Assembly (NCBI GenBank): GCA_964360675.1
Contig: CAYHXT010000001.1
Span: forward strand, 10,491 to 74,490
Reading direction: 5' to 3'
Source of the DNA: an uncultured Methanosarcinales archaeon
GTDB taxonomy: Archaea; Nanobdellota; Nanobdellia; Woesearchaeales; GW2011-AR9
Length of the DNA stretch: 64,000 nt
Shown here: positions 1 to 64,000 of the stretch, in pieces
How the letters are laid out: every line of letters begins with the position of its first letter
Numbering within the stretch: position 1 is the first letter of the stretch
The notes under the pieces: generated by a model
Databases searched by the model: none
Seen by the model: the letters and a program-made list of their open reading frames with translations, nothing else
What the model was told of the DNA's origin: nothing
Position numbers and translations under genes: made by a program

Positions 1-36
1 AGCAGGACGGTTCTTATACTTGCGTCTTTAACTGAG

Positions 37-1995
37 TCAGTTGACTTTCAATGCCACGGCATTATCGCCTATTTTTGCAACAGTTGTGAAGTAGCCCGAG
101 TTAAGTATATCCTGATATTTTTGGTTCATAATTTCTTCGGGATTTTCAACAGGTAATTTTTCGCTTAAGTGGCGGTAATCCATGGGGCCATTCAGAATAA
201 GATATTCATATCCGTTAGATTTAAGGAAAACGTATAGCTCTTCAGCATCTTTGTCCATTATATCCTCGCGGAAATCAATCACTTCCTGGCACCAGACGCA
301 GCTGAATTTTCCATACCCGATAACTAATTTATCTCTTGGCGCAAAAGTAAATACTTTGGTGTTGTCAGGAATAGTATCAAACCAGGCAGCGTATTGGAAT
401 GGTTCAGAAGAGTCAGTGAATGATCCGGATGTCGGCCAGATGGAGGTGTTGACCTGATATTTCTGGAGGCCGGAAGTAAAAGCAATGCTGATTAAAACTA
501 AACATAAAAAGCCATACTTTAAGGTTTTTGAATTAATCCGGTCTTTAATAAGATATGTTCCTTCAGCAGCCACTAACGATACTGCAATGGCTAAGATCAT
601 CCAGGACCTGAATGCGCCCCTGGCGACAGAGATCGGAAAATTAAGGCCGTTGACTGCCCAAAAAGTAAAGATTAACCAAAATAAAATTAAGCTACGCCAG
701 CCATTCTCTTTTTGTACAATGTTTGATTTGTATTTCCATATAATAAATATTACACCAGCTAAAGTAAGCAATGAGAGGGCAACACCTATGCCGATAGGAT
801 TATTAATCATGTTTTGGCCTTTCGCAAAAAAGAAATCACTAAAACTATAAGTTCTGGAAGCGGTTCCTCCCGGATTGGTAAAAGTTTGCCAAGCAGAAAC
901 AATGAATTTCATAGGTTCAAATCCGGTTCCGCCGGATGAAGAAAGTACTATGGTATCTCCCTGATTAATAACGTCTCCACCGTAATAAGCTAAAAACTTT
1001 TTGAATCCATATTTGTTGATAATAACTGCCCACCAAGCGAATGAAACAGCAATGCCGCTACAAAGCGCAGCAAGGTGTTTCCATAAGAATTTTCTATATG
1101 CTAAAGAAAATACTAAGACATAAATCAGAGCCATGGTAGCTAATTTAATCGGCTGTTCAAAGTTTTGAGTAACCCAGATACTGGCAGTAATAATTCCAGC
1201 AATAAAAAGCCATTTTTTATCTTCAAGGCCTTTATGAAAAGCATACATGAATGGAAAGAAAAGAGCGATTACCAATGAATGAGCCCAAATAAAGTGGCTA
1301 AGATAAGATGGGATCATGGCTAATATGGCAGTCGCTAACAAAGCTTTAATCCTATTTTCCATCAGCAGCTGAGCAAAAAGGTAAAAGAAAATAAATCCCA
1401 GTGAAATGATTAAAGCATTAAAGAACTTAAGAGTCCATCGTAAATCAGGCGAGGTCTGATGAAGTATGCCCATAAGGATGTCATATGCCGGCGGATAAGG
1501 ATCGATGTAAGATAAAACAATATCTATGTCTCTATCAGGGCTTTTAATATCGGGATCATATGCATTTTTTTCTAAGGCAACATATTTTGCCCCAACTGCG
1601 TGGCCCCAAGGGTCTTCATCTTCTAAATAAGGATATCCAAAGGCGCCTTTGGCGTAAATGTAAAAAGAAAGAGCCGCGATAATGATCACTGCTAAGATGA
1701 CCATGTCTGATTTTTTTATGTGTGGCTTAGGGATTGAAAATTCTTTTCTCTTTATTTTTCTGGCAAAATAATAAACTGGAAATGCTATACTTAATATAAA
1801 TATGATTTTCCAATCTAATGTGATATGAAAGAAGTTTAAAAGAATGAAAATAATAGGTAATATGCCTAAGCCTATTGCTAGATTAAGCAGATGTTTTTCT
1901 ATGCCATTCTCAGGTTTTTTAAGAAGATGGGTTGCAGTAAAACCTATTCCCCAGCAGTATGCAAAAAAAAGTAAAATAGTGATATAACTTATCAT
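37..1995 (-). CDS. GT-C superfamily membrane glycosyltransferase (ArnT / dolichyl-phosphate-mannose protein mannosyltransferase-like), 652 aa
   Basis: Translation shows about 10 or more hydrophobic helices in the N-terminal 450 aa and a C-terminal soluble domain. This is the general architecture of ArnT/PMT-family GT-C enzymes. Two further paralogs sit at 2042-3529 and 33730-35484. Confidence 0.5.
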   Translation of the reverse strand: MISYITILLFFAYCWGIGFTATHLLKKPENGIEKHLLNLAIGLGILPIIFILLNFFHITLDWKIIFILSIAFPVYYFARKIKRKEFSIPKPHIKKSDMVILAVIIIAALSFYIYAKGAFGYPYLEDEDPWGHAVGAKYVALEKNAYDPDIKSPDRDIDIVLSYIDPYPPAYDILMGILHQTSPDLRWTLKFFNALIISLGFIFFYLFAQLLMENRIKALLATAILAMIPSYLSHFIWAHSLVIALFFPFMYAFHKGLEDKKWLFIAGIITASIWVTQNFEQPIKLATMALIYVLVFSLAYRKFLWKHLAALCSGIAVSFAWWAVIINKYGFKKFLAYYGGDVINQGDTIVLSSSGGTGFEPMKFIVSAWQTFTNPGGTASRTYSFSDFFFAKGQNMINNPIGIGVALSLLTLAGVIFIIWKYKSNIVQKENGWRSLILFWLIFTFWAVNGLNFPISVARGAFRSWMILAIAVSLVAAEGTYLIKDRINSKTLKYGFLCLVLISIAFTSGLQKYQVNTSIWPTSGSFTDSSEPFQYAAWFDTIPDNTKVFTFAPRDKLVIGYGKFSCVWCQEVIDFREDIMDKDAEELYVFLKSNGYEYLILNGPMDYRHLSEKLPVENPEEIMNQKYQDILNSGYFTTVAKIGDNAVALKVN

Positions 1996-2041
1996 TTTTA
2001 GCTTTTAGATAGCATGGTTATTTAAGTTTATCTCTATCCAG

Positions 2042-3529
2042 TCATTCAGATTTAAATTTATACACCTTGATATCTTTAAATTCATGTTGTTCGATAAGCG
2101 TATATCTGGAGCGTAGAAGATCTTTGTAATAATCTTCAGTTCCTTGATTTCTCGTAAGGACTAACCAAAAATAACTTTCTTGATCGGTAATGGAGAATAA
2201 CTTTCCCGGTTCTATCTTCCAGAGGGGCTGTCCGCGAGGCAACTTGGTAAGAGCCACATAACGCGGTTCAGAATCAGAATAATAAGTCAGTAGAGATGAA
2301 CTAGTCAAACCTCCACGGTCTAATAAAATTAATGGCCCATCATTGGAATTTTGCCCGATAAATGATGTCGCTAGATCCCATTCAGGTTTTGTAGTTTCAG
2401 TATAATATGCCGTCAATGCGAAAGCATTGGTGATCAAAAGAATACTGAAGGCAGCCATCGCTATTTTTTTGGATGAAATCCTAATGATGTGGTAAGAAAA
2501 AAATAGGTAAAAAAGCGGTGCTATCAGGAAAGAATGCCTAATCAAGAAATAAGAATGGATTATGGGACTACGAAATATCGGCAAGCCGAATATGGAAAGA
2601 GGATAAAGCGAGAGGTACATGTAACCTATTGAAAATAGAATCACCACATATAAGAACCATTCTTGCGGTAATTTATGATCCCTGAAAAATGCTTTCATCT
2701 TCTTTCTGCAGAGCAAGGCAAGAATCATCAAAAACATACCTGAAAGGAGCGGCAGAGCAAACATGAATAATCCTAATTTGGCGATAAATGAGGGAACACC
2801 AAAACTGGCGAAAGTTTTGCCTGCGCCGTTTCCAATAGAAGCTAATTGTTTTTGTATGAGTGGAATGAGGGGTATGGAAAATATTAACACTAGGGCATTG
2901 ACTTTGATCCAGCGTTGAAAACCAGTTTTAGAATCTTTTTCCCAGTTCCACAACCAGAAAAATGTATATCCGGCTATCAGGAAACCAGTTAAATAATTAG
3001 TATACATCGCAGTAAGAATAACAAAAAAATAAAAAAGGTAATGTTTAATGGCCAGTTTATTATTGTTTTCATTTCGGTAAATTTTAATGAATAAATAAGT
3101 CGCCAGCAGAGAAAGTAAAGTGTACATAGCATAAAGTCTTGTTTCTCGGGAATAAAGGACCTGAAGCATAGATGTCGCTAATAGTAAAGAAGAAACTAAG
3201 CCCACTTTTTTTCCGAATAGCAGATTGCCAAGATAAAACATAATTATAATGGAAATAGTCCCAAAGATGACTGAAAGCATGCGCGTTGAAAACTCGCTGA
3301 TACCAAATGCTTTTACCCAATAATGAAGCAGAAGATAATGGCCGAAGGGAGCCCCTTCATACTGTCCGACTTTCTCAATAACTTCTATCGGGTTTTTTTC
3401 TTGCGCATGATTGACAGTGATGATCTCATCCATCCAGTAGTTTTCCTTCTCAAGGTCATGGAGGCGGAGCAAGAATCCGAATAATACTATTGCAAAGAGG
3501 ATGAAAAGGTATGATTTGCTTGATTTCAT
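2042..3529 (-). CDS. GT-C superfamily membrane glycosyltransferase (ArnT/PMT-like), 495 aa
   Basis: Polytopic membrane protein with an early periplasmic-loop acidic motif (WMDE) of the kind seen in ArnT/PMT-family enzymes. It lies in tandem with the preceding GT-C gene. Confidence 0.5.
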   Translation of the reverse strand: MKSSKSYLFILFAIVLFGFLLRLHDLEKENYWMDEIITVNHAQEKNPIEVIEKVGQYEGAPFGHYLLLHYWVKAFGISEFSTRMLSVIFGTISIIIMFYLGNLLFGKKVGLVSSLLLATSMLQVLYSRETRLYAMYTLLSLLATYLFIKIYRNENNNKLAIKHYLFYFFVILTAMYTNYLTGFLIAGYTFFWLWNWEKDSKTGFQRWIKVNALVLIFSIPLIPLIQKQLASIGNGAGKTFASFGVPSFIAKLGLFMFALPLLSGMFLMILALLCRKKMKAFFRDHKLPQEWFLYVVILFSIGYMYLSLYPLSIFGLPIFRSPIIHSYFLIRHSFLIAPLFYLFFSYHIIRISSKKIAMAAFSILLITNAFALTAYYTETTKPEWDLATSFIGQNSNDGPLILLDRGGLTSSSLLTYYSDSEPRYVALTKLPRGQPLWKIEPGKLFSITDQESYFWLVLTRNQGTEDYYKDLLRSRYTLIEQHEFKDIKVYKFKSE

Positions 3530-3783
3530 GTATTTTAGGCTTGCTTTCCGGGGTTATATAAATTTTATTAAATAGGGTGCTTCATAATTCACAAATCTTT
3601 TAAATGAAATCAATTTGGTCTTACTATAACTTCAGATCAACTGAATGAAAAACAAACGCAGCATGGAGCACAAAGAAGTGGTAGCCGGTATTATTGAAAG
3701 TAATAATAAGACCAGAGACTAAATTGGAGTCTAAGAACGGCGATTGCCCATAGAAAAAGCATTGTTGAGGTATACAATTAAAG

Positions 3784-4497
3784 ATGGAAACATTCTACGA
3801 CCGATATAATTTTCCAGATGGAGGGGAGAAAAGAAAGGACTGTTGGAAAAAGCATTTAGCGAAGCATTTAGATTTTGATTCTTTAAAAAATAAAACGGTT
3901 TTAGATGTCGGCTGTGGAACTGGGACCATGAGCAAAATACTTTATGGTGCGGGAGCAGATATATATGCAATAGACCTGAGCAGAAAATCAATAGAATCTG
4001 TCAATAAAGCTTATCCGGAAATAAAAGCTAAAGTCGGCGATGCTCTTCACCTTGATTTTCCAGATAATCATTTCGATATTGTCATAAGCATTGGTGTGCT
4101 ACACCATACCCCTGACACTCACAAAGGTTTTGAAGAGTGTGTTAGAGTAACCAAATCTAAAGGACAATGTATCATAATGCTTTATTCTAAATGGCACTAC
4201 TACCCTCTGATATATAAATCATTTAAATTGTTTAGACAAAATAAAAAACCAGAAGATATGCCCAGATGGTTCATTAAATCTATCAAGAGATTTACAGAGT
4301 TCTATTACAAAGAGCCAAGAGATGATCAAGATGCAGTTCATCTAATTGCAGACCAGCTCTTCACTCCAATAGCTAAATTTCATTCAGAATTCGAGATAAA
4401 GAAATATATTAGGGAGATGGAATGCGAACTCATTTCAACATCAACTACATTTTTAGGGCAGCACAAAATATATAACTTATTAAAAAAAAAAGGTTAA
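3784..4497 (+). CDS. class I SAM-dependent methyltransferase
   Basis: Motif I VLDVGCGTG and an acidic motif II (IYAIDLS) are present. Length is 237 aa. Confidence 0.7.
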   Translation: METFYDRYNFPDGGEKRKDCWKKHLAKHLDFDSLKNKTVLDVGCGTGTMSKILYGAGADIYAIDLSRKSIESVNKAYPEIKAKVGDALHLDFPDNHFDIVISIGVLHHTPDTHKGFEECVRVTKSKGQCIIMLYSKWHYYPLIYKSFKLFRQNKKPEDMPRWFIKSIKRFTEFYYKEPRDDQDAVHLIADQLFTPIAKFHSEFEIKKYIREMECELISTSTTFLGQHKIYNLLKKKG

Positions 4498-4501
4498 ATA
4501 T

Positions 4502-5251
4502 TTGAACTTTATGATTACGTCTCAACGAGTGTCCATAGTAATTCCTTGTTATAATGAAGAAGAATCCATCCTAAACTTAACAAACCAGCTAAATTCCGCA
4601 GTAGCTGATTTAGAAAAAGATTACGAAACGGAACTTATTTTTGTTGATGACGGTTCTAAAGATAAAACTTACGAGCTTCTTAATAGCCATTATGAAAAAA
4701 ATAAGAATGTTAAAATAATCAAGCATGAAAGAAATTACAATCTGGGGGCTGCTTTAAGGACCGCGTTTAAATTTTCAACTGGAGACATCATCGTTCCATT
4801 AGATTGCGACTGTACTTTTCCTCCGGGAAAAATCAGAAATCTTCTTGAATTGTTGGACGAAGAAACCGATATTGTAAATGCTTCTCATTATCATCCACAG
4901 GGGACTTTAGATGATGTTCCGCTTTACCGGCGCATATTAAGCAAAACCGTTTCAGAAATGTACCGAGCGGTCTTAGGAAGAAGGGATATCTATACTTACA
5001 CCGGCATCTTTAGAGCTTACAAAAAAAATGTTCTGGAAAATATTAAATTTAAATCTAATGGGTTCCTTTGCAGCGCCGAGATATTAAGCTATGCTATTCT
5101 GAAAGGATATAAAATTAAAGAGTACCCCACCACCCTTTACACCAGGCAATATGGAAAATCAAGCATAAAATTATTCCGGGTAGTGATGAGCCATCTTAAC
5201 TTCATTTTCAAGTTAACTTATATCAAACTATTGAAACAAAAAAACCAATGA
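4502..5251 (+). CDS. GT2 family glycosyltransferase (DPM1/ArnC-like polyprenyl-phosphate sugar synthase type)
   Basis: N-terminus VSIVIPCYNEEESI, an FVDDGSKD motif and a DxD-like LDCD motif. Soluble, 249 aa. Confidence 0.7.
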   Translation: MNFMITSQRVSIVIPCYNEEESILNLTNQLNSAVADLEKDYETELIFVDDGSKDKTYELLNSHYEKNKNVKIIKHERNYNLGAALRTAFKFSTGDIIVPLDCDCTFPPGKIRNLLELLDEETDIVNASHYHPQGTLDDVPLYRRILSKTVSEMYRAVLGRRDIYTYTGIFRAYKKNVLENIKFKSNGFLCSAEILSYAILKGYKIKEYPTTLYTRQYGKSSIKLFRVVMSHLNFIFKLTYIKLLKQKNQ

Positions 5252-6342
5252 AAATTGCTATTGTGGTTGGGACTCGTCCGGAAATAATCAAAATGAGCCC
5301 CATAATCAGATATTGTACTAATAATCAATTTGATTTTTTCATCATACATACGGGTCAACATTATTCTTATAATATGGATAAAATTCTTTTTGAAGAATTA
5401 GGCCTACCCGAAGCCAAATATCATTTGGAAGCCGGTTCGGGTTCCCATGGCAGACAGACGGCGGCAATCTTGGATCGGATAGAAGAAGTTTTAGTAAAAG
5501 AAAATCCGTATATCGTTTTAGTTGAGGGCGACACCAATGGTGTTCTTGCAGGAGCTCTAGCGGCATCCAAATTGCATATTAAAGTTGGGCATATAGAAGC
5601 CTGTTTGCGCAGTTACGATAATCTTATGCCTGAAGAAATAAACCGGGTTATAGCAGATCATACGGCTAATTACTTGTTCGCACCCACAGAAGATTCTAAA
5701 ATAAACGGATTAAAGGAAAATATTCCTGAACATAAAATATTTGTTACCGGCAATACCATCGTCGATGCCGTTTTTCAGAATATTAAATTAGCAGAACGCA
5801 GGGAAGATATTTTTAACAAACTGGGAACTAAAAAAAATGAGTATATTTTACTAACCCTGCATAGGCAGGAAAATGTAGATGATCAGAAAAGATTAAAAGA
5901 GATTCTTTTGGGATTAAAGTTGCTTTATCGGGAACTAAACCTAAATATTATTTATCCCATCCATCCGCGTGCGGAAAAAATGCTAAAAACTTTCAATTTA
6001 GAAATACCTGAAGGTTTAATTTTGGTTCCCCCCGCAAGTTTTCTCGATTTCCTTAATTTGGAAAAGAATGCCCGGTTAATTCTCACCGATTCAGGCGGTG
6101 TGCAAGAGGAAGCCTGCATATTAAAAGTTCCTTGCGTAACTTTAAGATACAACACTGAAAGGCCAGAGACTTTAAGAGTAGGGAGTAACATCCTTGCAGG
6201 AACGGATCCTCTAAAAATAGTTGAATGCAGCAAAAAAATGATTGCCGTCACGAAAGATTGGGAAAATCCTTTCGGCAACGGCCAAGCGACTGAAGAGATT
6301 ATGAGAATCATATCATCACAATACGTACCAAAAGAACCCTAA
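5248..6342 (+). CDS. wecB: UDP-N-acetylglucosamine 2-epimerase (non-hydrolysing)
   Basis: N-terminus MKIAIVVGTRPEIIKMSPII, followed by HTGQHY, and 364 aa length are hallmarks of this family. Its ATG overlaps the upstream stop (ATGA). Confidence 0.85.
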   Translation: MKIAIVVGTRPEIIKMSPIIRYCTNNQFDFFIIHTGQHYSYNMDKILFEELGLPEAKYHLEAGSGSHGRQTAAILDRIEEVLVKENPYIVLVEGDTNGVLAGALAASKLHIKVGHIEACLRSYDNLMPEEINRVIADHTANYLFAPTEDSKINGLKENIPEHKIFVTGNTIVDAVFQNIKLAERREDIFNKLGTKKNEYILLTLHRQENVDDQKRLKEILLGLKLLYRELNLNIIYPIHPRAEKMLKTFNLEIPEGLILVPPASFLDFLNLEKNARLILTDSGGVQEEACILKVPCVTLRYNTERPETLRVGSNILAGTDPLKIVECSKKMIAVTKDWENPFGNGQATEEIMRIISSQYVPKEP

Positions 6343-6532
6343 AATCATAGGATCTGCCTTCCCCGGTAGCAATATGCTCCCATCGCCACACTTGAATTAC
6401 TAATCTTAATTTCCATAAATAAAATAAAGGGGTGCTGATAATAAGCACAAATAAACCCAGTTAAATCTTATTTAGCTAATCAAAAGAACAGGTGAATAAA
6501 TTACAAAAATAATGCGGTGGAGGGAAAATTAA

Positions 6533-8272
6533 ATGTATATCTTAGGAATAAGCGATAGTCATGATGCTGGAGCGGCTCTTATAAAAGATGGGAAAATCAT
6601 CGCAGCTGTAAGTGAAGAGAGATTATGCCGGGAAAAATTCGCTTACGGCTTTCCTTTTAAATCCATAAAAGAAGTATTAAGGATAGTTGCCATTCGAAAA
6701 GAAGATATCTCTCATATAATCAAGGGCGGTTTGCCTTACCCCTACCTATATTCGTTTTACAACACCCGCAGAAATGGAAATAACCGCCACCTTCCAGAAA
6801 TAAAATTGGATGAGATTTACAACTCTTCTTTGTTTCATCGGACCTTCATTAATATTCTTAAAAAAAGAAAAGTTTATTCTATTCAGGAACTTAACGAATT
6901 CAAAAAGATCCGCGGTTTTAATAATGCCAGTGGCAGTTTGACAAAAAGTTCTTTACGGAAATTAGGCTTAAGGCAAAAAATTTATTTTCTAGACCACCAT
7001 TATTCTCATCTAGCTTCGGCATTTTATACTTCCGGTTTTAAAAAATCATTGATCTTTTCACTTGATTTTTCCGGCGATAACAAGTCTGGGATGGTGGGGG
7101 TAGGAGCAAAAACAAAAATTGATGTCGTTGAAGCCTTAGATGCCCAAAATTCTGTCGGCTGTTTTTATGGTTTCATAACCAAAGGGCTGGGGTTTAAATT
7201 AAATCGTCATGAGGGGAAAATCGTCGGCCTGGCCGCTTATGGCGACCCGGAAAAATTGTACCTGCAGTTCAAAAGATTCATTAAGCATCATCAATCCAGA
7301 ATTATCGTTAAAAACAGGTATCAATTATTGGCTCTCGCAGAAAAACTAAAAAACAAAGAAGCTAAAAATGTTGCCTCAACCGCCCAGAGATTATTAGAAG
7401 AAGTTACCGTAAATTGGGTGAAATTCTTCATTGAAAAATATAAAATTTACGATTTAGTTTTAACCGGGGGGGTTTTTGCCAATGTAAAACTAAACCAAAG
7501 AATCCTAGAAATTGAAGGCGTCAAAAACTTATGGATTTTCCCAAACATGGGCGACGGCGGTTTAGCTGCCGGCGCAGCTTTAGAACTTTATCACCGATTA
7601 AACAAGAATACTAAAACGTACCGGTTGCAACACGTTTACCTAGGCTCTAATTTTAGTAATGGACAGATTGAAAAAGAATTAAAAAAATTAAAAGTGAATT
7701 ACATTTACCACCAAGGCATTGAAAAAATTATTGCCCGGCTGGTCAGCCAGGGAAAAGTTGTCGCTAGATTTAACGGCGCAATGGAATACGGGCCCCGGGC
7801 GCTAGGAAACCGCTCGATCATTTACGAAGCCAAGGACCCATCTGTGAACAAATGGCTGAATGAGAGGCTGAACAGAACCGAATTTATGCCTTTTGCGCCA
7901 GCAACGTTATTTGAAGATCGAAGTAAATGTTATAAAAACATCAACGGTGCTGAACATTCAGCAGAATTCATGGCCATTACTTTTGAATGTACAGATTACA
8001 TGAAAAAAAACAGCCCCGCCGCAGTTCACGTCGATGGAACCGCCAGACCACAATTAGTCAAGAAAGAAATTAACCCGAGTTTTTATAAAATCATTCAAGA
8101 ATATAAAAAAATAGCTAAAATACCAACATTGATCAATACCAGCTTTAATATGCATGAAGAACCAATAGTATGCAGCCCTTTTGACGCTATCAGATCATTT
8201 CAACAAGGTAATTTGGATTATTTGGCTATTGGCAATTTCTTAGTGCATAATACTTTAGCCAGCAAAAAGTAA
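6533..8272 (+). CDS. NodU/CmcH-family O-carbamoyltransferase
   Basis: N-terminus MYILGISDSHDAGAALIKDGKIIAAVSEERLCREK is the signature of the carbamoyltransferase N-domain. Length is 579 aa with a C-terminal YrdC-like part. An SD (GGAGGG) sits 8 nt upstream. Confidence 0.8.
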   Translation: MYILGISDSHDAGAALIKDGKIIAAVSEERLCREKFAYGFPFKSIKEVLRIVAIRKEDISHIIKGGLPYPYLYSFYNTRRNGNNRHLPEIKLDEIYNSSLFHRTFINILKKRKVYSIQELNEFKKIRGFNNASGSLTKSSLRKLGLRQKIYFLDHHYSHLASAFYTSGFKKSLIFSLDFSGDNKSGMVGVGAKTKIDVVEALDAQNSVGCFYGFITKGLGFKLNRHEGKIVGLAAYGDPEKLYLQFKRFIKHHQSRIIVKNRYQLLALAEKLKNKEAKNVASTAQRLLEEVTVNWVKFFIEKYKIYDLVLTGGVFANVKLNQRILEIEGVKNLWIFPNMGDGGLAAGAALELYHRLNKNTKTYRLQHVYLGSNFSNGQIEKELKKLKVNYIYHQGIEKIIARLVSQGKVVARFNGAMEYGPRALGNRSIIYEAKDPSVNKWLNERLNRTEFMPFAPATLFEDRSKCYKNINGAEHSAEFMAITFECTDYMKKNSPAAVHVDGTARPQLVKKEINPSFYKIIQEYKKIAKIPTLINTSFNMHEEPIVCSPFDAIRSFQQGNLDYLAIGNFLVHNTLASKK

Positions 8273-8310
8273 AAAAATAGTAGATCATAAAACCGTAATA
8301 AATAACCCAG

Positions 8311-9201
8311 ATGAAAAAAATTCCTAAAATAATCATTGCCATTCCCGCGTACAACGAAGAAAAAACTCTTCCTTTTGTTCTGCAGGAGATAACTGATGTT
8401 ATGAGAAATACCGCATATAACTATCAAATTTTAGTGTTGGATGATGGTTCGCGAGACCACACTGTTGAAGTTGCAAAATCTTACGATGCAGTAGTTGTTT
8501 CAAACCGCAGAAATATGGGGTTAGCAGAGACTTTCAGGGTAGAAATGAGGGAATGTTTACGCTTAGGGGCGGATATAATTGTCCATACCGATGCAGACGG
8601 CCAATACCATTCTAAACATATTCCGGAATTAATCCAAAAAGTTGAACAAGGGTGCGATTTAGTTTTAGGGAGCAGATTTAAGGGAAAAATAGAAAGCATG
8701 TCTCTCTTAAAGCAATTGGGAAATATTGCCTTTGCAGAAGTATTAAGTTCCCTCACCAAAGTGCGTATAACCGACTCAACTACGGGGTTCAGGGCATTTA
8801 CAGCTGAAGTTGCCAGAAATATAAATTATATTAACACTTTTACCTACACCCAGGAGCAGATCATCAAAGCTTCTAAGCAGGGTTTTAGAATAGCTGAAAT
8901 CCCCATCACTGCCAGAAAAACACGAGAAAGCAGGTTATTTAAGAATCCGTTTCAGTTTGCTTGGAGAGCCTGGATTAATATCTTTAGGATTTATCGTGAT
9001 TACGAACCTCTGATGTTTTTTGGAAGAATCGGCTTTGTGTTTCTTTCTTTTGGCGGGATAGTCGGGTTATGGTTAATATACAGATTTATTACTCTTGGAT
9101 CAGTTGGAAGATATCCCTCCACCATATTAAGCGCGTTACTTATAATGGTGGGGGTGCAAATAATATTATTTGGTTTCTTGGCTGATATGTTGCATAAATA
9201 A
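8311..9201 (+). CDS. GT2 glycosyltransferase with C-terminal TM helices (DPM1/GtrB-like polyprenyl-phosphate sugar transferase)
   Basis: IIIAIPAYNEEKTL and VLDDGSRD motifs. The C-terminal 70 aa is hydrophobic (two TM), typical of GtrB/ArnC. Confidence 0.75.
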   Translation: MKKIPKIIIAIPAYNEEKTLPFVLQEITDVMRNTAYNYQILVLDDGSRDHTVEVAKSYDAVVVSNRRNMGLAETFRVEMRECLRLGADIIVHTDADGQYHSKHIPELIQKVEQGCDLVLGSRFKGKIESMSLLKQLGNIAFAEVLSSLTKVRITDSTTGFRAFTAEVARNINYINTFTYTQEQIIKASKQGFRIAEIPITARKTRESRLFKNPFQFAWRAWINIFRIYRDYEPLMFFGRIGFVFLSFGGIVGLWLIYRFITLGSVGRYPSTILSALLIMVGVQIILFGFLADMLHK

Positions 9202-9282
9202 TTATTTGCCTTATACTCAGTTTAATAATATTTAAAAACTATTTAAAGACTATTTCAGCAATAGTTTTATCGGTGCAAATAC

Positions 9283-12168
9283 ATGGAAAAAGTAGTTAGG
9301 AAGATTGCTTATATCGGGGTAGTCTGCGACCTTTTCCATTACGGCCATCTACGTTCCATTCAATTTGCCAAATCTATCTCTGATTACTTGGTTTGCGGGG
9401 TGTTTACTGATGAAGTAGTAGAAGGATATCGGGTTAAGCCGATGGCTAATTATGAAGAGAGGAAAGCCGTGGTGGAAAGTCTTCGCGATGTGGATGCGGT
9501 TGTAGTTCAGGAACAAAGGGACCCCACTAAAAATTTACAACTCATTCATGAAGAGTTTCCAGAGGCAGAAATAATTTTAGTGCATGGTGATGATCTGCAT
9601 TATGTTCACGGAGAAGATTATATTAAAAGCATCGGCGGAAAAGTGGTAAAACACCCTTACTATCCCCGCCTTTCAAATTTTAAGATCATAAATTATCTGT
9701 TGGAAAATAAAGATAAATTCAAAGACATCACGGATTTTACTGCTTTTATAACTGAGAAAGATAAACTTGATGCCGAAGCGCACCAAGGAAATAAAGTGAT
9801 TATCTCTTCTAAAGCAGATACTCTTAAAGCTCTGCAGCCGCTATTGAAAAAATCTAAAATCGAGCCGTTGTATAGTTTTACTATCTCCGACTGGAAGAAT
9901 CAGAAAGAGCAGGTTCTGGCGAGAATACAAGAATTATTTTCTCCTTTTCTGATCGTGGTCAGAAGCTCTGCGGTAAAGGAAGATACTTTCGAACAATCCA
10001 TGGCCGGCTGTTTTGAAAGCGTGCTTAACGTTGATTCTGAAGAAAAAGCAAAAGTGGAAGAAGCAATAAATAAAGTATCCATATCTTACAAAGAAAAAGA
10101 TGCGGAAACTTCTTTCAATCAGATACTTGTTCAAAAGCAGACAGATGATGTCTCTATGAGCGGAGTGGTTTTTACCAGGACTTTAAGCAAAAACGGACCC
10201 TATTACGTCATAAATTACGACGATACTACCGGAAGCACCGATTCAGTGACTGCTGGCAGGGAAAACAAGACCCTCTACATAAGCCGATTCGCCTCTCAAA
10301 TCCCGAAAGAAATGGATGGTTTGATGAGTGCAGTAAGGGAAATTGAAAATATAATCCCTTCCTTCCCGTTAGACATTGAATTTGCCGTGCAGAGCGATGG
10401 AAGCATAGTTATTTTTCAAGTGCGCCCTTTAGCTGCGAATATATACAAGGAAAAATCTGACGAAGAAGTGAAACGGATGATTGATTCCTTAAAATTAACC
10501 TTTCAAAAACATACTGGTCGGCATCCGCATCTGGCGGGAGAAATAACTTTCTTTGGCGATATGCCCGACTGGAATCCGGCAGAAATAATCGGCGACAGGC
10601 CAAACAATCTGGATTATTCCTTATATGGCTATCTAATCACCGATAGCGCATGGCATGAAGCCAGGACTTCACAGGGATATTACAATGTCAATCCGGCCAG
10701 GTTGGTGGAGCTGTTTGGCAACAAACCTTATGTCAATGTGAGAAACACTTTCAATTCTTTTATACCCTCTTCAATTTCTCCGCAGCTGCGCGAAAAGTTA
10801 GTCTCATTTTACTTAGATAAATTGCGCAGAAATCCGCATCTTCAGGACAAGGTTGAATTTGAAGTTCTCTATACCTGTTACGACCTAAATTTTGACCAAA
10901 GGTCTAAAGAATTAGCTGGGGCGGGATTTTCACTCGAAGATATCGCCCAATTAAAAAGCGCTTTGTTATATCTGACCAACCATCTGATCACAGATGCGCC
11001 TAAATCGACAGATGACGATTTAAAAATCGTTTTCAGCATGAATGAATCACGTAAATCAATTTCTACTGTAATCGCAGAATCCGGCAGATCGCAGGAATTG
11101 ATTGCTGAATGTAAGGCCCTTCTAGACCAGTGCAGAAAGAAAGGGACGGTGCAGTTCTCTCGATTGGCAAGGCTGGGCTTCATCGCCAAAATAATATTTC
11201 GGAGCATGGTGGATAGAAAAGTTATAACTCAACAATTTTATGACCAAAAATACAAATCTATAAGCACCGTAGCTACAAAGATCAATGACGATTTTAAGAA
11301 ATTAATGAAGGGGGAATTATCAAAAGAAAATTTCATCAAGGAATATTATCATCTCCGGCCGGGAACATATGATATCACCAGCCCGCGTTATGATGCTAAT
11401 AAGGAACTCATCAACACGTTTAAAATAGTTGGGGGTGGGCTGGAAAAAGAAAGGCTGGAACTAACTAAAGAAGACGATATTAAAATTACCGCTGCATTGC
11501 AGGCGGAAGGATTATTGTGCAATGCAGAGCAATTCCTTAATTTTGTAGAATTATCAACGCAAGCAAGAGAGCTTTCTAAATTTGAATTTACCAAGAATCT
11601 CAGCGATGCTTTAGAATTACTTGCAGAAGCTGCAGAAAGGATGGGGCTTGCTAGAAAAGAGGTTGCTACACTTGATATTAATGATATTTTTTCCAGTATT
11701 TCCGTGCCGCAAACAGAAGAGATTGTAACCGGATGGAAAAAACTTATCCAGAAACACAGTTCCGAAAAAGCGCTGCATGAAAAATTAGTTCTTCCTCCAA
11801 TTATATTTTCCAGCAATGATTTTGAAGTAATACGGTTTTATCTGGCAAAACCTAATTTCATAACTCATAAAAATATTGAGAGTAAAATCGTCCACGTGAA
11901 CGACTTAAAAGACAAAATTGTCCCTGATCTTGAAGGTTGCGTGGTGGTTTTAGAAAATGGAGATCCGGGCTACGATTGGATATTTACCAGAAATCCGGCC
12001 GGATTGATTACGAAATATGGGGGGATCGCTTCGCATATGTCTATAAGGTGCGCAGAATTCGGCATCCCTGCGGCGATTGGCTGCGGCGAACTGATATTCA
12101 ATAAGCTTAAAACTGCGGAAAAAGTCATTCTGGATTGTAAATCAAATAAAATAATCCCTTTACCTTAA
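9283..12168 (+). CDS. fusion protein: N-terminal cytidylyltransferase (HxGH, TagD-like) fused to a PEP-synthase/rifampin-phosphotransferase-like kinase (PPDK_N ATP-grasp + phosphohistidine swivel domain)
   Basis: Residues 10-140: AYIGVVCDLFHYGHLRSIQFAK (cytidylyltransferase HxGH). Residues about 220-420: VRSSAVKEDTFEQSMAGCFESVLNV (PPDK_N signature). C-terminus: ITKYGGIASHMSIRCAEFGIPAAIGCG (PEP-utilisers phosphohistidine motif). The kinase part resembles the Cj1418 L-glutamine kinase architecture. Confidence 0.7.
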   Translation: MEKVVRKIAYIGVVCDLFHYGHLRSIQFAKSISDYLVCGVFTDEVVEGYRVKPMANYEERKAVVESLRDVDAVVVQEQRDPTKNLQLIHEEFPEAEIILVHGDDLHYVHGEDYIKSIGGKVVKHPYYPRLSNFKIINYLLENKDKFKDITDFTAFITEKDKLDAEAHQGNKVIISSKADTLKALQPLLKKSKIEPLYSFTISDWKNQKEQVLARIQELFSPFLIVVRSSAVKEDTFEQSMAGCFESVLNVDSEEKAKVEEAINKVSISYKEKDAETSFNQILVQKQTDDVSMSGVVFTRTLSKNGPYYVINYDDTTGSTDSVTAGRENKTLYISRFASQIPKEMDGLMSAVREIENIIPSFPLDIEFAVQSDGSIVIFQVRPLAANIYKEKSDEEVKRMIDSLKLTFQKHTGRHPHLAGEITFFGDMPDWNPAEIIGDRPNNLDYSLYGYLITDSAWHEARTSQGYYNVNPARLVELFGNKPYVNVRNTFNSFIPSSISPQLREKLVSFYLDKLRRNPHLQDKVEFEVLYTCYDLNFDQRSKELAGAGFSLEDIAQLKSALLYLTNHLITDAPKSTDDDLKIVFSMNESRKSISTVIAESGRSQELIAECKALLDQCRKKGTVQFSRLARLGFIAKIIFRSMVDRKVITQQFYDQKYKSISTVATKINDDFKKLMKGELSKENFIKEYYHLRPGTYDITSPRYDANKELINTFKIVGGGLEKERLELTKEDDIKITAALQAEGLLCNAEQFLNFVELSTQARELSKFEFTKNLSDALELLAEAAERMGLARKEVATLDINDIFSSISVPQTEEIVTGWKKLIQKHSSEKALHEKLVLPPIIFSSNDFEVIRFYLAKPNFITHKNIESKIVHVNDLKDKIVPDLEGCVVVLENGDPGYDWIFTRNPAGLITKYGGIASHMSIRCAEFGIPAAIGCGELIFNKLKTAEKVILDCKSNKIIPLP

Positions 12169-12169
12169 A

Positions 12170-12850
12170 ATGTTATGCGCTATTTCGTTACGGCAGGAAA
12201 AGAACAAGCATGGCGAGGATATTGATGTTTTAGAGCAAAGGTATATCCACTATTTTGAAAAATTCGGCTTGAAACTGCTGCTGATACCTAATGGTCATGA
12301 TGTCGATTATTACTTTGAAAAATTTCCAATAGAAAGGGTTGTCCTGAGCGGAGGAAACGATGTTGATCCGCAGATGTATGGCGGAAAACGTGAAGAAGGG
12401 ATGTCTATAGTTTCCGAACGCGATATAACAGAAAGAAGGATAGTAGAATTAGCTGTCAAGAAGAAGATACCTCTACTGGGAATATGCAGGGGGATGGAAT
12501 TTTTGAATATATATTTTGGCGGAAAATTGATTAATATCAAGAATGAATATGGCAAAGAGGCGCATCTGCCGGGGAAAGAGCATCCTCTGCACATACTTGA
12601 TGGCCAAGAGCTTCTCAGAAAAGAAGTTAGAGTAAACTCTTTCCATAATCAAGCTCTTACTGAGAAAGAGCTTTCTTCAAACTTGCAGGCATTTGCAGTC
12701 AGCGATGAAGGGATAATAGAAGGATTTAATCATTCTTCGTTGCCATTAGTTGGCGTACAGTGGCATCCTGAACGAGAAAGCCCAGATGAAGAATTTAATG
12801 CGCAATTAGTGAAAGCTTTTGTTGAAGGAAAATTGTGGTGGAAGAGATGA
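12170..12850 (+). CDS. class I glutamine amidotransferase-like hydrolase (peptidase C26 / gamma-glutamyl hydrolase type; Cj1417-like)
   Basis: Nucleophile motif LLGICRGMEFL and a C-terminal VQWHPE His-Pro-Glu motif. 226 aa. Confidence 0.6.
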   Translation: MLCAISLRQEKNKHGEDIDVLEQRYIHYFEKFGLKLLLIPNGHDVDYYFEKFPIERVVLSGGNDVDPQMYGGKREEGMSIVSERDITERRIVELAVKKKIPLLGICRGMEFLNIYFGGKLINIKNEYGKEAHLPGKEHPLHILDGQELLRKEVRVNSFHNQALTEKELSSNLQAFAVSDEGIIEGFNHSSLPLVGVQWHPERESPDEEFNAQLVKAFVEGKLWWKR

Positions 12851-13665
12851 AAGCCATTATTCTCGCAGCAGGTATGGGTACCCGCTTAGGCAAATACACC
12901 GAAGACCTTCCGAAATGCATGTTAACTTTTGATGGAAAACCATTGATCGAGAGGCAGGTTGAGACCCTGCGTAGTGCAGGCATCACTGATATTTCTATAG
13001 TTAGGGGATATAAATCTGAGAAAATAAGCCTTGCCGGAGTAAAATATTACCACAATCCAGATTTTGCGACAACTAACATGGTAGAAACTTTATTCTGCGC
13101 AGAAAAAGAGCTGGATGAAAAAGAAGATGTTTTGATATGTTATGCTGATATCATCTATGAACCTAAAGTTCTTCAATCAATAATTGAATCTGGTGCGCAG
13201 ATAGGCGTTACGGTCGACAATGATTATTTGGATTATTGGAAATCAAGGATGGATAATCCGGAATCGGACATGGAAAGTTTAGTGGTTGAGGATGGAATGA
13301 TAACCGAACTCGGCGATACTAAATGTGTCAGAGACAAAGCTGAAGTAAGATACGTTGGATTGATTAAGCTCTCCAAAGAAGGAGTGCGGAAACTAAAGGA
13401 AACATATCATTATCATAAACAACAGCACTTTCATAAAGATGAGCCTTGGCTGAGATCAAAATCTTTCAAGAAAGCATACATGACCTGCATGCTGCAGGCA
13501 TTGATTAACGCAGGGCACGAAGTTAAGCCGATTGTGATTTCGCGGGGCTGGTTAGAATTCGATACTGTTGAAGATTATGAGAAATACAGCAGATGGTTGG
13601 AAGAAGGGACGTTAAGCAGATTTATCAACTTGCAGTTAAACAATAGTATTTCACAACGTTTTTAA
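12847..13665 (+). CDS. sugar-phosphate/phospho-amine nucleotidyltransferase (NTP_transferase fold; LicC/Cj1416-like cytidylyltransferase candidate)
   Basis: MKAIILAAGMGTRLG N-terminal motif. Start chosen at the ATG overlapping the upstream stop (ATGA); the ORF track also allows a GTG at 12835. Confidence 0.6.
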   Translation: MKAIILAAGMGTRLGKYTEDLPKCMLTFDGKPLIERQVETLRSAGITDISIVRGYKSEKISLAGVKYYHNPDFATTNMVETLFCAEKELDEKEDVLICYADIIYEPKVLQSIIESGAQIGVTVDNDYLDYWKSRMDNPESDMESLVVEDGMITELGDTKCVRDKAEVRYVGLIKLSKEGVRKLKETYHYHKQQHFHKDEPWLRSKSFKKAYMTCMLQALINAGHEVKPIVISRGWLEFDTVEDYEKYSRWLEEGTLSRFINLQLNNSISQRF

Positions 13666-13689
13666 AGTAAATTCTCACTTTCATTTTAG

Positions 13690-15957
13690 GTGTCTAAAGG
13701 CATGGAAAAAAAGGTAAAGATAATTGTAACTATAGGGCCATCTACTAATTCTGAAGAAGCGATGCTTAAGATTAAGGATAAAGGCGTTGATTTTGTCAGA
13801 GTAAATATGTCTCATTCTGATATCAATTACCTTAAGGATACCATTGCCTTAGCCAAGAAAGTAGGTCTCCCTTTTGTAATTGATACTGAAGGATCACAGG
13901 TAAGAACCGGCGAGCTGGGCACTTCTACAATCGAATTGGAAGATAATGAAGAAATTAAAATTTATAATCATAAGATAGTCGGAGATAAAGACAAAATCAA
14001 CTTAACTCCTTATTCGGTAGTAGACCAATTAGAAGTGGGCGATTTAATCCTAGTAGATTTTGACACCGCAATATTGCGTATTTCTGACACGGCTACAATC
14101 AATCGGGGATATGTCACTGCCAGAGCTATCACCGGGGGAATAATCGGCAAAAATAAAGCAGTGATAATTGATCCCATATCCAATAAAAAAATAATCCTTC
14201 CCACTCTTTCGGAGAAGGATTATCAATCTATCCAAGTGGGCCTGCAGGAAGGGATTGGGCATATTGCCGCATCATTTATGCGTTCGGGCAAAGCAGTAGA
14301 TGAAGTGCGTAAAGCTACCCAAAATACCATGAAGATAATCTCAAAAGTTGAATGTATAGATGCCTTAGAGAACATTAATGATATTATTCGTAAATCTGAC
14401 TACCTGCTGATTGACAGGGGAGATCTCAGCAAAGAGATCCCCATTGAAAAAATTCCGTTAACTCAGAAGATGATAATCAACAAGGCAAAGAAGTATGGTG
14501 TCGGCGTATTTGTGGCTACTAATCTTCTGGAAACCATGATAGATCATAAGAAACCTACCAGGGCGGAAGTACATGATGTCCTAAACACCATTGTAGATGG
14601 TGCGGGAGGATTAGCATTAGCTGCAGAGACAGCTATCGGAAAATATCCCCTGGCTTGTATTAACATGCTGAACAAAATAATAAAGCATGCTCAACAGGTT
14701 AATGTTGAAGAATTCAGGGATAAAGAAGATAAATTTGTAGAAAAACTTGAAAAGAGCAATTATCTGCTTGATTTCGATATGTCTTCTTCTTTAGTCGCTC
14801 CCCACGGCGGTAAATTAGTTGATCGTATGGTTAAAGAAATGCCTTCCTCGAAATATCTTCATTCCCTGCCAGTTATAAAATTAAATGAAAGTCATCGGCG
14901 CGATGTGGAACAAATAGCAATAGGTACTTACAGCCCGATAGATGGTTTTATGGGAAAAGAAGATTTCCAATCGGTATTAGACAGAATGAGGCTGGCTAAC
15001 GGCCTGGTGTGGCCAATGCCCATAACTCTTGATGTCCCGGAGGATCAAGCAGATATGCTGCTATTGGGTTCTGAAATAGCTTTATCTGGCGATGAGGGCG
15101 AAATCATTGCTTTATTAGCCCTTCAGGAAAAATATACTTTTGATAAATCAGAGACTGCTCAAAAATTATATGCTACTGACAGCTTAGATCATCCTGGAGT
15201 AAAGATGATTATGGGAATGAATTCGGTTCTTCTCGCCGGACCAATAACTTTACTTAAAAGGATCAGGAATGAATTTAAGGAATATGAAATAACCCCTAAA
15301 CAAGCCCGCCGCCTTTTTGAAGAAAGAGGATGGGAGAAAGTAGTAGGTTTCCACACCAGAAATGTGATACATCGCAGTCATGAATTCATCCAGATGGAAG
15401 CATTGCAGAAAAGCAATTGCGACGGCCTTTTTGTACATCCTGTAGTTGGCAAGAAGAAATCAGGCGATTTCAGTGCTAAATTCATAATCAAAGCTTATGA
15501 TCTGATGATAAAAGATTTTTATCCCAAGAATAAAGTTATTTTTGGGACGTTTTCAACTTATTCCAGATATGCCGGACCGAGAGAAGCGCTGTTCACGGCT
15601 TTATGCAGGAAAAATTTCGGATGCAGCCATTTCATCGTAGGCCGTGATCATACCGGAGTGGGAAATTTCTACCATCCCAAGGCATCTCATAATATTTTTG
15701 ACCGCTTTCCTGATTTAGGCATCGTACCTATTCGTTTTGATAATGTGTTCTATACTAAAAAAGAAGGGCGTTATATGCACGAGCAGGAATATCCAAATCA
15801 CCCTGAAGAGGATAAGCTGCTTATCAGCGGCACTCAGGCCAGAAAAATGTTCGAGAACGGAGAACTGCCGCCCGGCTGGTTCATGCGTCCAGAGATTTCG
15901 CAGTTAATTATTGGTGCGGTCAAAAATGGAGAAGAAGTTTTTGTAAAAGATGTTTAA
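13690..15957 (+). CDS. fusion: pyruvate-kinase-like barrel domain (N-terminal 350 aa) + ATP sulfurylase (sulfate adenylyltransferase-like) domain
   Basis: N-terminal part: IIVTIGPS...VDFVRVNMSHSD...FVIDTEGSQVRTG, LIDRGDLSKEIPIEKIPLTQKMII and PTRAEVHDVLNTIVDGAGGLALAAETAIGKYP, all pyruvate kinase motifs. C-terminal part: LVAPHGGKLVDRMV, GFHTRNVIHRSHEFIQ (QTRN..HRAH) and GRDHTGVG (GRDHAG), the ATP sulfurylase signatures. Confidence 0.7.
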   Translation: MSKGMEKKVKIIVTIGPSTNSEEAMLKIKDKGVDFVRVNMSHSDINYLKDTIALAKKVGLPFVIDTEGSQVRTGELGTSTIELEDNEEIKIYNHKIVGDKDKINLTPYSVVDQLEVGDLILVDFDTAILRISDTATINRGYVTARAITGGIIGKNKAVIIDPISNKKIILPTLSEKDYQSIQVGLQEGIGHIAASFMRSGKAVDEVRKATQNTMKIISKVECIDALENINDIIRKSDYLLIDRGDLSKEIPIEKIPLTQKMIINKAKKYGVGVFVATNLLETMIDHKKPTRAEVHDVLNTIVDGAGGLALAAETAIGKYPLACINMLNKIIKHAQQVNVEEFRDKEDKFVEKLEKSNYLLDFDMSSSLVAPHGGKLVDRMVKEMPSSKYLHSLPVIKLNESHRRDVEQIAIGTYSPIDGFMGKEDFQSVLDRMRLANGLVWPMPITLDVPEDQADMLLLGSEIALSGDEGEIIALLALQEKYTFDKSETAQKLYATDSLDHPGVKMIMGMNSVLLAGPITLLKRIRNEFKEYEITPKQARRLFEERGWEKVVGFHTRNVIHRSHEFIQMEALQKSNCDGLFVHPVVGKKKSGDFSAKFIIKAYDLMIKDFYPKNKVIFGTFSTYSRYAGPREALFTALCRKNFGCSHFIVGRDHTGVGNFYHPKASHNIFDRFPDLGIVPIRFDNVFYTKKEGRYMHEQEYPNHPEEDKLLISGTQARKMFENGELPPGWFMRPEISQLIIGAVKNGEEVFVKDV

Positions 15958-15974
15958 ACAAAACAAAATAAAAC

Positions 15975-16559
15975 ATGGAAGATACCAACAATCCTAAATT
16001 ATTGATCGTCTTCTGCGGCCTTTCCGGCTCCGGAAAAAGTTTTAATGCCAGAAAGCTTCAGCAACATCTTCCTGGATATACTATTGTTGGTCCCGGCATT
16101 CTGCGTGAACAATTAAACATCAAAACCTACAGTAGAAAAGATACCCCCAAACTTCTTGCCAAAGTTATCGAACAAATCGAAGAAAACCTAAGAGAGAATA
16201 AAGGGTCTATTGTCGATGCTAACCTTAAAAGCCTGGATGTAAGGCAATTTTTCCACGACACAGCTAAAGAGCTGGGTATAGGTTCCGTTCTTATTGAAAC
16301 CTATTGTTCTTCCGAAACAACCAAAAGCCGCATGGAAAAAAGGGAGCAAAGAACTCTGGCAGAGAATCCCAAACATTTTACTGTTTATCTAGAACAAAAA
16401 CGGTCATGGCAAAACCCCTTATTAGACTTAGAATTAGAAAGGAACAATCATGTTTCGCTAATCCGCATAAACACCGAAAATAAAATGACTGACCAAATTA
16501 AGATAAATGAAAACAACAAATCGATGGTCAATAAAATAATGGAAATACTTAAAGAATGA
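15975..16559 (+). CDS. P-loop kinase, APS-kinase/CysC-like (candidate APS kinase or Cj1415-like CDP-amidate 3'-kinase)
   Basis: P-loop VFCGLSGSGKSF resembles the APS kinase GLSGSGKST loop. 194 aa. The remainder is not strongly CysC-like. Confidence 0.5.
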   Translation: MEDTNNPKLLIVFCGLSGSGKSFNARKLQQHLPGYTIVGPGILREQLNIKTYSRKDTPKLLAKVIEQIEENLRENKGSIVDANLKSLDVRQFFHDTAKELGIGSVLIETYCSSETTKSRMEKREQRTLAENPKHFTVYLEQKRSWQNPLLDLELERNNHVSLIRINTENKMTDQIKINENNKSMVNKIMEILKE

Positions 16560-16560
16560 A

Positions 16561-17502
16561 TTATTTCTTCTGCGCTAAAAACACGACACTATTGCCGAAT
16601 TTATAAATTCCGGGAATGTTCTTCTTATTACTGGCTGATTGCAGGTATCTGTCTAATCTTTTGGCAAACGGGAACAACACCCGTTTCTTAGTAAGGTATC
16701 CCGCCCCGTCATAACGTACAATATTGAATTGTTCCAGCTGAAATAATTTTTTTAATCTGCCAAAGGACAAAGCATTTTTACGCACTAAACCTATTTGTTT
16801 GTGCTGCTGCAAGCTTTCCTTATATTTTTCTGCTTTAGAAAAAACTGAAGATAGCGCAGCAGAAAAAAAATAAGGGATATAAAACAGCGGGGTATCCTGC
16901 CATCGTAATTCATAACGCCTTCGCGTAGTAAGATAATATAGCGACCTTATCCATTTTAAGGGCCCATCAATACTGCTGATGCCATACATATTGCGCTGTG
17001 CCAAAATGAAATGGCCGTTTGGTTTTAAAACACGTTTTACTTCACTAAAACACACTTCTGGAAACTGCAAATATTGTAAGAATCCCAATCCTGCAACACA
17101 ATCAAAAGAATTATTTGGAAAATCTAATTTTTCCGCGTTACCGATGAGGAATTCATAATTGCCCTTCGCATCGGCGGTAGATGTTTTCTGGCAGTTCTTG
17201 ATAGCAATTGCCCTTAATTTATTAGATATATCAATCCCAACTAAATTATGTCCTCTGGCATAAATCTTGGCAGAAGTTATACCTGCTCCGTATCCTAATT
17301 CCAGGACCCGCGCTCCCTGAGGCAAGTTTATAGAATCTAAATATTCTAAAACCGTTTCCTCCCTTCCCCGTAATCTATTCCCGTTGTAATTATCTTCATA
17401 ATAATGCTTTTCCCAGCGGCCTAAATCTTTCTCTTCATTCCACTTCTTTATTGCCTGTTGATTTTGATTATAATCCATAGTATTACCCTTCCTGCGCATC
17501 AA
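16561..17502 (-). CDS. class I SAM-dependent methyltransferase
   Basis: VLELGYGAGITSAKI motif I and a downstream VGIDIS acidic motif. 313 aa. Confidence 0.7.
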   Translation of the reverse strand: MMRRKGNTMDYNQNQQAIKKWNEEKDLGRWEKHYYEDNYNGNRLRGREETVLEYLDSINLPQGARVLELGYGAGITSAKIYARGHNLVGIDISNKLRAIAIKNCQKTSTADAKGNYEFLIGNAEKLDFPNNSFDCVAGLGFLQYLQFPEVCFSEVKRVLKPNGHFILAQRNMYGISSIDGPLKWIRSLYYLTTRRRYELRWQDTPLFYIPYFFSAALSSVFSKAEKYKESLQQHKQIGLVRKNALSFGRLKKLFQLEQFNIVRYDGAGYLTKKRVLFPFAKRLDRYLQSASNKKNIPGIYKFGNSVVFLAQKK

Positions 17503-17652
17503 TTTATAAACATTTCTCCAGTTTAAACGCTGAGAATTCTACCCTTCTAATGAATGGTGGCGGCCGATTTCTCTTTTTGACAAATGAAATAATAAATCTC
17601 ATTAATCCTACCTGCACAACATTTAAAAACACTTTTAACGGGGAACATACCC

Positions 17653-18462
17653 GTGGAAATGAAATCATCTCTATACGGTTTGAAAAGATATGGTATGAAA
17701 AGTTTTCTTAAAAATGTCTTTTCCATCGCTGTTAGCGATGCCGTGGTAGTCTCCTTTCAAAAAAGCGGCAGGACGTGGTTACGTTTGATGTTAGGCAAAG
17801 TATTAGAAGAGCAATATAAAATAAAAAGAGTCCGTTTAGATACTGAATATATGACTTTATTCAAACTCTTACCGAATGTTTTATTTTCACATGGGGGGTG
17901 CACGAAAAATAACAATACAATTGATTTCAGGAAAGTGTTTAAAAATAAAAAAGTTGTGGTCTTGGCAAGAGATCCCCGTGCGGTTATGGTATCATTATTT
18001 TATGACCATACTACCCGTAACCTCTTGTATAATGGAAACAATATCTCCGAATTTATCCGTGATGAAAATTTTGGGCTGCCTAAGGTTATGAAGTTCATGG
18101 ACGCTTGGGGCGGAGAATTACAACAAAGAGATAACATTTTATTGATACGTTACGAAGATCTTTACACAGATACCCCAAAAGAACTGAAACGTTTCCTTGA
18201 ATTTATAGGTCTTACTGCAACAGAAGAAGTATTGAATCGTGCTGTAGAATATGGTTCTGTAAAGAATATGCGCAAAATGGAACTTAAAAATGAATTTAAA
18301 GACCGCCGTATGCTGCCAGGAGACACAAAAAACAAAAACTCATATCGTACCAGAAATTGTAAACTCGGCAGTTTCAGGGAAGAATTAAATAAAGAAGATT
18401 TAGATTATATAACCAAGTTAATGAAAGAACAATTGCATCCTATTTTTAACTATAATGGATAA
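17653..18462 (+). CDS. PAPS-dependent sulfotransferase
   Basis: 5'-PSB loop SFQKSGRTWL (K-S/T-G-T-W type) and 3'-PB motif ARDPRAVMVS (RDPRD type). 269 aa. Confidence 0.7.
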   Translation: MEMKSSLYGLKRYGMKSFLKNVFSIAVSDAVVVSFQKSGRTWLRLMLGKVLEEQYKIKRVRLDTEYMTLFKLLPNVLFSHGGCTKNNNTIDFRKVFKNKKVVVLARDPRAVMVSLFYDHTTRNLLYNGNNISEFIRDENFGLPKVMKFMDAWGGELQQRDNILLIRYEDLYTDTPKELKRFLEFIGLTATEEVLNRAVEYGSVKNMRKMELKNEFKDRRMLPGDTKNKNSYRTRNCKLGSFREELNKEDLDYITKLMKEQLHPIFNYNG

Positions 18463-18464
18463 CT

Positions 18465-19298
18465 ATGTTTTCTGCCCTTCCCATAAAAATCAGAGCAAAT
18501 CTTGCCCGTCCAGTTCTTGAAGCAGCAATTGCTGCCGGAAAGGAAATTTTACAAATATATAATCAAGATTTTAAAATTACATTTAAACAGCAACAAGAAC
18601 CGCTGACAGAAGCCGATCTTGTCAGCAATAAAATTATCTTAAAAGCGCTTAAGAAAACAAATATTGCCATTCTTTCAGAAGAAACTAAGGATAATTTAGA
18701 ACGAGTTGACCAGGATCTTCTATGGATTGTTGATCCATTAGATGGGACCCGGGAGTTTATCAACAAAAATGGAGAATTCTCTGTTATGGTTGGATTAGCA
18801 GAGAAAGGTATTCCGGTCCTTGGTATCATCTATCAGCCTACAACTAAAGATCTTTTTCTCTCCTCTAAAGGCGAAGGCGCATATGAAAAAACTACGGAAG
18901 GCTGGAAAAGGCTCAAAACCACCGCCATCACTACTTTGTCGGAAGCGCGCGGCATTTTAAGCAGAAATAATCTTTCTGAGGAAGAGGCCAGATTTTTAGA
19001 AAGAAATAACATCAATAAGTTTACGCAAAAAGGCAGCGCTGGGTTAAAAGCCGGGGAAATCTGCCGCGGCAACGCCGAATTTTATTTTAACAGCACAAAT
19101 AAACTCAAAGAATGGGATACCTGCGCGGCCCATAGCCTGATTCTAGAGGCGGGGGGCAACCTGACTACATTCAGGGGAGAGGAAATAACTTATAACAAAA
19201 AGGACCCGATACATCATGGAGGGGTTCTCTTTACCAATAATATAATCTTACATGAAAATCTACGGAAGAAAATAATTTCTAAATATAAGAATCTTTAA
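18465..19298 (+). CDS. cysQ: 3'(2'),5'-bisphosphate nucleotidase (inositol monophosphatase family)
   Basis: WIVDPLDGTREF metal-binding motif of the IMPase/CysQ family. Translationally coupled to the sulfotransferase, with a 2-nt gap. Confidence 0.75.
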   Translation: MFSALPIKIRANLARPVLEAAIAAGKEILQIYNQDFKITFKQQQEPLTEADLVSNKIILKALKKTNIAILSEETKDNLERVDQDLLWIVDPLDGTREFINKNGEFSVMVGLAEKGIPVLGIIYQPTTKDLFLSSKGEGAYEKTTEGWKRLKTTAITTLSEARGILSRNNLSEEEARFLERNNINKFTQKGSAGLKAGEICRGNAEFYFNSTNKLKEWDTCAAHSLILEAGGNLTTFRGEEITYNKKDPIHHGGVLFTNNIILHENLRKKIISKYKNL

Positions 19299-20734
19299 TG
19301 TTTTCTCCAAAAATAAAATAATTTCTTATCTTCAGCATTAAATTCCCGCATTAACCATAATAACAAGATATACAAAATAAATAATAAAGTAGAATAAAGT
19401 AATAATCCTATTCCCTTAGCCGGAAGTAAGCGTATTAAAAAAAATAAAGGCGCTGTTGCTAAAATAATGCGGATAAATGACTGCCAGGGAACAAATTTCC
19501 CCGAAATATTGAACAGAGAAAATGTCTGTATAAGGCAGGCTATAAATCCAATTAGGCCCGCAAACAATGTTGCTAACGCCGCCCCTTCCAGGCCGTAGCG
19601 CGGAATAAAAATCAATCCTGATATAAACGCTGCCAACAATGAAACCAAGGCAATTATCATCGCAAAAACATGGCGTCCCGCCCCCGATAATACTGAAGAA
19701 AGTAAGAAAAACAACGCGAAAAATCCGTGCCCTATAATCAGGATGCGTAATGCGTTACCTGCAACTATAAATTCATTAGGATAAAATAATGAAAGTATTT
19801 GTTCTGCGTAACCGTAAATCAAAACACCCAAAGGGATTAATAACATAAGGGAATAGCGCAATGAAAGCGCAACATATTTTTTAACAAGAAATAAATTATT
19901 TTCTGCCACTGCTTTAGAAACAGACGGAAGTAATGTTAGTGGCAATGCCGAAAGCAAGGAGAATGTAATCTTGGCCAAAGTGCTTGCTGCGGTATAATAT
20001 CCCGGTAATGCAGCATCATCCAATTGGCTCTTAATCAAAAACAATCCCGCATCCATGGCCAGCATCAAAGCACCATAATAAACTGTAATAGGCAGTGAAA
20101 ATTTTAACAGAGTTATTATCGGAAATACCTCCCTTGATTTTTCTAAAGAAATAGTCTTCCAAACAAAAAGAAGCGCGAATAAAGGCGCAATGATATATGC
20201 AAACACCACCCCATACAAATTGAACCCAAAATAAACTAATCCAATAGCTAACAAAAATCTAACTACGGAGTGGATTGCTTCTGCCAAGGCTTGCTCTTTG
20301 AAAAGTCTCATCCCATTGAGATAACCATCGTTATATACTACATAAATCCCCACGGATAGGACTACCAGGGAGGATAAACGAATGGGCCAGATTAAAGAAG
20401 AATCGTGTAGTTTTTCGGCTAAAAATCCGGCAAAGAAAAAATACAATATCACACAAAGAGAAATAAATAGCAATTGCAAATGAAACCCGCTTCTTAGCAC
20501 TGCATGGAAAGATTCTTTCTGTTCCGAAATGTATTTTGAAATCGCTTTCGTCGTTCCAGTCAAAAATAAAGTCTTTGTAATCATAATAATAGAAAGGATA
20601 ATTCCCATATTGCCATAGGCTGCTGCGCTTACTAGGTGCGCCAAGGAAATATGGAGCAAATAACCGGAGAGTAAAATCACAAACTGTGTTGCCATCAGAT
20701 AGGCAGTTCCCTTTGCAACGACGTGCTGATCCAT
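19295..20734 (-). CDS. MOP-superfamily polysaccharide transporter (Wzx-like flippase)
   Basis: 479 aa with about 12-14 TM helices and the glycine- and leucine-rich polytopic profile typical of O-unit flippases. Confidence 0.6.
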   Translation of the reverse strand: MDQHVVAKGTAYLMATQFVILLSGYLLHISLAHLVSAAAYGNMGIILSIIMITKTLFLTGTTKAISKYISEQKESFHAVLRSGFHLQLLFISLCVILYFFFAGFLAEKLHDSSLIWPIRLSSLVVLSVGIYVVYNDGYLNGMRLFKEQALAEAIHSVVRFLLAIGLVYFGFNLYGVVFAYIIAPLFALLFVWKTISLEKSREVFPIITLLKFSLPITVYYGALMLAMDAGLFLIKSQLDDAALPGYYTAASTLAKITFSLLSALPLTLLPSVSKAVAENNLFLVKKYVALSLRYSLMLLIPLGVLIYGYAEQILSLFYPNEFIVAGNALRILIIGHGFFALFFLLSSVLSGAGRHVFAMIIALVSLLAAFISGLIFIPRYGLEGAALATLFAGLIGFIACLIQTFSLFNISGKFVPWQSFIRIILATAPLFFLIRLLPAKGIGLLLYSTLLFILYILLLWLMREFNAEDKKLFYFWRKH

Positions 20735-21453
20735 TAAATCTCTCCTGGTTTATCTAGACGGTAATTGTTATTTAATTGAGTTGCGACTTTTCTTATCAGT
20801 TCTAAGAATAAAAATAAGGTGTAAATCACGAGAACATAATAATGTAATCCTAAAAGTGTTCCGAAAAACATCAGATTAAAAAGATATTCTAATCTAAAAA
20901 ATGCAAACACGGAATAAAGTAACGTATGCTGATTCTTAAGCAGTGACTTTCCAAAAGATGCCTCTATAAGATGCTGATGTTTTTTATCTGAGTACCACAA
21001 AGGATTAAGCGTCGTTGCCTTATTCAATAAAAACAGCAGTGCGGCGAAAATACCCAGCAACAGCGGTAAGATTTTTCCGGTAATTCTAAATGTGCCTATG
21101 CCAAAACATATAAGCAATAGGGGATTAGCAATGTAGTGCCCTAAATAATCAAAATATATCCCATTAAGGGAAAACTGCTTCTTATAACGGGCGATAATTC
21201 CGTCGGAACAATCCAGAATAAAGAATAGTTGGAAAATAGTTACGCCTATGAGCATAGATAACCAAGTGCCTTTTGCAACAAAAAGCGCTGATGCGATCTG
21301 CCCGATAATCCAGATAATAGTTACTTGGTTGGCAGTTAGGGGCGTATGTAAAAATAGCCAAGCCGGATAATAAGCCAGATAATCCATAAAGGAATAGATG
21401 AAATCTCTTCTTTTAGTTTTAGATATTTTACGTAATTCTTTGATGGTTATCAT
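20734..21453 (-). CDS. CDP-alcohol phosphatidyltransferase family membrane protein
   Basis: DCSDGIIARYKKQFSLNGIYFDYLG matches D-x2-D-G-x2-A-R-x8-G-x3-D. Polytopic, 239 aa. Confidence 0.55.
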   Translation of the reverse strand: MITIKELRKISKTKRRDFIYSFMDYLAYYPAWLFLHTPLTANQVTIIWIIGQIASALFVAKGTWLSMLIGVTIFQLFFILDCSDGIIARYKKQFSLNGIYFDYLGHYIANPLLLICFGIGTFRITGKILPLLLGIFAALLFLLNKATTLNPLWYSDKKHQHLIEASFGKSLLKNQHTLLYSVFAFFRLEYLFNLMFFGTLLGLHYYVLVIYTLFLFLELIRKVATQLNNNYRLDKPGEI

Positions 21454-21496
21454 TATTTTTTTCTACCAGATTATTTGCCAATTTCGATTATGAAAA

Positions 21497-22000
21497 TTAG
21501 ATTTTTTTAAGCCTTCCCTCTACTCCTGTAAAAATATTGTTGATCAAGGAATTAAGGTAATATAAGTTCTTATGAAATTTTAATCTATGGAATAATATGG
21601 GGGTAATCCATATCTTCCCTTTAAATTTAACTTTAGTGATAACGCTCCTTTTACCGCCTTTTATAAAATGATTGAAAGAATCGGGAGTAAGGTGCTGTTT
21701 ATGGGTAGTGTCCTTGCTGTCTACATGAGTGAATGCCAAAGGCACTCGAAAATATAATTCTCCCCCTTCTTTTAGGATCCGGTGTGTTTCTTCCATAAAT
21801 AACTTAAAGTCAGAAAGGTGCTCTATGACTGCATTAGCAAGGATGTAATCGATTGAATTATCCATAAACGGCCAAGGGGATTTGTCTAAATTCCATTCCA
21901 GGTCTTTACGGACAAAAGGGCTGGAATCCACATTAACATATCCTTCTTTATAATTAGTTCCGCATCCGAGATGCAATTTAACTTGTTTTGGCGAATACAT
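21497..22000 (-). CDS. small class I SAM methyltransferase-like protein
   Basis: LHLGCGTNYKEGYVNVD glycine-rich motif I. 167 aa. Confidence 0.5.
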   Translation of the reverse strand: MYSPKQVKLHLGCGTNYKEGYVNVDSSPFVRKDLEWNLDKSPWPFMDNSIDYILANAVIEHLSDFKLFMEETHRILKEGGELYFRVPLAFTHVDSKDTTHKQHLTPDSFNHFIKGGKRSVITKVKFKGKIWITPILFHRLKFHKNLYYLNSLINNIFTGVEGRLKKI

Positions 22001-22175
22001 CTTCTGTTTCTATGGCGTTAAGTTAATCTTTTTCTACAAAAGTACTGTTGTTGCTACAACATTACACTGCAAGACAGCAAAAAGAAAATCGGGGGCTGTG
22101 GGCTTAATAAATTTTACTAAATTATGTTCTTTGTAGGCCGGAAATCCGGGCTTTAACTTTACTTCTGTAATTTCA

Positions 22176-22973
22176 TCAAAGTTGTTCGTATAGTTCTATA
22201 CCGTTTTTTAAGTCAACTTCGGGTTTCCATTTCAACATCTCTTGCGCTTTTGCATTACATAAACTGCTGAATTCTATCTCTCTTTTTTGATTACGTTTAA
22301 TCTCATTAAGCGCATCGATACCCATAATCAAACCCAATTGGGTCAAGTTAGTATCAATACCAGTACTAATATTAAATGTTTCATTGCATACATCGCTTTT
22401 GATGCTTTTTTCAATAGCCCTACATACATCAGTCACATGAACAAAATCTCTGGTGTAATGGGGCTTGCCTATAAGATTAAATGCCGTATTCTCTTTCCAT
22501 TTAGAAATAACTCCTCGTCCGCCTTTTCCATAAACATTAGAAAAACGTAAAATAATATGCGGGATTTTTTTACCTCTAATTATGTTTTCACAGTATTTTT
22601 TAGCCAAACCATAACTATTGATTGGATGCAAAATCTGATTTTCGTCAGCTTTATGCGCATTGCCGTATACTGCAGCCGAACTTGTAAAAATCAATTTGTT
22701 TACATTATATTTCTTACATAAACCAGTTATAATCATTGTTCCATAAATATTATTTTTTAGATTATTCCAAATTTTATTGTCAAGACCGGCCGCGAGATGT
22801 ATAACATAATCCGGTTTATTTTCTTTAAATATCTTATCCATCAATCCAGGGTTGGTTATGTTATTTTTTGATTTGATATCTACCTCAACTATTTTATATT
22901 TATTTTCTAATAGCTTAATCACTCTTTTTCCTATAAATCCTCCCGCCCCCGTAATCAATATAGTGTGTTTCAT
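22176..22973 (-). CDS. NAD-dependent sugar epimerase/dehydratase (short SDR-type)
   Basis: N-terminal Rossmann motif ILITGAGGFIGKRV. A YxxxK candidate (YGLAKKY) is present. 265 aa. Confidence 0.7.
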   Translation of the reverse strand: MKHTILITGAGGFIGKRVIKLLENKYKIVEVDIKSKNNITNPGLMDKIFKENKPDYVIHLAAGLDNKIWNNLKNNIYGTMIITGLCKKYNVNKLIFTSSAAVYGNAHKADENQILHPINSYGLAKKYCENIIRGKKIPHIILRFSNVYGKGGRGVISKWKENTAFNLIGKPHYTRDFVHVTDVCRAIEKSIKSDVCNETFNISTGIDTNLTQLGLIMGIDALNEIKRNQKREIEFSSLCNAKAQEMLKWKPEVDLKNGIELYEQL

Positions 22974-23293
22974 TTTTTATTCATTGAATTTAAATTTATA
23001 TTTCGTCCCCATTTTTTTTGTATCCGCCCGTGATGGGCGCCTTATATCCACCTATTTTTGTCAAAATCACTTTTTCTTTATAAAAATTACCTGAACTTCG
23101 GTTTTCCCGGCCAATTTTGGCGTTCTCTATTTGCGATAAAAAGCCGTAGAAGTGCAGAAGTCTGTCCGGCACAGATGTCCCTATCTCGACTTGGCTGGAA
23201 AACAACCGGGTTGGACAGTTAAGAAAAGTTTTTTACTACACAATATTTATAAATTTTTTATGGTTTGACAGTATAATTAGCACAAATAAGCTC

Positions 23294-23896
23294 ATGAAAA
23301 AATTAATCATCCGGTTCGACAAAAATAAATGTGTGGGGAATGGTGGTTGTGTAGCTGCGGCTCCAGATTTCTTTAAATTAGAGGAAGATAAGTCTGTATG
23401 TATCGGTGCAAAAGTAGATAAAAAAACCAATATTTATACTTTAATCATCCCTTGCGATGATGATACTGCCAAACAGATCGTTGCAGCAGGAGAAAGCTGT
23501 CCGGTAAACGCGATAGGCGTCTACGATGCTGATACGAAGCGGGAAATCGTCAGCACCAGCGTAGATACACTTAATACTAAAGAAATATTTGCTACTTATG
23601 ACGATGCAAAAGAATTTGTTCTCGATAAAGAAGGATATTTCCTGATAAGGCTTGATAAGGGACGTAAGCTGATTGAAGTCGCATTCTGCAACGAGAAAAA
23701 TAAAATCGTATTAACTGTCCGCGGAAAAAAGCCGATAGATATTTATCATACTATCTTGAATAAAGAAAAGCTCCCCATCAGGAAAGAACATGCTGCATAT
23801 CTCGGCCGGGAACTGCAGAAGGCGTATATAGCGCTGGAGAACGGCTTAAATTATGTACAAGACGACGAACTTGTTCTGACAAAACTAAATAAATGA
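23294..23896 (+). CDS. ferredoxin-domain protein (mono-cluster 4Fe-4S-like N-domain + uncharacterised C-domain)
   Basis: CVGNGGCVAAAP...C...CP cysteine pattern in the first 75 aa. 200 aa. Sits next to B12-radical SAM genes. Confidence 0.45.
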   Translation: MKKLIIRFDKNKCVGNGGCVAAAPDFFKLEEDKSVCIGAKVDKKTNIYTLIIPCDDDTAKQIVAAGESCPVNAIGVYDADTKREIVSTSVDTLNTKEIFATYDDAKEFVLDKEGYFLIRLDKGRKLIEVAFCNEKNKIVLTVRGKKPIDIYHTILNKEKLPIRKEHAAYLGRELQKAYIALENGLNYVQDDELVLTKLNK

Positions 23897-23912
23897 TTAT
23901 TTGAGAATCAAA

Positions 23913-25448
23913 TTATTTCCGCTTCATTTTATTTTTTGATAATTTATTTCTTATCAGTTTCTTAAAGTTGAAAGTGTAATATCCTATATAATTAAAGATA
24001 CGATAATCTGTCTTCTTTAATGCGACCAGTAATTCAAATGGAAGGGGCGGTATAAGGAAAAATCCCTTATATGTCTTTGAAGTAAGAAAGAAATTTACCA
24101 TCCATCGTGGATATAATTGCAGACTTTTCATCATAAATTGAAAATTTTTAATCAACCTTGCTGCTTTTTTATCTTTTACTGAACCGCCGGTAATGTAAGT
24201 GTTCTGCGCTCCTTGTTCAGCTTCTTTGACTTGTTCATCAGTCGCGCTAGTTTTCTGCAGAACCGAAGTGGAAGGGAAATATTGCAGCCAGTAACAAGTA
24301 ATCCTTACCGGCCTGTATTTGTTGAATAAACGTATCGCAAATTTCATGTCCTCTTCAGTTTCACCAAAGCCGAACATCATGTCGACATAGAAATTAAGCT
24401 TATATTTGCTGCAGGCCTTAAGAGCATTGATGATATCTTCAGTAGTCTCAATTCTAGTCATCATTTTTCTCTTAATTTCCTGATTGAAAGTCTGAATGCC
24501 CATCTCTAACTTATAACATCCGCTTTCTTTCAATAGTTTTGCTATTTCATCATCAACGTGAAGCGGATGAGTTATGGCTCGGTAAGGGACATTAATCTCT
24601 AGTTTATATTTTGGCAAAAATTTACGCAGCCATTCTTTATCATGGGTGAATATGTCATCTTCAAAACTGACATACTTGAACTTGTATTTCTGTTTAGCTA
24701 GTCGCAATTCTCCTAAGACATGTTCCGGGCTTCTTCTGCGGACGTATCTGTGCGCATCTTTTACATATAATTTACGCAGAAGATTATGGCAGCAGAAACT
24801 ACATGCAAAAAGGCACCCTCTGGCAGTTGCAATCATGTAATGCTTCATTGGCACATGGGGCGCAAACAACGCTTTATTTGGATAAGGTAAAGAATCTAAA
24901 TCTTGTTTAAGAGGCCTTACTGGATTTCCCATAGCCTTACCGTCTTTCTTATACCATACATTGGGAATAGCATAATTAGGTTCCTTCTTTTGTATTGAAG
25001 CCAGCAGTTCCAGAAGAGAATCTTCCGATTCTCCAACTACAACGTAATCAACACAGTCTTCCTGTACAGTTTTCTCAGGGACTGAGGTAGGATGAATGCC
25101 TCCGAAAATAATCGGTATATTTTTCGCTTGTTTCATTTTGCGTGCTATATCTAAAGCCCATTGATTACAGTCTGAAAATACCGAAAATAATACTATGTCC
25201 GGATTGGTCGCCAGTACATCTTCTACGATGTTTTTATATTTGAATAATTTTGCAAGGAAAGGTATTTGAAGATAATACTTGTCATCAAACAAAGCAGGAT
25301 CAAAAACCAACGCAGTTTGGTGTCCATGTTTCTCCAACATAGCGGAGAGACTTTCGATGCCGAGATTCTCAGCGCCCATATATAAGAAAGTGACTTTCAT
25401 CTTTTTAGGGGAAGAATACTTGTTTTTAAACTTTTCTAGTCTTTGCAA
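23913..25448 (-). CDS. B12-binding (cobalamin) radical SAM enzyme
   Basis: CLFACSFCCH, a CxxxCxxC radical SAM cluster motif, preceded by a B12-binding-like N-domain. 511 aa. The start may be the internal MKVTFLY. Confidence 0.75.
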   Translation of the reverse strand: MQRLEKFKNKYSSPKKMKVTFLYMGAENLGIESLSAMLEKHGHQTALVFDPALFDDKYYLQIPFLAKLFKYKNIVEDVLATNPDIVLFSVFSDCNQWALDIARKMKQAKNIPIIFGGIHPTSVPEKTVQEDCVDYVVVGESEDSLLELLASIQKKEPNYAIPNVWYKKDGKAMGNPVRPLKQDLDSLPYPNKALFAPHVPMKHYMIATARGCLFACSFCCHNLLRKLYVKDAHRYVRRRSPEHVLGELRLAKQKYKFKYVSFEDDIFTHDKEWLRKFLPKYKLEINVPYRAITHPLHVDDEIAKLLKESGCYKLEMGIQTFNQEIKRKMMTRIETTEDIINALKACSKYKLNFYVDMMFGFGETEEDMKFAIRLFNKYRPVRITCYWLQYFPSTSVLQKTSATDEQVKEAEQGAQNTYITGGSVKDKKAARLIKNFQFMMKSLQLYPRWMVNFFLTSKTYKGFFLIPPLPFELLVALKKTDYRIFNYIGYYTFNFKKLIRNKLSKNKMKRK

Positions 25449-25604
25449 TAATTAAAAATTAGCAAGAATGTTTAGATTTTATTTCTTAAAATAATATCTT
25501 TGTGTTGCTAATTAGACCTAACTGATCTCATCACGTATCACATCACCAAAATGCAAAGCGCTTCTACGCCGTTGTCGCTTTACCAATTATCCTTTTTATC
25601 TATT

Positions 25605-26894
25605 TTATTTTGTGGTCTTATTTTCTCCGACTTCTTTTTTAAATTGTTCAATCCAATAGTTGATCCTATCTTCAGTAAGGTTGGGATGCTTAAATAACGG
25701 CTGTTTGCTCTCTAATATCTGATTGTACGATTCCCAGTTATCGGACTTAAAAATATCCATCCCAAACTTTTCCGGATTCCCCCATAATGGCGTCGACGGG
25801 CTAGGGACTAATTTGTAAATATCAGTGATGAATTTTTTGCCCCATTTTTGTTTTAAGTCTTTAGCCCAGTTAATCGTTTCTCTCATAGTTTCATCAGTTT
25901 CACTTGGCAAACCGCATATGAAAAATCCCTTTATGCCTAGGCCATATTTCATGCACATATCTATTCCTTTTTCTTGTTGCGCTACTGACATATATTTATT
26001 CATAGCCTTCAAAACAGTGTCTGAACCAGATTCTATACCTAATGAAATCCATTTGCAACCAGCTTCAGCCATGGCTTTACACAGTTCTTCAGATAATGTG
26101 TCTGCTCTAGTTGTTGCCCTAAATACGACGTCTGGAAATTCAGTTTTCATCAATTTACATAAATTAATGAATCTCTCTTGGTCTGATTTTCTTGGAGATG
26201 TTATGACATCATCAGCAAAATAAAATCCTCTTACACTATATTTTGTGTAAAGTAATCTTAATTCTTCCATTACATGTTCAAAACTTCTTGGCCGCCATTT
26301 TTTTATTTTTGCTGAACCGCAATAGCAACAATTTGCGTAACATCCGCGGCTGGTTATTACAATAGCGCCTTTTTTACCTTCAACAGTCATGAAATATCTT
26401 TCAAATTTAATCCCTTCGTAATCCGGCATTGGCAGCGTATTTAGGTCTAAACTTTTACCGCCATCTATCAATTGCTGCTGGGGCTTATCTCTAATCACCT
26501 TCAATAAAGCTTCTTCCCCATCTCCCGTAATTACATAATTAAACACTTTTAAAGTCCTTTCTTCGCGAGGGTTATCGGTAATGTGGTTGCCGCCAGCCAC
26601 TAAAACATTATTTTCGTGTTTAAACTGTTTTGCTAATTCTAAAACCTGAAAATAGTTTGGCGTCGAAACTGAAAAACAGATGAATTTAGGGTCGTATCTG
26701 AAAATAAACTCTTTCAAACTATCTTCAGTATCATGATTTAAATCAAATATTTTGGTCTCATATCCCTGCTGTTTTAGATAAGCTGAAAGTTGTGCTAAAG
26801 CTAATGGGCATCTATCACCAAGATTTCCGCCCGTTTTTTCTAGATATTTATCTCTTGGATTTATCAGGCAAATCATATTTTTCACGCACTTCAC
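25605..26894 (-). CDS. B12-binding radical SAM enzyme (paralog)
   Basis: CYANCCYCG radical SAM motif after an N-terminal Rossmann-like B12 domain. 429 aa. Confidence 0.75.
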   Translation of the reverse strand: MKCVKNMICLINPRDKYLEKTGGNLGDRCPLALAQLSAYLKQQGYETKIFDLNHDTEDSLKEFIFRYDPKFICFSVSTPNYFQVLELAKQFKHENNVLVAGGNHITDNPREERTLKVFNYVITGDGEEALLKVIRDKPQQQLIDGGKSLDLNTLPMPDYEGIKFERYFMTVEGKKGAIVITSRGCYANCCYCGSAKIKKWRPRSFEHVMEELRLLYTKYSVRGFYFADDVITSPRKSDQERFINLCKLMKTEFPDVVFRATTRADTLSEELCKAMAEAGCKWISLGIESGSDTVLKAMNKYMSVAQQEKGIDMCMKYGLGIKGFFICGLPSETDETMRETINWAKDLKQKWGKKFITDIYKLVPSPSTPLWGNPEKFGMDIFKSDNWESYNQILESKQPLFKHPNLTEDRINYWIEQFKKEVGENKTTK

Positions 26895-26915
26895 ATCATT
26901 TTATGCAATATCTGC

Positions 26916-27980
26916 TCAAACTCCTTTTCCTTTAGCAAGCTCTTCTTGAGGCAGGATTATTTTATTAATAAAATTAACCGTCCATTCTGTCACACTAATT
27001 TTATCTTCCAATAATCTCTTGCGCTTACTCTTCCATTCTTCTTTTAAATTAGGATTATTTAGCATTTCTTCCACACGAAGGAGTAATTTTTTCCCGTCAA
27101 CAATCTTTTCAACGAGATGATATTTATTGGACTCTTCTTCAAGATAGCTGGTATTCAGGTTATTGATGTAAATGGTAGGGATTCCCAATACTGCGGCTTC
27201 TGAAGCAACACTTGCCCCTTCACTGATAACCAAAGAGGAAAAAGCTATAATATCCATAAAATCTTTTGAATCAATTCTCAATAAATATTTTTGTAAATCT
27301 GTGGGGGCTAGATTATCCTCCGCAGAGATAAAAACTTTTCCAAATCTCTCCAGCAGTTGGATGAGTTTCTTTTTATCATCCAGCCCTAACCGCTTCACAT
27401 TAATATCATGGCTGGAATCCCATGATACAAATCTGACTACAAAATATTTTTCGTTGGCTGCAATTCCAATCTTTCTTAATGTTTCTTCCGACGGCGTATA
27501 ATAATCAGGATGCAGGTAAGCTAATTCTTTATAACCATTAAAACGAACATGTTTTTTCCCATAATCATCAGTATAACAACTTGGCGTGCACATTTTTGTG
27601 ATGAATGGGAGTGTAAGGATTTTAATTATTATGGTTGCATGTTCAGCATCATAGAAACTTATTGAAGGTTTTCTTAGCAGCCTACCGACCGGGGCTATGC
27701 TCATGCCCCCAAACCCAATTAGTACATCTGGCCTGAATTTCTTTGCTAGTTTGAGTAATTTGTAATTGTGCTGGCATAATTCCAAAGCAAGCCCCAAGAG
27801 CCCTTTTCCTTTAGTGCTAAGAATGGCGTGTTTAATCCCATAATCGTCCAATAAGTCAACAATAACATCTTTGTTACGGGAAGTTACTAGCACTTGGTGG
27901 CCTGAATCTTCCATGCGCCAAATAAAATTCTTGAAAAAATGGACTTCCGCAGGATGCCATAAGTCGACAATAATATTCAT
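26916..27980 (-). CDS. DUF354-like GT-B fold protein (putative glycosyltransferase/epimerase-associated)
   Basis: N-terminus MNIIVDLWHPAEVHFFKNFI. 354 aa with a two-Rossmann-like layout. Confidence 0.4.
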   Translation of the reverse strand: MNIIVDLWHPAEVHFFKNFIWRMEDSGHQVLVTSRNKDVIVDLLDDYGIKHAILSTKGKGLLGLALELCQHNYKLLKLAKKFRPDVLIGFGGMSIAPVGRLLRKPSISFYDAEHATIIIKILTLPFITKMCTPSCYTDDYGKKHVRFNGYKELAYLHPDYYTPSEETLRKIGIAANEKYFVVRFVSWDSSHDINVKRLGLDDKKKLIQLLERFGKVFISAEDNLAPTDLQKYLLRIDSKDFMDIIAFSSLVISEGASVASEAAVLGIPTIYINNLNTSYLEEESNKYHLVEKIVDGKKLLLRVEEMLNNPNLKEEWKSKRKRLLEDKISVTEWTVNFINKIILPQEELAKGKGV

Positions 27981-29284
27981 TTTCTTCCTACCCCATAATA
28001 AGCAAATCCTTCTTCTTTTACCAGTTCCGGCTCATAGATATTTCTTCCGTCGAAAATAACTTTCTCTTCCATCAGCTTCCCGAGTTCTGCAAAGTTGATG
28101 CTTCTGAATTCATCCCATTCCGTGATCAGCACTATCGCCGAACTTCCTTTGGCGGCTTCTTCTACTGAATCGCAGTAGATGATACGTTTATTGAATATTT
28201 TTTCCGCTTCCCCAATAGCAGCGGGGTCGTATGCCTTTACTTTTGCCCCGGCGGAAAGAAGATCAAGGATTATTCGGATGGACGGCGCTTCCCGCATATC
28301 ATTGGTCTTTGGCTTGAATGAAAGGCCGAGAACGCTGAACGTCCTTCCTGCAATGTCGCCGTTGAAAACAGCAGTTATTTTTTGCACCATCCTTTTCTTC
28401 TGCCGTTCATTTACGGCATCCACTTCCTCAAAAAGCTTAGCGTGATATCCTTTCTGTTTAGCAGTAGCTATCAGCGCCTTGACATCTTTTGGAAAACAGC
28501 TGCCTCCGTAGCCAACTCCAGGGTTCATGAAACGGGGGGAGATCCGGTAATCCATACCCAAAGCCAGAGTTACAATCTTTACATCGGCTTCGACTTCATC
28601 GCAAATATTGGCCATCTCATTGATGAAAGAAATCTTAGTCGCTAGGAAAGTGTTATTGGCATACTTAATCGTCTCTGCCGTTTCCCAGTCTGTTTCAACG
28701 ATGGGAAGATAAGTTCGTAATCTCCCAGAATATACTTTTCTCATTATGGCCAGCGCCTTGTCGGAATTGCTGCCAAGCACTATTTTGTCGGGATAATTGA
28801 AAGCTCTTACTGCGTCGCCTTCGCGTAAAAATTCAGGATTAGCCACGACGTCAAAAATAATCGGCGTTTTAGTATTTTCGGCGATTATCAAAGCTGTTTT
28901 TCTGGTAGTTCCAGGCGGCACAGTACTTTTATTGACCACAACTTTGTATTCTTTTATGTTTTCTCCGATGGTCTTGGCGACCGCAAACACGTAACGGAGA
29001 TCTGCCGAACCATCTTCGCTGCAGGGCGTATTGACGCAATTGAATATGACTTCGCCAAAATTGGCCGCTTCCGTCGCATCAGTAGTAAACCGCAATCTCC
29101 CCTTTTTTTTGTTTTGGGCGACTAATTCAGGTAAACCCGGCTCGAAAAAAGGGAATTTTCCTTCCTCCAGCGATCTGATTCTTTCCTTATCTACATCCAT
29201 GCATAAGACGCTGTGACCAAGATTAGCTAAGCATGCAGCCGTAGTAAGCCCCACATAACCTACGCCGAAAACGCTGATTTTCAT
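27977..29284 (-). CDS. UDP-sugar 6-dehydrogenase (UDP-ManNAc/UDP-glucose dehydrogenase family)
   Basis: MKISVFGVGYVGLTTAACLANLGHSVLCMDVD NAD-binding N-terminus and a catalytic GGSCFPKD motif. Confidence 0.8.
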   Translation of the reverse strand: MKISVFGVGYVGLTTAACLANLGHSVLCMDVDKERIRSLEEGKFPFFEPGLPELVAQNKKKGRLRFTTDATEAANFGEVIFNCVNTPCSEDGSADLRYVFAVAKTIGENIKEYKVVVNKSTVPPGTTRKTALIIAENTKTPIIFDVVANPEFLREGDAVRAFNYPDKIVLGSNSDKALAIMRKVYSGRLRTYLPIVETDWETAETIKYANNTFLATKISFINEMANICDEVEADVKIVTLALGMDYRISPRFMNPGVGYGGSCFPKDVKALIATAKQKGYHAKLFEEVDAVNERQKKRMVQKITAVFNGDIAGRTFSVLGLSFKPKTNDMREAPSIRIILDLLSAGAKVKAYDPAAIGEAEKIFNKRIIYCDSVEEAAKGSSAIVLITEWDEFRSINFAELGKLMEEKVIFDGRNIYEPELVKEEGFAYYGVGRK

Positions 29285-30012
29285 TTTTCATACTCCTTTT
29301 TTGCTTCTTCTAGCGATTCAAAGTTTCCGATGTCGAACCAGTGCTGATCAAATACAAATCCGTGCACTTCAGAGTTTTTTGCCAAATATCTTATGAGGTT
29401 TCCCGGCGCATCAGCTTTTTCTGTTTTGACCAATGTTTCGATATGGAAAATATCTTCTTTCTTAAACAGGTAACACGCCGTACTAGCCAGGGAACTTTTT
29501 GGTTTAGCTGGTTTTTCTTCAAAATCTATTATTCTGCTCCCGTCAAGTATTCCCACGCCGTATTTTCCTTTTACTTTTTCCGGATTCTTGAGGTCATGAA
29601 AAGCTACCACTGAAGAATTCTTCTGCCGGAAAAAATGCACCAGTTCCGGAAGAGGGAACCCAAAAAGATTATCTCCGGCTATGACCAACAGATCGTCTTT
29701 AATCCTTTTATGTTTAATTACGAAATGGATGTCCCCTATTGCGCCCAGGCGGTCTTCATTGCTTTTAGTGCCGTCATTTATCATTTCAATCCTAAGCGGA
29801 GTTTTTATATTTTTTTCCGCCGCGATAAAGGAGGGATAGAATTTGTCGTTGGTTACTATATACACTTCTTTAATATTTTTAATTTCTTCTATCTTAGAGA
29901 GAATATGTTCAATTATGAGCTTATTGCCCACTTTTAGAAGGGGTTTGGGCTGATGTTCTGTCAATGGATAAAGCCTAGTCGCATAACCAGCCGCTAATAT
30001 GAGTGCCTGCAT
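29281..30012 (-). CDS. sugar-1-phosphate nucleotidyltransferase
   Basis: MQALILAAGYATRLYPLT motif. 243 aa. Confidence 0.7.
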   Translation of the reverse strand: MQALILAAGYATRLYPLTEHQPKPLLKVGNKLIIEHILSKIEEIKNIKEVYIVTNDKFYPSFIAAEKNIKTPLRIEMINDGTKSNEDRLGAIGDIHFVIKHKRIKDDLLVIAGDNLFGFPLPELVHFFRQKNSSVVAFHDLKNPEKVKGKYGVGILDGSRIIDFEEKPAKPKSSLASTACYLFKKEDIFHIETLVKTEKADAPGNLIRYLAKNSEVHGFVFDQHWFDIGNFESLEEAKKEYEK

Positions 30013-30109
30013 AAGATAAAAACAAAAGAAAATGCTTTAAAAGGATTATGGAAGATAGGAAGTTAAAAATGAGAACTTTACAGCTAAAAATAATAAAGTA
30101 GATAAAAAA

Positions 30110-30230
30110 GAGTGGACAGCTTACCGGGGTTCCCGCACACTAATGCAGTAAAGCCCAGTACGGAGACGCGCTTAACTTCGGAGTTCGAAATGGGATCCGG
30201 TGAACCACGCCCCTATGACCGTCCATATGC
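30110..30230 (-). rRNA. rrf: 5S ribosomal RNA (orphan copy)
   Basis: The reverse complement reads ATGGACGGTCATAGGGGCGTGGTTCACCGGATCCCATTTCGAACTCCGAAGTTAAGCGCGTCTCCGTACTGGG...GGGAACCCCGGTAAGCTGTCCA. It contains the universal CCCAT(T/A)CCGAAC..GAAGTTAAGC loop B/C core. Helix I ends pair (TGGACGG / CTGTCCA). Confidence 0.7.
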
Positions 30231-30311
30231 TTAGTTTTTCCTTCCATTTAAAAAGATTACGACTTTTTTTTCATAATTCTTTAAATAACAGCCATAATTC
30301 TTACCATAATA

Positions 30312-32099
30312 ATGGTGGTTCTGGATACGGCAATTATTCTGGCGGGCGGGTTAGGAGCCAGACTCAGGCCTCTTACAGAAGCAATCCCCAAACCTTTAGT
30401 TCCGGTTCACGGAAAACCTATCCTTGAACATACCATCAAACAGCTTTCCAAACACGGCGTTAAGAACATTATCATTTCTGTTGGATATAAAGCTCAACAA
30501 ATCATGGAATGTTTTGGCGATGGTTCAAGATGGAAGCTTAAAATATCTTATATTGTGGAATTAGAACCTTTGGGTACCGGCGGCGCAGTTAAAAAAGCAG
30601 CGTTGGGATTACAAAAACCTTTCCTGTTGGTTTGGGGGGATAATCTGATGGATATCAATTATTCTCAGATGAAGAAAGAGTTCTATGAAAATAATGCTTC
30701 CATCATGATGGCGCTCACGCACCGGGAAGATGTAGAAAATTTCGGGGTGGCCAAATTAGATAAAAATAAAATTGCGGCTTTCATAGAAAAGCCAAAACGG
30801 GAAGATGCTCCCTCCACTTTTATCAATGCAGGAGCTTTTGTCTTGGATCCTTCCTGCCTGAGAATTCTACCTGAAGGCAAGTCTTCTATTGAAAAGGATT
30901 GTTTTGAAAAGCTGGCTTTGCTGGGAGAGATATTTGCATTCATCCACAAGGGGCAATGGTTCCCTACCGATACGCTGGAAAAGTATCATCATGCCAACGC
31001 TTATTTTCAGCCAGATATCAATCTAAAAGAAAAAAAGGTAATCATTGCCGACGTGGACGACACTATCTGCGAAACCTGCCAGCAGATTTCTGCAGAGATG
31101 GCTGAACAAATCTCGCGCATGATCAAAAATGGATATGAATTTGCCTTTATCAGCGGAACTAAAATAGATGATCTGCAAAAAATGATATCTTCAAGGGTAA
31201 AAGGCAAACATCATCTTCTGGCTACAACCGGAACCAATTATGCCGTAGTGGAGGATGATAAAGCGGAAGTAAAATATGCTCTTCTTTTCTCAGAAGAAGA
31301 AAAAAAAGAAATCCTGCTTGCATTTGAGAAATTAATATCTCATTTTAATATAAATTCTGTTACCACCAAAGAAGATCAGCTGCAGGACAGAGGTTCGCAA
31401 ATCACTCTTTCTGCCATCGGCCGAAACGCGCCGTTGGAATTGAAACAGAAATACGACCCCGATGCCTCAAAGAGGAAAACATGGGTTGAATTTCTAACGT
31501 GGCATCTGGATGAAACCAAATACGATATAAACATCGGCGGAACTACGTCCATAGACGTGACGCGCGGCGGGTCGGATAAAGAGCAGGGCATAAGAAAGTT
31601 CGCTGAGCACAATGCCTTTCCGCTGGACAGCATTCTCTTTATAGGAGATAAAATCTTTCCCGGAGGAAACGATTTTCCGGCAACTAAAATAGTTGATTGT
31701 ATTTCCGTTAAATCTCCGTATTATACCCTCAAGGAATTGCGGAAACTAGAAATTATGAACGAGATTATAACTGTGGAAAAACCATGGGGAAATTTTGAAC
31801 GATTTACCTGCAATGGCCCTTCTACAGTGAAAATATTGGAAATCGAACCGAATAATCGGCTTTCATTACAATCTCATCGGCATCGCGATGAGTTATGGGT
31901 GGCGCTCGATGAGGGGGCAGTCGCAGAAATAGATGGCTTGAAATTCCCCCTTAATCGCGGCGGAAAAATAGTTGTGCTTAGGGGCACGAAACATCGCATT
32001 TATTCTGCCAACGAGAAAGTAAGGGTGTTAGAGATATCTTTTGGTATTTTTAACGAAGATGATATAATAAGATATGAAGATGATTTCGGAAGAATTTAA
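30312..32099 (+). CDS. tri-domain fusion: mannose-1-phosphate guanylyltransferase-like NTP-transferase + eukaryotic-type (HAD-IIB) phosphomannomutase + C-terminal cupin (type II PMI-like)
   Basis: Residues 1-230: VLDTAIILAGGLGARLRPLTEAIPKPL. Residues 235-455: VIIADVDDTICE (DxD HAD motif I), TSIDVTRGGSDK and FPGGNDFP, which parallel eukaryotic PMM FDVFPEGWDK / SPGGNDFE. Residues 470-595: WGNFERF...SLQSHRHRDELW cupin. Confidence 0.65.
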   Translation: MVVLDTAIILAGGLGARLRPLTEAIPKPLVPVHGKPILEHTIKQLSKHGVKNIIISVGYKAQQIMECFGDGSRWKLKISYIVELEPLGTGGAVKKAALGLQKPFLLVWGDNLMDINYSQMKKEFYENNASIMMALTHREDVENFGVAKLDKNKIAAFIEKPKREDAPSTFINAGAFVLDPSCLRILPEGKSSIEKDCFEKLALLGEIFAFIHKGQWFPTDTLEKYHHANAYFQPDINLKEKKVIIADVDDTICETCQQISAEMAEQISRMIKNGYEFAFISGTKIDDLQKMISSRVKGKHHLLATTGTNYAVVEDDKAEVKYALLFSEEEKKEILLAFEKLISHFNINSVTTKEDQLQDRGSQITLSAIGRNAPLELKQKYDPDASKRKTWVEFLTWHLDETKYDINIGGTTSIDVTRGGSDKEQGIRKFAEHNAFPLDSILFIGDKIFPGGNDFPATKIVDCISVKSPYYTLKELRKLEIMNEIITVEKPWGNFERFTCNGPSTVKILEIEPNNRLSLQSHRHRDELWVALDEGAVAEIDGLKFPLNRGGKIVVLRGTKHRIYSANEKVRVLEISFGIFNEDDIIRYEDDFGRI

Positions 32100-32138
32100 A
32101 AAAATATAAAAATAATTTTTTGAAGTCAAGGTAAAAAA

Positions 32139-32172
32139 AGAAAAGGGTTGCTTTTCTTGATTTTTGTTCAAT
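32139..32172. terminator. candidate bidirectional terminator between convergent 30312-32099 (+) and csp (-)
   Basis: GAAAAGggttgCTTTTC stem-loop followed by a TTGATTTTTGTT T-rich run. The stem is AT-rich, so it is weak. Confidence 0.25.
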
Positions 32173-32177
32173 GCTTT

Positions 32178-32441
32178 TTAAGCTTCGTCTTCGTCAGATT
32201 CTTCAGAATCTTCACGAGGCGTTTCTTGCACAGGACTAGCTTGTCCTTTCTCAAGCAATTGAACATTTTGAGCTTGCTTTCCTCGTTCGGTGTCGACAGC
32301 ATCGAAAGATACTTTATCGTTTTCACGTAATCTTAATCCTCGAGGCACTGCAGTGTAGTGCACAAAGTATTCCTGTCCATCAGTTGAAACGATGAAACCG
32401 TATCCTTTTTTTCCGTCAAACCATTTTACTGTTCCTTCCAT
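32178..32441 (-). CDS. cspA: cold-shock protein (CspA family) with acidic C-terminal extension
   Basis: MEGTVKWFDGKKGYGFI...VHY RNP motifs. GGAGGAG SD 7 nt upstream of the internal ATG chosen as start. About 25-aa Glu/Asp/Ser-rich tail. Confidence 0.85.
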   Translation of the reverse strand: MEGTVKWFDGKKGYGFIVSTDGQEYFVHYTAVPRGLRLRENDKVSFDAVDTERGKQAQNVQLLEKGQASPVQETPREDSEESDEDEA

Positions 32442-32609
32442 TTTATTTACTCCTCCTAAAGAATACGCCCGGCAAGATACCCAGCGCATTTACTTGTGTT
32501 TCCTTATCCAAACCATCTGATTTATAAATCTACCCCTCATTAATTTGATTTTTGAGTAGACTAATAGTTTTGAACGCCCCACGGAAAATCTAACCTTAAA
32601 TTTCCGTAA

Positions 32610-33605
32610 TCACATCTTCTGTGCTTTTTTTTCAGTCATACTATACCTGCCGTAGAAAGTTAGTATCAGCGCTCCTACAGCAACGAGAAAATAATAAGCT
32701 ATTACTCTATCTAGCAACACGCCGCTGGTTACCAATCCTTTCGGCAGGGAGGGGACCAGCTGCGTGATTATTTCTGCTGCCGAGAGTTCTGTTACCCCTA
32801 TTCCGCCAGGGATCATGGTGACTACACCTATAAGAATGGAGGCAGTAAAAGCAAACCCTACCGCTGCCAGTGAGACGCCAAGACCGGCCATCTGCAGCAG
32901 CAAATAAAAGCGGACTATTTCTATCCCGTTGATTGCTATGGAAAATAAAGTCATGCCGGTGACGTATCTTTTTTCTAATCGCGATAACCCTTCAAAAAAA
33001 GAAGTTAAGAACTGCCGTATTTTTTCCCTGGCGTTTTCTTTTCTTACAAATATAAACAGGAATCTTTCTATTATAGAAATCCAATAGGGCGTGAAAATCG
33101 TCACAAAGAAAAAGAAAATCAATACAATAATTACCGCTACTAATGCTGGCAATATGAAACTTATACTGATGGAGGTTGATAAAAAGAGTATGCCTAAGGT
33201 CATAATTATCAATAAGGAAACTAGATCCATTACTCTTTCTATGCTTAGCGCCGAAACGGAACGGGAAAGCGGGACGTCGTACTCGGTTTTCAGCATGAGC
33301 GGCCGGGTTAACTCTATTCTGCCAGGTACGATACTGCTGCCGGCAATTCCCGCTAAGACCGTGCTGAAAGAAAATTTCAGCGGTATTTTGACCGCAGTTA
33401 TCTTGTGAATAAGCAACTGCCACCGCACCGCTTTTAAAAATAGGTCTAATGCCGTTAGTGATAATAAGATGATTATATTTATCAATCCTATCTCCCGCAA
33501 GCTCAATGAAAGCAATTCAGAGGGGATATTTTTTATGAATATTATCAGGATAATTACTCCAATTAAAGGCAAGACATAATTTTTTAGCACTTTTTTTGTT
33601 ATCAC
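32610..33605 (-). CDS. polytopic membrane protein, UPF0104/flippase-like (MprF-TM-like) family
   Basis: 331 aa, about 8 TM. Its profile resembles the lysyl-PG synthase TM/flippase-like proteins often encoded next to GT2/GT-C genes. Confidence 0.4.
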   Translation of the reverse strand: MITKKVLKNYVLPLIGVIILIIFIKNIPSELLSLSLREIGLINIIILLSLTALDLFLKAVRWQLLIHKITAVKIPLKFSFSTVLAGIAGSSIVPGRIELTRPLMLKTEYDVPLSRSVSALSIERVMDLVSLLIIMTLGILFLSTSISISFILPALVAVIIVLIFFFFVTIFTPYWISIIERFLFIFVRKENAREKIRQFLTSFFEGLSRLEKRYVTGMTLFSIAINGIEIVRFYLLLQMAGLGVSLAAVGFAFTASILIGVVTMIPGGIGVTELSAAEIITQLVPSLPKGLVTSGVLLDRVIAYYFLVAVGALILTFYGRYSMTEKKAQKM

Positions 33606-33729
33606 TGCCTTAGTAAGCAGTTTTTGTTTTATATGCTTTGTGCAAAAAGCAGCTAGAGATTGGTTGTTTTACCAAGGAGCGATAAGTTTAAATAAACTTT
33701 GGCGGTGAACAGGTCATGGGCGGTTTGCA

Positions 33730-35484
33730 GTGAAGATTTCTAAAACATTTGGATATTTGTTCTTAATTTTCCTGCTAGCTCTAATTTTACGATTTCTTGC
33801 GGCTTCCTATGTTGATGTGGGCACCGATGAGATGATTTATTCCATCATACCGCTGAATATCATTTCTGCCGGAAGGCTGGGAACGGTAGAGCAGTCTCCA
33901 TTATATTTTTATTTGGCCGATGTCGGATATACCTTTAGTGGAGGTTTAGGACAAATTACTGCTCGGTTGCCTTCCATTATTTTTGGTTCGCTGGCGGTTT
34001 TTTTAGTGTATCTGCTTTCCTTGGAAATGTTTGCTAATAAGAAAGCCGCTTACATCTCTTCGTTTTTGTGGGCGTTATCGGGATATGCGTTGCGGCACAA
34101 TGGTGAGATGGATATGTCTGCTTTTTTCTTTGCTTTATTGAGCCTGTTTTTGTTTATTCGCGCCCTTAAAACCGAATCGCCGAAGTTTTTTTATCTCTCA
34201 GCCATTAGTTTTGGTTTGGCAGTAATGATAAAAAATATTGTGGTCCTATTTGTTCCCGCTTATTTGTTGGTTTTTTGGCTGAAGCAACGAAAAGAAAAAG
34301 CTCTTTCCAAGTCTGCGCTAAAAACAATGATTATAAGCGTGGTTATTTTTCTAGCAGTGCTGATCCCTATATTTGCTTATAATTACCTCACTTATACTTA
34401 TACTAAAGAAGGAATAACCGATGTTTATTTTTCTACTATGCTGGGCATAGGCAAGACCGTACATGCGGGCATGGAGTCTAAACCCTGGGAGTTCTCAAGA
34501 GTATTGCATGTGACAAAAGAGATATTTACGCAATTATTTAAATGGGAAATAATCACTGTCATAGGCGGAGCTCTTGGTACTGCCCTCTGCCTGCGAAAAA
34601 ACAATTGGGTGAAATATAAAGAAGGTTTCCTGCTACTATGGATTTCGTTATTATCTCTTCCTGCTTACGTGGGTGGTTCGACAGCCAGTTCAACACATTA
34701 TTTGTGGGTCCCTATGGTTTTAAGTATTTTTGCTGGATACGGTATTTTTTCAGTTCATGAAATGATATTAAAGAGATTTTCTTTTAAGTATAGTTTGCAT
34801 CTAATTTTGTTAATAGCTATAATAATAAATGTCTTATTTTTCAGTTGGCTAGTACAGAAATATACTTCTGCCAGCACGGTTCCTTTATGGGAATTTGTGC
34901 ATGAAAACATTCCTGAAGATGCTATAGTGGTTATCGATCCGCGGATTTATAGAGGCGTTAATGCTTGGGTTTTTAACGACCGACATTATTTAGAAGGGGG
35001 GCATTTCCCATTGTTGCAGGAAGCTATTGAAAAATCCGCAGGAGCAAAGCAAGAAATCCCCCTTTATTATTTAGAATGCGGCAAGGATAGCGACTACATC
35101 TACTGTGGATGGAAGCCGGAAGATTTTGAAAGAATAAAAAGTGCCGGAGAACAGCTTAGCGCATTTTTAGTGCCGTCGATGCAAAAAGTTGCAGAGATAA
35201 AAACATCAACCCATTTCGTGCTTTACCAAGGGACTATCAATGCTCCGCGACGAGTTTACAACTTCATTGATGGAACCCATACGTTCTGGTTTTATCCGGT
35301 GGGTTGGAGGGGCGGGTCAGCAGTAGATGATTATACTGCCCGCGGAATTGGTGTTTTAGTAAATTTACTGGGGTTCCTAGTGCTCTATCTGGATCTGCTC
35401 TTAGCTTTGGCAGCGATACCGTTTGTTTTTTATCTAACGAATAAAAGGGGGGAAAATATTACTCCTCAAGAAAACAAACAATGA
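33730..35484 (+). CDS. GT-C superfamily membrane glycosyltransferase (ArnT/PMT-like), third paralog
   Basis: 584 aa. N-terminal polytopic region with an early acidic loop (DVGTDEM), a C-terminal soluble domain, then two further TM helices. Confidence 0.5.
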   Translation: MKISKTFGYLFLIFLLALILRFLAASYVDVGTDEMIYSIIPLNIISAGRLGTVEQSPLYFYLADVGYTFSGGLGQITARLPSIIFGSLAVFLVYLLSLEMFANKKAAYISSFLWALSGYALRHNGEMDMSAFFFALLSLFLFIRALKTESPKFFYLSAISFGLAVMIKNIVVLFVPAYLLVFWLKQRKEKALSKSALKTMIISVVIFLAVLIPIFAYNYLTYTYTKEGITDVYFSTMLGIGKTVHAGMESKPWEFSRVLHVTKEIFTQLFKWEIITVIGGALGTALCLRKNNWVKYKEGFLLLWISLLSLPAYVGGSTASSTHYLWVPMVLSIFAGYGIFSVHEMILKRFSFKYSLHLILLIAIIINVLFFSWLVQKYTSASTVPLWEFVHENIPEDAIVVIDPRIYRGVNAWVFNDRHYLEGGHFPLLQEAIEKSAGAKQEIPLYYLECGKDSDYIYCGWKPEDFERIKSAGEQLSAFLVPSMQKVAEIKTSTHFVLYQGTINAPRRVYNFIDGTHTFWFYPVGWRGGSAVDDYTARGIGVLVNLLGFLVLYLDLLLALAAIPFVFYLTNKRGENITPQENKQ

Positions 35485-35647
35485 TTTGTTTTCCACAAAA
35501 AGTGAAGAATTCACTTTTGTGCACAAGAAATGAGATTGTTTTCTCATTTCTGTGCTGAAAATAAGTATTTTCTTATTTTCATGCACAAATAGGATAATTT
35601 CCTATTTTGTGTGAGCAGAAATGCGGCATTTTTCACATTTCTTGCTC
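35471..35647. repeat. tandem array of five or six different near-perfect palindromes (28-34 bp each) in the leader of the 35692 operon
   Basis: Read directly: AAAACAAA-caatga-TTTGTTTT; CACAAAAAGTGAAgaaTTCACTTTTGTG; CACAAGAAATGAGAttgttTCTCATTTCTGTG; GAAAATAAGtatttCTTATTTTC; CACAAATAGGAtaatttCCTATTTTGTG; GCAGAAATGcggcatttttCACATTTCTTGC. Confidence 0.6.
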
Positions 35648-35691
35648 CATAACCTTTTTATATCATCGTTTCCGAATATTTAGGGGCCATT

Positions 35692-36135
35692 ATGAAAGAA
35701 ATTGAGAACGTGGAGTACAAAGGCAGGACTTTGGCCGTAGTTGTGCGGGCTCATGCCCTGCGCGAGCTTAAATCAGCAGGAAATAAAGTTTCCTTTGCCA
35801 CTCCAGAACACTTCCCCCTTCAAATGGGCATTCACGCCAGACTTAAAGGTGACATAGTTTCTGCCCACTTCCACAGGCCTTTTCAGGAGCTGAAAAATCT
35901 GCCAGTTCAAGAGTTTTTTCATGTTAAATCTGGAAAAGTCAAGATAGAATTATATGATGAGCGGGAAAATGATGCAAAAGTGTCGGAAATTATTGCTGAA
36001 GATGGCGACATGTTAATCTTAAACACCGGACACGGGATGACTTTTTTAGAAGATACTGAATTGGTGGAATTAAAGCAAGGGCCTTACAGAGGAAGAGAAG
36101 AAGAAAAAAGATTCGTTGGCGGGGTAAAAAAATGA
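35692..36135 (+). CDS. WxcM-like cupin (FdtA-type NDP-4-keto-6-deoxyhexose 3,4-ketoisomerase candidate)
   Basis: 147 aa single cupin barrel (HxH-like SAHFHRP, FHVKSGKVKIELYD) located directly upstream of a DegT aminotransferase. Confidence 0.5.
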   Translation: MKEIENVEYKGRTLAVVVRAHALRELKSAGNKVSFATPEHFPLQMGIHARLKGDIVSAHFHRPFQELKNLPVQEFFHVKSGKVKIELYDERENDAKVSEIIAEDGDMLILNTGHGMTFLEDTELVELKQGPYRGREEEKRFVGGVKK

Positions 36136-38432
36136 AATTTATCCCGGTATGTGAGCCGACGTTGAATGGAAATGAGCTTTCGTATATCATCGATGCGGTA
36201 AAATCAGGCTGGATATCTTCTTCAGGAAAATACCTTCAAGAGTTTGAAGACAAATTCAGCGCTTACTGCGGCGTGAAATATGGCATAAGCTGCGCTAATG
36301 GAACGCTAGCTATCCATCTTGCTTTATTAGCAGTGGGTATCAAGGAAGGTGATGAAGTTATTCTTCCGTCTTTTACCATGATTGGTTCCTGCAATCCGAT
36401 CGTGCAGATCGGAGCAAAGCCGGTATTCATAGATTCCGAATTGCAGACTTGGAATATAGACCCAGCGAAGATAGAAGAGAAAATCACCGCTAAAACCAAA
36501 GCCATAATGGTGGTTCATACCTATGGGCATCCGGTAGATATGGATGCGGTATCAGCTGTTGCCAGAAAACATAATCTGATAGTCATTGAAGACGCGGCCG
36601 AAGCGCATGGGGCTGAATACAAAAGCAGAAAAACCGGTTCTCTTGCAGATATTGCCGCTTTCAGTTTTTATGCTAATAAGATTATCACTTGTTTTCCCCC
36701 CTCCACAAAAATATTAATAGAACCCCCCAAGGGAAATAAGGGATCTAGTCGAATGAAAGATATTAAAGATTTAGAAGTTGGGGATAGTGTGCTTACTTAT
36801 GATATCGATACTTCTGCTAAGGAATATAAGAAAATAACGAGAACCTTTGAAAGAGAGTATCACGAGCAGATGGTTAACCTTTTTTTTTCAAATAATAATA
36901 AGTTATGTATGACTCCAAATCATCCGGTTTATGTTATTAATAAAGGCTGGGTGCCTGCAGAACTATTAAAGATTGGCGACGAGGTGATCCAATATAATTA
37001 TCGCGGACTTGCATACAAAGAAATGCATGCTGGCAAAACTTATGATTCTATCATGGGCAAGGAAGAAGCCGAAAAGAAGCGTAGAAACCATTCGCTGGCA
37101 ATAAAGCAAAGGCATAAGGACCCCAGATCCGGATATGCACGAATTGATAAGGTTTTAGTAGCTCTAAAAATCGGCAAAGCAAACAAAGGGAAAAAACGTT
37201 CTGAAGCTCAAAAAAAGAGATTACATAATTCTCAGTTATTGCGATGGGAAATGATGAGCCCAGATAAATACCAAGAATTCTGTAAAAAGATGAACCTAAT
37301 CAATTCCAATCCAGAAATTAGACTGAGAAAGAGTGCAGTTGCTAAAAAATTGGTCCAAGATCCGGAATATATTAAGCGTGTGAGTGCTGGTGTGAAAAAA
37401 GCTATGCAGAAAGAGTCTTATTGGAAAAATTATGCCAAGGGAATGAATTTTAAACCAAACAAACCGGAACAACTCCTCCTTACCTTTCTGGAGGCGCATT
37501 TCCCAGGAGAATTCGGATATAATGGCGACTATCGGTTAGGAGTAAGAATTGACAGGCTTATCCCAGACTTTGTACATATAAAAGGAAAAAAGAAAGTTAT
37601 AGACCTTCTCGGGAGTTATTGGCATACCAAAGATGAATTCTTTACACGGAGTAAAAGATATAAAAAATACGGCTATGATTGTCTTATTTTGTGGGAGCAA
37701 GAACTGAAAAATAAAGAAATGTTGAAGGAGAGAATTAAGACCTTTATTTATAACCCAAATATCAAGATTGTGAAAGTCGCAAAAATCACCACAAAAGAGT
37801 ATACTGGTAAAGTTTATAATCTAGAAACTGAAAAAAACCATAATTATTTTGCGCATGGCATTCTAGTTCATAACTGTGGAGAAGGGGGCATGGTCGTTAC
37901 CAATAATGAGCAGTGGGCAGAAAGAGCGCGAAAATTGCGAAACCATTTCTTTGGCGAGCCGCGATTTTTACATCAGGAAGTAGGATATAATTATCGGCTC
38001 ACTAATATGCAGGCAGCCATCGGATTGGCGCAGCTGGAAAAGATAGAATACTATGTTGATTCCAGAAGGAGAAATGCCCAATTGTACAATTCCTTGCTGA
38101 AAGATGTTCCCGGAATAATCCTGCCTCCAGAAGCATCCTGGGTCAAGAATGTGTATTGGATGTACGGCGTTTTATTAAATAATGATTTTCCATTGACCAT
38201 GCCGCAATTGAGAGAAGAGTTGCAGAAGAAAGGCGTTGAAACGAGAACTTTTTTTATAGGCATGCATAAACAGCCGGCATACAAAGAGCTGGGCGTTAAC
38301 GGCGAATTTCCTAATGCAGAATATCTAGGAGAGAATGGTTTTTATCTGCCGTCTTCCAGCCATTTGACTGAGGAACAGATTAGGTATATTACGGCGACCA
38401 TTAAGCAAATTTATGAGGAGCATAAAAAATGA
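36132..38432 (+). CDS. DegT/DnrJ/EryC1/ArnB-family PLP-dependent sugar aminotransferase, interrupted by a 395-aa intein
   Basis: N-extein: MKFIPVCEPTLNGNELSYIIDAVKSGWISSSGKYLQEFEDKFSAYCG...AAFSFYANKIIT. C-extein: CGEGGMVVTNNEQWAERARKLRNH. ArnB-like enzymes have the contiguous motif SF(H/Y)xxKxIT-C-xEGG. Combined extein length is 371 aa, the normal family size. Confidence 0.8.
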   Translation: MKFIPVCEPTLNGNELSYIIDAVKSGWISSSGKYLQEFEDKFSAYCGVKYGISCANGTLAIHLALLAVGIKEGDEVILPSFTMIGSCNPIVQIGAKPVFIDSELQTWNIDPAKIEEKITAKTKAIMVVHTYGHPVDMDAVSAVARKHNLIVIEDAAEAHGAEYKSRKTGSLADIAAFSFYANKIITCFPPSTKILIEPPKGNKGSSRMKDIKDLEVGDSVLTYDIDTSAKEYKKITRTFEREYHEQMVNLFFSNNNKLCMTPNHPVYVINKGWVPAELLKIGDEVIQYNYRGLAYKEMHAGKTYDSIMGKEEAEKKRRNHSLAIKQRHKDPRSGYARIDKVLVALKIGKANKGKKRSEAQKKRLHNSQLLRWEMMSPDKYQEFCKKMNLINSNPEIRLRKSAVAKKLVQDPEYIKRVSAGVKKAMQKESYWKNYAKGMNFKPNKPEQLLLTFLEAHFPGEFGYNGDYRLGVRIDRLIPDFVHIKGKKKVIDLLGSYWHTKDEFFTRSKRYKKYGYDCLILWEQELKNKEMLKERIKTFIYNPNIKIVKVAKITTKEYTGKVYNLETEKNHNYFAHGILVHNCGEGGMVVTNNEQWAERARKLRNHFFGEPRFLHQEVGYNYRLTNMQAAIGLAQLEKIEYYVDSRRRNAQLYNSLLKDVPGIILPPEASWVKNVYWMYGVLLNNDFPLTMPQLREELQKKGVETRTFFIGMHKQPAYKELGVNGEFPNAEYLGENGFYLPSSSHLTEEQIRYITATIKQIYEEHKK
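36690..37874 (+). mobile_element. intein (Hint domain with embedded DUF559/Vsr-like PD-(D/E)XK endonuclease and NUMOD3-like DNA-binding repeats)
   Basis: Begins with Cys (CFPPSTKIL...). Block B TxxH-like NHPVY. Ends ...GILVHN followed by +1 Cys. Internal KRRNHSLAIKQRHK and GKKRSEAQKKRL (NUMOD3-like). IPDFVHIKGKKKVIDLLGSYWH...YGYDCLILWE is a DUF559/Vsr-like pattern. Confidence 0.7.
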
Positions 38433-39145
38433 AAATAAAAAGCGATGTTTCAGTGGTCCTCCCCTCGTATAATGAACGAGAAAATATTGTGGAAGCGATT
38501 GAACGGATTTCTGAAGCGGTCGGTTCTCGACTGAAAGAGATTGTCATTGTGGATGATAATAGTCCCGATGAGACCTGGAAAGTTGTTGAGGAATACGGGC
38601 ATCCTAAAGTACGGCTTATTCGGCGGATGGGGGAGAAAGGGTTGGCTTCGGCATTAGATGATGGAATACAAGCAGCAGAAGGGAGTATCGTTGTTTGGAT
38701 GGATTGTGATTTGGGGCTTTCTCCGGAAGAGATTCCTTCCTTAGTAAATCAATTAGATAACCATGATGTGGCGATAGCTTCACGATATGTTAAAGGGGGA
38801 AAAGATCCACGGCCATTTTTTAGAGTATCATTAAGTATAGCAATTAATGCTTTTTGTATCCTTTTATTGGGTTGGGGTGTGCGTGACTACACGTCTGGAT
38901 TTGCTGCGGTAAAGAAAGATGTTTTTGATAAGATATCCTTCTCTCGTTATGGTTTTGGGGAATATTTCATAGATTTTGCTTATAAGGCAAAAAAAAATAA
39001 ATTTAGGATCATTGAAGTCCCCTGTGCATACAATATTCGTCTAGGGGGCGTGTCCAAATCTGATGGAGATATTCGAACATTGTTGGGCTTAGGGAAGGAT
39101 TATGGTCTTAGGGCAATAAGATTAAGACTTGGACTGCAAAAATGA
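38429..39145 (+). CDS. GT2 glycosyltransferase (ArnC/DPM1-like polyprenyl-phosphate aminosugar synthase candidate)
   Basis: VSVVLPSYNERENI, VDDNSPDET and a DxD-like DCD motif. 238 aa. ATGA overlap with the upstream gene. Confidence 0.7.
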   Translation: MKIKSDVSVVLPSYNERENIVEAIERISEAVGSRLKEIVIVDDNSPDETWKVVEEYGHPKVRLIRRMGEKGLASALDDGIQAAEGSIVVWMDCDLGLSPEEIPSLVNQLDNHDVAIASRYVKGGKDPRPFFRVSLSIAINAFCILLLGWGVRDYTSGFAAVKKDVFDKISFSRYGFGEYFIDFAYKAKKNKFRIIEVPCAYNIRLGGVSKSDGDIRTLLGLGKDYGLRAIRLRLGLQK

Positions 39146-39525
39146 ATCTTAGCTCGGAGTTAAAGAAAGATTTATTCCGCTATGTCAAATTTTTATTCGG
39201 CGGCGGGTTAAGCCTGCTGTTGAATCTGCTTATAACTTACTCGCTGACGGAATTCCTGCAGTTATGGCATATGCTTTCATTCGGCATCGCGTTAGGATGC
39301 GAAATCCTGTTTCTTTTTGTATATCATTCTTATGTCACTTTCAGGAAGGATGGCAAATTTTTGGTTTTTGCTTTAGTGGTCTTGTTTATAAGCGGCCTGA
39401 ACTGGATGTTTGTATATCTGCTGACGGAATTACTGGGTGTTCCTTATTTATATGCGATTGTAGTTTCTGCTGCGGCGATCTCTGTGCTGAACTATGGATT
39501 AAATAAGAAGATCGTGTTCAAATGA
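39142..39525 (+). CDS. GtrA-family small membrane protein (lipid-linked sugar flippase candidate)
   Basis: 127 aa with 4 TM helices. KFLFGGGLS N-terminal motif typical of GtrA. Coupled to the upstream GT2. Confidence 0.6.
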   Translation: MNLSSELKKDLFRYVKFLFGGGLSLLLNLLITYSLTEFLQLWHMLSFGIALGCEILFLFVYHSYVTFRKDGKFLVFALVVLFISGLNWMFVYLLTELLGVPYLYAIVVSAAAISVLNYGLNKKIVFK

Positions 39526-39569
39526 ATTTTTAGGAAATCTTTTTAAACGGGGCGTGTTTTGCAAAATAT

Positions 39570-40400
39570 ATGTTAGAAGTTACATTACTAAAAATAGCAC
39601 ACGGTACAGCAGAAGATGCTAAAAAAATGTTTCCTTATTTGAGGGATTGCCATGTGTATTCGCAGGAAAATGCATTAGCCTCAGAGGAAAGGGCAGTACT
39701 TTGTGAGAATGAACACGAGGATGATCTTTCCTCGAATGAAAAAAAAGAAAACTTCTTTAAAGAAGTGAATAAACTTCTCAAATATAGAACATCAAATCTT
39801 GAGCATATTTATGAGCATTTTGATATTGAAGAAACGAGATTTCTTTTCGATAAAAATATCCCTTTGTGGCATCTGGAACGATTTACTACAGAAAAAGCTA
39901 AAGCACTTAAAGTAAGATTAAATAAAATTGAAGACAAAATGAATGAGGCATTTACAAACCTACTCAATGGTAAAATTGATTTATATCTAAAAGATGTAGC
40001 CTTTTATTTTAATGGCATGAGCGAGATTACTATAGCTAGAGACCAGGAAATTGCTAGAAATATTGTAGAAGCTGAAGATCGTATTCGACAGAGATATCCT
40101 TTGCTTAGAAATGTCGACCCTTTAAGATTAATGGGAAGCATAGGTCACCTACACACACCGGAAGAAGTTACTTCGAGAGTTAAAGTAATTCTTATTGAGA
40201 ATTACGATCATGATTTATTCTGTTCTCTCATGTCTAATTACATACGTTCTAAAAAGACAGAGGAGACATTTACGGATGAGCCTGCTCTTCTTAGGTTTGG
40301 ATTATATGGTCTTGATTGTACAAAAGAATATATTGAAAAGCTGAGTGATCAGAAGCTTTTCGAAGCCCTTTATAATGTAGTAGCTTCTGGAAGAAGATAA
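39570..40400 (+). CDS. hypothetical protein, no recognisable motif
   Basis: 276 aa ORF in an operonic position. Charged and helical, no TM. Confidence 0.35.
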   Translation: MLEVTLLKIAHGTAEDAKKMFPYLRDCHVYSQENALASEERAVLCENEHEDDLSSNEKKENFFKEVNKLLKYRTSNLEHIYEHFDIEETRFLFDKNIPLWHLERFTTEKAKALKVRLNKIEDKMNEAFTNLLNGKIDLYLKDVAFYFNGMSEITIARDQEIARNIVEAEDRIRQRYPLLRNVDPLRLMGSIGHLHTPEEVTSRVKVILIENYDHDLFCSLMSNYIRSKKTEETFTDEPALLRFGLYGLDCTKEYIEKLSDQKLFEALYNVVASGRR

Positions 40401-40429
40401 TACTGACTGCTCTTTAACAATCTTTTTAA

Positions 40430-42673
40430 ATGGGAATTGTCTCTGAAAAAACCATGTCCGAAGTTCCTCAGACTTATACCACCAGAACTACCTGCAGGGT
40501 ATGCTATTCTCCCAAATTGGTTCCTCTTTTTTCTTTAGGGATGCAGTATATCAACAATTTCATCAATAAAGAAGATTTGCATAAGTGCGGGAGAGCTCCT
40601 CTGGAGATGGTCTTGTGCGAAAATTGCACTTTAGTGCAGCTGCGGCATACCGCCCCTCAGGAATTGCTGTATGCACGCTTCTACTGGTATAAGTCCGGAA
40701 TCACCGATACCATGAAGAAAGCTCTGCGGGACATTACCGAAAAAACAGAGAAAATGTTTAATCTTAAGGCCGGCGATGTAGTGCTGGACATAGGCTCCAA
40801 TGACGGAACTCTGTTGCGTTCTTTTCAGGTTCCCGGCTTAGTTACCGTAGGCGTTGAACCCGCAAACAATCTGGCAGAGGAAGGGAGCAAGGGCATAACT
40901 CATTTCATCCACGATTTCTGGACGTTAGACAGTTATTGGAAGACAGTGGGAAGGAAAGCGAAAGTGGTGACTGCCATCGGCATGTTTTATGATATGGAAG
41001 ATCCTAATCAGTTTGTCGCTGATGCTGCGAATGCCTTGACTGATGATGGTGTTTTTATTGCGCAGTTGATGTGCTTAAAGAATATGCTGGACAGCAATGA
41101 TGTCGGAAATATCTGCCATGAGCATCTGGAATATTATTCTTTCAAGTCGCTGGAATATTTATTCAACAAGAATGGATTGGAAATAATTGATGTTGAAATC
41201 AACTATGTAAATGGCGGGAGCTACCGCATTTACGGCAGGAAGATTGGTGCGCATACGCGGCCGGCGGAAGGGGCAGCAGAAAGGATACAGAAAGTAAGAG
41301 ATTCCGAAAAAGGATTTGAGCGGAAAGAAGTGTATTTAGATTTCTTCAACCGCCTTGAAGAGAACAAGAAAAGGTGTGTTGATTTTATCAAGCAAGAAAC
41401 CGCTAAAGGCAAGAAAGTATGGGTATATGGTGCTTCTACCAAAGGCAATGTAATATTACAATATTATGGTTTGGGTCCTGAATTGATCCAAGGCGCTTCT
41501 GAAAGAAGCTCATTCAAGTGGGGGAAATATACCGTCGGTTCGATGATCCCTATTTATTCAGAAGAAGAGGCGCGAAAAGCGCAGCCGGATTATTTTTTAG
41601 TCCTTCCCTATGCATTCTTTAATGAATTTTACGATAGAGAAGAAGAGTGGCGAAAGAAAGGCGGGAAATTTATTGTGCCGCTGCCAGAGTTCAGGATAGC
41701 TCCTGCGAAAAAAGGGCTGGTGCTTGGAATTACCGGACAAGACGGCTCGTATTTGGCTGAAGTATTGCTTTCTAAAGGTTACGAAGTTCATGGATTTATC
41801 CGGCGTTCCGCTACCGGCAATACCAAGAATATCGATCATTTGATGGATAAAATTACTTTGCATAGGGGCGATTTGGCTGATGCGACTTCCCTGTATAGAG
41901 TCATAGCCAAAGTCATGCCTGATGAGATTTACAACGAAGCGGATCAGGATCATGTCAGCTGGAGTTATGACGGCGTAGGATACAGCTGCGATATTACTGG
42001 GGCGGCAGTCGGCAGAATTTTAGAGACTATCAAGCAGATTAATCCTAAGATAAAATATTTCCAGCCGGTTTCTTCTAACATGTTTGGCAAGGCAGACAAT
42101 CCGCAGACGGAAGAAACTTATCTGCGTCCGCAAAGCCCCTATGCCTGCGCCAAAGCATTCGCTTATTTACTTTGCAGATATTATCGCGATGTCTTTGGCA
42201 TGCATGTATCTACAGGAATCTTTTACAATCATGAATCTCCGCGAAGGACGGAGGAATATGTTACTCGTAAGATAACCATGGGCGCCGCCAGAATTAAATT
42301 GGGGCTGCAGCAGAAATTATCTCTCGGCAATCTTGATCTGAAGATCGATTTTGGCTATGCGCGGGAATACATGGAAGCGGCGTGGAGCATCATGCAATTG
42401 GATAAGCCGGACGATTTTATCATCTGTACTGAAGAATTACATTCGGTCAAAGAATGGCTGGAAGAGGCGTTTAATGCATTAGGATTGAAAGCTTCTGATT
42501 ATGTAGAGTTTGATCCAAGGTTTGCCAGGCCTTCCACTACTTCGCCTTTGTTGGGAAGCAATTTCAAGGCGCGGGAGAAGTTCGGATTTGATCCAAAGGT
42601 TAGATTTAAAGAATTAGTGAAATTGATGGTAGAGCATGATCTGAAGCTGGTGGGAGAAGAGAGGAAGAAGTGA
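40430..42673 (+). CDS. fusion: NDP-hexose C-methyltransferase (TylCIII-like, Zn-ribbon + class I MTase) + GDP-mannose 4,6-dehydratase
   Basis: N-terminus: TCRVCYSPKLVPLF...CENCTLVQL (4-Cys zinc ribbon of C3-methyltransferases), then VLDIGSNDGTL. C-terminal 330 aa: GLVLGITGQDGSYLAEVLLSKGYEVHGFIRRS and later YACAKAFAY (YxxxK), the Gmd hallmarks. Confidence 0.65.
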   Translation: MGIVSEKTMSEVPQTYTTRTTCRVCYSPKLVPLFSLGMQYINNFINKEDLHKCGRAPLEMVLCENCTLVQLRHTAPQELLYARFYWYKSGITDTMKKALRDITEKTEKMFNLKAGDVVLDIGSNDGTLLRSFQVPGLVTVGVEPANNLAEEGSKGITHFIHDFWTLDSYWKTVGRKAKVVTAIGMFYDMEDPNQFVADAANALTDDGVFIAQLMCLKNMLDSNDVGNICHEHLEYYSFKSLEYLFNKNGLEIIDVEINYVNGGSYRIYGRKIGAHTRPAEGAAERIQKVRDSEKGFERKEVYLDFFNRLEENKKRCVDFIKQETAKGKKVWVYGASTKGNVILQYYGLGPELIQGASERSSFKWGKYTVGSMIPIYSEEEARKAQPDYFLVLPYAFFNEFYDREEEWRKKGGKFIVPLPEFRIAPAKKGLVLGITGQDGSYLAEVLLSKGYEVHGFIRRSATGNTKNIDHLMDKITLHRGDLADATSLYRVIAKVMPDEIYNEADQDHVSWSYDGVGYSCDITGAAVGRILETIKQINPKIKYFQPVSSNMFGKADNPQTEETYLRPQSPYACAKAFAYLLCRYYRDVFGMHVSTGIFYNHESPRRTEEYVTRKITMGAARIKLGLQQKLSLGNLDLKIDFGYAREYMEAAWSIMQLDKPDDFIICTEELHSVKEWLEEAFNALGLKASDYVEFDPRFARPSTTSPLLGSNFKAREKFGFDPKVRFKELVKLMVEHDLKLVGEERKK

Positions 42674-42674
42674 C

Positions 42675-43274
42675 TTATAATGTATTCTCTTTTTCTAACC
42701 AAATTTTAAACTCTTTTGCATTCGTAAAATGAAATGATTTTATCCCTAAGCTTTCAGCGGCGTTTACATTTTCTATCCTGTCGTCAACAAAGATGATATC
42801 TTTAGCGTTCAGATCCGTTTTTTGGAAAAGGTAATTGTATATTTTTGGGTCGGGTTTGGCTAAGCCTATCTCTGAAGAAGATAGTATCATTTCAAAATAT
42901 TTTTTTAAATTAAACTTATTTATTCTGTATTCAATCCATTCTTTTACATCGTTGGTCAAAGCGAAAAGCTGAAAATGATTTTTCAATCCTGCTAAAATAG
43001 TAAGCATTTCTTGATTAATAACATCGGAATCTCTAATAATGTCCTTTATCTCCTGTAGTGAGATGGGCAGTTGGTGTGTTGAAATCAGCTCCCCGAAGAA
43101 CCCATCTTCCGATATTTTACCGATAATTATTTGTTCCCTTCGTTCAAACCAAAACTCCTGTAATTTAGATGGTTCAATTCCTATCTGCCTGGCTAATTTT
43201 TCCCTGCCTTCATACGAAGCGGCATTCGATGAAAAGATTACTCCTCCTAAATCAAATACGATGGCTTTGAGCAT
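42675..43274 (-). CDS. HAD-superfamily hydrolase (subfamily IA phosphatase-like)
   Basis: MLKAIVFDLGGVIF motif I (DxG) and a C-terminal IFVDDRIEN motif IV. Confidence 0.7.
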   Translation of the reverse strand: MLKAIVFDLGGVIFSSNAASYEGREKLARQIGIEPSKLQEFWFERREQIIIGKISEDGFFGELISTHQLPISLQEIKDIIRDSDVINQEMLTILAGLKNHFQLFALTNDVKEWIEYRINKFNLKKYFEMILSSSEIGLAKPDPKIYNYLFQKTDLNAKDIIFVDDRIENVNAAESLGIKSFHFTNAKEFKIWLEKENTL

Positions 43275-43275
43275 T

Positions 43276-43851
43276 TTACCTTCTCTTGAAAGGTTCTAAT
43301 CCTAACTCGGATACAACTTTATCCGGTGAATCTGAGAAATTGAATGAATAGGGTTCTAATTTAACTCCATATTCGCAAAATAACCCTTTTAATAGTAAGC
43401 TTCTTTTATATCGTAATTCTAAATCTGTCGTTCTCAAACCATCATCTTCTACTTGTAAATTAAAATTTAGGGGTAAGTAAATAATCTTATCATAATATTT
43501 TTCTTCAACCATTCTACGCATGGAATCTCTTACTCTCTGATGTTGTCCGGGAGTCGCTCCCTGCCACATATTAGCGAACCATCTTGCTCCATAATCCAAA
43601 AAACATTTATCTGCAATATAACTCTCCCGTTGCGTATGTTCTTTTATTGCCCTATCTAGGGATACAAAAAACCAATCTATCATTCCGGCATCTCCTTTTA
43701 CTTTATGCAATTCGCGACCGCTTTTGAAGCCTAATTCTGCGATAACCACTTCTTCAATCTCTGGAATATATTCTAAGGTCGTGTGATTGGCTAGAAACCT
43801 TCCGAGAGTAGATTTCCCTGTTCCCTGTACACCGCTGATTACAACTCTCAT
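43276..43851 (-). CDS. P-loop NTPase / small-molecule kinase-like protein
   Basis: MRVVISGVQGTGKSTLGRFL Walker A. 191 aa. Confidence 0.45.
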   Translation of the reverse strand: MRVVISGVQGTGKSTLGRFLANHTTLEYIPEIEEVVIAELGFKSGRELHKVKGDAGMIDWFFVSLDRAIKEHTQRESYIADKCFLDYGARWFANMWQGATPGQHQRVRDSMRRMVEEKYYDKIIYLPLNFNLQVEDDGLRTTDLELRYKRSLLLKGLFCEYGVKLEPYSFNFSDSPDKVVSELGLEPFKRR

Positions 43852-43944
43852 GTAACTTACTTCATTGAATATTTTATAAAGATTATGTTATATTGTTCAA
43901 ATTAACAGTAAAGCTTATTAATATTCTAACAACTTTTTACAAAA

Positions 43945-44409
43945 ATGACCTCACCATTAATCCCAGAAAAATTGTATTCTCAAATCCGCGAACACATGCC
44001 CATTCCTTGCCTGGATTTAGTGCTTTTCCATAAGGGAAAAGTGCTTCTTACTCAGAGAACCCAGGAGCCGGCAAAAGGCCAATGGTGGGTGCAGGGCGGA
44101 AGGATTTTCAAGCACGAGACCTTTGAACAAGCTTTACAACGGTTAGCAAAAAGAGAGATAGGTTCAGAAATAAAAATTATTCGACAGATAGGGGCTTATG
44201 AATTTCATTCTGATAGTGCAAACTTCGATGTAAAAACTGGCACCCATGATGTTGCAGTAGTATTTTTAGCCGCACCGATAAATGATGATTTTGAAATTTC
44301 GTTAGACGAGACCCATTCTAAGCTTAAATGGGTTGGGGACATTGATTCTGATCTGCATCCTTATGTTAAAAGGGTTGTTAACGATTCTGGCGTCTTTAGG
44401 AAGGTATGA
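43945..44409 (+). CDS. Nudix hydrolase, GDP-mannose mannosyl hydrolase-like
   Basis: Nudix box region GGRIFKHETFEQALQRLAKREIG. 154 aa. Adjacent to GDP-mannose pathway genes. Confidence 0.6.
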   Translation: MTSPLIPEKLYSQIREHMPIPCLDLVLFHKGKVLLTQRTQEPAKGQWWVQGGRIFKHETFEQALQRLAKREIGSEIKIIRQIGAYEFHSDSANFDVKTGTHDVAVVFLAAPINDDFEISLDETHSKLKWVGDIDSDLHPYVKRVVNDSGVFRKV

Positions 44410-45097
44410 ATCTTTGGCATGCTTCAAGATATTTTTCCATAGTATCAAGAGGAAACCAGGGCTTTTCATGTATGAAACCGAAGACCTTTCCCATCTGCAC
44501 ATAATTTTCAAAACAAGCAGTGCTCAAAGATGATTTCCCTTCAGGGATAATTTTTAAACATTTTGGGTCAACGATATACGCCCCGATATCTACTATTTTT
44601 GAAGGAGCTTCTTCTCGTGTTGGTTTATTTACAAATTTTATTATCTTATTTCCCTCTAAAACTGTTGAGCCAAAATTTTCTACATCTTCCCTATATGTTA
44701 AGGCCATGACTACTTCAGCTTTCTCCTTTACAAACAACTCATACATCTTAGTCCAATTCAAATCCATTAAACTATCCCCATATATTAAAAAAAATGGTTT
44801 TGTTAGATTTTTAGCAGCCTTCTTGACCGCCCCTCCTGTTCCTAAAGGATAATCTTCTGTTGAATAAGTAATTTTCATGCCTAAATGAGACCCATCTTTA
44901 AAATAATTCTGGATGGTTTCTCCTTTATAATTGATAGAGATAATTAAATTTTCAATATTATGTTTTCGAAGATTTTCAACAATGTAATGAAGAGCTGGTT
45001 TTCCCTTTACGGGGACCATTGGCTTTGGAACATTATCCGTGAGCGGTCTCAGTCTGGTTCCTAATCCACCAGCTACAATAATTGCCGTGTCTATCAT
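44396..45097 (-). CDS. sugar-1-phosphate nucleotidyltransferase (mannose-1-P guanylyltransferase-like)
   Basis: MIDTAIIVAGGLGTRLRPLTDNVPKPM. It is a close paralog of the N-domain of the 30312 gene. Confidence 0.7.
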   Translation of the reverse strand: MIDTAIIVAGGLGTRLRPLTDNVPKPMVPVKGKPALHYIVENLRKHNIENLIISINYKGETIQNYFKDGSHLGMKITYSTEDYPLGTGGAVKKAAKNLTKPFFLIYGDSLMDLNWTKMYELFVKEKAEVVMALTYREDVENFGSTVLEGNKIIKFVNKPTREEAPSKIVDIGAYIVDPKCLKIIPEGKSSLSTACFENYVQMGKVFGFIHEKPWFPLDTMEKYLEACQRFIPS

Positions 45098-45825
45098 TTC
45101 CTCCCAACCGCCAATATGTTTATTCCTACTGGATATGAAATATATCGCAATAATCTCAATTCAGTCAAGTACATCTTCTTCAATATGGAATTCAACATAG
45201 GATTGATAGTCTCTTCCACTTCTGATTTGGGCGGAGCAGAACTAAGTTTCTCTAATTTTCTTTTGAGATAAACTGGTAAAAATAGTGCAAAGTTATAATA
45301 TTGCATCCGTTCAATTCTTAATCCTGCCTGCTGCATCTTCATTGTTAAGTCTTTTTTAGTATAACGTCTTATGCCATGAAATGCAAGATCGTGTTTTCCG
45401 TACAGCGAAGGCATGGCGCAATCCATGGACAATAATCTTCCTCCAGGTTTAAGTATCCTTTTGATCTCTTTCATAGCCATAAGGTCGTCTTTCACACCTT
45501 CATGATAAAAAACTCCTAAACAGGTTATGATATCAAAAGAATCATCTGGGAAGGGCATCTTAGCGACATCTCCTTTAGTGATGGAAAATCCTCTTTTCTT
45601 GCAGAAATCTATTGCGTCGTCAGATAAATCCATACCTTCTGCTTTTCCGAATTCCTGCAGAATCTGTAAAGTAATGCCAGTACCGCATCCAATGTCTAAC
45701 AAATGCAGGTCTTTCTGTCCAGGATAATGTTTCTGTAAAAATTCCCGCACTAAGAACTGCTGACCTACAAACCACCAATAGTTCTCTTCGACTTTAAAAG
45801 AAGTTTCGTATTCTTTAGTATCCAT
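45094..45825 (-). CDS. class I SAM-dependent methyltransferase
   Basis: LLDIGCGTGITLQ motif. 243 aa. Confidence 0.7.
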   Translation of the reverse strand: MDTKEYETSFKVEENYWWFVGQQFLVREFLQKHYPGQKDLHLLDIGCGTGITLQILQEFGKAEGMDLSDDAIDFCKKRGFSITKGDVAKMPFPDDSFDIITCLGVFYHEGVKDDLMAMKEIKRILKPGGRLLSMDCAMPSLYGKHDLAFHGIRRYTKKDLTMKMQQAGLRIERMQYYNFALFLPVYLKRKLEKLSSAPPKSEVEETINPMLNSILKKMYLTELRLLRYISYPVGINILAVGRK

Positions 45826-45837
45826 GGAGAATGAGCA

Positions 45838-46950
45838 TTAGAATCGCTTTAATAATCTTTTCAATCCGGATTTTTTCCTGCCGGAATTTTCTTTCTGGGC
45901 ATCTCTTACTACATTTCTGGAAATCACGTCCATCTCGTGAGGAAAATTCGGGGCATCCCACGGAACAATCTTACCTTCTTTATACAACTGCCAGCGGCGT
46001 AAATCTTCTTCAACCATGATTTTAACCAACTGCTTGAATGTTACCGACGGCTTCCAGCCAAAGGCTTTCTGCGCTTTAGAAGGATTACCGCAGAGTTGAT
46101 GTACGTCTAAAGGCCTTTTCAGCTTTTTATCGGTAATCACATATTTTCTCCAATCTAATCCTGCTGCGGCAAAAGCTTCTTCCACAAATTCGCGCACGGA
46201 ATGAGTTTCTCCCGTAGCAATAACAAAATCATCGGGTTTTTGCTGCTGCATCATCATCCACATGACCTTTACATATTCTGGTGCGAAGCCCCAATCGCGT
46301 TTAGCATCAAGATTTCCTAATCTAAGTTCTTTCTGCATGCCCAACTTTATTTTGGCTACCGAGTTGGTGATTTTTCTGGTGACAAATTCCAATCCGCGCA
46401 AAGGACTTTCGTGATTGAATAAAATGCCGTTGCAGGCAAAAATACCATACGATCGACGATAAATGCGGACCATATGATAGGAATGGAGTTTTGCAGCCGC
46501 ATACGGAGAATTGGGAATCATCTTGGTATCCTCATCTTGCGGGCTGACGGTATTTGCGCCATACAATTCGCTGGTCGAAGCCTGATAGAATTTAATGTTT
46601 CGGTTGAAATGCCTGATTATCTCCAGGAAACGGGTGGTGCCGCTGGCATCTACTTCCGTAGTCAGCAGGGGAAAGTCAAAAGAGTTTCCTACAAAGCTCT
46701 GCGCAGCTAAATTATAGATTTCATGGGGATCAGAGATGGCAACTGCTTCAAGCAAAGAAGATGTGTCAGATAGGTCTGCAGGGATTAGAGTAACTTTATC
46801 CAGAATCTCGAGATGCTGCAGGCGCCAGAAATTAGGGGTGGATACTCTTCTGTAAGTGCCGAATACCTTATAGCCCTTGCTGAGAAGGAGTTTTGCCAAG
46901 TATGGGCCGTCCTGCCCGGTGATTCCGGTTATAAGCGCTCTTTTCATCAT
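45838..46950 (-). CDS. gmd: GDP-mannose 4,6-dehydratase
   Basis: ALITGITGQDGPYLAKLLLSKGYKVFGTYRR and YAAAKLHSY motifs. Start placed at the internal MMKRALITG. Confidence 0.8.
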   Translation of the reverse strand: MMKRALITGITGQDGPYLAKLLLSKGYKVFGTYRRVSTPNFWRLQHLEILDKVTLIPADLSDTSSLLEAVAISDPHEIYNLAAQSFVGNSFDFPLLTTEVDASGTTRFLEIIRHFNRNIKFYQASTSELYGANTVSPQDEDTKMIPNSPYAAAKLHSYHMVRIYRRSYGIFACNGILFNHESPLRGLEFVTRKITNSVAKIKLGMQKELRLGNLDAKRDWGFAPEYVKVMWMMMQQQKPDDFVIATGETHSVREFVEEAFAAAGLDWRKYVITDKKLKRPLDVHQLCGNPSKAQKAFGWKPSVTFKQLVKIMVEEDLRRWQLYKEGKIVPWDAPNFPHEMDVISRNVVRDAQKENSGRKKSGLKRLLKRF

Positions 46951-47005
46951 ATTGGCTGCATTGCGCAAGTTTAAAAATATTTCTAAAGATGGTTCTATCT
47001 ATCCC

Positions 47006-48169
47006 TTAGCAGGAGTTATTAAGCTCCCTCCCTTTTTCTAATAGTTTTTCGTATTCTTTTACAAATTGTCGCGTTATCTTATCCACTGAAAATTCTTGCA
47101 CCGTTTCGAAACCATTTTCATTTAATTTCTTCATCTTTGTTTTGTTTTCTAACGCAATAATAATATTTTCTGCAATTGCTAATGGGCTAGCTGGTTCTAC
47201 CATAAGGCAATCTAGATTATCTCTTAGGATTTCTCGCAATTCTTCGAGATTAGAGGTAATCACTGGTGTTTTGCAAGCTAGGCATTCAAGCACACAAGAT
47301 GGATTGCTTTCAGTTCTAGTCAAAGTACGATAAGGAAAGACAGCCACATCGGCAAGATTTATATATTCAACAATATCCGCTTTATCAGTAATAATTTTCA
47401 CATGATTCTGAAGGTTATTATTGATGACAAAATCATAATATTTTATATCTATATTGCTAAATCGGCAGATATAGATAAATAAAACCTCGGGCTTCTCTCG
47501 AACTACTTTTGGCATAGATTGAAAAAGGTCATAAGTTCCTTTATCATCACGCATGGCTCCGTAGAAGAGGATTATTTTTTTAGTTGCAATTAAATGCTTC
47601 TCTTTTAGTTTATTCTTCGGCGAGGGCACAAATTTAGTAGTATTAATATGGGAACGAATTACCTTGATTTTTTCTTCTTTAATTCCTTTATTAACTAATT
47701 CTGATTTAAAATTTTCGGTGGCAACCGTTATTAGTTCAACATATTTGAGGAGAAAATACATGCTATTCCCTATTTTTTCTCGCGAGCGCGATTTAATGGT
47801 ATGTATAATTTTTGCGGCAGGAAATATTCTTTTAGCTATTATCCCATTAAGAGCCAATGGTATTGCAGAACTAAAATTATGGATTATTTCCGGTTCAAAT
47901 AATGATAGTTTCTTTATTTTGTTCAATGTAAAATAAACACTTAAGAGGGGGCTTGTTTTTTTAATAAGGGGATATTTGCAGATTAGGGAACTTCTATAAA
48001 TAGAGATGCCTTGAAAATGTTCAAAATCGGGAAATCCTGCTCTGCCCCGGGAGACAATAATTACTTCATTCCCTATCTTCTGCAGTTGATGAGCAAAATC
48101 AGTGATGGTTATGTTGGTCGCTTCTTTCAAGTTACCTGTAAATGAAGTGGAAATCAAAATGATATTCAT
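47006..48169 (-). CDS. GT-B fold glycosyltransferase (GT4-like)
   Basis: 387 aa. C-terminal E...G.P motif region (TESNPSCVLECLACKTPVITS). Confidence 0.55.
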   Translation of the reverse strand: MNIILISTSFTGNLKEATNITITDFAHQLQKIGNEVIIVSRGRAGFPDFEHFQGISIYRSSLICKYPLIKKTSPLLSVYFTLNKIKKLSLFEPEIIHNFSSAIPLALNGIIAKRIFPAAKIIHTIKSRSREKIGNSMYFLLKYVELITVATENFKSELVNKGIKEEKIKVIRSHINTTKFVPSPKNKLKEKHLIATKKIILFYGAMRDDKGTYDLFQSMPKVVREKPEVLFIYICRFSNIDIKYYDFVINNNLQNHVKIITDKADIVEYINLADVAVFPYRTLTRTESNPSCVLECLACKTPVITSNLEELREILRDNLDCLMVEPASPLAIAENIIIALENKTKMKKLNENGFETVQEFSVDKITRQFVKEYEKLLEKGRELNNSC

Positions 48170-48170
48170 A

Positions 48171-49475
48171 TCAATACCACTCCAGTAGCAGTTTATTCAA
48201 AACAAACTCGTTGATTTCCTGATTATCCTTGCTGCTGTCAGCAGTTTTAAGCTCTAAATCGTAAGTGAGCCTATTAAATATGGATAGTTGGCGTTCAAGC
48301 TCTTCTATGGTTTCTTTTGGGCGGCGTTGATGAAGAACCTCTGCAGAATTATAGAGTAAAATGCTCAAGGTAGGTTTTGGAAAAAGCCACATCAATATTT
48401 TTTTATATCCCAAATGAACATTTTTCATAAGTATTATGTCGGAACAGTATCTGTCAGTGATTACTATTTGTCTGCTCATCCTTCTTGGAAAGATCTTAAG
48501 ATAATATCTTAATAATAAATCTAGAGTGAAGATGTGCGAGCTGAGTGTGTAAAGGAACTTTTTTGCTAAACTAATCTCAACGCTTGGTATCCCCCTTTTG
48601 GCCAATTCAGTTTCCTTCTGGTTATTTTCTAATGATTTGTATTTCTTTCCAAGAAAGGTTATGGGGAGTATATGGCTGCGGCCCCTGCCGGTATAAATAA
48701 TATCAGTTTTTCTTCTAGTTCCCTCAAGAAATGTTCTTAGCTGGCTCACCGCCGTCGATTTTCCGGCCCCATCAGGCCCTACTATACTGATCAATGGCCA
48801 AGGCTTAAGAAACTTTTTCCATTTCACCCAACGAAAGAAAAGCTTGCTGATTATAACTGGATGTCTAGGATTCTTTAAAATAAAATAGGTGACTATTTTG
48901 GGAATGTTTATTTTGCTGAAGGATTGGCTATCTATGTTTTTTAAGATATGCCCTGTTATCTTTTTATTAAATATCTCTGAGAGTTTATTTAGGCAGTATT
49001 CCCGGTCTATTCTTTTTTCTTTCAGCAGGCCCGTTAATATTTTTTGATATTTCTCCTTAAAATACCTCTTACCTAATATTGAATGGGCTGTAAGCATAAC
49101 AAAAGTATCATTATCGTTAGGGGTAAAGAAAAAGGACTGATTTATTCTATTCTTAAGTATTGACTCTTTATAATAGGACATGTCATTCCAATATACCCCA
49201 CCCACCTGGACGTCAAAACTGCAATATTTTTGATCTTCTATCTTGAAAAAAGCTTTATGCTTAAGGGAAAACTGCGGTTTTCTTTTATTGAATCCGTGGT
49301 TTTTAAGTATAGCTTCGGCTCTTGAAAAATCCTCTTCAGCGATAGTTGTATCTAAGCTCTCCGGAGGAAACGGCTTTCCTAACAGAAATTCGTAATTCCT
49401 GAGTATACAATAATTGATATTATGCCGGTTGAAATCAAGCAGTACTAGTTTAAGATTTTCTATTTGGGAATTCAT
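48171..49475 (-). CDS. two-domain protein: uncharacterised N-domain + thymidylate-kinase-like P-loop domain (paralog of 62521-63870)
   Basis: ISIVGPDGAGKST Walker A and a downstream VITDRY (Tmk-like DRY). The N-terminal 200 aa aligns with the paralog (LDFNRHNINYCILR vs ELFNRNSLSYILFK). Confidence 0.4.
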   Translation of the reverse strand: MNSQIENLKLVLLDFNRHNINYCILRNYEFLLGKPFPPESLDTTIAEEDFSRAEAILKNHGFNKRKPQFSLKHKAFFKIEDQKYCSFDVQVGGVYWNDMSYYKESILKNRINQSFFFTPNDNDTFVMLTAHSILGKRYFKEKYQKILTGLLKEKRIDREYCLNKLSEIFNKKITGHILKNIDSQSFSKINIPKIVTYFILKNPRHPVIISKLFFRWVKWKKFLKPWPLISIVGPDGAGKSTAVSQLRTFLEGTRRKTDIIYTGRGRSHILPITFLGKKYKSLENNQKETELAKRGIPSVEISLAKKFLYTLSSHIFTLDLLLRYYLKIFPRRMSRQIVITDRYCSDIILMKNVHLGYKKILMWLFPKPTLSILLYNSAEVLHQRRPKETIEELERQLSIFNRLTYDLELKTADSSKDNQEINEFVLNKLLLEWY

Positions 49476-50977
49476 TCTTCATCTTTCCGTTTATTTTTTT
49501 TATTTTTGATTATTCGGTAATGATATTTAAGCTCTTTTATATTAATTATCTGCAATAGGCATAAACATAAAAAATATACTCCCCCTGAAATAGCTATTCC
49601 AATAATTATAAACGCTGTATTGGTGATTAACAGATTTATCATCTCCAGTAAAGCAAATAACATCAAAGCAGGTATTGTAAGGCGCAGCCATGTTTTCCAA
49701 GGGACGGCCATGCCGGTATTGGCGTTTATCTTATAAGTGGAAAGTAAAAAAATTAAAAAATAGCTTATGGTAGTAGCTATGGCCGCCCCGATCATGCCTA
49801 ATGAAGGGATCAATAAGATATTTATTACGACGTTGGCCGCAGCAGAAAGGAAGATTATTCCGGTCACAATTTTAGGTTTTCCAATACCCGAGAGAACCTT
49901 GGTGTTAATCACGCCTAAAGTACAAAAGAAAACCCCCACCATCAATATTTGGAAGGGGACAATGCCTGAACTGAATTCTTCTCGAAATAGAGTGGTTAAA
50001 ATCGGTTTAGCAAAAACAAAAGGGATAATCACCAACGGGACAATGGCCGTAAACATATATCTGTGGATCAGCTCCATTCCCTGAGCAAGTTTTTCTTTCT
50101 GGTTTCGCGACCATAGTTCTGAAGCCAAGGGAAACATGGGAGTAGCGACCGCAGTTCCTAAGTAAAGTATTGTCAAAGCAGTAGGGAGAATTGCATTATA
50201 AACTCCAACCTCAAACGGGGTCCTAAAATAAGTTAAAATCAGTGTATCTATATAACCGATTATTTTACTGCCTAAAGCGGTTGCGAATAATGGTATTCCA
50301 AAAGAAGCGACCTTAAATGAAGTCTCTTTAAATTTAGCAGTTTTGATGCGTAAGAAAGGAAAACGGCGAAGAGTAGCGGGAAGATAAATAAAAAACAAAA
50401 TAGGGCAGACCAACAGATAAGCAAGAGCCGGACCGAAAATTCCGGCCCCCCCATTAACAAATATTATGATTAGCAACAGCAGCAACACATTTTTAACCAA
50501 GTCTACAGAAGAAAATAAGGCCATTTCCTGAAGACCGAGAAGGATTTCTTTAAGTATTATAAAAAATATGCTAAAGAAGATGTACAGTATAAGGATGTAT
50601 AAGAGGATAATGGAAGAAGATTCTTTGAAGTATTTTTGGGCAAGGAAGCTGGAAGAAAAAAATAAAATAATCCCTAAAACCAATGAACCGATTATTTTTA
50701 AGGAAACTACGGAGATTATGGCGCTTTTTATTTGGCCGAATTTCTCGTGAACTTTATATTCAGCGATATGTTTAATCAATGATTCGCCTAAACCTAAATC
50801 GCGAATAAACAAGCAAATTATCACTAAATTCAGTACGGAATAAAGAATGCCAAATTCTTCGGTGGTGAAATAATTAGCTAAATATACTCTAATTGCATAT
50901 GCAATCAGGGCTGCTAAGAAACTGAACATTAGGGTTGTTCCGATTCCGTTAACAGCTTTCTTAATGTAAGAACTCAC
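49472..50977 (-). CDS. MOP-superfamily polysaccharide flippase (Wzx-like)
   Basis: 501 aa with about 14 TM helices. Confidence 0.6.
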   Translation of the reverse strand: MSSYIKKAVNGIGTTLMFSFLAALIAYAIRVYLANYFTTEEFGILYSVLNLVIICLFIRDLGLGESLIKHIAEYKVHEKFGQIKSAIISVVSLKIIGSLVLGIILFFSSSFLAQKYFKESSSIILLYILILYIFFSIFFIILKEILLGLQEMALFSSVDLVKNVLLLLLIIIFVNGGAGIFGPALAYLLVCPILFFIYLPATLRRFPFLRIKTAKFKETSFKVASFGIPLFATALGSKIIGYIDTLILTYFRTPFEVGVYNAILPTALTILYLGTAVATPMFPLASELWSRNQKEKLAQGMELIHRYMFTAIVPLVIIPFVFAKPILTTLFREEFSSGIVPFQILMVGVFFCTLGVINTKVLSGIGKPKIVTGIIFLSAAANVVINILLIPSLGMIGAAIATTISYFLIFLLSTYKINANTGMAVPWKTWLRLTIPALMLFALLEMINLLITNTAFIIIGIAISGGVYFLCLCLLQIINIKELKYHYRIIKNKKNKRKDEE

Positions 50978-51204
50978 ATTTTCACGATTTAGATAGGATA
51001 TTTAAATGTGATGAAGCAAGAGGCGGATTCTATTTTTTAATCAATCCAAATAGTCAAAATACCGTGAATTGGCATATTGATAAATTAATCAGAACTGTTT
51101 ATAATAACATTTATATAATGGTATTCTTGGATTTAAATGGAAATGACATTATTAATATCCTCTTTTGAGAGAAATTATTTCTTAAATACTCCCGGTGTTA
51201 AGAA

Positions 51205-52290
51205 ATGAAATTGATGACTATAGGTCCGACGGAAATCGAAAAAGAGATCCTGGAGTTGGGAAAAAACCCGATGGTGTACAATAGAACTTCTGAATTTTGC
51301 AGTGTAATCAAAGAAATTGATGGAAATTTAAAATATGTTTTCAATACAAAAAATCAGGTATTTATATTAACTTGTTCTGGAACTGGAGCTATGGAAGCTG
51401 CAATTGTTAATACGCTTTCCAGAAATGATGAAGTAGTAATCGCCAATAATGGTGTATTTGGGCAAAGGTGGGTAGAAATCTGTAATAATTATGGCTTAAA
51501 TGTTAAAGAGATCAAAGGGACATTTGGTCAAACCATAGATCCGGAAAAAATAAGATTAGTTATAACTGAGGATACAAAAGCAGTGATTATAACTGCCAAT
51601 GAAACTTCATCTGGCACAGTTTCAGATGTACAAAGAATAGGTGAAGTAGTTAAAAAAACAAATTCCCTACTTATTGTCGATGCAATTTCAGATTTGTGTT
51701 GCGATGAATTTAAGACCGACGAATGGCATTGTGATGTAGTTGTAGTCAGCAGCAATAAAGGATTAGCAATACCACCGGGGTTAGCGTTCATTACCTTCAG
51801 TGAAAAAGCATGGAAAAGTGTAAATAATTCAAACTTACCAAAATATTATTTTGATATCAAAACCTATCAAAAAAATCAAATAAGGGGGCATACCCCATTT
51901 ACTCCACCTATAGGGACATTGTTTCAACTCCAAAGACGGCTCCAAATATACAAAGAAGAGGGTCTTGAAAAGATACTTGATAAAAATAAAAGACTCTCTA
52001 AGCTACTAAGAGAAGGCGTTAAGAAACTAAACCTAAAGCTAGCTTCTGACAGCCCATCTAATGGTGTTACGGCAATCTCCTGTCCTGAAGGAATAGATGC
52101 TAAAGAAATAGTGGCGGCTTTAAGAGAAAAATATAAAATTGAGGTGGCCCCTAGTTCGCTACCGTACGATCATTCCATATTTAAAGTTGGTGTGTTAGGA
52201 GATATCCAGGAACAAGATGTAATAGATCTGTTAAGCGCTTTAGGCGAAATATTAAACCAATTACAAGCTAATATAAACATAATTAAATGA
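51205..52290 (+). CDS. class V PLP-dependent aminotransferase (AGXT/PhnW-like)
   Basis: 361 aa. MKLMTIGPTEI N-terminus and SSNKGLAIPPGLAF (PLP-lysine region) typical of class V. Confidence 0.55.
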   Translation: MKLMTIGPTEIEKEILELGKNPMVYNRTSEFCSVIKEIDGNLKYVFNTKNQVFILTCSGTGAMEAAIVNTLSRNDEVVIANNGVFGQRWVEICNNYGLNVKEIKGTFGQTIDPEKIRLVITEDTKAVIITANETSSGTVSDVQRIGEVVKKTNSLLIVDAISDLCCDEFKTDEWHCDVVVVSSNKGLAIPPGLAFITFSEKAWKSVNNSNLPKYYFDIKTYQKNQIRGHTPFTPPIGTLFQLQRRLQIYKEEGLEKILDKNKRLSKLLREGVKKLNLKLASDSPSNGVTAISCPEGIDAKEIVAALREKYKIEVAPSSLPYDHSIFKVGVLGDIQEQDVIDLLSALGEILNQLQANINIIK

Positions 52291-52336
52291 CTAGTTGAAG
52301 TGGTTTTATAATTTATGTTGATAAAAAGAGATTACT

Positions 52337-53161
52337 ATGGGGAAATGTATGAATAAACCAATCAAATTAATATTAACTAAAAAATTATTGGAATTATGCA
52401 ATTGTAAACCCAGTTATAGTATTTATGCTCTTCTTCCAGAGATAAATGGGGGTGATTATTTTTATGAAGTTGATTCTCACTCTTTATTATCGCTCCCAAG
52501 AAATATAGAATTGGTAAAAAGCATATTTTCTCTGCAGACAAATGGAAGTAAATATGGTTCTAATCAACATCAATATACGGCAGAATTTAAAGAAGGTCTC
52601 CTGAACCAGCTTTCACAACATAAAGTGTGGCTGGGAGAAAAAGAATTAGAAATCAAAGGAGACGATAAAGTCAGTATAACTTTAAGCTTATTATTCAGTT
52701 CTTACCTGGATTGTTTCGTAAAACCAGTTCAGTTTTATATCCCGATGTCTTCCAGTTGCGCAGGACAATGGGATCTATGGGACAAACAGGATTATTTTTT
52801 ATTTTTGAAAAATATAATGGACAAAGATAAACCTCATAAATTAATAGATAAATTATCTAAAAATATGATCTGGAAAACTAAGTTTAAACCTGAAGATTTC
52901 AATTTGGCAGTAAGAAAAGCACTCCTAAAAAGAGAGATGTTTGATAAAGACCTTGAACCCGAGGCGATGATCAAAGCGATAATCATCAGGACGGGAGAGT
53001 TAAGCAATCCGAGAGTAGGTTATGAGACTATCGATTATGTAATGAGGACATTGTTTGTTAATTTAAAAGTGGATAAATATTTAAGAGTGGATAGAGAGAT
53101 AGAATTTTTGAAGAGACTTGAAAAAACAATAAAAGAAGAAATATTAAATTGTTTACAATAA
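52337..53161 (+). CDS. hypothetical protein
   Basis: 274 aa ORF in an operon. No recognisable motif. Confidence 0.35.
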   Translation: MGKCMNKPIKLILTKKLLELCNCKPSYSIYALLPEINGGDYFYEVDSHSLLSLPRNIELVKSIFSLQTNGSKYGSNQHQYTAEFKEGLLNQLSQHKVWLGEKELEIKGDDKVSITLSLLFSSYLDCFVKPVQFYIPMSSSCAGQWDLWDKQDYFLFLKNIMDKDKPHKLIDKLSKNMIWKTKFKPEDFNLAVRKALLKREMFDKDLEPEAMIKAIIIRTGELSNPRVGYETIDYVMRTLFVNLKVDKYLRVDREIEFLKRLEKTIKEEILNCLQ

Positions 53162-53227
53162 TCTTCGGATAATCATAATTTTTACAATCATCATATATAA
53201 GCTTTTTGGCGAAACCTTTTAAAATGG

Positions 53228-54676
53228 GTGGAGTCTGTTCGGATTATGGAAAACACACCAAATATAAAACGGAGAATCGATAGGCCGCTTGTAAAGATTT
53301 CAACAGGAACTTACCCTAATAAATGGTATGGTTCATATGCAGCAAAAGTCGCTGAAGAATTAGGAGTTAAACCTATATCAATGGGTTATGGGGATCCGGC
53401 AGTGAATGCTGTTATCCCAGAAAACTTATTAGCTATATTTCAAAAACATCTTACTTTTCCAAATGCAGGAGCTTATTCCAACGACTTGGGTGAACCTTGT
53501 CTACGTAAGGCTTATGAAGATTTTATAATGAGGGATGAAGCTCTTGAATCAAAAATAAATTTAGTTGTAGGCACGGCCGGTGGTAGAAGTATCATCACTT
53601 CAACATTTAAAGCATCGACTAAACCTGGGGATGTCGTTTTAGTGCCTGATCCGGCCTGGAGCGGTTATGAAGCCTTAGCAAGAGATGCTAGAATAAATTT
53701 AGTAGATATATCTACTAATTCAGAAAATAATTTCGTTCCGACTAAACAAAGTATCGAAGCTGCCATTGAAAAAGCAGGAAGGATGTACCCGGACGGGGAA
53801 GTCAAATTAATGATTATCAATACGCCGCATAATCCTACCGGGACCGTCTATGATGAGAAGGATATCACTGACATTTTAGCAGCACTTAAAGAAAATCACA
53901 TCAAAGGATTAGTGGATTATACTTATAGATCAATCAAGGCCGAAGGTACAAGCATCCCGTCTGTCCATAAGATTGCTGAAAAATTGGCCGCAAAGGCTGG
54001 AGTTCCTTTAAGAGAATATACGGACAACTTAATTGCTATGCAAACTTTAGGTAAGGTCACTCTCACACCTGGCTTTAGGGTAGGTTATGTAATGTCAACC
54101 GATTTAGATTTTATTGGGAAATTCATGACGGAAAAACAAGCTAATGATTTAAGCGGTCACATATTCATTCAAACCGCATTTGCTGAATATCTTGGCAGTC
54201 AGGGGCAAAAAGATGATTTCGCAAAGACTGTAAAACAATTTGAAGAAAGGCGGGCTTATTTATTGGAACAATTAAGCTGTTTTAATTATAGCCCTGAGCA
54301 AGGAAACGTCGTAGCTAATCCAGTAGGCTTTTATCTGACTTTTGAAGTGCCGAAAAGATTCAAAGAAGAAAAGGTGCCTTTAAGAGATGTTTCTGAACTA
54401 TTTAGCAGGTATCCTTTCATCAGGCAGACTGTTTCTGAGGATGAATATACAAAATTGTTTGAAAGTAGAGGCTATATTCCCGCTTCAGAGTTATTCGCTT
54501 TAGAATTGGTCGATAAATCTGCAGTAGCTGTATGCCCGGGACACCTATTTACCAAAGAATCAAACAAAGAAAATGGTTACGAAAATTGGTGCAGGGTAGC
54601 ATTAATACAGCCGGTCCAGAAATTATGGGAGATGTTTTATCGTTTAAAAGACCATAATAACATTTTACAATACTGA
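53228..54676 (+). CDS. class I/II PLP-dependent aminotransferase
   Basis: IINTPHNPTGTVYDE (N-P-x-N-P-T-G signature). 482 aa. Confidence 0.65.
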   Translation: MESVRIMENTPNIKRRIDRPLVKISTGTYPNKWYGSYAAKVAEELGVKPISMGYGDPAVNAVIPENLLAIFQKHLTFPNAGAYSNDLGEPCLRKAYEDFIMRDEALESKINLVVGTAGGRSIITSTFKASTKPGDVVLVPDPAWSGYEALARDARINLVDISTNSENNFVPTKQSIEAAIEKAGRMYPDGEVKLMIINTPHNPTGTVYDEKDITDILAALKENHIKGLVDYTYRSIKAEGTSIPSVHKIAEKLAAKAGVPLREYTDNLIAMQTLGKVTLTPGFRVGYVMSTDLDFIGKFMTEKQANDLSGHIFIQTAFAEYLGSQGQKDDFAKTVKQFEERRAYLLEQLSCFNYSPEQGNVVANPVGFYLTFEVPKRFKEEKVPLRDVSELFSRYPFIRQTVSEDEYTKLFESRGYIPASELFALELVDKSAVAVCPGHLFTKESNKENGYENWCRVALIQPVQKLWEMFYRLKDHNNILQY

Positions 54677-54689
54677 TAAATGTGGCCTG

Positions 54690-55133
54690 ATGATGCAACA
54701 AGGAACAAAACCAGTGAAAAAGAGGGTAGTTTTTACCGCAGGAACCTGGGATTTGTTCCATGTCGGACATTTAAATCTGATAAAAAAATCCAAGGAACTC
54801 GGTGATTTTTTAATTGTCGCTGTGAGTACAGATGAATTAGTGGCTTCATATAAAAAAGGCCTTCTAGTAATCCCTTTCGATGAAAGAGTGGCAATACTTG
54901 AGTCCTGCAAGTATGTAGATAAAGTCATCAAACAAAGTTCTTTGATCGAACTAAAGCAACTTAAAGAATATGATCCAGACATCATCACCATCGGAGATGA
55001 CTGGAAAGGAAAGCAGTTAAGCAGTCTAGAATGGTTTAAGAATCAACCTAATAAGAAGGTGGTATATCTTCCTTATACGTCGCATGTCAGTTCTACAAAA
55101 ATAAAAGAAACAATAAGGAAATCTAATTTTTAA
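54690..55133 (+). CDS. cytidylyltransferase, TagD-like (glycerol-3-phosphate cytidylyltransferase family)
   Basis: VVFTAGTWDLFHVGHLNLIKK (HxGH). 147 aa. Confidence 0.7.
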   Translation: MMQQGTKPVKKRVVFTAGTWDLFHVGHLNLIKKSKELGDFLIVAVSTDELVASYKKGLLVIPFDERVAILESCKYVDKVIKQSSLIELKQLKEYDPDIITIGDDWKGKQLSSLEWFKNQPNKKVVYLPYTSHVSSTKIKETIRKSNF

Positions 55134-55172
55134 TTTTCTTCTAAAAGAGTACAAAATCACAAAGTTTATTAA

Positions 55173-56213
55173 ATGGTTCTTGAGAATCTAGCTATGGACT
55201 TTTTAAAAATTTCCTGCCCCATCTGCGGTTCTGATGAACATTCGTTAGTCTCCAACAAGGGCCAGTTCAATATCAAATTATATGCCTCGTTATGCAAACA
55301 ATGCGGATTGATGTATCTAAATCCAAGATGGTCTAAAAGTTCTTATGACCACTTTTATGCCAACCTTTATGACCACTTTTATAGGACTTCTAAATCTAAA
55401 AAAAATTTTCCGGAATTGTATTACGGTAAAATCAAACAGATCCACGGGAGGATGCTGAAAGAGGGCTTATTCCCTGCTAAAATAGAAAATGCGCTGGATA
55501 TAGGCAGCGGAGAAGGGTGGCCGCTGCTGTATCTTAAGGAAAATCATGAAAAAAGCGGGAAAAATACCCCTCTAAATCTTCATGCCATCGAACCTTCTTC
55601 ACGTTGTCTTAAAACTCTGAAAGAATTCGGAATAAATGTGATCTCTAACGATGTAGATTCTGATTGGCATAAAAAATATAAACATAAATTTGACTTCATA
55701 ATTATGAGGCATGTCCTAGAGCATTTCATGGATCCAGTCTCTGTGCTGAAAAAAGTATCTTCCTCATTAACAAAAGACGGTCTGGTGTATATCGCAGTGC
55801 CTAATTCGATGAATCCACAATTGCCGTTAAACAAGACTTTCTTCAGGGCAGTGCACACTTTTTATTTTTCCAGGATCTCTTTGCATAACGTAATAAATCT
55901 TTCAAATCTGGAGATTATGCACTTATCAGCGAGTCCTAAAGATAGTCCTCATGAGATATATGCCCTGTGCAGAAAGTCAAGAAAAGCGGTTCCTCCGGTA
56001 ATCCTAAATGATGAGTTTTTTTTACAGAAAGAAGTGTTATCTAATTCATATAAAAAAGAAAAATCATTTAAGTTTAAGATTGATAATTCCATAAATAATT
56101 TAAAGAACCATACTAAAAGAAGGATTATAAAATTAATCCCTTCCGGGATAAAAAAGAGCAGTTATTTAAAAAAGGCGATTGGAATTTATCATCGTACAAA
56201 AATTATTAATTAA
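55173..56213 (+). CDS. SAM methyltransferase with N-terminal zinc ribbon
   Basis: CPICGSDEH...CKQCG, then LDIGSGEGW. 346 aa. Confidence 0.55.
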   Translation: MVLENLAMDFLKISCPICGSDEHSLVSNKGQFNIKLYASLCKQCGLMYLNPRWSKSSYDHFYANLYDHFYRTSKSKKNFPELYYGKIKQIHGRMLKEGLFPAKIENALDIGSGEGWPLLYLKENHEKSGKNTPLNLHAIEPSSRCLKTLKEFGINVISNDVDSDWHKKYKHKFDFIIMRHVLEHFMDPVSVLKKVSSSLTKDGLVYIAVPNSMNPQLPLNKTFFRAVHTFYFSRISLHNVINLSNLEIMHLSASPKDSPHEIYALCRKSRKAVPPVILNDEFFLQKEVLSNSYKKEKSFKFKIDNSINNLKNHTKRRIIKLIPSGIKKSSYLKKAIGIYHRTKIIN

Positions 56214-56235
56214 TCAAGTGGTAAGGGAGAGCGTA

Positions 56236-58317
56236 ATGAAAAAAATAGTTTGTGTTATTCCTGCGAGAGGCGGTTCTAAAGGAATTCCGAGGAAGAATAT
56301 CAAATCATTAGCTGGAAAACCTTTGATAAGTTATAATATCTCGGCTTCTAAGAATTCCGGGCATATAATTGAAACTTATGTTTCTACCGACGATCAAGAA
56401 ATAGCTGAAATTTCCAGTAATTTTGGCGCGAAGATTATTGATAGGCCGAAGGAATTTGCGACAGATACCGCAAGCAGCGAATCAGCATTGCTACATTTCG
56501 CAGAAAATGTAGATTTTGATGTGCTGGTCTTCCTGCAATGCACTTCTCCATTGACCAAAACCGAGGATATCGATGGGGCGATTGAAAAATATCTTTTCGG
56601 AAATTATGATTCTGTTCTTTCTGTCTGTGAAGATAGAGGGGGATTTCTTTGCGGCGGTTTTACTTGGGATGAAGATGGAAATTCAGTGAATTACGACTTT
56701 AAGAATAGAAAGCGCCGACAGCAGAATAAAAGATTCTATCGTGAAAATGGGGCGATTTATGTATTCAGCAAAGAAGGATTATTAAAACACAAAAATCGGC
56801 TGCATGAGAAGGTGGGTCTTTACGTAATGCCTTCGTTAAGATCTTTCGAGATAGATGAACCTGAAGATTTTCTAACTATTGAAAAATTATTTACAATTGA
56901 CAAAAGGCAGGATAATGTTAACAATAATAATTTCCATATGATAAAGATGGTCATTTTTGACTGCGACGGGGTACTTACTGATGGTTCAGTATATATGGAT
57001 CCTGACGGAAAGGAAACTTTGAGGTTCTCAAGAATAGACGGCCATGGAATAGGCATGTTAAATAAAGCAGGGTACATACTGGGTATCATCAGTTCTGAAA
57101 ATTCCGAAATCATCCGAAAAAGGGCTGAAAAGTTGAATATATCCGAAGTGTTTTTAGGAATTAAAGATAAATTAAAAATATATCAAGAATTAAAGGACAA
57201 ATATAATCTAAAAGATGGGGAAATATGTTACTGCGGAGACGACCTTTCTGATATGGAGATATTAAAGAAAGTAGGCCTGTCCTGCTGTCCATCCAATTCT
57301 CAACCAGAAGTTAAAGAGATATGTACTTTTGTTTCAGAATACGAAGGAAGCAATGGTTTTGTAAGGCAAGTATCAAATCTTATTTTAAAGAGCATAAAAT
57401 CAAAAGAGATATTAAATAAAGGTGATAAAGAAAAAATGAAAACACTAAAAATAAATGATGTGGAAATCTCAAATGAAAGCAAGCCTTTTTTCATCGCTGA
57501 AATAGGCATCAATCATAATGGTTCGATGGATCTTGCAAAAAAAATGATTGATCTGGCAGTCATTACCGGCGTAAACGCAGTTAAGTTTCAAAAAAGAACG
57601 GTAGAACTATGTGTGCCGGACAACGTTAAAAATTCCATGCGAGAAACCCCTTGGGGAAAAATGACTTATTTTGATTACAAAAAGAAAATTGAATTTGAAG
57701 AAGAAGAATACAAAGAAATAGACCGTTATTGCAAGGAGAAAGGAATACTTTGGACCGCTTCTGTCTGGGATATACCCAGCCTTGAGTTTATCGAAAGATT
57801 CAACGTGGCTTTCCATAAAATACCTTCTGCGTTATTAACCCATAAAGATTTATTATTAAAAATCAAAGAAACTGGAAAACCAGTTATCCTTTCCACAGGC
57901 ATGAGCACTGAAGAGGAAGTCTTAAAAGCAGTATCTTTATTTGGGGAGAATTATCCTTTGGCGATATTACATTGTAATTCCGGCTATCCGGCTAAAGAAG
58001 AAGAACTTAATTTAAATTACATACTGAATTTAAAACAAATGTTCCCAAATAACATCATCGGTTATAGCGGACATGAGAGGGGAATCTCAGCCACTTTGGT
58101 TGCTGCTACGCTTGGCGCAAAGATATTAGAAAGGCATATAACTTTAGATAGGTCTATGTGGGGCACTGATCAGGCCGCATCTATCGAATTCGATGGATTA
58201 AGGAGATTAGTAAGGGATTTAAATAGTTTAAATATCTGGTTTGGAAACGGAATTAAAACCGTAACAGAAACCGAAAAAACAGTTAGAGATAAATTAAGAA
58301 ATGTCAACACATTGTGA
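56236..58317 (+). CDS. tri-domain fusion: CMP-nonulosonate cytidylyltransferase (NeuA-like) + HAD-IIIA phosphatase (KdsC-like) + nonulosonic acid synthase (NeuB-like)
   Basis: MKKIVCVIPARGGSKGIPRKNIKSLAGKPLI (NeuA/KdsB motif). MVIFDCDGVLTDG and a later GDDLSD (HAD motifs). FFIAEIGINHNGSMDLAKKMID (NeuB N-terminus). AGGGAG SD upstream of the chosen ATG. Confidence 0.7.
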   Translation: MKKIVCVIPARGGSKGIPRKNIKSLAGKPLISYNISASKNSGHIIETYVSTDDQEIAEISSNFGAKIIDRPKEFATDTASSESALLHFAENVDFDVLVFLQCTSPLTKTEDIDGAIEKYLFGNYDSVLSVCEDRGGFLCGGFTWDEDGNSVNYDFKNRKRRQQNKRFYRENGAIYVFSKEGLLKHKNRLHEKVGLYVMPSLRSFEIDEPEDFLTIEKLFTIDKRQDNVNNNNFHMIKMVIFDCDGVLTDGSVYMDPDGKETLRFSRIDGHGIGMLNKAGYILGIISSENSEIIRKRAEKLNISEVFLGIKDKLKIYQELKDKYNLKDGEICYCGDDLSDMEILKKVGLSCCPSNSQPEVKEICTFVSEYEGSNGFVRQVSNLILKSIKSKEILNKGDKEKMKTLKINDVEISNESKPFFIAEIGINHNGSMDLAKKMIDLAVITGVNAVKFQKRTVELCVPDNVKNSMRETPWGKMTYFDYKKKIEFEEEEYKEIDRYCKEKGILWTASVWDIPSLEFIERFNVAFHKIPSALLTHKDLLLKIKETGKPVILSTGMSTEEEVLKAVSLFGENYPLAILHCNSGYPAKEEELNLNYILNLKQMFPNNIIGYSGHERGISATLVAATLGAKILERHITLDRSMWGTDQAASIEFDGLRRLVRDLNSLNIWFGNGIKTVTETEKTVRDKLRNVNTL

Positions 58318-59873
58318 GGTTTTTAAGAAAAATGATAAAAGAAGCAGATTTGTCTAATTTTAAGGTATTGATGTTATACCCTAATCAGCGTACAGTTAGT
58401 TTGGTTCCTCCTTCATTAGCTTTGTTCTCAAGCTTGTTAAAAGAGAGAAATGCTGAAGTAAAGCTGTTTGATACTACTTTTTATCGAATGGACTGTGAAG
58501 ATTCAGACAAAGCACGTGAGAAAAATCTGACAGTACATCCGGTAAATGAGGCTTCTTTAGTAATCGAATATCATAATGGAAATGTATTTGAAGACTTATG
58601 TAAAGTTGTAGAAGATTTCCGCCCAAATATAATCTTGGCAACAGCTACAGACAGCACTTTTCCTTTGGCTTTAGATCTATTCAAAGCAGTACAGAAATAT
58701 AAATCTCAATATCATTTTTTAACATTATTGGGTGGTGTTTTTGCTACCTTCGCTCCGGAAAGAAGCATAAGTTATCCTGAAATAGACATTATCTGCGTCG
58801 GTGAAGGAGAAGGTCCGCTCATAGATCTCTGCGATCGTCTGTGCAAAGGCGAATCATACGACGATATCCCTAATATCTGGTTGAAAACTAAAGAGGGAAC
58901 AATAGTAAAAAATAAAGTCCGGCCTCCAGCAGATATCAGTGAATTGCCTTCACCAGACTTCAGCATATTTGATGAGAAGAGGCTTTACAGGATGATGGGG
59001 GGTAAAGTGTATAAAATGCTGCCTATAGAGACCCATAGGGGCTGCCCTTATATGTGCACCTACTGCGGCTCTCCTACTCAAAATCGTTTTTATCTGGAAC
59101 AGACCAGCTCTAAATTTTATCGTGAAAAATCACTACGGGAAGTAAAGGAAGACTTATTGTTTCAAATTAAAAAATGGAAACCGACATACATTTTCTTTTG
59201 GGCAGATACTTTCTTAGCCTATAGCGAGGAAAAGATAGATGAATTCTGTGAATTCTATTCTAAAATCAAAATCCCTTTTTATTGCCAGGCAAGACCTGAG
59301 ACGATTACTGAATCTAAAATCATAAAATTGAAAGCCGTAGGCCTTGATCGTGTAGGCGTAGGCATAGAGCATGGCAACGAGCAGTATAGAAGCACCGTGC
59401 TTAAGAGGTATTACAAGAATTCGCAGGTCATAGAATGCATGGAGATTGTAAGAAAGCATGGCATAAGTTTCAGCCTTAATAACATTATCGGTCTTCCCGA
59501 TGAAACTCCGGAACTGGCCATGGATACTGTTGAACTTAACCGAAGCATAAAAGGTTTTGAAGATTCAAGCTGTTCTATCTTCCAGCCTTATTACGGCACC
59601 CCTTTAAGGGCTTTATGTGTGGAGAAAGGATATATCAGTCCCGACTTAATATGTCCGCATAACGCATCAGACTCTCTGTTGAACATGCCTAGTTTTCCTA
59701 AAGAAAGAATCTCCGGTTTAGCAAGAACTTTCAGCTTATATATCCGGCTACCAAAAGATAGATGGGATGAGATAAAAGTAGCTGAAAAATTCACGGAAGA
59801 AGGAAATGCGATGTTTGAAAAATTATCCCAAGAAGTCATAGAGAAGTTCTTTGTTCCGGAAAGCGATCTGTGA
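58314..59873 (+). CDS. B12-binding radical SAM enzyme (third paralog)
   Basis: RGCPYMCTYCGS CxxxCxxC motif after a B12-like N-domain. 519 aa. Confidence 0.75.
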   Translation: MRFLRKMIKEADLSNFKVLMLYPNQRTVSLVPPSLALFSSLLKERNAEVKLFDTTFYRMDCEDSDKAREKNLTVHPVNEASLVIEYHNGNVFEDLCKVVEDFRPNIILATATDSTFPLALDLFKAVQKYKSQYHFLTLLGGVFATFAPERSISYPEIDIICVGEGEGPLIDLCDRLCKGESYDDIPNIWLKTKEGTIVKNKVRPPADISELPSPDFSIFDEKRLYRMMGGKVYKMLPIETHRGCPYMCTYCGSPTQNRFYLEQTSSKFYREKSLREVKEDLLFQIKKWKPTYIFFWADTFLAYSEEKIDEFCEFYSKIKIPFYCQARPETITESKIIKLKAVGLDRVGVGIEHGNEQYRSTVLKRYYKNSQVIECMEIVRKHGISFSLNNIIGLPDETPELAMDTVELNRSIKGFEDSSCSIFQPYYGTPLRALCVEKGYISPDLICPHNASDSLLNMPSFPKERISGLARTFSLYIRLPKDRWDEIKVAEKFTEEGNAMFEKLSQEVIEKFFVPESDL

Positions 59874-60033
59874 TTTAATCTCTTGCAGAAGTTAAGAGAA
59901 ATGTTAAAGTTTCTGTAAAGAAAGACTATTTTAATTTATATCTTATTGCCATGATTATCGCATGGTTTGCGTATGTTATATATTATGAATGGGAGAAGAA
60001 AAGGAGATAAGGGGCCAATCAATAGATTTTCAT

Positions 60034-60972
60034 TCATTCCTTCACCGCGTGGATGAGCATCGCGGTAGGGGATAGCTTTTTGCTGCGGACCATGTATCCG
60101 TCCAGGAATTTAAGAAAGGCCGCAAGTTGATGAGCATTCTCGCCTCTTATCCCCCCGATTATCTTATCGATAAAAGAGTTTGAATAATCGATGCTCTTGA
60201 TATTAAAATGTTCTTCCACGGTTTTCAGGATGACTTCTTCAGAGTCGGTGATATTGTCCATCGGAGACTGTTCGTGCTCTTCCAGATATTTTATCTCATT
60301 ATATATCTCATCTACATAGTTATTCCATTCTTCATCACTATTAAGGTGGTTTAATTTTTTGTCATAATCTATCCAAGTAGGCAGAATCGCTCTCATAAGA
60401 GCTAAAAATTCGGCCGAATCACGAGTGATATTGTTCCTTATAGGTTCAAAAATAATGATATTACCTCCTTTCTTCAATGAAGCAGATAATTTTCCCATCA
60501 ACGATTTAACTTCTGGAAGATGATGAAGAGATCCAAAGAACACAATAGTATCAAAATAATCTTTTTCTAAACTCATGGTAAGAATATTGTCATTGGCATA
60601 TCTTAAAGAACCGAAATTGTCCTTGAATTTATTTTCAGAAAGGAATTCTTCAGCGATCTCAATGCTTTTTTCAGAGACATCTATTCCGACCACATCAAGC
60701 CCATTCCTGGCCAATTCTAAACTGAGATAACCCATTCCGCAGCCGACTTCCAGAACATTCCCGCCCCGTTTTCTGGCGGTATCAATCATAAAATTAAAAA
60801 TCGGCATCAGATGGATATCTACTAATTTTGGGTCTCTCCAGACATTGTTATAGAACCAATCTACTTTTTTGAGTTTCCTTAGATCAGGTACAAAACCGTT
60901 TTTTATCCTCTCAATATTATTCCTGTCGAATTCCTTAGCTTCTTCTTTTATCTTTTCTTTGTAATTGTCCAT
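60034..60972 (-). CDS. class I SAM-dependent methyltransferase
   Basis: VLEVGCGMGYLSLELA motif. 312 aa. Confidence 0.7.
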   Translation of the reverse strand: MDNYKEKIKEEAKEFDRNNIERIKNGFVPDLRKLKKVDWFYNNVWRDPKLVDIHLMPIFNFMIDTARKRGGNVLEVGCGMGYLSLELARNGLDVVGIDVSEKSIEIAEEFLSENKFKDNFGSLRYANDNILTMSLEKDYFDTIVFFGSLHHLPEVKSLMGKLSASLKKGGNIIIFEPIRNNITRDSAEFLALMRAILPTWIDYDKKLNHLNSDEEWNNYVDEIYNEIKYLEEHEQSPMDNITDSEEVILKTVEEHFNIKSIDYSNSFIDKIIGGIRGENAHQLAAFLKFLDGYMVRSKKLSPTAMLIHAVKE

Positions 60973-60982
60973 TTTTAAGAAC

Positions 60983-62542
60983 CTATCTTAATGATTTTTT
61001 GATGATATTATAAATCCTTTTATGGCCATTTCCATCCACTTTATAAAAGTTATCTTTGACATATTTATCTCTGCGGGCCTTATTTGATTTGAGGTTGAAA
61101 CCTTCTAAGAAGCGGCTAATCTTATCTAAAATTTGGCTTGTATCAATAAGGTATAAAGAGATTTCCTTGTTTATGTATCTGGCACCACCCCAGTCTTGTT
61201 GGTTGATGTTGTTAAATAAATCCAATAGTATTATCGGTTTATTAAGTATGGTGGCAGCGCATAAAGTTGTTGAATAGATGCCAATCACTAAATCAGCCTG
61301 ATCAATCAGTTCATAAGTATCGGCCTCTTTTTGGATATCGACCCGCCCATTGTCTTTTAAAAAATAGATATAACCTTCTTTATCTTCCAGAGGATGCAAT
61401 TTAATTGTTTTTTTAGATTCCTCAAATAAGCTGAATATTCTAGACAAATGTTCCATAAATAACTCTTTCTGCTCGGCGTTCCATATATTTAACTCTAAAA
61501 ACGGCTGGGTCAATACTAAAATGTTTTTAACCTCTTTTATGCTCTTAAGTTGGGATTTTTTATATTTCAACAGATCATCAAACATCAAAGGACCAGTGAC
61601 TTGTATTTTCTCTTTATCACATCCTAATTCAATCAAGTTCTTTTTATATCTCTCTCCGAAAACTAATATATTGGTGGAATATAATTCCATAGAGAGAACT
61701 CCTTCTCCTATCCCGTGCTGTATGTAATATACCAAGAGATGGTTGTTTTTAGCGATGGCTATAGCGCATCTTTCAGCAAGGCTATTGACTGCCGTAAGCA
61801 CAATTGCCTTAATATCACGTTCTTTGACTATCTTTTTCAGAAGTTCATAATAAAGAACGAGAAGATACAGAAATTCTTTTGAGAAATAAAAATCGAGGGG
61901 ATGCTTAAAATAAGACCAAGCCGATTTGCCGCCGATAGTTATTAATTCCTGTTTGTGCTCTTCGGATAATTGTTTCCACTTATAAAATAATTCTCTTGAA
62001 CTATTTTTTGCCTTCTCATGAATAGCAGTATCATAATAATTGTAAATATTATTCTTATCTTTAATCAGGTCATAGGTGTTTTTAGACAGAGGATCAACAA
62101 ATAAGACAAAATCATTAAAGCCGGCATCATCCTTAAAATCATCGATCAAATTCTGGAGACGGTCAATTTTCCATTCTTTAGAAAGATGGTTGGTATAAGT
62201 TATGAACATGACATTGTTTTCTTTACTCAAACTAGCCTCGCTTGAAGTTCTTTTCCTGATTTTGTTTTTCTCGTTTAAAAGAAGATATTTGGCCATCAAT
62301 TTGGCAGTCAGCGATAACTTCTTTTGTTCGTACAGCCCTAATGGCTTATCCTCTTTAAAATTCTTATAAGTGTTTATCTTTGCTGGAAGGACATGTTCAG
62401 CTAAGAATCTTTCCAAGAACCACCACAGCGGTGTACCTTCTATCTGAAACAGTTCATCAAAACTATTTCCTCCAATGATCTTCTTTTTTGACCAGTTATC
62501 CGATGATAGATCCAATAGATTCATTTTATAAGCTTCCCCCAA
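60983..62542 (-). CDS. TagF-like CDP-alditol phosphotransferase candidate (Glyphos_transf-like C-domain)
   Basis: ILVLTQPFLE (compare TagF ILYAPTFRE) and DLVIGIYSTTLCAATILNKPIILLD (compare the TagF D-YSS...L.KP.I motif). 519 aa. Confidence 0.4.
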   Translation of the reverse strand: MGEAYKMNLLDLSSDNWSKKKIIGGNSFDELFQIEGTPLWWFLERFLAEHVLPAKINTYKNFKEDKPLGLYEQKKLSLTAKLMAKYLLLNEKNKIRKRTSSEASLSKENNVMFITYTNHLSKEWKIDRLQNLIDDFKDDAGFNDFVLFVDPLSKNTYDLIKDKNNIYNYYDTAIHEKAKNSSRELFYKWKQLSEEHKQELITIGGKSAWSYFKHPLDFYFSKEFLYLLVLYYELLKKIVKERDIKAIVLTAVNSLAERCAIAIAKNNHLLVYYIQHGIGEGVLSMELYSTNILVFGERYKKNLIELGCDKEKIQVTGPLMFDDLLKYKKSQLKSIKEVKNILVLTQPFLELNIWNAEQKELFMEHLSRIFSLFEESKKTIKLHPLEDKEGYIYFLKDNGRVDIQKEADTYELIDQADLVIGIYSTTLCAATILNKPIILLDLFNNINQQDWGGARYINKEISLYLIDTSQILDKISRFLEGFNLKSNKARRDKYVKDNFYKVDGNGHKRIYNIIKKSLR

Positions 62543-63870
62543 CTGCCATTAATAATTTTCCAGACATTTTCATTGAGATTTCCATCATTTTCCATCCTTG
62601 TTGCTTTTACAAGTGTTATTAAATGGGAGTAGTTTTCTATCTGTCTTTTAAGGTATGGGGCTGGCATAGCTTCTCTTTGGATCTGATCGACCTCTTTTCT
62701 GTTTTCATCTACTTTTTTCCGGTTGATGATTGTATTTAATTCTACATCCAAAATATAAGAGAAATCTGGTTTAGGAAACAGTTTTAATAATCTCCTTAAA
62801 ACCAAGCTATTTTTGGCATAAGGGTACTGCCCATAAAAATCATAAAAATATCTATCTGTTATAACTAACTCTCCCCTCTTCAGCGAGGGCCTGATGTTTT
62901 TCATGTAGCGGTAATAAAACTCAGTAAAAGAATATAAAAATAATAATTCCTGAAATAAATCAAATCTCTTAATCTCCTCGCGATAATTAATGCTTTTGAA
63001 AAGTGAATTGTCCCGTCTTTTAAACAATTTAGAGAGCAATCTGGTAAGGGGCATTTCAGGCTTCCAGCCAAAATAATAATAATGCGGTCTTACACCTAAA
63101 TGTTTAGTAAGCTCTTCATATCTTTCTAAAGTTCTTCGCGAGAGTGTACTTTTACCGCTGCCATTGACGCCGCTTAGTGTGATTAGGCAGCCCTTTCTTC
63201 TGAAATCTACTTTTCGCAGTAAAGCCATAAACACTTTTTTAGAGAGATAGAGTACTGTAGAAGGTTCTTGTGATAATTTGCATAGCCATGAAATAAAAAT
63301 GCCCCCTTTGTCAAGCTGATATTTACATAAAATGACTTTCTTGAATCCAATTTCCCAGCGGTTCTTTACTAATTGCTGTTTAATATAATCGCAGTCTATA
63401 CCGGAATCATTGATTCTGTCCAATATGTCCTTCTCTTTTTCCGTGATCCTGAAATTTTCAAAAATAATATGTCCGGCATGAATCAAGATGGAATCTTCAA
63501 TGCTGGGAATTATAATCAGTGGGGCAATTATTTTTTTTCTTTCAAATACCGGTATCTTATCTAATGCCTTAATACCATGCCAAGCGATCTCTCTGTGAAG
63601 GTGGACGGAAATCAGCCGATCATTGACTAATCCGCAATACATCCGTTTATATCTCTCTATTTTTTCAGACAGTCTCAAAAGAAATCCTTTTTCTTCTAAT
63701 AAATCAGCTGCTTTCCTGTAATCTTTATCGGTCTCAAAAAGGATATCCAGGTTCTTGTTCTGGCCTTTAAAAATATGCTCGCATTTGAAGAGGATATAAC
63801 TTAAACTATTCCGATTAAACAATTCAATAATGTTCATCAGTTCTGGCGTGGTTTTGTGATACCTATCCAT
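62521..63870 (-). CDS. two-domain protein: uncharacterised N-domain + thymidylate-kinase-like P-loop domain (paralog of 48171-49475)
   Basis: ITLSGVNGSGKST Walker A and VITDRY. The N-domain is similar to its paralog. Confidence 0.4.
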   Translation of the reverse strand: MDRYHKTTPELMNIIELFNRNSLSYILFKCEHIFKGQNKNLDILFETDKDYRKAADLLEEKGFLLRLSEKIERYKRMYCGLVNDRLISVHLHREIAWHGIKALDKIPVFERKKIIAPLIIIPSIEDSILIHAGHIIFENFRITEKEKDILDRINDSGIDCDYIKQQLVKNRWEIGFKKVILCKYQLDKGGIFISWLCKLSQEPSTVLYLSKKVFMALLRKVDFRRKGCLITLSGVNGSGKSTLSRRTLERYEELTKHLGVRPHYYYFGWKPEMPLTRLLSKLFKRRDNSLFKSINYREEIKRFDLFQELLFLYSFTEFYYRYMKNIRPSLKRGELVITDRYFYDFYGQYPYAKNSLVLRRLLKLFPKPDFSYILDVELNTIINRKKVDENRKEVDQIQREAMPAPYLKRQIENYSHLITLVKATRMENDGNLNENVWKIINGSWGKLIK

Positions 63871-64000
63871 TATTTTTTAACTATAAGGTCATTATACACT
63901 TGACCATATTCTTCCTCAAATTTTTTTTTAGAAAATTTACTCTCAGCAACTTTTCTGCAGTTCTGCTGATAATGATTATAATTTTTCTTCAGTTTTTTTA

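What the first reader, a model, noticed from the sequence alone, without database searches (positions are those of the whole stretch)
9283..16559. Rearranged and fused homolog set of the Campylobacter phosphoramidate-donor pathway (Cj1415-Cj1418)
Five consecutive + strand genes encode the following. First, a PEP-synthase/rifampin-phosphotransferase-like kinase, the architecture of L-glutamine kinase Cj1418, here with an extra TagD-like HxGH cytidylyltransferase domain fused at its N-terminus. Second, a class I GATase-like hydrolase with a Cys/His-Pro-Glu triad, like the gamma-glutamyl-CDP-amidate hydrolase Cj1417. Third, an NTP_transferase-fold cytidylyltransferase candidate, Cj1416-like. Fourth, an APS-kinase-like P-loop kinase, like Cj1415, which 3'-phosphorylates cytidine diphosphoramidate. 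That combination is exactly the enzyme set that makes 3'-phospho-cytidine-5'-diphosphoramidate, the donor for O-methyl phosphoramidate capsule decoration in C. jejuni. Finding it in fused form (cytidylyltransferase + kinase), inside a low-GC glycan locus and interleaved with a sulfation module, suggests a phosphoramidate or related phospho-amide glycan modification in this organism. The fused cytidylyltransferase domain could channel the phosphorylated amino acid. The substrate may not be glutamine.
Basis: partly seen in the sequence, partly recalled or inferred. Interest (0 to 1): 0.8.

Follow-up and report, generated by a model that had tools for sequence, protein, structure and literature searches.

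The report
Archaeal phosphoramidate-donor pathway with sulfation module
A tiny groundwater archaeon carries clear relatives of three of the four Campylobacter enzymes that build the activated phosphoramidate used to decorate surface sugars, with an extra cytidylyltransferase fused to the first one, sitting in one operon with a separate sulfate-activation module; the variant is widespread in nature but has never been tested.

Summary
The five ORFs exist exactly as described. Three form a conserved module. It comprises a 961-aa cytidylyltransferase + glutamine-kinase fusion, a Peptidase_C26 hydrolase and an NTP_transf_3 transferase. Gene order is that of cj1418-cj1417-cj1416, and it recurs in about 70 of 80 bacterial and archaeal loci. 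Natural fusions link the kinase to C26, NTP_transf_3 or APS-kinase domains. The module most likely makes cytidine diphosphoramidate from glutamine, ATP and CTP.

The fourth claimed member is not supported. The 194-aa kinase gives no APS-kinase (PF01583) hit and its predicted fold is closest to PFK-2/PNK. It follows the pyruvate-kinase/ATP-sulfurylase fusion in 7 of 7 contexts, including loci without the glutamine-kinase module. It is most likely the APS kinase of a separable PAPS/sulfotransferase/CysQ module.

The fused cytidylyltransferase is an extra domain, because the Cj1416-like gene is always kept. Bacteria often fuse a non-homologous NTP_transf_3 domain at the same position, and such loci mostly lack an APS-kinase gene. 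The fusion is common: over 100 DPANN clusters, and 27 of the 150 best family representatives. JGI already names such proteins "glutamine kinase".

Verdict: new variant of a known pathway. The role of the extra domain and the identity of the transferase are open.

The parts
9283..12168 (+). 961-aa fusion protein: N-terminal cytidylyltransferase domain + L-glutamine-kinase-family domain (module A, step 1)
   Evidence: Pfam PF01467 + PF01326 + PF00391. NCBIfam NF004508 scores 844 bits against a cutoff of 501, over aa 169-960. More than 100 full-length homologues at 48-72% identity, all from DPANN archaea, five of them named 'glutamine kinase' by JGI.
9298..9687 (+). Fused HxGH-class cytidylyltransferase domain (aa 6-135); HxGH motif FHYGH at nt 9334-9348
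   Evidence: Aligns end to end with PDB 5x3d_A (E 5e-17), then with ECT and TagD. FHYGHL is at least 90% conserved in 165 family members. The RTxGISTT motif is replaced by pyY..LS..kI.
9787..12165 (+). Glutamine-kinase-family domain (aa 169-961); predicted phospho-carrier His918 at nt 12034-12036 in GGIASHMSIR
   Evidence: S-H-M and flanking residues are invariant in the 21-sequence alignment A1. The family has 1540 clusters (50% identity) at E<1e-30.
12170..12850 (+). Peptidase_C26 / class I GATase-type hydrolase, Cj1417-like (module A, step 3: releases glutamate from CDP-glutamine)
   Evidence: PF07722 scores 128 bits. The best NCBIfam model is NF045546, gamma-glutamyl-CDP-amidate hydrolase, at 93 bits; this is below its 250-bit cutoff. 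The protein is 29% identical (E 3e-26) to the C26 domain naturally fused to a glutamine kinase in P0219. A C26 gene lies directly after the kinase in most of the 80 loci.
12835..13665 (+). NTP_transf_3 nucleotidyltransferase, Cj1416-like (module A, step 2: CTP + phosphoglutamine -> CDP-glutamine); the likelier start is the ATG at 12847
   Evidence: PF12804 and PF00483. The best PDB hit is LicC 1jyk. It is 28% identical over its full length (E 2e-33) to the NTP_transf_3 domain fused to the kinase in P0187. JGI names its 66-67% identical homologues 'L-glutamine-phosphate cytidylyltransferase', and C26+NTP_transf_3 fusions exist (P0364, P0402). It groups with the stand-alone post-C26 transferases of all architectures.
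13690..15957 (+). Pyruvate-kinase barrel + PUA_2 + ATP sulfurylase fusion (module B: sulfate -> APS)
   Evidence: PF00224 at 233 bits, PF14306 at 165 bits, PF01747 at 260 bits. NF003166 sulfate adenylyltransferase scores 442 bits, above its cutoff. The same fusion occurs in L006, L008, L009, L011, L018, L092 and L093.
15975..16559 (+). 194-aa AAA_33/PFK-2/PNK-like P-loop kinase; probable non-orthologous APS 3'-kinase of module B (P-loop GLSGSGKS at nt 16017)
16561..17502 (-). SAM-dependent methyltransferase, convergent with the operon; possible O-methylation of the modification (inferred only)
   Evidence: Methyltransf_11 at 72 bits. It occupies the same position in L006 and L018, but is absent from the module-B-only locus L008.
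17653..18462 (+). PAPS-type sulfotransferase (module B)
   Evidence: PF00685 at 94 bits. The 5'-PSB-like motif QKSGRTW and the 3'-PB-like motif RDPR are present.
18465..19298 (+). CysQ-like 3'(2'),5'-bisphosphate nucleotidase (module B)
   Evidence: PF00459 at 169 bits. TIGR01331 scores 183 bits, below its cutoff of 229.
20734..21453 (-). Divergent CDP-alcohol phosphotransferase-family membrane protein; candidate user of a CDP-linked donor
   Evidence: PF01066 at 25 bits, cutoff 22. Its motif reads D-x2-DG-x2-AR-x8-G-x3-D-x3-H, with the last Asp replaced by His. A family member lies within 10 kb in 10 of 15 CT-fused loci, against 3 of 34 stand-alone-kinase loci.

Best explanation
The region holds two separable modules that this archaeon transcribes as one operon inside a surface-glycan locus.

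Module A (9283-13665) is a homologue of the Campylobacter Cj1418/Cj1417/Cj1416 route.
1. [quoted passage not shown]
2. A cytidylyltransferase joins the product to CMP from CTP, giving CDP-L-glutamine.
3. The C26 hydrolase removes glutamate, leaving cytidine diphosphoramidate, an activated phosphoramidate for decorating a glycan or lipid.

The N-terminal Fom1/TagD-like cytidylyltransferase domain is an additional nucleotidyltransferase. It does not replace the Cj1416-like one. Its most likely job is to cytidylylate the labile phosphoglutamine made by the domain it is fused to. This is inference, and the division of labour with the free NTP_transf_3 enzyme is unknown.

Module B comprises 13690-16559 plus 17653-19298. 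It activates sulfate with the PK-ATP sulfurylase fusion. The 194-aa PFK-2/PNK-like kinase, acting as a non-orthologous APS kinase, 3'-phosphorylates APS. A sulfotransferase uses the PAPS, and CysQ clears PAP.

The phosphoramidate may be passed on directly from CDP-amidate by the neighbouring CDP-alcohol-phosphotransferase-like protein. Alternatively it may first be 3'-phosphorylated by the same 194-aa kinase. Neither route is shown.
For: Family assignments
- Kinase domain: NF004508 at 844 bits, above its cutoff. The protein lacks a PEP/pyruvate-binding domain. JGI names close homologues 'glutamine kinase'.
- C26 protein: its best NCBIfam model is the Cj1417 equivalog.
- NTP_transf_3 protein: JGI names close homologues 'L-glutamine-phosphate cytidylyltransferase'.

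Synteny
- Kinase, then C26, then NTP_transf_3 is the order of cj1418c-cj1416c. It recurs in most of 80 loci from Woesearchaeota, Altiarchaeales, Haloferax, Pseudomonas, Legionella, Clostridia, CPR bacteria and others.
- An APS-kinase gene completes the Campylobacter order in many of these loci.

Natural fusions tie the four activities together
- NTP_transf_3-kinase (P0187), kinase-C26 (P0219), APS-kinase-kinase (P0282) and APS-kinase-CT-kinase (P0102).
- C26-NTP_transf_3 (P0364).

The CT domain is extra
- All 27 NT-fused loci with adequate flanks keep both C26 and a stand-alone NTP_transf_3 gene.
- The stand-alone transferases form one family across architectures.
- HxGH is at least 90% conserved.

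The modules are separable
- L003, L013 and L017 have module A without B. L008 and L092 have the sulfurylase and kinase without A.
- The 194-aa kinase follows the sulfurylase in 7 of 7 contexts. Where it is absent, L018 has a canonical APS kinase in its place after the sulfurylase, and L011 has an APS-kinase-CysQ fusion nearby.

Known pathway
- Cj1415-Cj1418 make CDP-phosphoramidate 3'-phosphate from glutamine, ATP and CTP (PMC11800397).
Against: - I could not obtain the Cj1415-Cj1418 sequences, so no direct comparison was made. The assignments rest on HMMs, on names given by JGI, on gene order and on fusions.
- I recall that NF004508/PRK05849 covers Cj1418, but I did not verify this.
- The C26 protein scores below the curated cutoff of the Cj1417 model (93 against 250 bits).
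- No phosphoramidate has ever been reported from an archaeon.
- The window holds no homologue of the neighbour families seen in other loci (fam16, fam22, fam9/fam4, TagF-like). The enzyme that uses the donor is therefore unidentified.
- Two cytidylyltransferases for one step is unexplained.
- Module A lies next to 5 of the 7 contexts of the 194-aa kinase, so a shared or dual role is not excluded.
Confidence: 0.65

Rival explanations
1. The operon encodes a complete Cj1415-Cj1418 equivalent. The 194-aa kinase is the cytidine-diphosphoramidate 3'-kinase, either exclusively or as a dual APS/CDP-amidate kinase. The final donor is 3'-phospho-CDP-amidate, and CysQ clears the 3',5'-CDP by-product.
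For: - The kinase is co-transcribed with module A in the window, L009 and L093, and module A is adjacent in 5 of its 7 contexts.
- Related DPANN loci carry an APS-kinase domain without any sulfurylase. It is fused to the kinase in L003 and free in L012 and L014. So a 3'-kinase step exists in this lineage.
- The chemistry is the same as for APS: 3'-OH phosphorylation of a 5'-substituted nucleotide.
Against: - It is not homologous to Cj1415/APS kinase beyond the P-loop.
- It sits immediately after the sulfurylase in 7 of 7 contexts and persists where module A is absent (L008, L092).
- In L018 a canonical APS kinase occupies its place after the sulfurylase, and L011 has an APS-kinase-CysQ fusion nearby.
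Confidence: 0.2
2. The fused cytidylyltransferase and the nearby CDP-alcohol phosphotransferase form a separate CDP-alcohol or CDP-phosphonate head-group route. It would resemble the use of CDP-glycerol, CDP-ethanolamine or Fom1-type CMP-phosphonates. The fusion to the kinase would then reflect co-regulation only, and the free NTP_transf_3 enzyme alone would serve the phosphoramidate route.
For: - The closest solved relatives of the CT domain act on hydroxyethylphosphonate (5x3d, function recalled from memory), ethanolamine phosphate and glycerol 3-phosphate.
- CDP-alcohol phosphotransferase genes accompany 10 of 15 CT-fused loci.
- The Cj1416-like gene is always retained.
Against: - Bacterial CT-fused loci (L029, L033, L034, L039, L051) have no CDP-alcohol phosphotransferase nearby.
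- That gene also follows NTP_transf_3 directly in loci without any CT domain (L023, L066).
- A non-homologous NTP_transf_3 paralogue is fused at the same site in 52 of 150 representatives. This argues for a role tied to the kinase itself.
Confidence: 0.12
3. Module A acts on a different amide or gamma-glutamyl substrate, or yields a product other than a phosphoramidate. One example would be a CDP-linked amino acid that is transferred whole.
For: - No substrate-binding residues could be checked, because no Cj1418 structure appeared in the PDB searches.
- The C26 protein scores below the Cj1417 equivalog cutoff.
- The accessory genes around the module differ widely between lineages.
Against: - The kinase, C26 and NTP_transf_3 genes are retained together, and in the same order, in most of the loci, including loci with the full Campylobacter gene order.
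- C26 enzymes cleave gamma-glutamyl amide bonds, which fits a glutamine-derived intermediate (family knowledge).
Confidence: 0.08
4. ORF1 is an ordinary PEP synthase or pyruvate phosphate dikinase, or a rifampicin-phosphotransferase-type enzyme, and the neighbours are unrelated glycan genes.
For: It shares the PPDK_N ATP-grasp and the mobile His domain with those enzymes.
Against: - It scores about 53 bits or less on the PEP-synthase and PPDK models, whose cutoffs run from 456 to over 1000 bits, and 22 bits on rifamycin phosphotransferase (cutoff 999).
- It has no PEP-utilizers_C domain.
- Synteny and fusions with C26, NTP_transf_3 and APS kinase are strong.
Confidence: 0.01

Closest known systems
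Campylobacter jejuni MeOPN donor pathway: Cj1418 L-glutamine kinase, Cj1416 CTP:phosphoglutamine cytidylyltransferase, Cj1417 gamma-glutamyl-CDP-amidate hydrolase, Cj1415 cytidine diphosphoramidate kinase
   Same: The first three steps use the same three enzyme families, and the gene order is the same: kinase, hydrolase, nucleotidyltransferase. The module is embedded in a surface-polysaccharide locus with methyltransferases nearby.
   Different: An extra HxGH-class cytidylyltransferase is fused to the kinase. There is no APS-kinase-family (Cj1415-type) gene in the 64-kb window. I could not check for Cj1421/Cj1422-type transferases because their sequences were not obtainable. The host is a DPANN archaeon, and the module is co-transcribed with a PAPS module.
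Bacterial NTP_transf_3-glutamine-kinase fusions (for example P0187; loci L028-L090; the Vibrio alfacsensis plasmid locus L091)
   Same: An additional nucleotidyltransferase domain sits at the N-terminus of the kinase, while the stand-alone Cj1416-like gene is kept. APS-kinase genes are mostly absent from these loci (1 of 12).
   Different: The fused domain has a different fold: Rossmann-like NTP_transf_3 in the bacteria, HxGH cytidylyltransferase here. The two are analogous rather than homologous solutions.
Fom1 of fosfomycin biosynthesis (PDB 5x3d, cytidylyltransferase domain fused to PEP mutase; function recalled from memory)
   Same: It is the closest solved relative of the fused domain (E 5e-17, aa 6-135). 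In both cases a small CMP-transferase is fused to the enzyme that makes an unusual phosphorus bond.
   Different: The partner domain there is PEP mutase, which makes a P-C bond. Here it is a glutamine kinase, which makes a P-N bond. The C-terminal substrate motif also differs.
PAPS pathway: Sat / CysC / sulfotransferase / CysQ
   Same: ATP sulfurylase, a PAPS-type sulfotransferase with 5'-PSB and 3'-PB motifs, and CysQ are all present and adjacent.
   Different: The sulfurylase carries an N-terminal pyruvate-kinase barrel. The APS-kinase slot is filled by a PFK-2/PNK-like kinase known from only 22 DPANN protein clusters.
Borg (Methanoperedens extrachromosomal element) cluster proposed for MeOPN biosynthesis (bioRxiv 10.1101/2024.11.05.622173)
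   Same: It is an archaeal-associated cluster in which Cj1418-, Cj1417- and Cj1416-like proteins were inferred by structure comparison. It also has two cytidylyltransferase-like proteins.
   Different: There the extra transferase is fused to a PEP mutase, not to the kinase. That work did not analyse DPANN archaea or the sulfation linkage.

Membership tests
L-glutamine kinase (Cj1418 family; NCBIfam NF004508/PRK05849) | ATP-grasp (PPDK_N) + mobile phospho-histidine domain, without the PEP/pyruvate-binding C-terminal domain | tested here: met
   Pfam finds PF01326 and PF00391 only. Scores on PEP-synthase and PPDK models are about 53 bits or less, against cutoffs of 456 to over 1000 bits.
L-glutamine kinase (Cj1418 family; NCBIfam NF004508/PRK05849) | Score above the curated family cutoff | tested here: met
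   NF004508 scores 844 bits against a cutoff of 501, over aa 169-960. That this model contains Cj1418 is recalled, not verified. JGI names 55-58% identical homologues 'glutamine kinase'.
L-glutamine kinase (Cj1418 family; NCBIfam NF004508/PRK05849) | Conserved phospho-carrier histidine | tested here: met
   His918 lies in GGIASHMSIR, and S-H-M is invariant in alignment A1.
L-glutamine kinase (Cj1418 family; NCBIfam NF004508/PRK05849) | ATP-dependent N-phosphorylation of the L-glutamine amide; glutamine-binding residues | not testable with these tools
   No solved structure of the family was found, and the Raushel papers are not held.
gamma-glutamyl-CDP-amidate hydrolase (Cj1417; NF045546) | Score above the curated equivalog cutoff | tested here: not met
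   The score is 93 bits against a cutoff of 250, although this is the best-scoring model. PuuD gives 48 bits. A C26 domain physically fused to a glutamine kinase (P0219) scores only 65 bits, so the cutoff excludes genuine partners of the kinase.
gamma-glutamyl-CDP-amidate hydrolase (Cj1417; NF045546) | Cys-His-Glu triad of class I amidotransferase/C26 enzymes, and a position directly after the kinase gene | tested here: met
   GICRG and QWHPE are present. A C26 gene follows the kinase in most of the 80 loci, and is present in all 27 NT-fused and 28 of 34 stand-alone loci that have adequate flanks.
CTP:phosphoglutamine cytidylyltransferase (Cj1416) | NTP_transf_3/LicC-like fold with the GxGTRL motif, encoded after the hydrolase gene | tested here: met
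   PF12804. The best PDB hit is LicC 1jyk. Position and family are conserved. JGI gives the name to 66-67% identical homologues.
CTP:phosphoglutamine cytidylyltransferase (Cj1416) | Direct sequence comparison with Cj1416; activity with phosphoglutamine | not tested
   The Cj1416 sequence was not obtainable. No Campylobacter locus was among the 80 returned, and the afdb50 library was unavailable.
Cytidine diphosphoramidate kinase (Cj1415; APS-kinase family PF01583/PRK05541) | Membership of the APS-kinase family | tested here: not met
Cytidine diphosphoramidate kinase (Cj1415; APS-kinase family PF01583/PRK05541) | Genomic association with the glutamine-kinase set, independent of sulfate activation | tested here: not met
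   The kinase always follows the PK-ATP sulfurylase gene (7 of 7 contexts) and is present in L008 and L092 without module A.
HxGH cytidylyltransferase (PF01467; TagD/ECT/Fom1 class) | HxGH nucleotide-binding motif | tested here: met
   FHYGH lies at aa 18-22 and is at least 90% conserved in 165 sequences.
HxGH cytidylyltransferase (PF01467; TagD/ECT/Fom1 class) | C-terminal RTxGISTT motif | tested here: not met
   It is replaced by a conserved pyY..LS..kI motif. 5x3d has PYTPGISSTRL at the aligned position.
CDP-alcohol phosphotransferase (PF01066) | D-x2-DG-x2-AR-x8-G-x3-D-x3-D motif | tested here: inconclusive
   All positions are present except the last Asp, which is His in the window and in about half of the neighbouring family. 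The Pfam score of 25 bits is just above the cutoff of 22.

The most novel reading that the evidence does not exclude
Kinases fused to a nucleotidyltransferase may mark a second, uncharacterised branch of phosphoramidate biosynthesis. Either the HxGH or the NTP_transf_3 fold is used, and these fusions make up more than half of the nearest family representatives. In this branch the donor would not be 3'-phosphorylated. Cytidine diphosphoramidate, or CDP-glutamine, would instead be used directly by CMP-releasing phosphotransferases such as CDP-alcohol-phosphotransferase-like, TagF-like or 'fam22' proteins. In Woesearchaeota this branch is physically merged with PAPS synthesis. A single novel PFK-2-like 3'-kinase and CysQ might then serve both the sulfate donor and the phosphoramidate donor. 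Phosphoramidate glycan or lipid decoration, so far regarded as specific to Campylobacter, would then be common across bacteria and archaea.
Probability: 0.25. Interest if true: 0.75.

Novelty: new variant of a known kind. Interest (0 to 1): 0.55.

Why it matters
[quoted passage not shown] Here the kinase-hydrolase-transferase core was found in at least 587 stretches of species-representative genomes, spread over many bacterial and archaeal phyla. It comes in several fused architectures. The variant in this window predominates among its closest relatives, which are all DPANN archaea that depend on their cell surface for host contact.

If the module really makes a P-N donor, three consequences follow:
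- Phosphoramidate decoration would be a widespread surface chemistry.
- The extra nucleotidyltransferase and the missing APS-kinase gene would point to an unknown way of using the donor.
- Cultured carriers such as Haloferax elongans, Cohnella, Pseudomonas, Marinobacter and Legionella septentrionalis would offer tractable test systems.

Tried and rejected
1. Obtaining the Cj1415-Cj1418 and Cj1421/22 sequences for direct comparison.
- The genome-contig scan returned 80 loci but none from Campylobacter.
- The Raushel primary papers are not held.
- No family member appears in the PDB.
- The afdb50 fold library was unavailable.
- All comparison with the Campylobacter enzymes is therefore indirect.

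2. Looking for the phosphoramidate transferase.
- I clustered all neighbours across the loci. This gave fam16 (SGNH-like motifs, next to the APS kinase), fam22, fam9 + a formyltransferase-like fam4, and TagF-like proteins.
- None has a homologue in the window.
- hhalign found no link between these families and the sulfotransferase.

3. Testing whether the 194-aa kinase is a divergent APS kinase.

4. Testing whether the stand-alone NTP_transf_3 gene in fused loci is a different paralogue.
- The NJ tree rejects this. Only the fused NTP_transf_3 domains form a separate clade.

5. Searching the literature for a pyruvate-kinase/ATP-sulfurylase fusion.
- Nothing was found.

6. Using plasmid annotations to see how PGAP names the family.
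- Only generic names appeared, such as 'PEP-utilizing enzyme'.

7. The link between N-terminal fusion and missing APS kinase.
- APS kinase is present in 23 of 34 stand-alone loci against 7 of 27 fused loci (Fisher p = 0.002).
- This is not corrected for phylogeny, and it ignores APS-kinase genes elsewhere in the genomes. I treat it as a lead only.

Full report
**What is there**

The window is part of a 99.5-kb contig from Hainich groundwater (ENA ERZ1292621). The closest relatives of its proteins come from Woesearchaeota/Nanoarchaeota (DPANN) genomes. The five + strand ORFs of the finding are real and tightly packed, with gaps of 1, -16, 24 and 17 nt. They continue an operon that starts with a carbamoyltransferase (6533-8272) and an AglJ-like GT2 (8311-9201).

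Downstream lie a convergent methyltransferase, a sulfotransferase, CysQ, a flippase and a CDP-alcohol-phosphotransferase-like protein. Many sugar-nucleotide genes follow. GC content is uniform across the window, so the region is not a low-GC island.

**Module A: kinase, hydrolase, transferase**

ORF1 (961 aa) combines three Pfam domains: PF01467 (aa 16-108), PPDK_N and the mobile PEP-utilizers domain. It has no PEP/pyruvate-binding domain.
- Residues 169-960 score 844 bits on NCBIfam NF004508, cutoff 501. PEP-synthase, PPDK and rifamycin-phosphotransferase models score 53 bits or less, against cutoffs of 456 to over 1000 bits.
- JGI names homologues that are 55-58% identical 'glutamine kinase'.
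- The phospho-carrier histidine motif (GGIASHMSIR, His918) is invariant across a diverse alignment.

ORF2 is a Peptidase_C26 enzyme with the Cys/His/Glu triad.
- Its best NCBIfam model is the Cj1417 equivalog at 93 bits. That is below the 250-bit cutoff but well above PuuD (48 bits) and TrpG-type models.
- A C26 domain that is physically fused to a glutamine kinase (P0219) scores even lower, at 65 bits. It is 29% identical to ORF2.

ORF3 is an NTP_transf_3 enzyme.
- Its best solved relative is LicC.
- It aligns over its full length with the NTP_transf_3 domain fused to a bacterial glutamine kinase (P0187; 28% identity, E 2e-33).
- JGI names 66-67% identical homologues 'L-glutamine-phosphate cytidylyltransferase'. 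C26+NTP_transf_3 fusions also exist.

**Comparative evidence**

The kinase family is large, with 1540 clusters (50% identity) at E<1e-30. At least 587 stretches in species-representative genomes encode a relative.

I mapped seed proteins onto the 80 best loci plus the metagenomic loci. The order kinase, C26, NTP_transf_3 is nearly universal. It is the same as cj1418c-cj1417c-cj1416c. An APS-kinase gene, the Cj1415 family, completes the Campylobacter order in many of these loci.

Natural fusions link every pair of activities:
- NTP_transf_3-kinase, kinase-C26, APS-kinase-kinase and APS-kinase-CT-kinase.
- C26-NTP_transf_3.

The pathway itself is established biochemistry. Cj1415-Cj1418 make CDP-phosphoramidate 3'-phosphate from glutamine, ATP and CTP (PMC11800397). 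I therefore take module A to make cytidine diphosphoramidate. This is an inference from homology, synteny and fusions. No direct comparison with the Campylobacter sequences was possible.

**The fused cytidylyltransferase**

The domain aligns end to end (aa 6-135, E 5e-17) with PDB 5x3d_A. I recall that chain as the Fom1 cytidylyltransferase domain, which cytidylylates hydroxyethylphosphonate. Weaker matches follow to ethanolamine-phosphate and glycerol-3-phosphate cytidylyltransferases. The HxGH motif is at least 90% conserved in 165 sequences. The RTxGISTT motif is replaced by a family-specific motif.

The domain is not a replacement for Cj1416. All 27 loci with an N-terminally fused transferase and adequate flanks keep both C26 and the stand-alone NTP_transf_3 gene. 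Those stand-alone genes form one family across architectures.

Among the 150 best family representatives the architectures are:

| Architecture | Count |
|---|---|
| Stand-alone kinase | 60 |
| NTP_transf_3 paralogue fused at the N-terminus | 52 |
| HxGH cytidylyltransferase fused at the N-terminus | 27 |
| APS-kinase-kinase | 3 |
| Kinase-C26 | 1 |
| Fragments | 7 |

Two unrelated transferase folds have thus been recruited to the same site. The fused NTP_transf_3 domains form a separate paralogue clade.

Loci with a fusion mostly lack an APS-kinase gene nearby. It is present in 1 of 12 NTP_transf_3-fused loci and 6 of 15 CT-fused loci, against 23 of 34 stand-alone loci. The comparison gives Fisher p = 0.002, uncorrected for phylogeny.

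What the extra domain does is not shown. I favour on-enzyme cytidylylation of the labile phosphoglutamine.

**The 194-aa kinase and module B**

ORF5 has a P-loop but is not an APS kinase:
- No PF01583 hit.
- BLAST and hhalign against the APS-kinase domains of related loci align only the P-loop region.

It has only 22 homologues, all from DPANN archaea. In 7 of 7 independent contexts it immediately follows the pyruvate-kinase/PUA/ATP-sulfurylase fusion. These include L008 and L092, where module A is absent. In L018 a canonical APS kinase sits in its place, and L011 has an APS-kinase-CysQ fusion nearby instead.

With the PAPS-type sulfotransferase (5'-PSB and 3'-PB motifs) and CysQ, this forms a sulfation module. 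ORF5 is the probable non-orthologous APS kinase of that module.

Modules A and B are separable. L003, L013 and L017 have A only. The two are nonetheless adjacent in 5 of the 7 contexts of this kinase. Sulfate-adenylyltransferase genes also flank module A on a Vibrio plasmid and in a Saprospiraceae genome. A dual role for the kinase therefore cannot be excluded.

**Use of the donor**

The window has no homologue of the accessory families that accompany module A elsewhere: fam16, fam22, fam9/fam4 and TagF-like proteins.

Its only candidate is a divergent CDP-alcohol-phosphotransferase-like membrane protein at 20734-21453. The catalytic motif is intact except that the last Asp is replaced by His. 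Members of this family lie within 10 kb in 10 of 15 CT-fused loci. One directly follows NTP_transf_3 in two bacterial operons.

Such enzymes release CMP from CDP-linked donors, so direct use of CDP-amidate is chemically plausible. It is unproven.

**Novelty**

Reviews call the glutamine kinase specific to C. jejuni. One preprint proposes a MeOPN-like cluster on archaeal Borg elements. JGI's automatic annotation already names these DPANN proteins 'glutamine kinase'.

The finding is therefore a new variant of a known pathway, not a new kind of system.

Noticed in passing
window 13690-15957 (+); also L006, L008, L009, L011, L018, L092, L093: A pyruvate-kinase barrel domain, without the PK C-terminal domain, is fused N-terminally to PUA_2 + ATP sulfurylase. 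The fusion is conserved in Woesearchaeota. A literature search found no description of it. It might couple PEP-driven ATP regeneration to the unfavourable sulfate-activation step.
   Followed up: partly
window 36132-38432 (+): A DegT/DnrJ-type sugar aminotransferase (766 aa) is interrupted by an intein (Intein_splicing/Hint, aa 208-581).
   Followed up: no
window 23913-25448 (-) and 25605-26894 (-): Two B12-binding radical SAM proteins lie inside the glycan locus, next to a DUF354 protein and a UDP-glucose dehydrogenase. They may catalyse C-methylation or another radical modification of a sugar.
   Followed up: no
L093 2846-3286 (-): In a close relative of the window locus, a HIT-family protein (PF01230) sits between the C26 and NTP_transf_3 genes. 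HIT/Hint enzymes hydrolyse nucleoside phosphoramidates (family knowledge), so it could be a proofreading or salvage partner.
   Followed up: no
L046, L054, L056, L074, L078, L025, L032, L015, L048 and others: In Pseudomonas, Cohnella and other loci, an unknown ~200-aa protein (fam9) and a formyltransferase-like protein (fam4) lie between the APS-kinase and glutamine-kinase genes. In L016 and L019 the two are fused (~450 aa). They form a conserved, uncharacterised accessory pair of the pathway and are absent from the window.
   Followed up: partly
L003, L013, L014, L017, L023, L063, L066, L068, L070, L088: A ~425-aa protein with an N-terminal membrane segment and SGNH/GDSL-like motifs (GDSFT, GxNxG) lies directly beside the APS-kinase gene in 8 of 10 loci. 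It has no Pfam hit. It is a candidate partner of the 3'-phosphorylated donor.
   Followed up: partly
L037 (Haloferax elongans ATCC BAA-1513); also L025/L032 (Cohnella), L046/L054 (Pseudomonas), L067 (Legionella septentrionalis), L044/L055 (Marinobacter): Cultured organisms carry the kinase-C26-NTP_transf_3 core. Haloferax has NTP_transf_3-kinase, C26, NTP_transf_3 and APS kinase. They are possible experimental models for phosphoramidate chemistry outside Campylobacter.
   Followed up: no
L091 (Vibrio alfacsensis plasmid pYa108) and L031 (Saprospiraceae): cysD/cysN sulfate-adenylyltransferase genes flank the glutamine-kinase module in unrelated bacteria too. In Vibrio a TagF-like 'CDP-glycerol glycerophosphotransferase family' gene follows the NTP_transf_3 gene. 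The sulfation/phosphoramidate neighbourhood therefore recurs beyond DPANN archaea.
   Followed up: partly
window 54690-55133 (+): A second, stand-alone PF01467 cytidylyltransferase-like protein (147 aa, 69 bits) lies elsewhere in the window. Its function was not examined.
   Followed up: no
window 12835 / 13690: The mechanical ORF starts (GTG) of the NTP_transf_3 and PK-sulfurylase genes are probably 12 nt too far upstream. Public gene calls, and the conserved N-terminus of the NTP_transf_3 homologues, begin at the ATGs at 12847 and 13702.
   Followed up: yes

Follow-up and report, generated by a model that had tools for sequence, protein, structure and literature searches.

A family of pyruvate kinase-ATP sulfurylase fusions in uncultured archaea and bacteria, with a putative role in PEP-driven PAPS supply

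A gene in the window (the whole 64,000-nucleotide stretch of archaeal DNA analysed here) truly joins an apparently working pyruvate kinase (PK) to an ATP sulfurylase (ATPS), and it is a member of a large family from uncultured archaea and bacteria rather than a one-off. Four things are directly established: what the domains are, that the catalytic residues are conserved, that PK and ATPS are linked repeatedly, and that sulfation genes lie around the fusion. These observations point, with moderate confidence, to a bifunctional enzyme that would recycle ADP to ATP with PEP and thereby pull PAPS synthesis for the sulfation of surface glycans.

Gene structure and domain layout

The fusion lies in one unbroken open reading frame (ORF) at 13690..15957 of the forward strand, comprising 755 codons counted from GTG 13690. 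The start codon is likely ATG 13702 rather than this GTG, because GTG 13690 sits within a GGTG Shine-Dalgarno-like motif ~10 nt upstream of the ATG and a database entry of identical sequence (P0001) has a length of 751 aa. The gene is laid out as follows:

13702..15957 (+), PK-ATP sulfurylase fusion gene, 751 aa from ATG 13702 (longest ORF from GTG 13690)
13708..14658 (+), pyruvate kinase A barrel and B lid, aa 7-323, without a PK_C domain
14659..14796 (+), linker of ~35-45 aa, predicted helical (H320-334, H339-355), its length kept across the family
14797..15261 (+), PUA_2 domain (ATP sulfurylase domain I), aa 370-524, PHGG included
15280..15912 (+), ATP-sulfurylase catalytic domain, aa 531-741
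15352-15354 (+), codon of H555 in the HTRN motif of the catalytic domain
H561 and H564 (+), HxxH motif of the catalytic domain
15652-15654 (+), codon of T655 in the GRDHTG motif of the catalytic domain

The Pfam scores of the three domains are far above chance: 232.6 bits for the PK barrel (PF00224, aa 7-323, profile positions 2-327 of 328), 164.6 bits for PUA_2 (PF14306, aa 370-524) and 260 bits for ATP-sulfurylase (PF01747, aa 531-741). Contigs from three separate groundwater assemblies of the Hainich each carry this gene amid the same neighbours; its ORF does not differ between these independent assemblies, which excludes a frameshift or an assembly chimera merging two genes, as do more than 120 fused homologs of kept linker length from NCBI, JGI, ENA and Logan. 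The fusion of a PK barrel to an ATP sulfurylase described in an earlier note on this sequence is thus real. An AF2 model predicts the protein confidently as a single body (pLDDT 91, pTM 0.89). A fold search of the PDB found no solved structure covering both halves, the matches being per-domain only (best query-normalised TM 0.48).

The pyruvate kinase half

The PK half contains all the expected catalytic and ligand residues (R37, N39, S41, D65, T66, R72, K156, K219, E221, D245, T277 and E313). Their rabbit equivalents (R72, N74, S76, D112, T113, R119, K206, K269, E271, D295, T327 and E363) are invariant among 121 close homologs, save that the T327 equivalent is Thr in 119 and Ser in two. The catalytic and metal residues remain nearly invariant (>=96%) in representatives clustered at 50% identity, down to ~32-37% identity to the query. 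The catalytic Lys, Glu and Asp and the Mg2+ ligands that the earlier note proposed to check are in place. A degenerate or dead PK domain is rejected, since its catalytic and metal ligands are kept from close to distant homologs; with this and the assembly result, both objections that the earlier note had named, a dead PK and a frameshift or assembly artefact, were tested and fell away. The domain is inferred to catalyse the conversion of PEP and ADP to pyruvate and ATP.

As the earlier note had observed, the C-terminal domain of PK is missing: the query has no Pfam match to PK_C (PF02887), and it scores below the cut-off of the whole-protein PK model TIGR01064 (279.9 versus 306.4). Foldseek matches the PK half to PK chains over ~350 columns with an rmsd of ~3 A. 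The closest solved relatives of its A and B domains are the bacterial PKs 2e28 and E. coli PykF (1pky/4yng), at ~180-189 bits; however, these solved enzymes carry DTKGPE, SKIEN, ARGDLG and ATQML motifs and a C-domain, whereas the fusion family has the signature DTEGxQ / DRGDLS[KR]E / ATNLLE. Family-specific invariant changes in the PK active site are K114E, P116S, E117Q, N272C, A292D, G297S, I298K/R, Q328N and S361A (rabbit numbering), the position of S361 being mostly Ala in the PK-ATPS family.

In PKs, position 117 is Glu in K+-dependent and Lys in K+-independent enzymes. The monovalent-cation site of the fusion keeps its ligands N39, S41, D65 and T66, with Gln at position 117 and Glu at position 114; some K+-independent crenarchaeal PKs also carry Gln at 117 (PMC4374775). 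The PKs linked to this sulfurylase clade fall under three distinguishable signatures, an argument for selection on generic PK chemistry.

The sulfurylase half and its sulfate pocket

The ATPS half scores above the curated sulfate adenylyltransferase cut-offs of NF003166 (442.5 versus 387 bits) and TIGR00339 (359.4 versus 322.95 bits). Its closest solved relative is the ATPS of M. thermolithotrophicus (PDB 8a8d; 341 bits), on which it superposes with a TM of 0.94 and an rmsd of 2.2 A. The HxxH (H561, H564), the RNP-loop (R557, N558), GRD followed by His (G651-R652-D653-H654) and SGTxxR (S713-G714-T715..R718) are conserved. From these features the half would be expected to convert ATP and sulfate to APS and PPi.

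Two residues depart from the canonical pattern. The Gln of QxRN is replaced by His (H555) in 121 of 121 close homologs and in 53 of the 54 fused representatives with a detectable motif, and the Ala of GRDHAG is replaced by Thr (T655) in 120 of the 121 close homologs. In contrast, 8a8d has QTRN and GRDHAG, and canonical stand-alone sulfurylases recovered by the same search have Q and A at the two positions. In canonical enzymes, the two replaced residues contact sulfate (PMC3779200, PMC6607087), and the QxRN and GRDHAG loops have been called strictly conserved (PMC3779200). More distant fused members carry GRDHAG or GRDHSG; thus, the Thr is not obligatory. The pocket classes of the representatives are taken from a BLAST-plus-motif classification and not from a global alignment of the full set of 150, in which misaligned APSK-ATPS proteins and truncated sequences made the pocket calls noisy. 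The family-wide swap of both sulfate-sandwiching residues may leave some room for altered anion chemistry, and poses a clear structure-function question about a supposedly strictly conserved motif. The earlier note credited the protein with every ATP sulfurylase motif: this is correct for HxxH, PHGG and GRD but not for HTRN and GRDHTG, which differ from QxRN and GRDHAG. The replacements had been overlooked there, although both motifs were quoted.

Spread and forms of the PK-sulfurylase linkage

PK+ATPS proteins in the forward order make up at least 84 of the best 150 clusters (50% identity), and their hosts are DPANN archaea, Patescibacteria, Asgard archaea and Anaerolineae. Database entries for family members are labelled either 'sulfate adenylyltransferase' or 'pyruvate kinase'. 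Near-complete genomes with contigs of 1.0-1.5 Mb also encode the fusion (P0064, P0070, P0072). A literature search found no published description of the PK-ATPS fusion, in agreement with the earlier note, which knew of no such combination among characterised enzymes; however, the fusion is far from rare, as a large family is already present in the databases.

The linkage takes several forms. The order of the domains is reversed in one protein (ATPS-PK; P0185/L016), a full PK including PK_C is fused to ATPS in another (P0134), and a third combines Phosphodiest, PK and ATPS (P0152). APS kinase is added to the chain in triple PK-ATPS-APSK fusions (L002, L014, P0121 and others; ~9 of 120 close homologs), and a homolog of the NTP transferase encoded directly upstream in the window is fused N-terminally to PK-ATPS in P0054/L013. 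PK and ATPS are separate neighbouring genes with a 1-nt gap at L015, L018 and L019. A PK is linked, covalently or as a neighbouring gene, at 13 of the 13 sulfurylase loci examined.

A single-protein scan of a genome collection returned four loci, two of which are plain sulfurylases. Stand-alone HTRN-type sulfurylases were considered as exceptions to the PK link; the three examined proved to be split-operon partners of a PK gene (L015, L018/L019) or a mis-called PK-ATPS fusion (L020). At L017, a stand-alone PK barrel of the clade sits within a sulfotransferase cluster, and the 11.8-kb contig encodes no sulfurylase.

Gene neighbourhood

The genes surrounding the fusion in the window are:

9283..12168 (+), cytidylyltransferase-like domain fused to a PRK05849-type PEP-utilising kinase (PRK05849 843.6 bits, above 501)
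12170..12850 (+), Peptidase_C26/GATase-like amidase, with a weak match to gamma-glutamyl-CDP-amidate hydrolase (Cj1417 equivalog; 93.1 bits, cut-off 250)
12835..13665 (+), MobA-like NTP transferase directly upstream of the fusion, matching generic families only
15975..16559 (+), P-loop kinase (AAA_33/KTI12), 194 aa, in the slot of the canonical APS kinase of relatives
16561..17502 (-), SAM methyltransferase, kept beside the block in L002 and L013
17653..18462 (+), sulfotransferase (Sulfotransfer_1)
18465..19298 (+), CysQ-like 3'(2'),5'-bisphosphate nucleotidase (Inositol_P family; TIGR01331 183 bits, under the 228.8 cut-off)

APS kinase, CysQ and/or sulfotransferases recur across every lineage sampled, and PK-ATPS loci with any of these all lie within glycan clusters. 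APS kinase is fused at L002 and L014 and encoded nearby at L008, L011, L013, L015 and L020; CysQ is found in the window, L011 and L014; and sulfotransferases occur in the window, L002, L009, L011, L012 and L017. Canonical APS kinase (PF01583) is absent from the query chain and from its neighbours in the window. The 194-aa P-loop kinase, which matches APS kinases over the P-loop only (BLAST, hhalign) and for which no relative was found in the PDB, is a candidate 3'-kinase by virtue of its position.

The three genes upstream of the fusion resemble Cj1418, Cj1417 and Cj1416 of the C. jejuni O-methyl phosphoramidate (MeOPN) pathway (Cj1415-Cj1418; PMC6429109), which has no sulfurylase or PK. Such a trio stands beside the fusion at four of the 13 loci (window, L001, L002, L013) and is absent from the other nine; phosphoramidate-type genes thus flank the fusion in one subclade only. 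We equate PRK05849 with the Cj1418 family of L-glutamine kinases. The MeOPN pathway leads finally to a PAPS-like nucleotide donor phosphorylated at the 3' position, and its 3'-kinase, Cj1415, is an APS-kinase homolog; the window, however, lacks a homolog of this type.

The glycan islands are rich in NTP transferase and PEP-consuming NeuB genes, and the reversed fusion of L016 adjoins CysD/CysN-like genes. Promoter and terminator scans over 9-19.5 kb gave results at chance level; the operon evidence consists of short or overlapping gene junctions only.

Proposed role in PAPS supply

We propose that a PK without its regulatory C-domain, joined to a Sat/MET3-type ATP sulfurylase, acts as a bifunctional enzyme. 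It would be part of a PAPS-supply module within a surface-glycan island, along with a sulfotransferase, a CysQ-type PAP phosphatase and a 3'-kinase; this last enzyme is a canonical APS kinase in relatives and would be the non-canonical P-loop kinase in the window. The sulfurylase would convert ATP and sulfate to APS and PPi, the 3'-kinase would convert APS to PAPS with release of ADP, and the PK domain would straight away turn this ADP and PEP back into ATP, for a net reaction of sulfate + ATP + PEP -> PAPS + PPi + pyruvate. The very unfavourable sulfurylase equilibrium would thereby be pulled from the ADP side; ADP removal would also relieve the dead-end E-ADP-APS complex of APS kinase and free the sulfurylase site, which ADP may occupy like APS. 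Our inference is twofold: PEP and ADP are the substrates of the PK domain, and their turnover is the reason for the fusion; PEP-driven ATP regeneration or ADP removal, already suggested in the earlier note, is the explanation best supported on comparative grounds.

ADP binds sulfurylase almost identically to APS (PMC3734648). In-vitro PAPS synthesis needed ATP regeneration by PK and PEP (PMC9885120, PMC3734648) because of the E-APS-ADP dead-end complex, PK being required in one cascade against both ADP build-up and this complex (PMC9885120). Such cascades employ the same activities (ATPS, APS kinase, and PK with PEP) but are engineered mixes of separate enzymes. ATPS fused to inorganic pyrophosphatase in stramenopiles and haptophytes, likewise a Sat/MET3-type sulfurylase joined to a by-product remover, was read as shifting the same equilibrium (PMC2275785). 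However, there the helper hydrolyses the sulfurylase's own product, PPi, whereas PK would act on ADP from the next step and spend PEP; the PK-ATPS family also differs in its prokaryotic hosts, glycan-sulfation context and altered sulfate pocket.

Bifunctional PAPS synthases (metazoan PAPSS, Aquifex 2gks, Penicillium/yeast-type) similarly place sulfate-activation enzymes on a single chain, whereas the window protein has no APS-kinase domain and its neighbouring kinase is non-canonical. To our knowledge, no characterised PAPS synthase has a PK domain. CysDN faces the same thermodynamic problem and spends a second high-energy phosphate (GTP), but its fold is unrelated (PAPS_reduct-like CysD and GTPase CysN) and its coupling is allosteric, inside one reaction.

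Sulfate activation is among the thermodynamically hardest steps of core metabolism, and cells are known to deal with it by hydrolysing PPi, by phosphorylating the 3' position at once or, with CysN, by coupling to GTP. If the proposed role is correct, a natural and widespread PK fusion that brings in PEP would be a fourth solution. A locally low ADP and high ATP level may matter most in hosts with minimal energy metabolism, such as DPANN archaea and Patescibacteria. The fusion would indicate that these cells invest in sulfated surface glycans, and possibly also in phosphoramidate decoration in the subclade of the window, and it might serve as a compact natural template for PAPS-regenerating biocatalysts.

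Several observations weigh against simple ATP recycling, which does not account for the altered pocket (H555/T655). The family-specific substitutions in the PK active site may affect substrate choice, and at L017 a PK barrel of the clade stands alone, the contig lacking a sulfurylase. As the window has no canonical APS kinase, PAPS formation there would depend on the non-canonical candidate kinase. Finally, ADP and ATP form a diffusible pool with no strict need for a fused PK; thus, the selective advantage of the fusion is an argument and not a demonstration.

Alternative explanations

A bolder proposal, which we consider doubtful, is a new kind of PEP-driven anion-activating machine. It stems from the co-occurrence of changes in PK (DTEGxQ / DRGDLS[KR]E / ATNLLE) and in the sulfurylase (HxRN / GRDH[T/S]G): PEP might be coupled directly to APS formation, as a counterpart of the CysN GTPase, or another oxyanion might be built into a PAPS-like donor for neighbouring sulfotransferase-fold enzymes and glycans.

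A change of anion, in which the His/Thr-type 'sulfurylase' adenylylates not sulfate but, for instance, selenate, thiosulfate, phosphate or a phosphoramidate released from phosphoglutamine, with PK serving that reaction, is improbable. It would fit the double pocket replacement, the trio directly upstream of the fusion at four loci and the NTP transferase fused in P0054. However, most loci lack the trio while sulfation genes recur in all lineages, the curated cut-offs and the superposition on 8a8d favour sulfate, the Arg of QxRN, HxxH, GRD and SGTxxR are intact, and distant fused members carry GRDHAG or GRDHSG. The phosphoramidate or other-anion reading that the earlier note drew from the neighbouring genes is therefore disfavoured for the family as a whole.

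Just as improbable is a PK serving the whole glycan island, either as a broad NDP-to-NTP kinase for nucleotidyltransferases or through a PEP/pyruvate pool shared with NeuB-type synthases. PKs accept several NDPs, the islands hold many NTP transferase and NeuB genes, and the lone barrel of L017 lies in a glycan cluster without a visible sulfurylase. Nevertheless, at every sulfurylase locus examined PK is paired with the sulfurylase, in both domain orders; no NTP transferase or NeuB takes that place by itself, and the sole NTP-transferase fusion (P0054) still has ATPS.

It is very unlikely that the PK half serves as a scaffold without catalysis or as a regulatory domain that senses PEP. Fungal ATP sulfurylases offer a precedent in their degenerate, inactive APS-kinase-like allosteric domain, and the missing C-domain and several unusual substitutions near the PK active site would be in keeping with such a role. 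However, none of the phosphoryl-transfer and metal ligands varies between 100% and ~35% identity or across three PK types, a pattern unexpected for a scaffold.

Less probable still is direct coupling or new chemistry within the fusion itself, whereby PEP cleavage would drive APS formation (compare GTP in CysDN) or the PK site would carry out sulfuryl or unusual phosphoryl transfer on APS-like ligands. PK can slowly transfer a sulfuryl group from sulfoenolpyruvate, the signature changes occur together in both active sites, the predicted two-domain body appears rigid as well as confident, and the reversed fusion of L016 lies beside genes resembling a known energy-coupled sulfurylase. The split operon versions (L015, L018) and the three PK types suggest instead ordinary, separable activities.

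Domain organisation and authenticity of the fusion

The gene at 13690-15957 (forward strand) is a single unbroken ORF encoding three Pfam domains, in agreement with the fusion proposed in the earlier note.

Pfam domains of the fusion protein (PK-ATPS)
aa 7-323, pyruvate kinase (PK) barrel, 232.6 bits, nearly full profile, B lid included
aa 370-524, PUA_2
aa 531-741, ATP-sulfurylase, 260 bits

No PK_C domain was found in the protein by Pfam, and the PK half thus lacks its C-terminal domain, as had been claimed. The C-terminal half scores above the NCBIfam cut-offs for sulfate adenylyltransferase (NF003166, 442.5 versus 387; TIGR00339, 359.4 versus 322.95); every score against the NCBIfam PK models lies under its cut-off, as is to be expected when the C-domain is missing. 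The true start is probably ATG 13702, because GTG 13690 sits within a GGTG ribosome-binding-like motif about 10 nt 5' of this ATG and the identical database protein has 751 aa. The gene and the same neighbours are present on contigs of three separate Hainich groundwater assemblies; a frameshift or a chimeric assembly joining two genes is therefore excluded.

Family size and distribution

The PK, PUA_2 and ATP-sulfurylase architecture occurs in all of the 120 best matches (90% clustering; 61-100% identity), which are labelled 'sulfate adenylyltransferase' or 'pyruvate kinase' in databases and assigned by their sources to Nanoarchaeota, Woesearchaeota, Patescibacteria, Promethearchaeota and Anaerolineae. 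Among the 150 best matches (50%-identity clusters) from 1.84 billion cluster representatives, searched exhaustively with HMMER, at least 84 have both halves, down to about 32-37% identity to the query. Judged by these comparisons, the fusion is not unique and its family is large and old. The domain combination had been considered unfamiliar in characterised enzymes: full-text literature searches found no paper describing it, and no solved structure covering both halves was found, but the architecture itself is common in databases. PK-ATPS is already deposited and, as far as could be found, undescribed and uncharacterised. Both halves come from well-known families, and PAPS production for sulfation is a known pathway; to the helper domains found on ATP sulfurylase (APS kinase, pyrophosphatase, APR and CysN GTPase), PK-ATPS adds PK. 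The fusion is informative on surface chemistry in DPANN and CPR organisms.

The nearest named genome match (L001, CAYHKV010000063.1; 89% identity and an unchanged gene order) carries the bin label 'uncultured Methanosarcinales archaeon', and the other named relatives are DPANN or CPR. The L001 contig may be mis-binned, or the gene laterally transferred.

Gene context

The whole 64-kb window is one surface-glycan island, containing glycosyltransferases, sugar-nucleotide enzymes, flippases, NeuB and radical SAM enzymes. PK-ATPS is preceded by a PRK05849-type kinase, which bears an additional cytidylyltransferase-like domain, then by a C26 amidase and an NTP transferase, and is followed by a 194-aa P-loop kinase, a methyltransferase (opposite strand), a sulfotransferase and a CysQ-like phosphatase. 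Recurrent partners among relatives, always in glycan clusters, are APS kinase (on the same chain in L002, L014 and some 9 of the 120 close homologs; nearby in L008, L011, L013, L015 and L020), CysQ (L011, L014) and sulfotransferases (L002, L009, L011, L012, L017). The phosphoramidate-type trio of kinase, amidase and NTP transferase adjoins the fusion in the window, L001, L002 and L013 but at none of the other loci examined. Because the former partners recur and the trio is limited to four loci, gene context indicates that the family-wide function is tied to PAPS-type sulfation. The trio is a subclade-specific addition; by analogy, it probably provides a further anionic decoration whose synthesis follows the scheme of the MeOPN pathway (PMC6429109); genes similar to MeOPN-type ones have been reported in archaeal elements (10.1101/2024.11.05.622173).

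Kinases near the fusion
9283-12168, forward strand, PRK05849-type PEP-utilising kinase with N-terminal cytidylyltransferase-like domain (HxGH 'FHYGH', aa ~6-140)
15975-16559, forward strand, 194-aa AAA_33/KTI12-type P-loop kinase, in the slot of the canonical APS kinase in L013

PRK05849 is presumably the Cj1418 L-glutamine-kinase family. The make-up of the first protein suggests that one chain carries out both a kinase and a nucleotidyl-transfer step, despite the separate NTP transferase. At L013 2496-5555 (P0054, 1019 aa), the MobA-like NTP transferase, which in the window has its own gene upstream, is fused in frame to PK-ATPS, on a single Logan contig for which a lost stop codon or sequencing error is possible. 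The 194-aa kinase, which has a 75%-identical copy in L001, is not recognisable as an APS kinase, only its GLSGSGK P-loop aligning, and no PDB relative of it was found. It appears to have displaced the canonical APS kinase of that slot, and may stand in, as a non-orthologous substitute, for APS kinase or for a Cj1415-type kinase.

Phosphodiest and PQ-loop associations in relatives
L008 8748-10004, Phosphodiest
L015 3580-4968 and 7670-9094, Phosphodiest
L018 2727-5968, Phosphodiest
L016 10241-10966, Phosphodiest
P0152 residues 1-446, Phosphodiest fused to PK-ATPS
L001 4728-5021, small PQ-loop membrane protein after PK-ATPS
L011 6201-6992, PQ-loop domain fused to the N-terminus of APS kinase

Phosphodiest genes (alkaline-phosphatase superfamily) recur directly upstream of PK or PK-ATPS and tend to turn up where CysQ is not seen; speculatively, they might encode a PAP- or PPi-hydrolysing (or transfer) partner. 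The PQ-loop association may point to a PAPS module tethered to the membrane or linked to a transporter.

An altered sulfate pocket

In APS complexes, a Gln side chain, an Arg and the backbone NH of an Ala bind the sulfate oxygens (PMC3779200, PMC6607087). The canonical ATP sulfurylase motifs are QxRN and GRDHAG; HTRNVIHRSHE and GRDHTG, listed among the ATP sulfurylase motifs in the earlier note, are not canonical.

Replaced residues in the sulfurylase half
15352-15354, forward strand, H555 (Gln of QxRN to His)
15652-15654, forward strand, T655 (Ala of GRDHAG to Thr)

His replaces Gln in 121/121 close homologs and in 53 of the 54 representatives that have both halves and in which the motif could be detected; Thr replaces Ala in 120/121, and the GRD loop of more distant members has Thr, Ser or Ala. 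Ordinary stand-alone sulfurylases from the same search carry Q and A at the two positions. Two Acidobacteriota loci have QTRNP, one of which (L003) additionally has GRDHAG. Near the pocket, 'IHHAIM' is changed to 'LFTALC' (F635, T636 and C639 invariant). The other motifs (Arg/Asn of the RNP loop, HxxH, GRD, SGTxxR, PHGG) are intact, and the predicted model superposes on M. thermolithotrophicus ATPS with a TM of 0.94. The replacement of both sulfate-sandwiching residues across the family, tied to PK association, is an unexpected and specific finding. It could mean higher sulfate affinity, altered APS release or a different anion. An altered anion specificity would suit the His/Thr pocket and the neighbouring trio, but the scores against curated families and the conservation of the sulfation partners oppose it, and we consider it improbable.

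Repeated linkage of PK and sulfurylase

A PK barrel is fused or immediately upstream at 13/13 distinct loci examined that encode a His-type (HxRN) sulfurylase. The order is reversed (ATPS-PK) in P0185 and L016; P0134 contains a complete PK including PK_C; P0152 carries Phosphodiest, PK and ATPS on one chain; and in L015, L018 and L019 a 344-345-aa PK barrel gene stops 1 nt before the sulfurylase gene. P0246 (L020) was rejected as a stand-alone His-type sulfurylase: it is a fusion whose PK half the gene caller missed. The PK halves are of three signature types, DTEGxQ, DT[RQ]GxE with DRFDLG, and DLPGxK, the last being the L113/K117 signature of K+-independent PKs. Because orders and PK types vary, with fission as well as fusion, it is probably ordinary PK chemistry for which these domains are recruited. 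Independent fusion events are probable; the reversed order by itself requires a separate one. A role of PK as general NDP-kinase or PEP manager for the glycan island would fit the many nucleotidyltransferases and L017, a stand-alone PK barrel in a sulfotransferase cluster with no sulfurylase on its 11.8-kb contig; the exclusive pairing with sulfurylase speaks against such a role, which is about as improbable as an altered anion specificity.

At L016 5704-12093, the reversed fusion lies near an ABC anion-uptake system (PBP_like_2, two permeases and an ATPase) and CysD/CysN-like genes (PAPS_reduct and GTP_EFTU). This organism would own two different sulfate-activating systems.

The PK active site

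The query was aligned to E. coli PykF and G. stearothermophilus PK, and residue roles, which are established knowledge documented in part in PMC4374775 and PMC8835810, were transferred in rabbit-muscle numbering. The catalytic and metal-binding residues, on whose conservation the earlier note had made its reading depend, are all kept: R72, N74, S76, D112, T113, R119, K206, K269, E271, D295, T327 and E363 are invariant in 121 homologs (T327: 119 T, 2 S) and at least 96% conserved among distant representatives. Fixed family-specific substitutions surround them (DTKGPE to DTEGSQ, SKIEN to SKxEC, ARGDLGIE to DRGDLSKE, ATQML to ATNLL, LSGE to LAAE). Position 117 is Gln, where K+-dependent enzymes have Glu and K+-independent ones Lys; Gln at 117 is known from K+-independent crenarchaeal PKs (PMC4374775). 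With this conservation and these substitutions, the PK half looks like a functional enzyme whose active site is under selection and somewhat specialised, rather than like a scaffold. A non-catalytic or regulatory PK domain is contradicted by the residue invariance and is very improbable.

A possible ADP-side pull on PAPS synthesis

The sulfurylase reaction is strongly endergonic; what usually draws it forward is the hydrolysis of PPi together with APS kinase (PMC3734648), and fusions of ATPS to pyrophosphatase have been read as an equilibrium pull by PPi removal (PMC2275785). APS kinase releases ADP and is trapped as an E-ADP-APS dead-end complex, and ADP occupies the sulfurylase site almost as APS does (PMC3734648). 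PAPS synthesis in vitro nearly failed without a PK/PEP ATP-regeneration system (PMC9885120). The substrates of the fused PK would be PEP and ADP, and its benefit ADP removal. In the cell it would spend PEP to turn ADP back into ATP (net: sulfate + ATP + PEP -> PAPS + PPi + pyruvate), pulling the pathway from the ADP side and holding the local ATP/ADP ratio high. Set beside the observed domain identities, residue conservation, repeated linkage and gene context, these analogies make it somewhat better than an even chance that PEP-driven ADP recycling pulls PAPS synthesis. An ADP-side pull plausibly fits organisms with very limited energy metabolism and might be especially useful if PPi cannot stay low. 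Direct PEP-to-APS energy coupling, or unusual transfer chemistry, is very improbable, the co-occurrence of signatures in both sites and an AF2 model confident as a single body (pLDDT 91, pTM 0.89) being compatible with it but no demonstration.

Other features of the glycan island

No tRNA genes were found within the 64-kb window. Further composite genes are the following.

Composite and intein-containing genes
30312-32099, forward strand, NTP transferase + phosphomannomutase-like HAD + mannose-6-P isomerase C-terminal domain, 595 aa
36132-38432, forward strand, DegT/DnrJ-type sugar aminotransferase split by an intein (Intein_splicing/HINT, ~aa 190-581)
40430-42673, forward strand, C-methyltransferase + GDP-mannose-dehydratase-type SDR, 747 aa
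56179-58317, forward strand, CMP-sugar synthetase + HAD phosphatase + NeuB, 712 aa
L018 11829-14549, intein inside a B12-binding radical SAM gene

At 23294-26894, a ferredoxin-like protein with a DUF4346 pterin-binding-like domain adjoins two B12-binding radical SAM genes.

Follow-up and report, generated by a model that had tools for sequence, protein, structure and literature searches.

A predicted PAPS-type sulfation module built around a pyruvate kinase–ATP sulfurylase fusion in a surface-sugar gene island of a DPANN-type archaeon

Gene cassettes devoted to sulfation, among them rhizobial NodP/NodQ with NodH and mycobacterial CysQ/Stf, place private sulfate activation beside a PAPS-dependent sulfotransferase that decorates a surface glycoconjugate, with CysQ removing PAP, and use a sulfurylase of the CysD/CysN type coupled to a GTPase. 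The two-domain APS kinase 3cr8 (PDB) carries a sulfurylase-like domain that is inactive. N-glycan sulfation in Halobacterium salinarum (VNG1056C, VNG1057C) has been reported to take place while the glycan is bound to dolichol phosphate, and the haloarchaeal sulfation enzymes were found via their structural resemblance to sulfatases (PMC11980604). In the Campylobacter jejuni phosphoramidate (MeOPN) pathway, Cj1415 has been reported to be necessary for the 3'-phosphorylated donor (PMC11800397).

We analysed a 64-kb stretch of DNA (the window) from a small DPANN-type archaeon from groundwater. The original prediction had assigned it to a bacterium, but its nearest relatives belong to Woesearchaeota/Nanoarchaeota, and a thermosome and STT3/AglB are encoded in the flanks of the contig. 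We read the locus, with a probability of roughly 0.7, as a self-contained PAPS cycle for sulfating a cell-surface glycan or lipid-linked precursor, in keeping with the original prediction of a dedicated PAPS-type module that lies within a glycan island and covers sulfate activation, sulfate transfer and the recycling of PAP. The pathway is an ordinary one with two unusual parts, a pyruvate kinase–ATP sulfurylase fusion (PK-Sat) and a kinase that is no relative of the usual APS kinases. The surface-sugar gene island that holds the module is very large. All four predicted open reading frames (sulfurylase fusion, P-loop kinase, sulfotransferase and IMPase-family protein) are present where they had been placed, with domain E-values far beyond chance. 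They are not contiguous as had been claimed, since a minus-strand methyltransferase splits the kinase from the sulfotransferase:

13702..15957, plus strand: PK-Sat, with pyruvate kinase A and B domains and no C domain, fused to PUA_2 and ATP-sulfurylase (Sat-type)
15975..16559, plus strand: 194-aa P-loop kinase of a small family, candidate APS 3'-kinase
16561..17502, minus strand: SAM-dependent methyltransferase, 313 aa (Methyltransf_11, 72 bits)
17653..18462, plus strand: PAPS-type sulfotransferase, 269 aa (Sulfotransfer_1, 1.6e-26, 93.7 bits)
18465..19298, plus strand: CysQ-type 3'(2'),5'-bisphosphate nucleotidase (PAP phosphatase), 277 aa (Inositol_P, 2.1e-49)

In the proposed cycle, the Sat domain of the 751-aa fusion would convert ATP and sulfate to APS, and the 194-aa kinase would phosphorylate the APS 3'-OH to yield PAPS, substituting for the canonical CysC-type APS kinase that most other lineages have in its place. 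The 269-aa Sulfotransfer_1 enzyme, which is soluble, would then pass the sulfate of PAPS to a hydroxyl acceptor, probably in the cytoplasm and ahead of the action of the neighbouring flippase, while the 277-aa phosphatase would clear the inhibitory by-product PAP. The fused pyruvate kinase domain would most likely use PEP to convert the ADP of the kinase step into ATP, feeding both ATP-consuming steps locally and taking away ADP. The annotated ORFs revealed neither a PAPS/APS reductase nor a sulfite reductase, and neither a pyrophosphatase nor a sulfate transporter could be recognised in the cluster. The 64-kb window also lacks a canonical APS kinase; the contig portion covered is ~84 kb, and a cysC elsewhere in the genome is possible.

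The pyruvate kinase–ATP sulfurylase fusion

The original prediction left the fusion partner of the sulfurylase unnamed; according to Pfam it is a full pyruvate kinase barrel (8.6e-69, 232.6 bits), followed by PUA_2 (1.8e-48, 164.6 bits) and ATP-sulfurylase (1.8e-77, 260 bits). The ORF opens at GTG 13690 (755 aa), gene callers start at ATG 13702 (751 aa), and an identical protein occurs on 6 contigs. It passes the cut-offs of both TIGR00339 (359 against 323) and NF003166 (442 against 387), and its best PDB matches are the M. thermolithotrophicus ATPS 8a8d for the sulfurylase part (2.5e-101) and the G. stearothermophilus pyruvate kinase 2e28 for the pyruvate kinase part (1.3e-54). Three features within it stand out:

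13708..14658, plus strand: pyruvate kinase barrel domain, from alignment to solved pyruvate kinases
15349..15363, plus strand: FHTRN, with HXRN replacing the conserved QXRN, at the equivalent of yeast Gln195 (alignments)
15640..15657, plus strand: GRDHTG, replacing the conserved GRDHAG of the GRD loop (alignments)

The barrel keeps the catalytic and metal-binding motifs RVNMSHS, DTEGSQVR, SKVEC, DRGDLS, ATNLLETM and AAETA, and the invariant pyruvate kinase columns (alignment A1) include K215, E217, D241, T273 and E309. These retained residues, together with the fusion itself, suggest that ADP recycling is the most likely role of the domain.

A scan matched approximately 500 species genomes, of which the 80 best loci were all inspected. 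The fusion is present in 80/80, and its usual fusion partner or neighbour is a canonical APS kinase (fused in 24 loci, at most 300 bp away in 24, at most 10 kb away in 10), often with CysQ, homologues of which occur in 15 of the 80. Several of these partners share a chain, as APS kinase–CysQ (L011, L015, L075), PK-Sat–APS kinase–CysQ (L072) or APS kinase–sulfotransferase (L053). The adjoining APS kinases score 184–186 bits and thus pass the TIGR00455 cut-off of 138.7. In Chloroflexota loci the gene alongside encodes an APS kinase whose sulfurylase-like N-domain is degenerate, and PK-Sat is the only intact sulfurylase there.

In yeast ATP sulfurylase, Gln195 of the QXRN motif hydrogen-bonds the sulfate of APS (PMC6607087). 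The His that replaces it here is found in 120/120 homologues and 79/80 genome loci, and the Thr of GRDHTG in 118/120 and 78/80, so that two of the four conserved motifs deviate and sulfate specificity of the domain is therefore a prediction only. These near-invariant substitutions, the first at a residue contacting sulfate, could mean that the enzyme activates an oxyanion other than sulfate; alternatively, the pyruvate kinase domain might serve something other than ATP regeneration, and we found no description of a pyruvate kinase–sulfurylase fusion in the literature. We nevertheless regard either departure as quite improbable, given that genes for canonical APS kinase, CysQ and Sulfotransfer_1 consistently accompany the family, that it supplies the only intact sulfurylase beside the Chloroflexota APS kinases, and that PK-Sat passes the equivalog-domain cut-off for sulfate adenylyltransferase.

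The 194-aa kinase and the phosphoramidate branch

The second unusual component carries the following motifs, and two further P-loop kinase-like genes lie elsewhere in the window:

16014-16040: P-loop CGLSGSGKS of the 194-aa kinase
16128-16148: YSRKDTP of the same protein
16215-16229: DANLK of the same protein
43276-43851: P-loop kinase-like gene, AAA_28
62521-63870: P-loop kinase-like gene, TMK-like

Membership of the CysC family was considered and rejected for the 194-aa protein, as its family models are AAA_33 (52.7 bits)/KTI12 and its fold also says otherwise. It has no match to PF01583 (APS_kinase) or TIGR00455, and nothing among PDB sequences falls below E = 0.09. Foldseek with the AF2 model (pLDDT 89.7) places it nearest to 6-phosphofructo-2-kinase (PFKFB), polynucleotide kinase (Pnkp), PSTK and gluconokinase, and the top 50 hits include no APS kinase. 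The description "APS-kinase-like" holds weakly, for the P-loop and ~49 N-terminal columns (hhalign, 96%), where the invariant R44, Y52, S53 and D56 lie opposite the APS-kinase stretch 'DGDxxR...GFSxED'; family HMMs and fold do not bear it out.

Position tells a different story. The family directly follows PK-Sat in 8/8 distinct contexts, none of which (0/8) has a canonical APS kinase less than 10 kb away. In locus L087 just four genes stand in a row, for PK-Sat, the kinase, the sulfotransferase and CysQ, without glutamine-kinase genes, while in L092 the kinase is followed by a PHP phosphoesterase. Because all eight contexts fill the APS-kinase slot whether phosphoramidate genes are present or not, the protein is most likely a replacement APS kinase, non-orthologous to CysC. 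It is doubtful, but conceivable, that it acts instead on a sugar or glycan intermediate or on a different nucleotide, with a cysC at another genomic site supplying PAPS or with APS as the end point in this lineage. The nearest folds would fit such a role, as would the PDB profile search (PFKFB at E = 0.004, APS kinase at E = 0.87) and the absence of the LDGD, ISP and KGLY motifs of canonical APS-kinase domains. This is countered by a position strictly equivalent to that of APS kinase and by the mutual exclusion of the two, by the adjacent sulfotransferase, which keeps its 3'-phosphate-binding residues and has CysQ next to it, by distant kinase relatives fused to IMPase/CysQ-family phosphatases (P0292, P0329, P0352), and by the partial N-terminal alignment, which includes the substrate-binding stretch.

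A replacement APS kinase might also serve the upstream genes of the first row below:

9283..13665, plus strand: trio of a cytidylyltransferase–glutamine kinase fusion (961 aa), a C26 amidohydrolase (226 aa) and an NTP transferase (276 aa)
20734-21453: CDP-alcohol phosphotransferase-like protein

As judged from sequence, the trio is a Cj1418/1417/1416-like phosphoramidate-donor branch leading straight into the PK-Sat gene. The glutamine kinase scores 843 bits against NF004508 (cut-off 501), the hydrolase 93 bits against NF045546 (gamma-glutamyl-CDP-amidate hydrolase), which is below cut-off, and the NTP transferase 67.8 bits against NTP_transf_3; relatives of the last are fused to PK-sulfurylase (P0054) or to glutamine kinase (L061, L102). 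The sulfation genes and this branch form one operon-like block here, but comparative loci show them to be separable modules. The methyltransferase probably belongs to the phosphoramidate (O-methyl) branch rather than to sulfation, as its distribution suggests: in the sampled set, homologues scoring over 100 bits are confined to loci that have the glutamine-kinase trio (window, L014, L061, L088, L093) and are absent from L087, L090, L011, L053 and L062.

The 194-aa kinase could then phosphorylate both APS and cytidine diphosphoramidate, one enzyme giving the 3'-phosphate of PAPS and of a MeOPN-type donor and CysQ clearing both PAP and pCp, a possibility that would supplement rather than displace the reading as a replacement APS kinase. 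Trio, PK-Sat and kinase are one same-strand block with overlaps or spacers of at most 36 nt, and there is a single nucleotide-kinase candidate beside the module in the sampled loci with both trio and PK-Sat (window, L014, L015, L061, L088, L091, L093). Trio loci without PK-Sat tend to carry their own kinase, either divergent CysC-like (fused in L097; 96 bits, below the TIGR00455 cut-off, in L098) or TMK-like (L096), and the requirement for Cj1415 in C. jejuni points the same way. We still consider dual use unlikely: in L099 no kinase lies near the trio, members of the kinase family are found in trio-free loci as well (L087, L090, L092), and the donor may work without 3'-phosphorylation, for example via the CDP-alcohol phosphotransferase-like protein. 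The two additional P-loop kinase-like genes in the window also weigh against it, and mean that the 194-aa gene is not the only kinase-like gene there, contrary to what had been supposed.

Sulfotransferase and PAP phosphatase

The sulfotransferase has every PAPS-binding element, and the motifs quoted in the original prediction (QKSGRTW, RDPRA and, in the phosphatase, DPLDGT) were all found in the sequence:

17758-17778: 5'-PSB QKSGRTW, aa 36-42
17890-17892: catalytic His80 ('FSHGG')
17968-17982: 3'-PB RDPRA, aa 106-110 (17968-17994 with Ser114)
18349-18375: R234..G239 loop
18732-18749: phosphatase DPLDGT, aa 90-95
19113-19127: phosphatase WDTCA

Among 28 homologues K37, R106, S114, R234 and G239 are invariant, and W42 and the catalytic His80 are conserved in at least 90%. 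The best PDB sequence match is SULT1C3 (4e-11), and the Foldseek top 50 for the AF2 model (pLDDT 92.7) are nearly all PAP/PAPS-bound sulfotransferases together with the sulfotransferase-fold retinol dehydratase (TM ~0.65–0.70).

It had been suggested that this enzyme might transfer phosphoramidate from 3'-phospho-CDP-amidate, which like PAPS has a 3'-phosphate, instead of sulfate; the gene lies near the phosphoramidate branch, and no Cj1421/1422-type transferase was identified here. The distribution of homologues makes this very improbable, as they accompany PK-Sat and APS kinase in the trio-free loci L011, L053, L062 and L087 (fused to a canonical APS kinase in L053), with none in the trio-only loci L096–L099 and L101. 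Furthermore the model matches PAP/PAPS-bound structures, and Trp42 (conserved in at least 90%) and Tyr167 fall within two conserved motifs, 'TW' and 'YEDL', that make the adenine contacts in cytosolic sulfotransferases.

For the IMPase-family protein, CysQ proved the best match, both by HMM (TIGR01331 183 bits, below its cut-off of 228.8, against 121 for HisN and 82 for FBPase/IMPase) and in the PDB (CysQ 3b8b at 5.4e-34, IMPases at 1e-20 or weaker). As to the proposed translational coupling of the two genes, the sulfotransferase stop (18460-18462) and CysQ start (18465) are 2 nt apart and do not overlap; in relatives the pair shows a 4–20 nt overlap or a 6 nt gap. CysQ adjoins the sulfotransferase in L087, L088, L091 and L093.

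Comparison with known systems

Like the bifunctional PAPS synthases (Aquifex aeolicus 2gks, human PAPSS1), the locus couples a Sat-type sulfurylase physically or genetically to the APS 3'-kinase step, and many PK-Sat relatives carry a CysC domain on the same chain. Unlike them, the window fusion adds an N-terminal pyruvate kinase barrel and has HXRN and GRDHTG in place of QXRN and GRDHAG, and the kinase of this lineage is a separate, non-CysC protein. The Chloroflexota relatives, but not the window, have a neighbour resembling the Thiobacillus denitrificans-type two-domain APS kinase (3cr8), with a degenerate sulfurylase-like N-domain.

The upstream trio resembles the Campylobacter jejuni MeOPN donor pathway (Cj1415–Cj1418; PMC11800397) in its glutamine kinase, which is above the family cut-off, its C26 hydrolase, whose best NCBIfam match is gamma-glutamyl-CDP-amidate hydrolase, and its NTP transferase. 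It differs in the extra HIGH-type cytidylyltransferase domain of the glutamine kinase and in lacking a CysC-type Cj1415 homologue in the window, the 194-aa kinase being of another family, and its relatives also occur without any sulfation genes.

As in NodP/NodQ with NodH and CysQ/Stf, private sulfate activation is paired with a sulfotransferase and CysQ, but here, in an archaeon, a Sat-type enzyme joined to pyruvate kinase stands in place of the CysD/CysN-type sulfurylase. The system of Halobacterium salinarum also sulfates an archaeal surface glycan, the role predicted for the window genes; unlike the haloarchaeal enzymes, that of the window belongs to the classical Sulfotransfer_1 type and has 5'-PSB and 3'-PB motifs.

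Gene order, host and glycan setting

Of the five ORFs in the interval 13690-19298, four are on the plus strand and one is on the minus strand. A set of three upstream genes, referred to here as the trio, runs on the same strand into the first two of these with very short spacers.

Features of the module and of its glycan surroundings, in window coordinates
9283-13665, plus strand: the trio, i.e. a cytidylyltransferase-glutamine kinase fusion, a C26 hydrolase and an NTP transferase
13690/13702-15957, plus strand: PK-Sat, 755/751 aa (pyruvate kinase barrel aa 7-323, PUA_2 370-524, ATP-sulfurylase 531-741); gene callers pick the ATG at 13702
15975-16559, plus strand: P-loop kinase of AAA_33/KTI12 type, 194 aa
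16561-17502, minus strand: SAM methyltransferase, 313 aa
17653-18462, plus strand: Sulfotransfer_1 protein, 269 aa
18465-19298, plus strand: Inositol_P protein, best NCBIfam model CysQ, 277 aa
40430-42673, plus strand: fusion of C-methyltransferase and GDP-mannose 4,6-dehydratase
56179-58317, plus strand: fusion of CMP-sugar cytidylyltransferase, KdsC-like phosphatase and NeuB-like synthase, a one-protein nonulosonic-acid route

The motifs quoted in the original prediction lie at their expected positions and the observation behind it is real. So is the fusion of the ATP sulfurylase, whose partner, left unnamed there, is a pyruvate kinase (PK). The module is not contiguous as had been claimed, being broken by the opposite-strand methyltransferase gene, nor is the host a bacterium; since Nanoarchaeota/Woesearchaeota MAGs supply the closest named homologues of each of the four proteins, and genes for a thermosome-type chaperonin and an STT3/AglB oligosaccharyltransferase lie in the contig flanks, we assign it to a DPANN-type archaeon. 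The main interpretation, a module for sulfate activation and transfer within a glycan locus, stands, the pathway itself being an ordinary one.

Glycan-synthesis genes predominate among the scanned ORFs of the 64-kb window, and include GT2/GT4 transferases, PMT_2 proteins, flippases, nucleotide-sugar enzymes, the NeuB-type fusion and B12-radical-SAM enzymes. Assimilatory sulfate reduction was rejected as the role of these genes, as the sulfurylase is flanked by sulfotransferase and CysQ genes, and no APS/PAPS reductase or sulfite reductase was found among the ORFs scanned. Three B12-binding radical-SAM enzymes and a ferredoxin-PterinBD-DUF4346 fusion lie inside the island (23294-26894 and 58314-59873), which suggests unusual C-methylation or related sugar chemistry. 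The island also contains a DegT/DnrJ-type aminotransferase split by an intein (36132-38432, plus strand; Intein_splicing 77 bits, Hint-type domains) and, in its middle, a lone 5S rRNA gene (30111-30226, minus strand, 64.5 bits), the sole Rfam match; a tRNA scan found no tRNA genes in the 64-kb window.

The pyruvate kinase-sulfurylase fusion

The PK barrel of PK-Sat matches PF00224 with 232.6 bits across profile positions 2-327 of 328, and when aligned to the solved pyruvate kinase 2e28 it keeps the catalytic and metal motifs (Lys/Glu, the Mg-binding Asp of RGDL, the Thr of ATxxLxxM, and ETA), which are conserved in 118-119 of 120 homologues. The C-terminal alpha/beta domain (PK_C) gave no match in PK-Sat, and the match to the full-length PK model TIGR01064 (279.9, below the cut-off of 306.4) stops near profile position 349 of 476. 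The remainder passes the Sat-type sulfurylase models TIGR00339 (359.4 against a cut-off of 322.95) and NF003166 (442.5 against 387), with Pfam scores of 260 bits for PF01747 and 164.6 bits for PF14306, and the nearest solved match of the sulfurylase domain is the Methanothermococcus thermolithotrophicus enzyme (2.5e-101).

Sulfurylases have four conserved motifs, among them QXRN, whose Gln forms a hydrogen bond to the sulfate of APS (PMC6607087). PK-Sat departs from two of the four. The HXXH motif is present (HRSH, aa 557-560), with H557 and H560 invariant in the alignment of its homologues. QXRN is replaced by HTRN, with His at this position in all 120 listed homologues and in 79 of the 80 loci inspected, while the three solved sulfurylases in the alignment all carry Q. 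The GRD loop reads VGRDHTG as against VGRDHAG, retaining G, R, D and H, with Thr for Ala in 118/120 homologues and 78/80 loci. Judged from these alignments, HXRN and GRDHTG are a signature of the PK-Sat family, the former swapping out the Gln that would contact sulfate.

The PK, PUA_2 and ATP-sulfurylase architecture is shared by all 120 best homologues listed, several of which add a C-terminal canonical APS-kinase domain to reach approximately 930 aa. A scan using one genome per species recovered 502 matching stretches in around 500 species genomes, and the best 80, all of which were inspected, all contain the fusion. Their hosts are DPANN archaea, Patescibacteria, Chloroflexota, Acidobacteriota, NC10, Planctomycetota and Omnitrophota, with a single cultured strain, [Flexibacter] sp. 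ATCC 35103, whose locus (L086) has PK-Sat and APS kinase in a triple fusion. We rejected an assembly or frameshift artefact, as the identical protein occurs on six contigs and the same architecture recurs in the 120 listed homologues and the 80 inspected loci. A full-text search turned up no description of the fusion; in the papers it matched, pyruvate kinase figures seemingly as a coupling enzyme or as an unrelated protein. Three features are new relative to the literature found: the fusion with PK, altered pocket signature included; a non-CysC kinase in the APS-kinase slot; and the occurrence in DPANN archaea, for which 'sat' had been read as a marker of sulfur cycling.

For the 80 loci, six-frame translations were searched with the proteins of the window and a canonical APS-kinase domain. 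PK-Sat is fused to a canonical APS kinase in 24 of them; in another 24 such a kinase is found no more than 300 bp away, and in a further 10 no more than 10 kb away. No kinase was found in 21 of the 80, a contig end accounting for several of these. The APS kinases tested from PK-Sat loci exceed the TIGR00455 cut-off. CysQ homologues follow in 15/80 loci, and the fusions observed include APS kinase-CysQ, PK-Sat-APS kinase-CysQ and, in one locus (L053), APS kinase-sulfotransferase. In four Chloroflexota loci (L025, L026, L028, L030) the neighbour of PK-Sat is a two-domain APS kinase with a degenerate sulfurylase-like N-domain that has lost QXRN, HXXH and GRDHAG, leaving PK-Sat as the sole intact sulfurylase. 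On the strength of this APS-kinase and CysQ context, the product of PK-Sat would be the substrate of ordinary APS kinases, i.e. APS.

Kinase, sulfotransferase and phosphatase

The 194-aa kinase that follows PK-Sat falls outside the APS-kinase family. It has no match to PF01583 or TIGR00455, a phmmer search of PDB sequences returned no meaningful match, and the profile of its family reaches the APS kinase 5cb6 only at E = 0.87 and over the P-loop alone. The LDGDxxR, ISP and KGLY motifs, present in the canonical APS-kinase domains of three proteins (P0037, P0058, P0119), are absent from it. Alignment of the family with APS kinases by hhalign is restricted to 49 N-terminal columns (96% probability), in which the invariant R44, Y52, S53 and D56 are paired with the 'DGDxxR...GFSxED' stretch of APS kinases. 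The top 50 Foldseek matches to its predicted model (pLDDT 89.7) are PFKFB kinase domains, Pnkp kinase (a bacterial polynucleotide kinase), PSTK, gluconokinase and adenylate kinases, so that the closest fold is not that of APS kinase. The same evidence of family and fold separates it, in sequence and structure, from a kinase of the Cj1415 type, Cj1415 being presumably a member of the CysC family.

An identical 194-aa protein stands on the 99.5-kb contig Hain_H52_02um, whose name suggests a 0.2-µm groundwater fraction, and on contigs of several further sequencing runs. Relatives of this kinase numbered 22 in a word-index search, and an exhaustive HMMER search gave 11 cluster representatives at E <=1e-30 and 147 at E <=1e-10. 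The gene directly follows PK-Sat in all eight distinct contexts recovered, with two small genes between them in one (L007), and none of the eight includes a canonical APS kinase, i.e. the two kinases are mutually exclusive in distribution. Three of the eight are missing the trio, and in one locus (L087) the genes for PK-Sat, kinase, sulfotransferase and CysQ simply follow one another. Since it occupies the same slot, has a mutually exclusive distribution and precedes a sulfotransferase that needs a 3'-phosphorylated donor, we infer that the 194-aa kinase is best read as a replacement of CysC. In the most distant branch of the family (L092, 1043-6480) a gene for a PHP-family phosphoesterase takes the place of CysQ after the kinase, and relatives further removed are fusions with IMPase/CysQ-family phosphatases; genes of the sulfatase/phosphodiesterase family lie on the other strand of L092. 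Another distant relative (P0285, 443 aa) is fused to an NTP transferase whose first 140 residues share 31% identity with the 276-aa NTP transferase of the window, which hints that the kinase family is able to partner nucleotidyltransferases too.

The 269-aa sulfotransferase was compared with 28 homologues, in which S34, K37 and G39 of the 5'-PSB (QKSGRTW), the loop with the catalytic Lys, and R106, P108, S114, R234 and G239 of the 3'-PB and C-terminal R-K-G loop are invariant, and W42 (5'-PSB), H80 and Y167/E168 are among the invariant or near-invariant residues. By alignment these correspond to the conserved residues of PAPS-dependent enzymes. The catalytic His, whose absence would have spoken against a sulfotransferase, is present: phmmer had misaligned the SULT His to an Asn 6-7 residues downstream, and we place the catalytic base at His80 ('FSHGG') on the basis of its conservation in at least 90% of the 28 homologues and the predicted topology of a strand followed by His. 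The model of this protein (AF2, pLDDT 92.7) has as its top 50 Foldseek matches nearly exclusively PAP/PAPS-bound sulfotransferases and the sulfotransferase-fold retinol dehydratase (probability 1.00, TM 0.59-0.70).

The 277-aa protein contains the metal motifs DPLDGT (aa 90-95) and WDTCA (aa 217-221) and matches PF00459 with 168.9 bits. Its assignment as a CysQ-type phosphatase in the original prediction was borne out, CysQ prevailing over the other members of the IMPase family both in NCBIfam (183.1 bits, compared to 121.3 for HisN, 82.2 for FBPase/IMPase and 69.7 for SuhB) and against PDB (CysQ 3b8b 5.4e-34, IMPase-type 1.4e-20), with a score under the CysQ equivalog cut-off (TIGR01331, 183.1 vs 228.8). 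The sulfotransferase and CysQ genes are separated by 2 nt here and adjoin or overlap in four related loci. The 150-bp divergent spacer between methyltransferase and sulfotransferase (17503-17652) includes A/T-rich TATA-like boxes, 'TTTATAAA' near 17503-17510 and 'TTTAAAAA' near 17622-17629, the latter approximately 25-30 nt ahead of the start codon, an arrangement compatible with sulfotransferase and CysQ having an archaeal transcript of their own, possibly a leaderless one.

Phosphoramidate genes and the proposed sulfation route

The glutamine-kinase fusion of the trio exceeds the cut-off of NF004508 (843 bits) and the best model of the C26 hydrolase is gamma-glutamyl-CDP-amidate hydrolase, identifying these genes, as far as sequence similarity goes, as a Cj1418/1417/1416-like set; the Cj1415-1418 pathway to a phosphoramidate donor is known from Campylobacter jejuni (PMC11800397). 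PK-Sat and the NTP transferase form one fused protein in a relative (P0054), and in another relative (L061/L102) the NTP transferase is fused to glutamine kinase. The glutamine-kinase fusion (9283-12168, plus strand) has an extra N-terminal HIGH-type cytidylyltransferase domain, so that with the NTP transferase (12835-13665) the branch has two candidate cytidylyltransferases. The best solved relative of the HIGH-type domain is a 160-aa chain, 5x3d, deposited as phosphoenolpyruvate phosphomutase and which we take to be the Fom1 cytidylyltransferase domain, followed by ethanolamine-phosphate and glycerol-3-phosphate cytidylyltransferases.

The original prediction had raised the alternative that the sulfotransferase uses 3'-phospho-CDP-amidate in place of PAPS. 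The trio is absent from most PK-Sat loci, and a metagenome scan found it without PK-Sat in five (L096-L099, L101), so the trio and the sulfation genes are separable. No sulfotransferase or CysQ homologue was found in these five trio-only loci, which argues against this donor: from their distribution across loci, sulfotransferase and CysQ track the sulfate genes and not the phosphoramidate genes. Two of the trio-only loci have their own divergent CysC-like kinase: in L097 it is fused to the glutamine kinase, whereas L098 encodes it next door, with a score of 96 bits that stays under the APS-kinase cut-off. L096 has a TMK-like kinase and L099 none. Among the loci sampled, those with close homologues of the interrupting methyltransferase all contain the trio, and this gene probably belongs to the phosphoramidate branch.

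Where trio and PK-Sat co-occur, a single candidate nucleotide kinase was found beside them, a pattern that would fit one kinase phosphorylating both APS and cytidine diphosphoramidate; however, the window contains two further P-loop kinase-like genes. The most far-reaching proposal is that PK-Sat, with its HXRN/GRDHTG signature, and a 3'-kinase form an as yet undescribed PAPS synthase, driven by PEP and widespread among ultrasmall archaea and bacteria; in the present Woesearchaeota-like lineage an unrelated PNK/6PF2K-like kinase would carry out its APS-kinase step and would also 3'-phosphorylate the CDP-phosphoramidate that the trio, in the same operon, makes, a single kinase and a single CysQ thus serving two PAPS-like donors. 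Taken as a whole we consider this unlikely, with roughly one chance in seven.

A 239-aa CDP-alcohol phosphotransferase-like membrane protein (20734-21453, minus strand) recurs beside the trio and/or PK-Sat, in L096, L097, L099, L009, L010, L053, L088, L090 and L091 as in the window; this family could in principle transfer phosphoramidate from CDP-amidate with release of CMP and no 3'-phosphorylation. A 449-aa thymidylate-kinase-like P-loop protein and a 519-aa GT-B-like protein (60983-63870, minus strand) are 39% and 34% identical to a pair directly after the trio in L096, and were rejected as a dedicated phosphoramidate kinase and transferase because two loci without the trio, L053 and L011, have such a pair too. 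Another kinase-like gene in the island encodes a 191-aa AAA_28 P-loop protein, grouped with a HAD hydrolase, a NUDIX hydrolase and an NTP transferase (42675-45097). In L088, a related cluster, the gene between NTP transferase and C26 hydrolase (12123-12692, plus strand) encodes a protein of 189 aa that matches the HIT domain weakly; HIT enzymes act on nucleoside phosphoramidates and adenylylsulfate.

For the sulfation module itself, with the 194-aa protein as the APS 3'-kinase, we propose five steps. The PK domain would convert PEP and ADP to pyruvate and ATP, and the Sat domain ATP and sulfate to APS and PPi; the 194-aa kinase would then form PAPS and ADP from APS and ATP, the 269-aa enzyme would pass the sulfate to an acceptor hydroxyl to give a sulfate ester and PAP, and CysQ would cleave PAP to AMP and Pi. 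ADP in this scheme would be made only by the kinase step and used only by the PK domain, and the frequent PK-Sat-APS kinase triple fusions fit such ADP recycling. Since APS kinases are inhibited through a dead-end complex of enzyme, ADP and APS, removal of ADP by PK could be helpful.

Metagenomic surveys have taken 'sat' in DPANN/CPR genomes to indicate sulfur cycling or dissimilation (PMC8091004, PMC12153355). In the loci inspected 'sat' is the PK fusion, mostly next to an APS kinase and partly next to CysQ and sulfotransferases, with the archaeal loci lying within glycan clusters, and we therefore suggest that it points to cell-surface sulfation rather than sulfur cycling in these genomes. 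The altered sulfate-pocket signature is a concrete target for enzymology, and the 194-aa kinase would be a non-orthologous replacement of APS kinase of a sort that cysC-based pathway prediction would miss. With the module, archaeal surface-glycan biology would gain a sulfotransferase route of the classical PAPS type, and sulfated glycans may bear on host attachment by these episymbionts. As the sulfotransferase is predicted to be soluble and a flippase gene is adjacent, the target of sulfation is plausibly a cytoplasmic lipid-linked or nucleotide-linked precursor. This would resemble Halobacterium, where sulfation is reported at the dolichol-phosphate stage, although the Halobacterium enzymes are different and sulfatase-like (PMC11980604).
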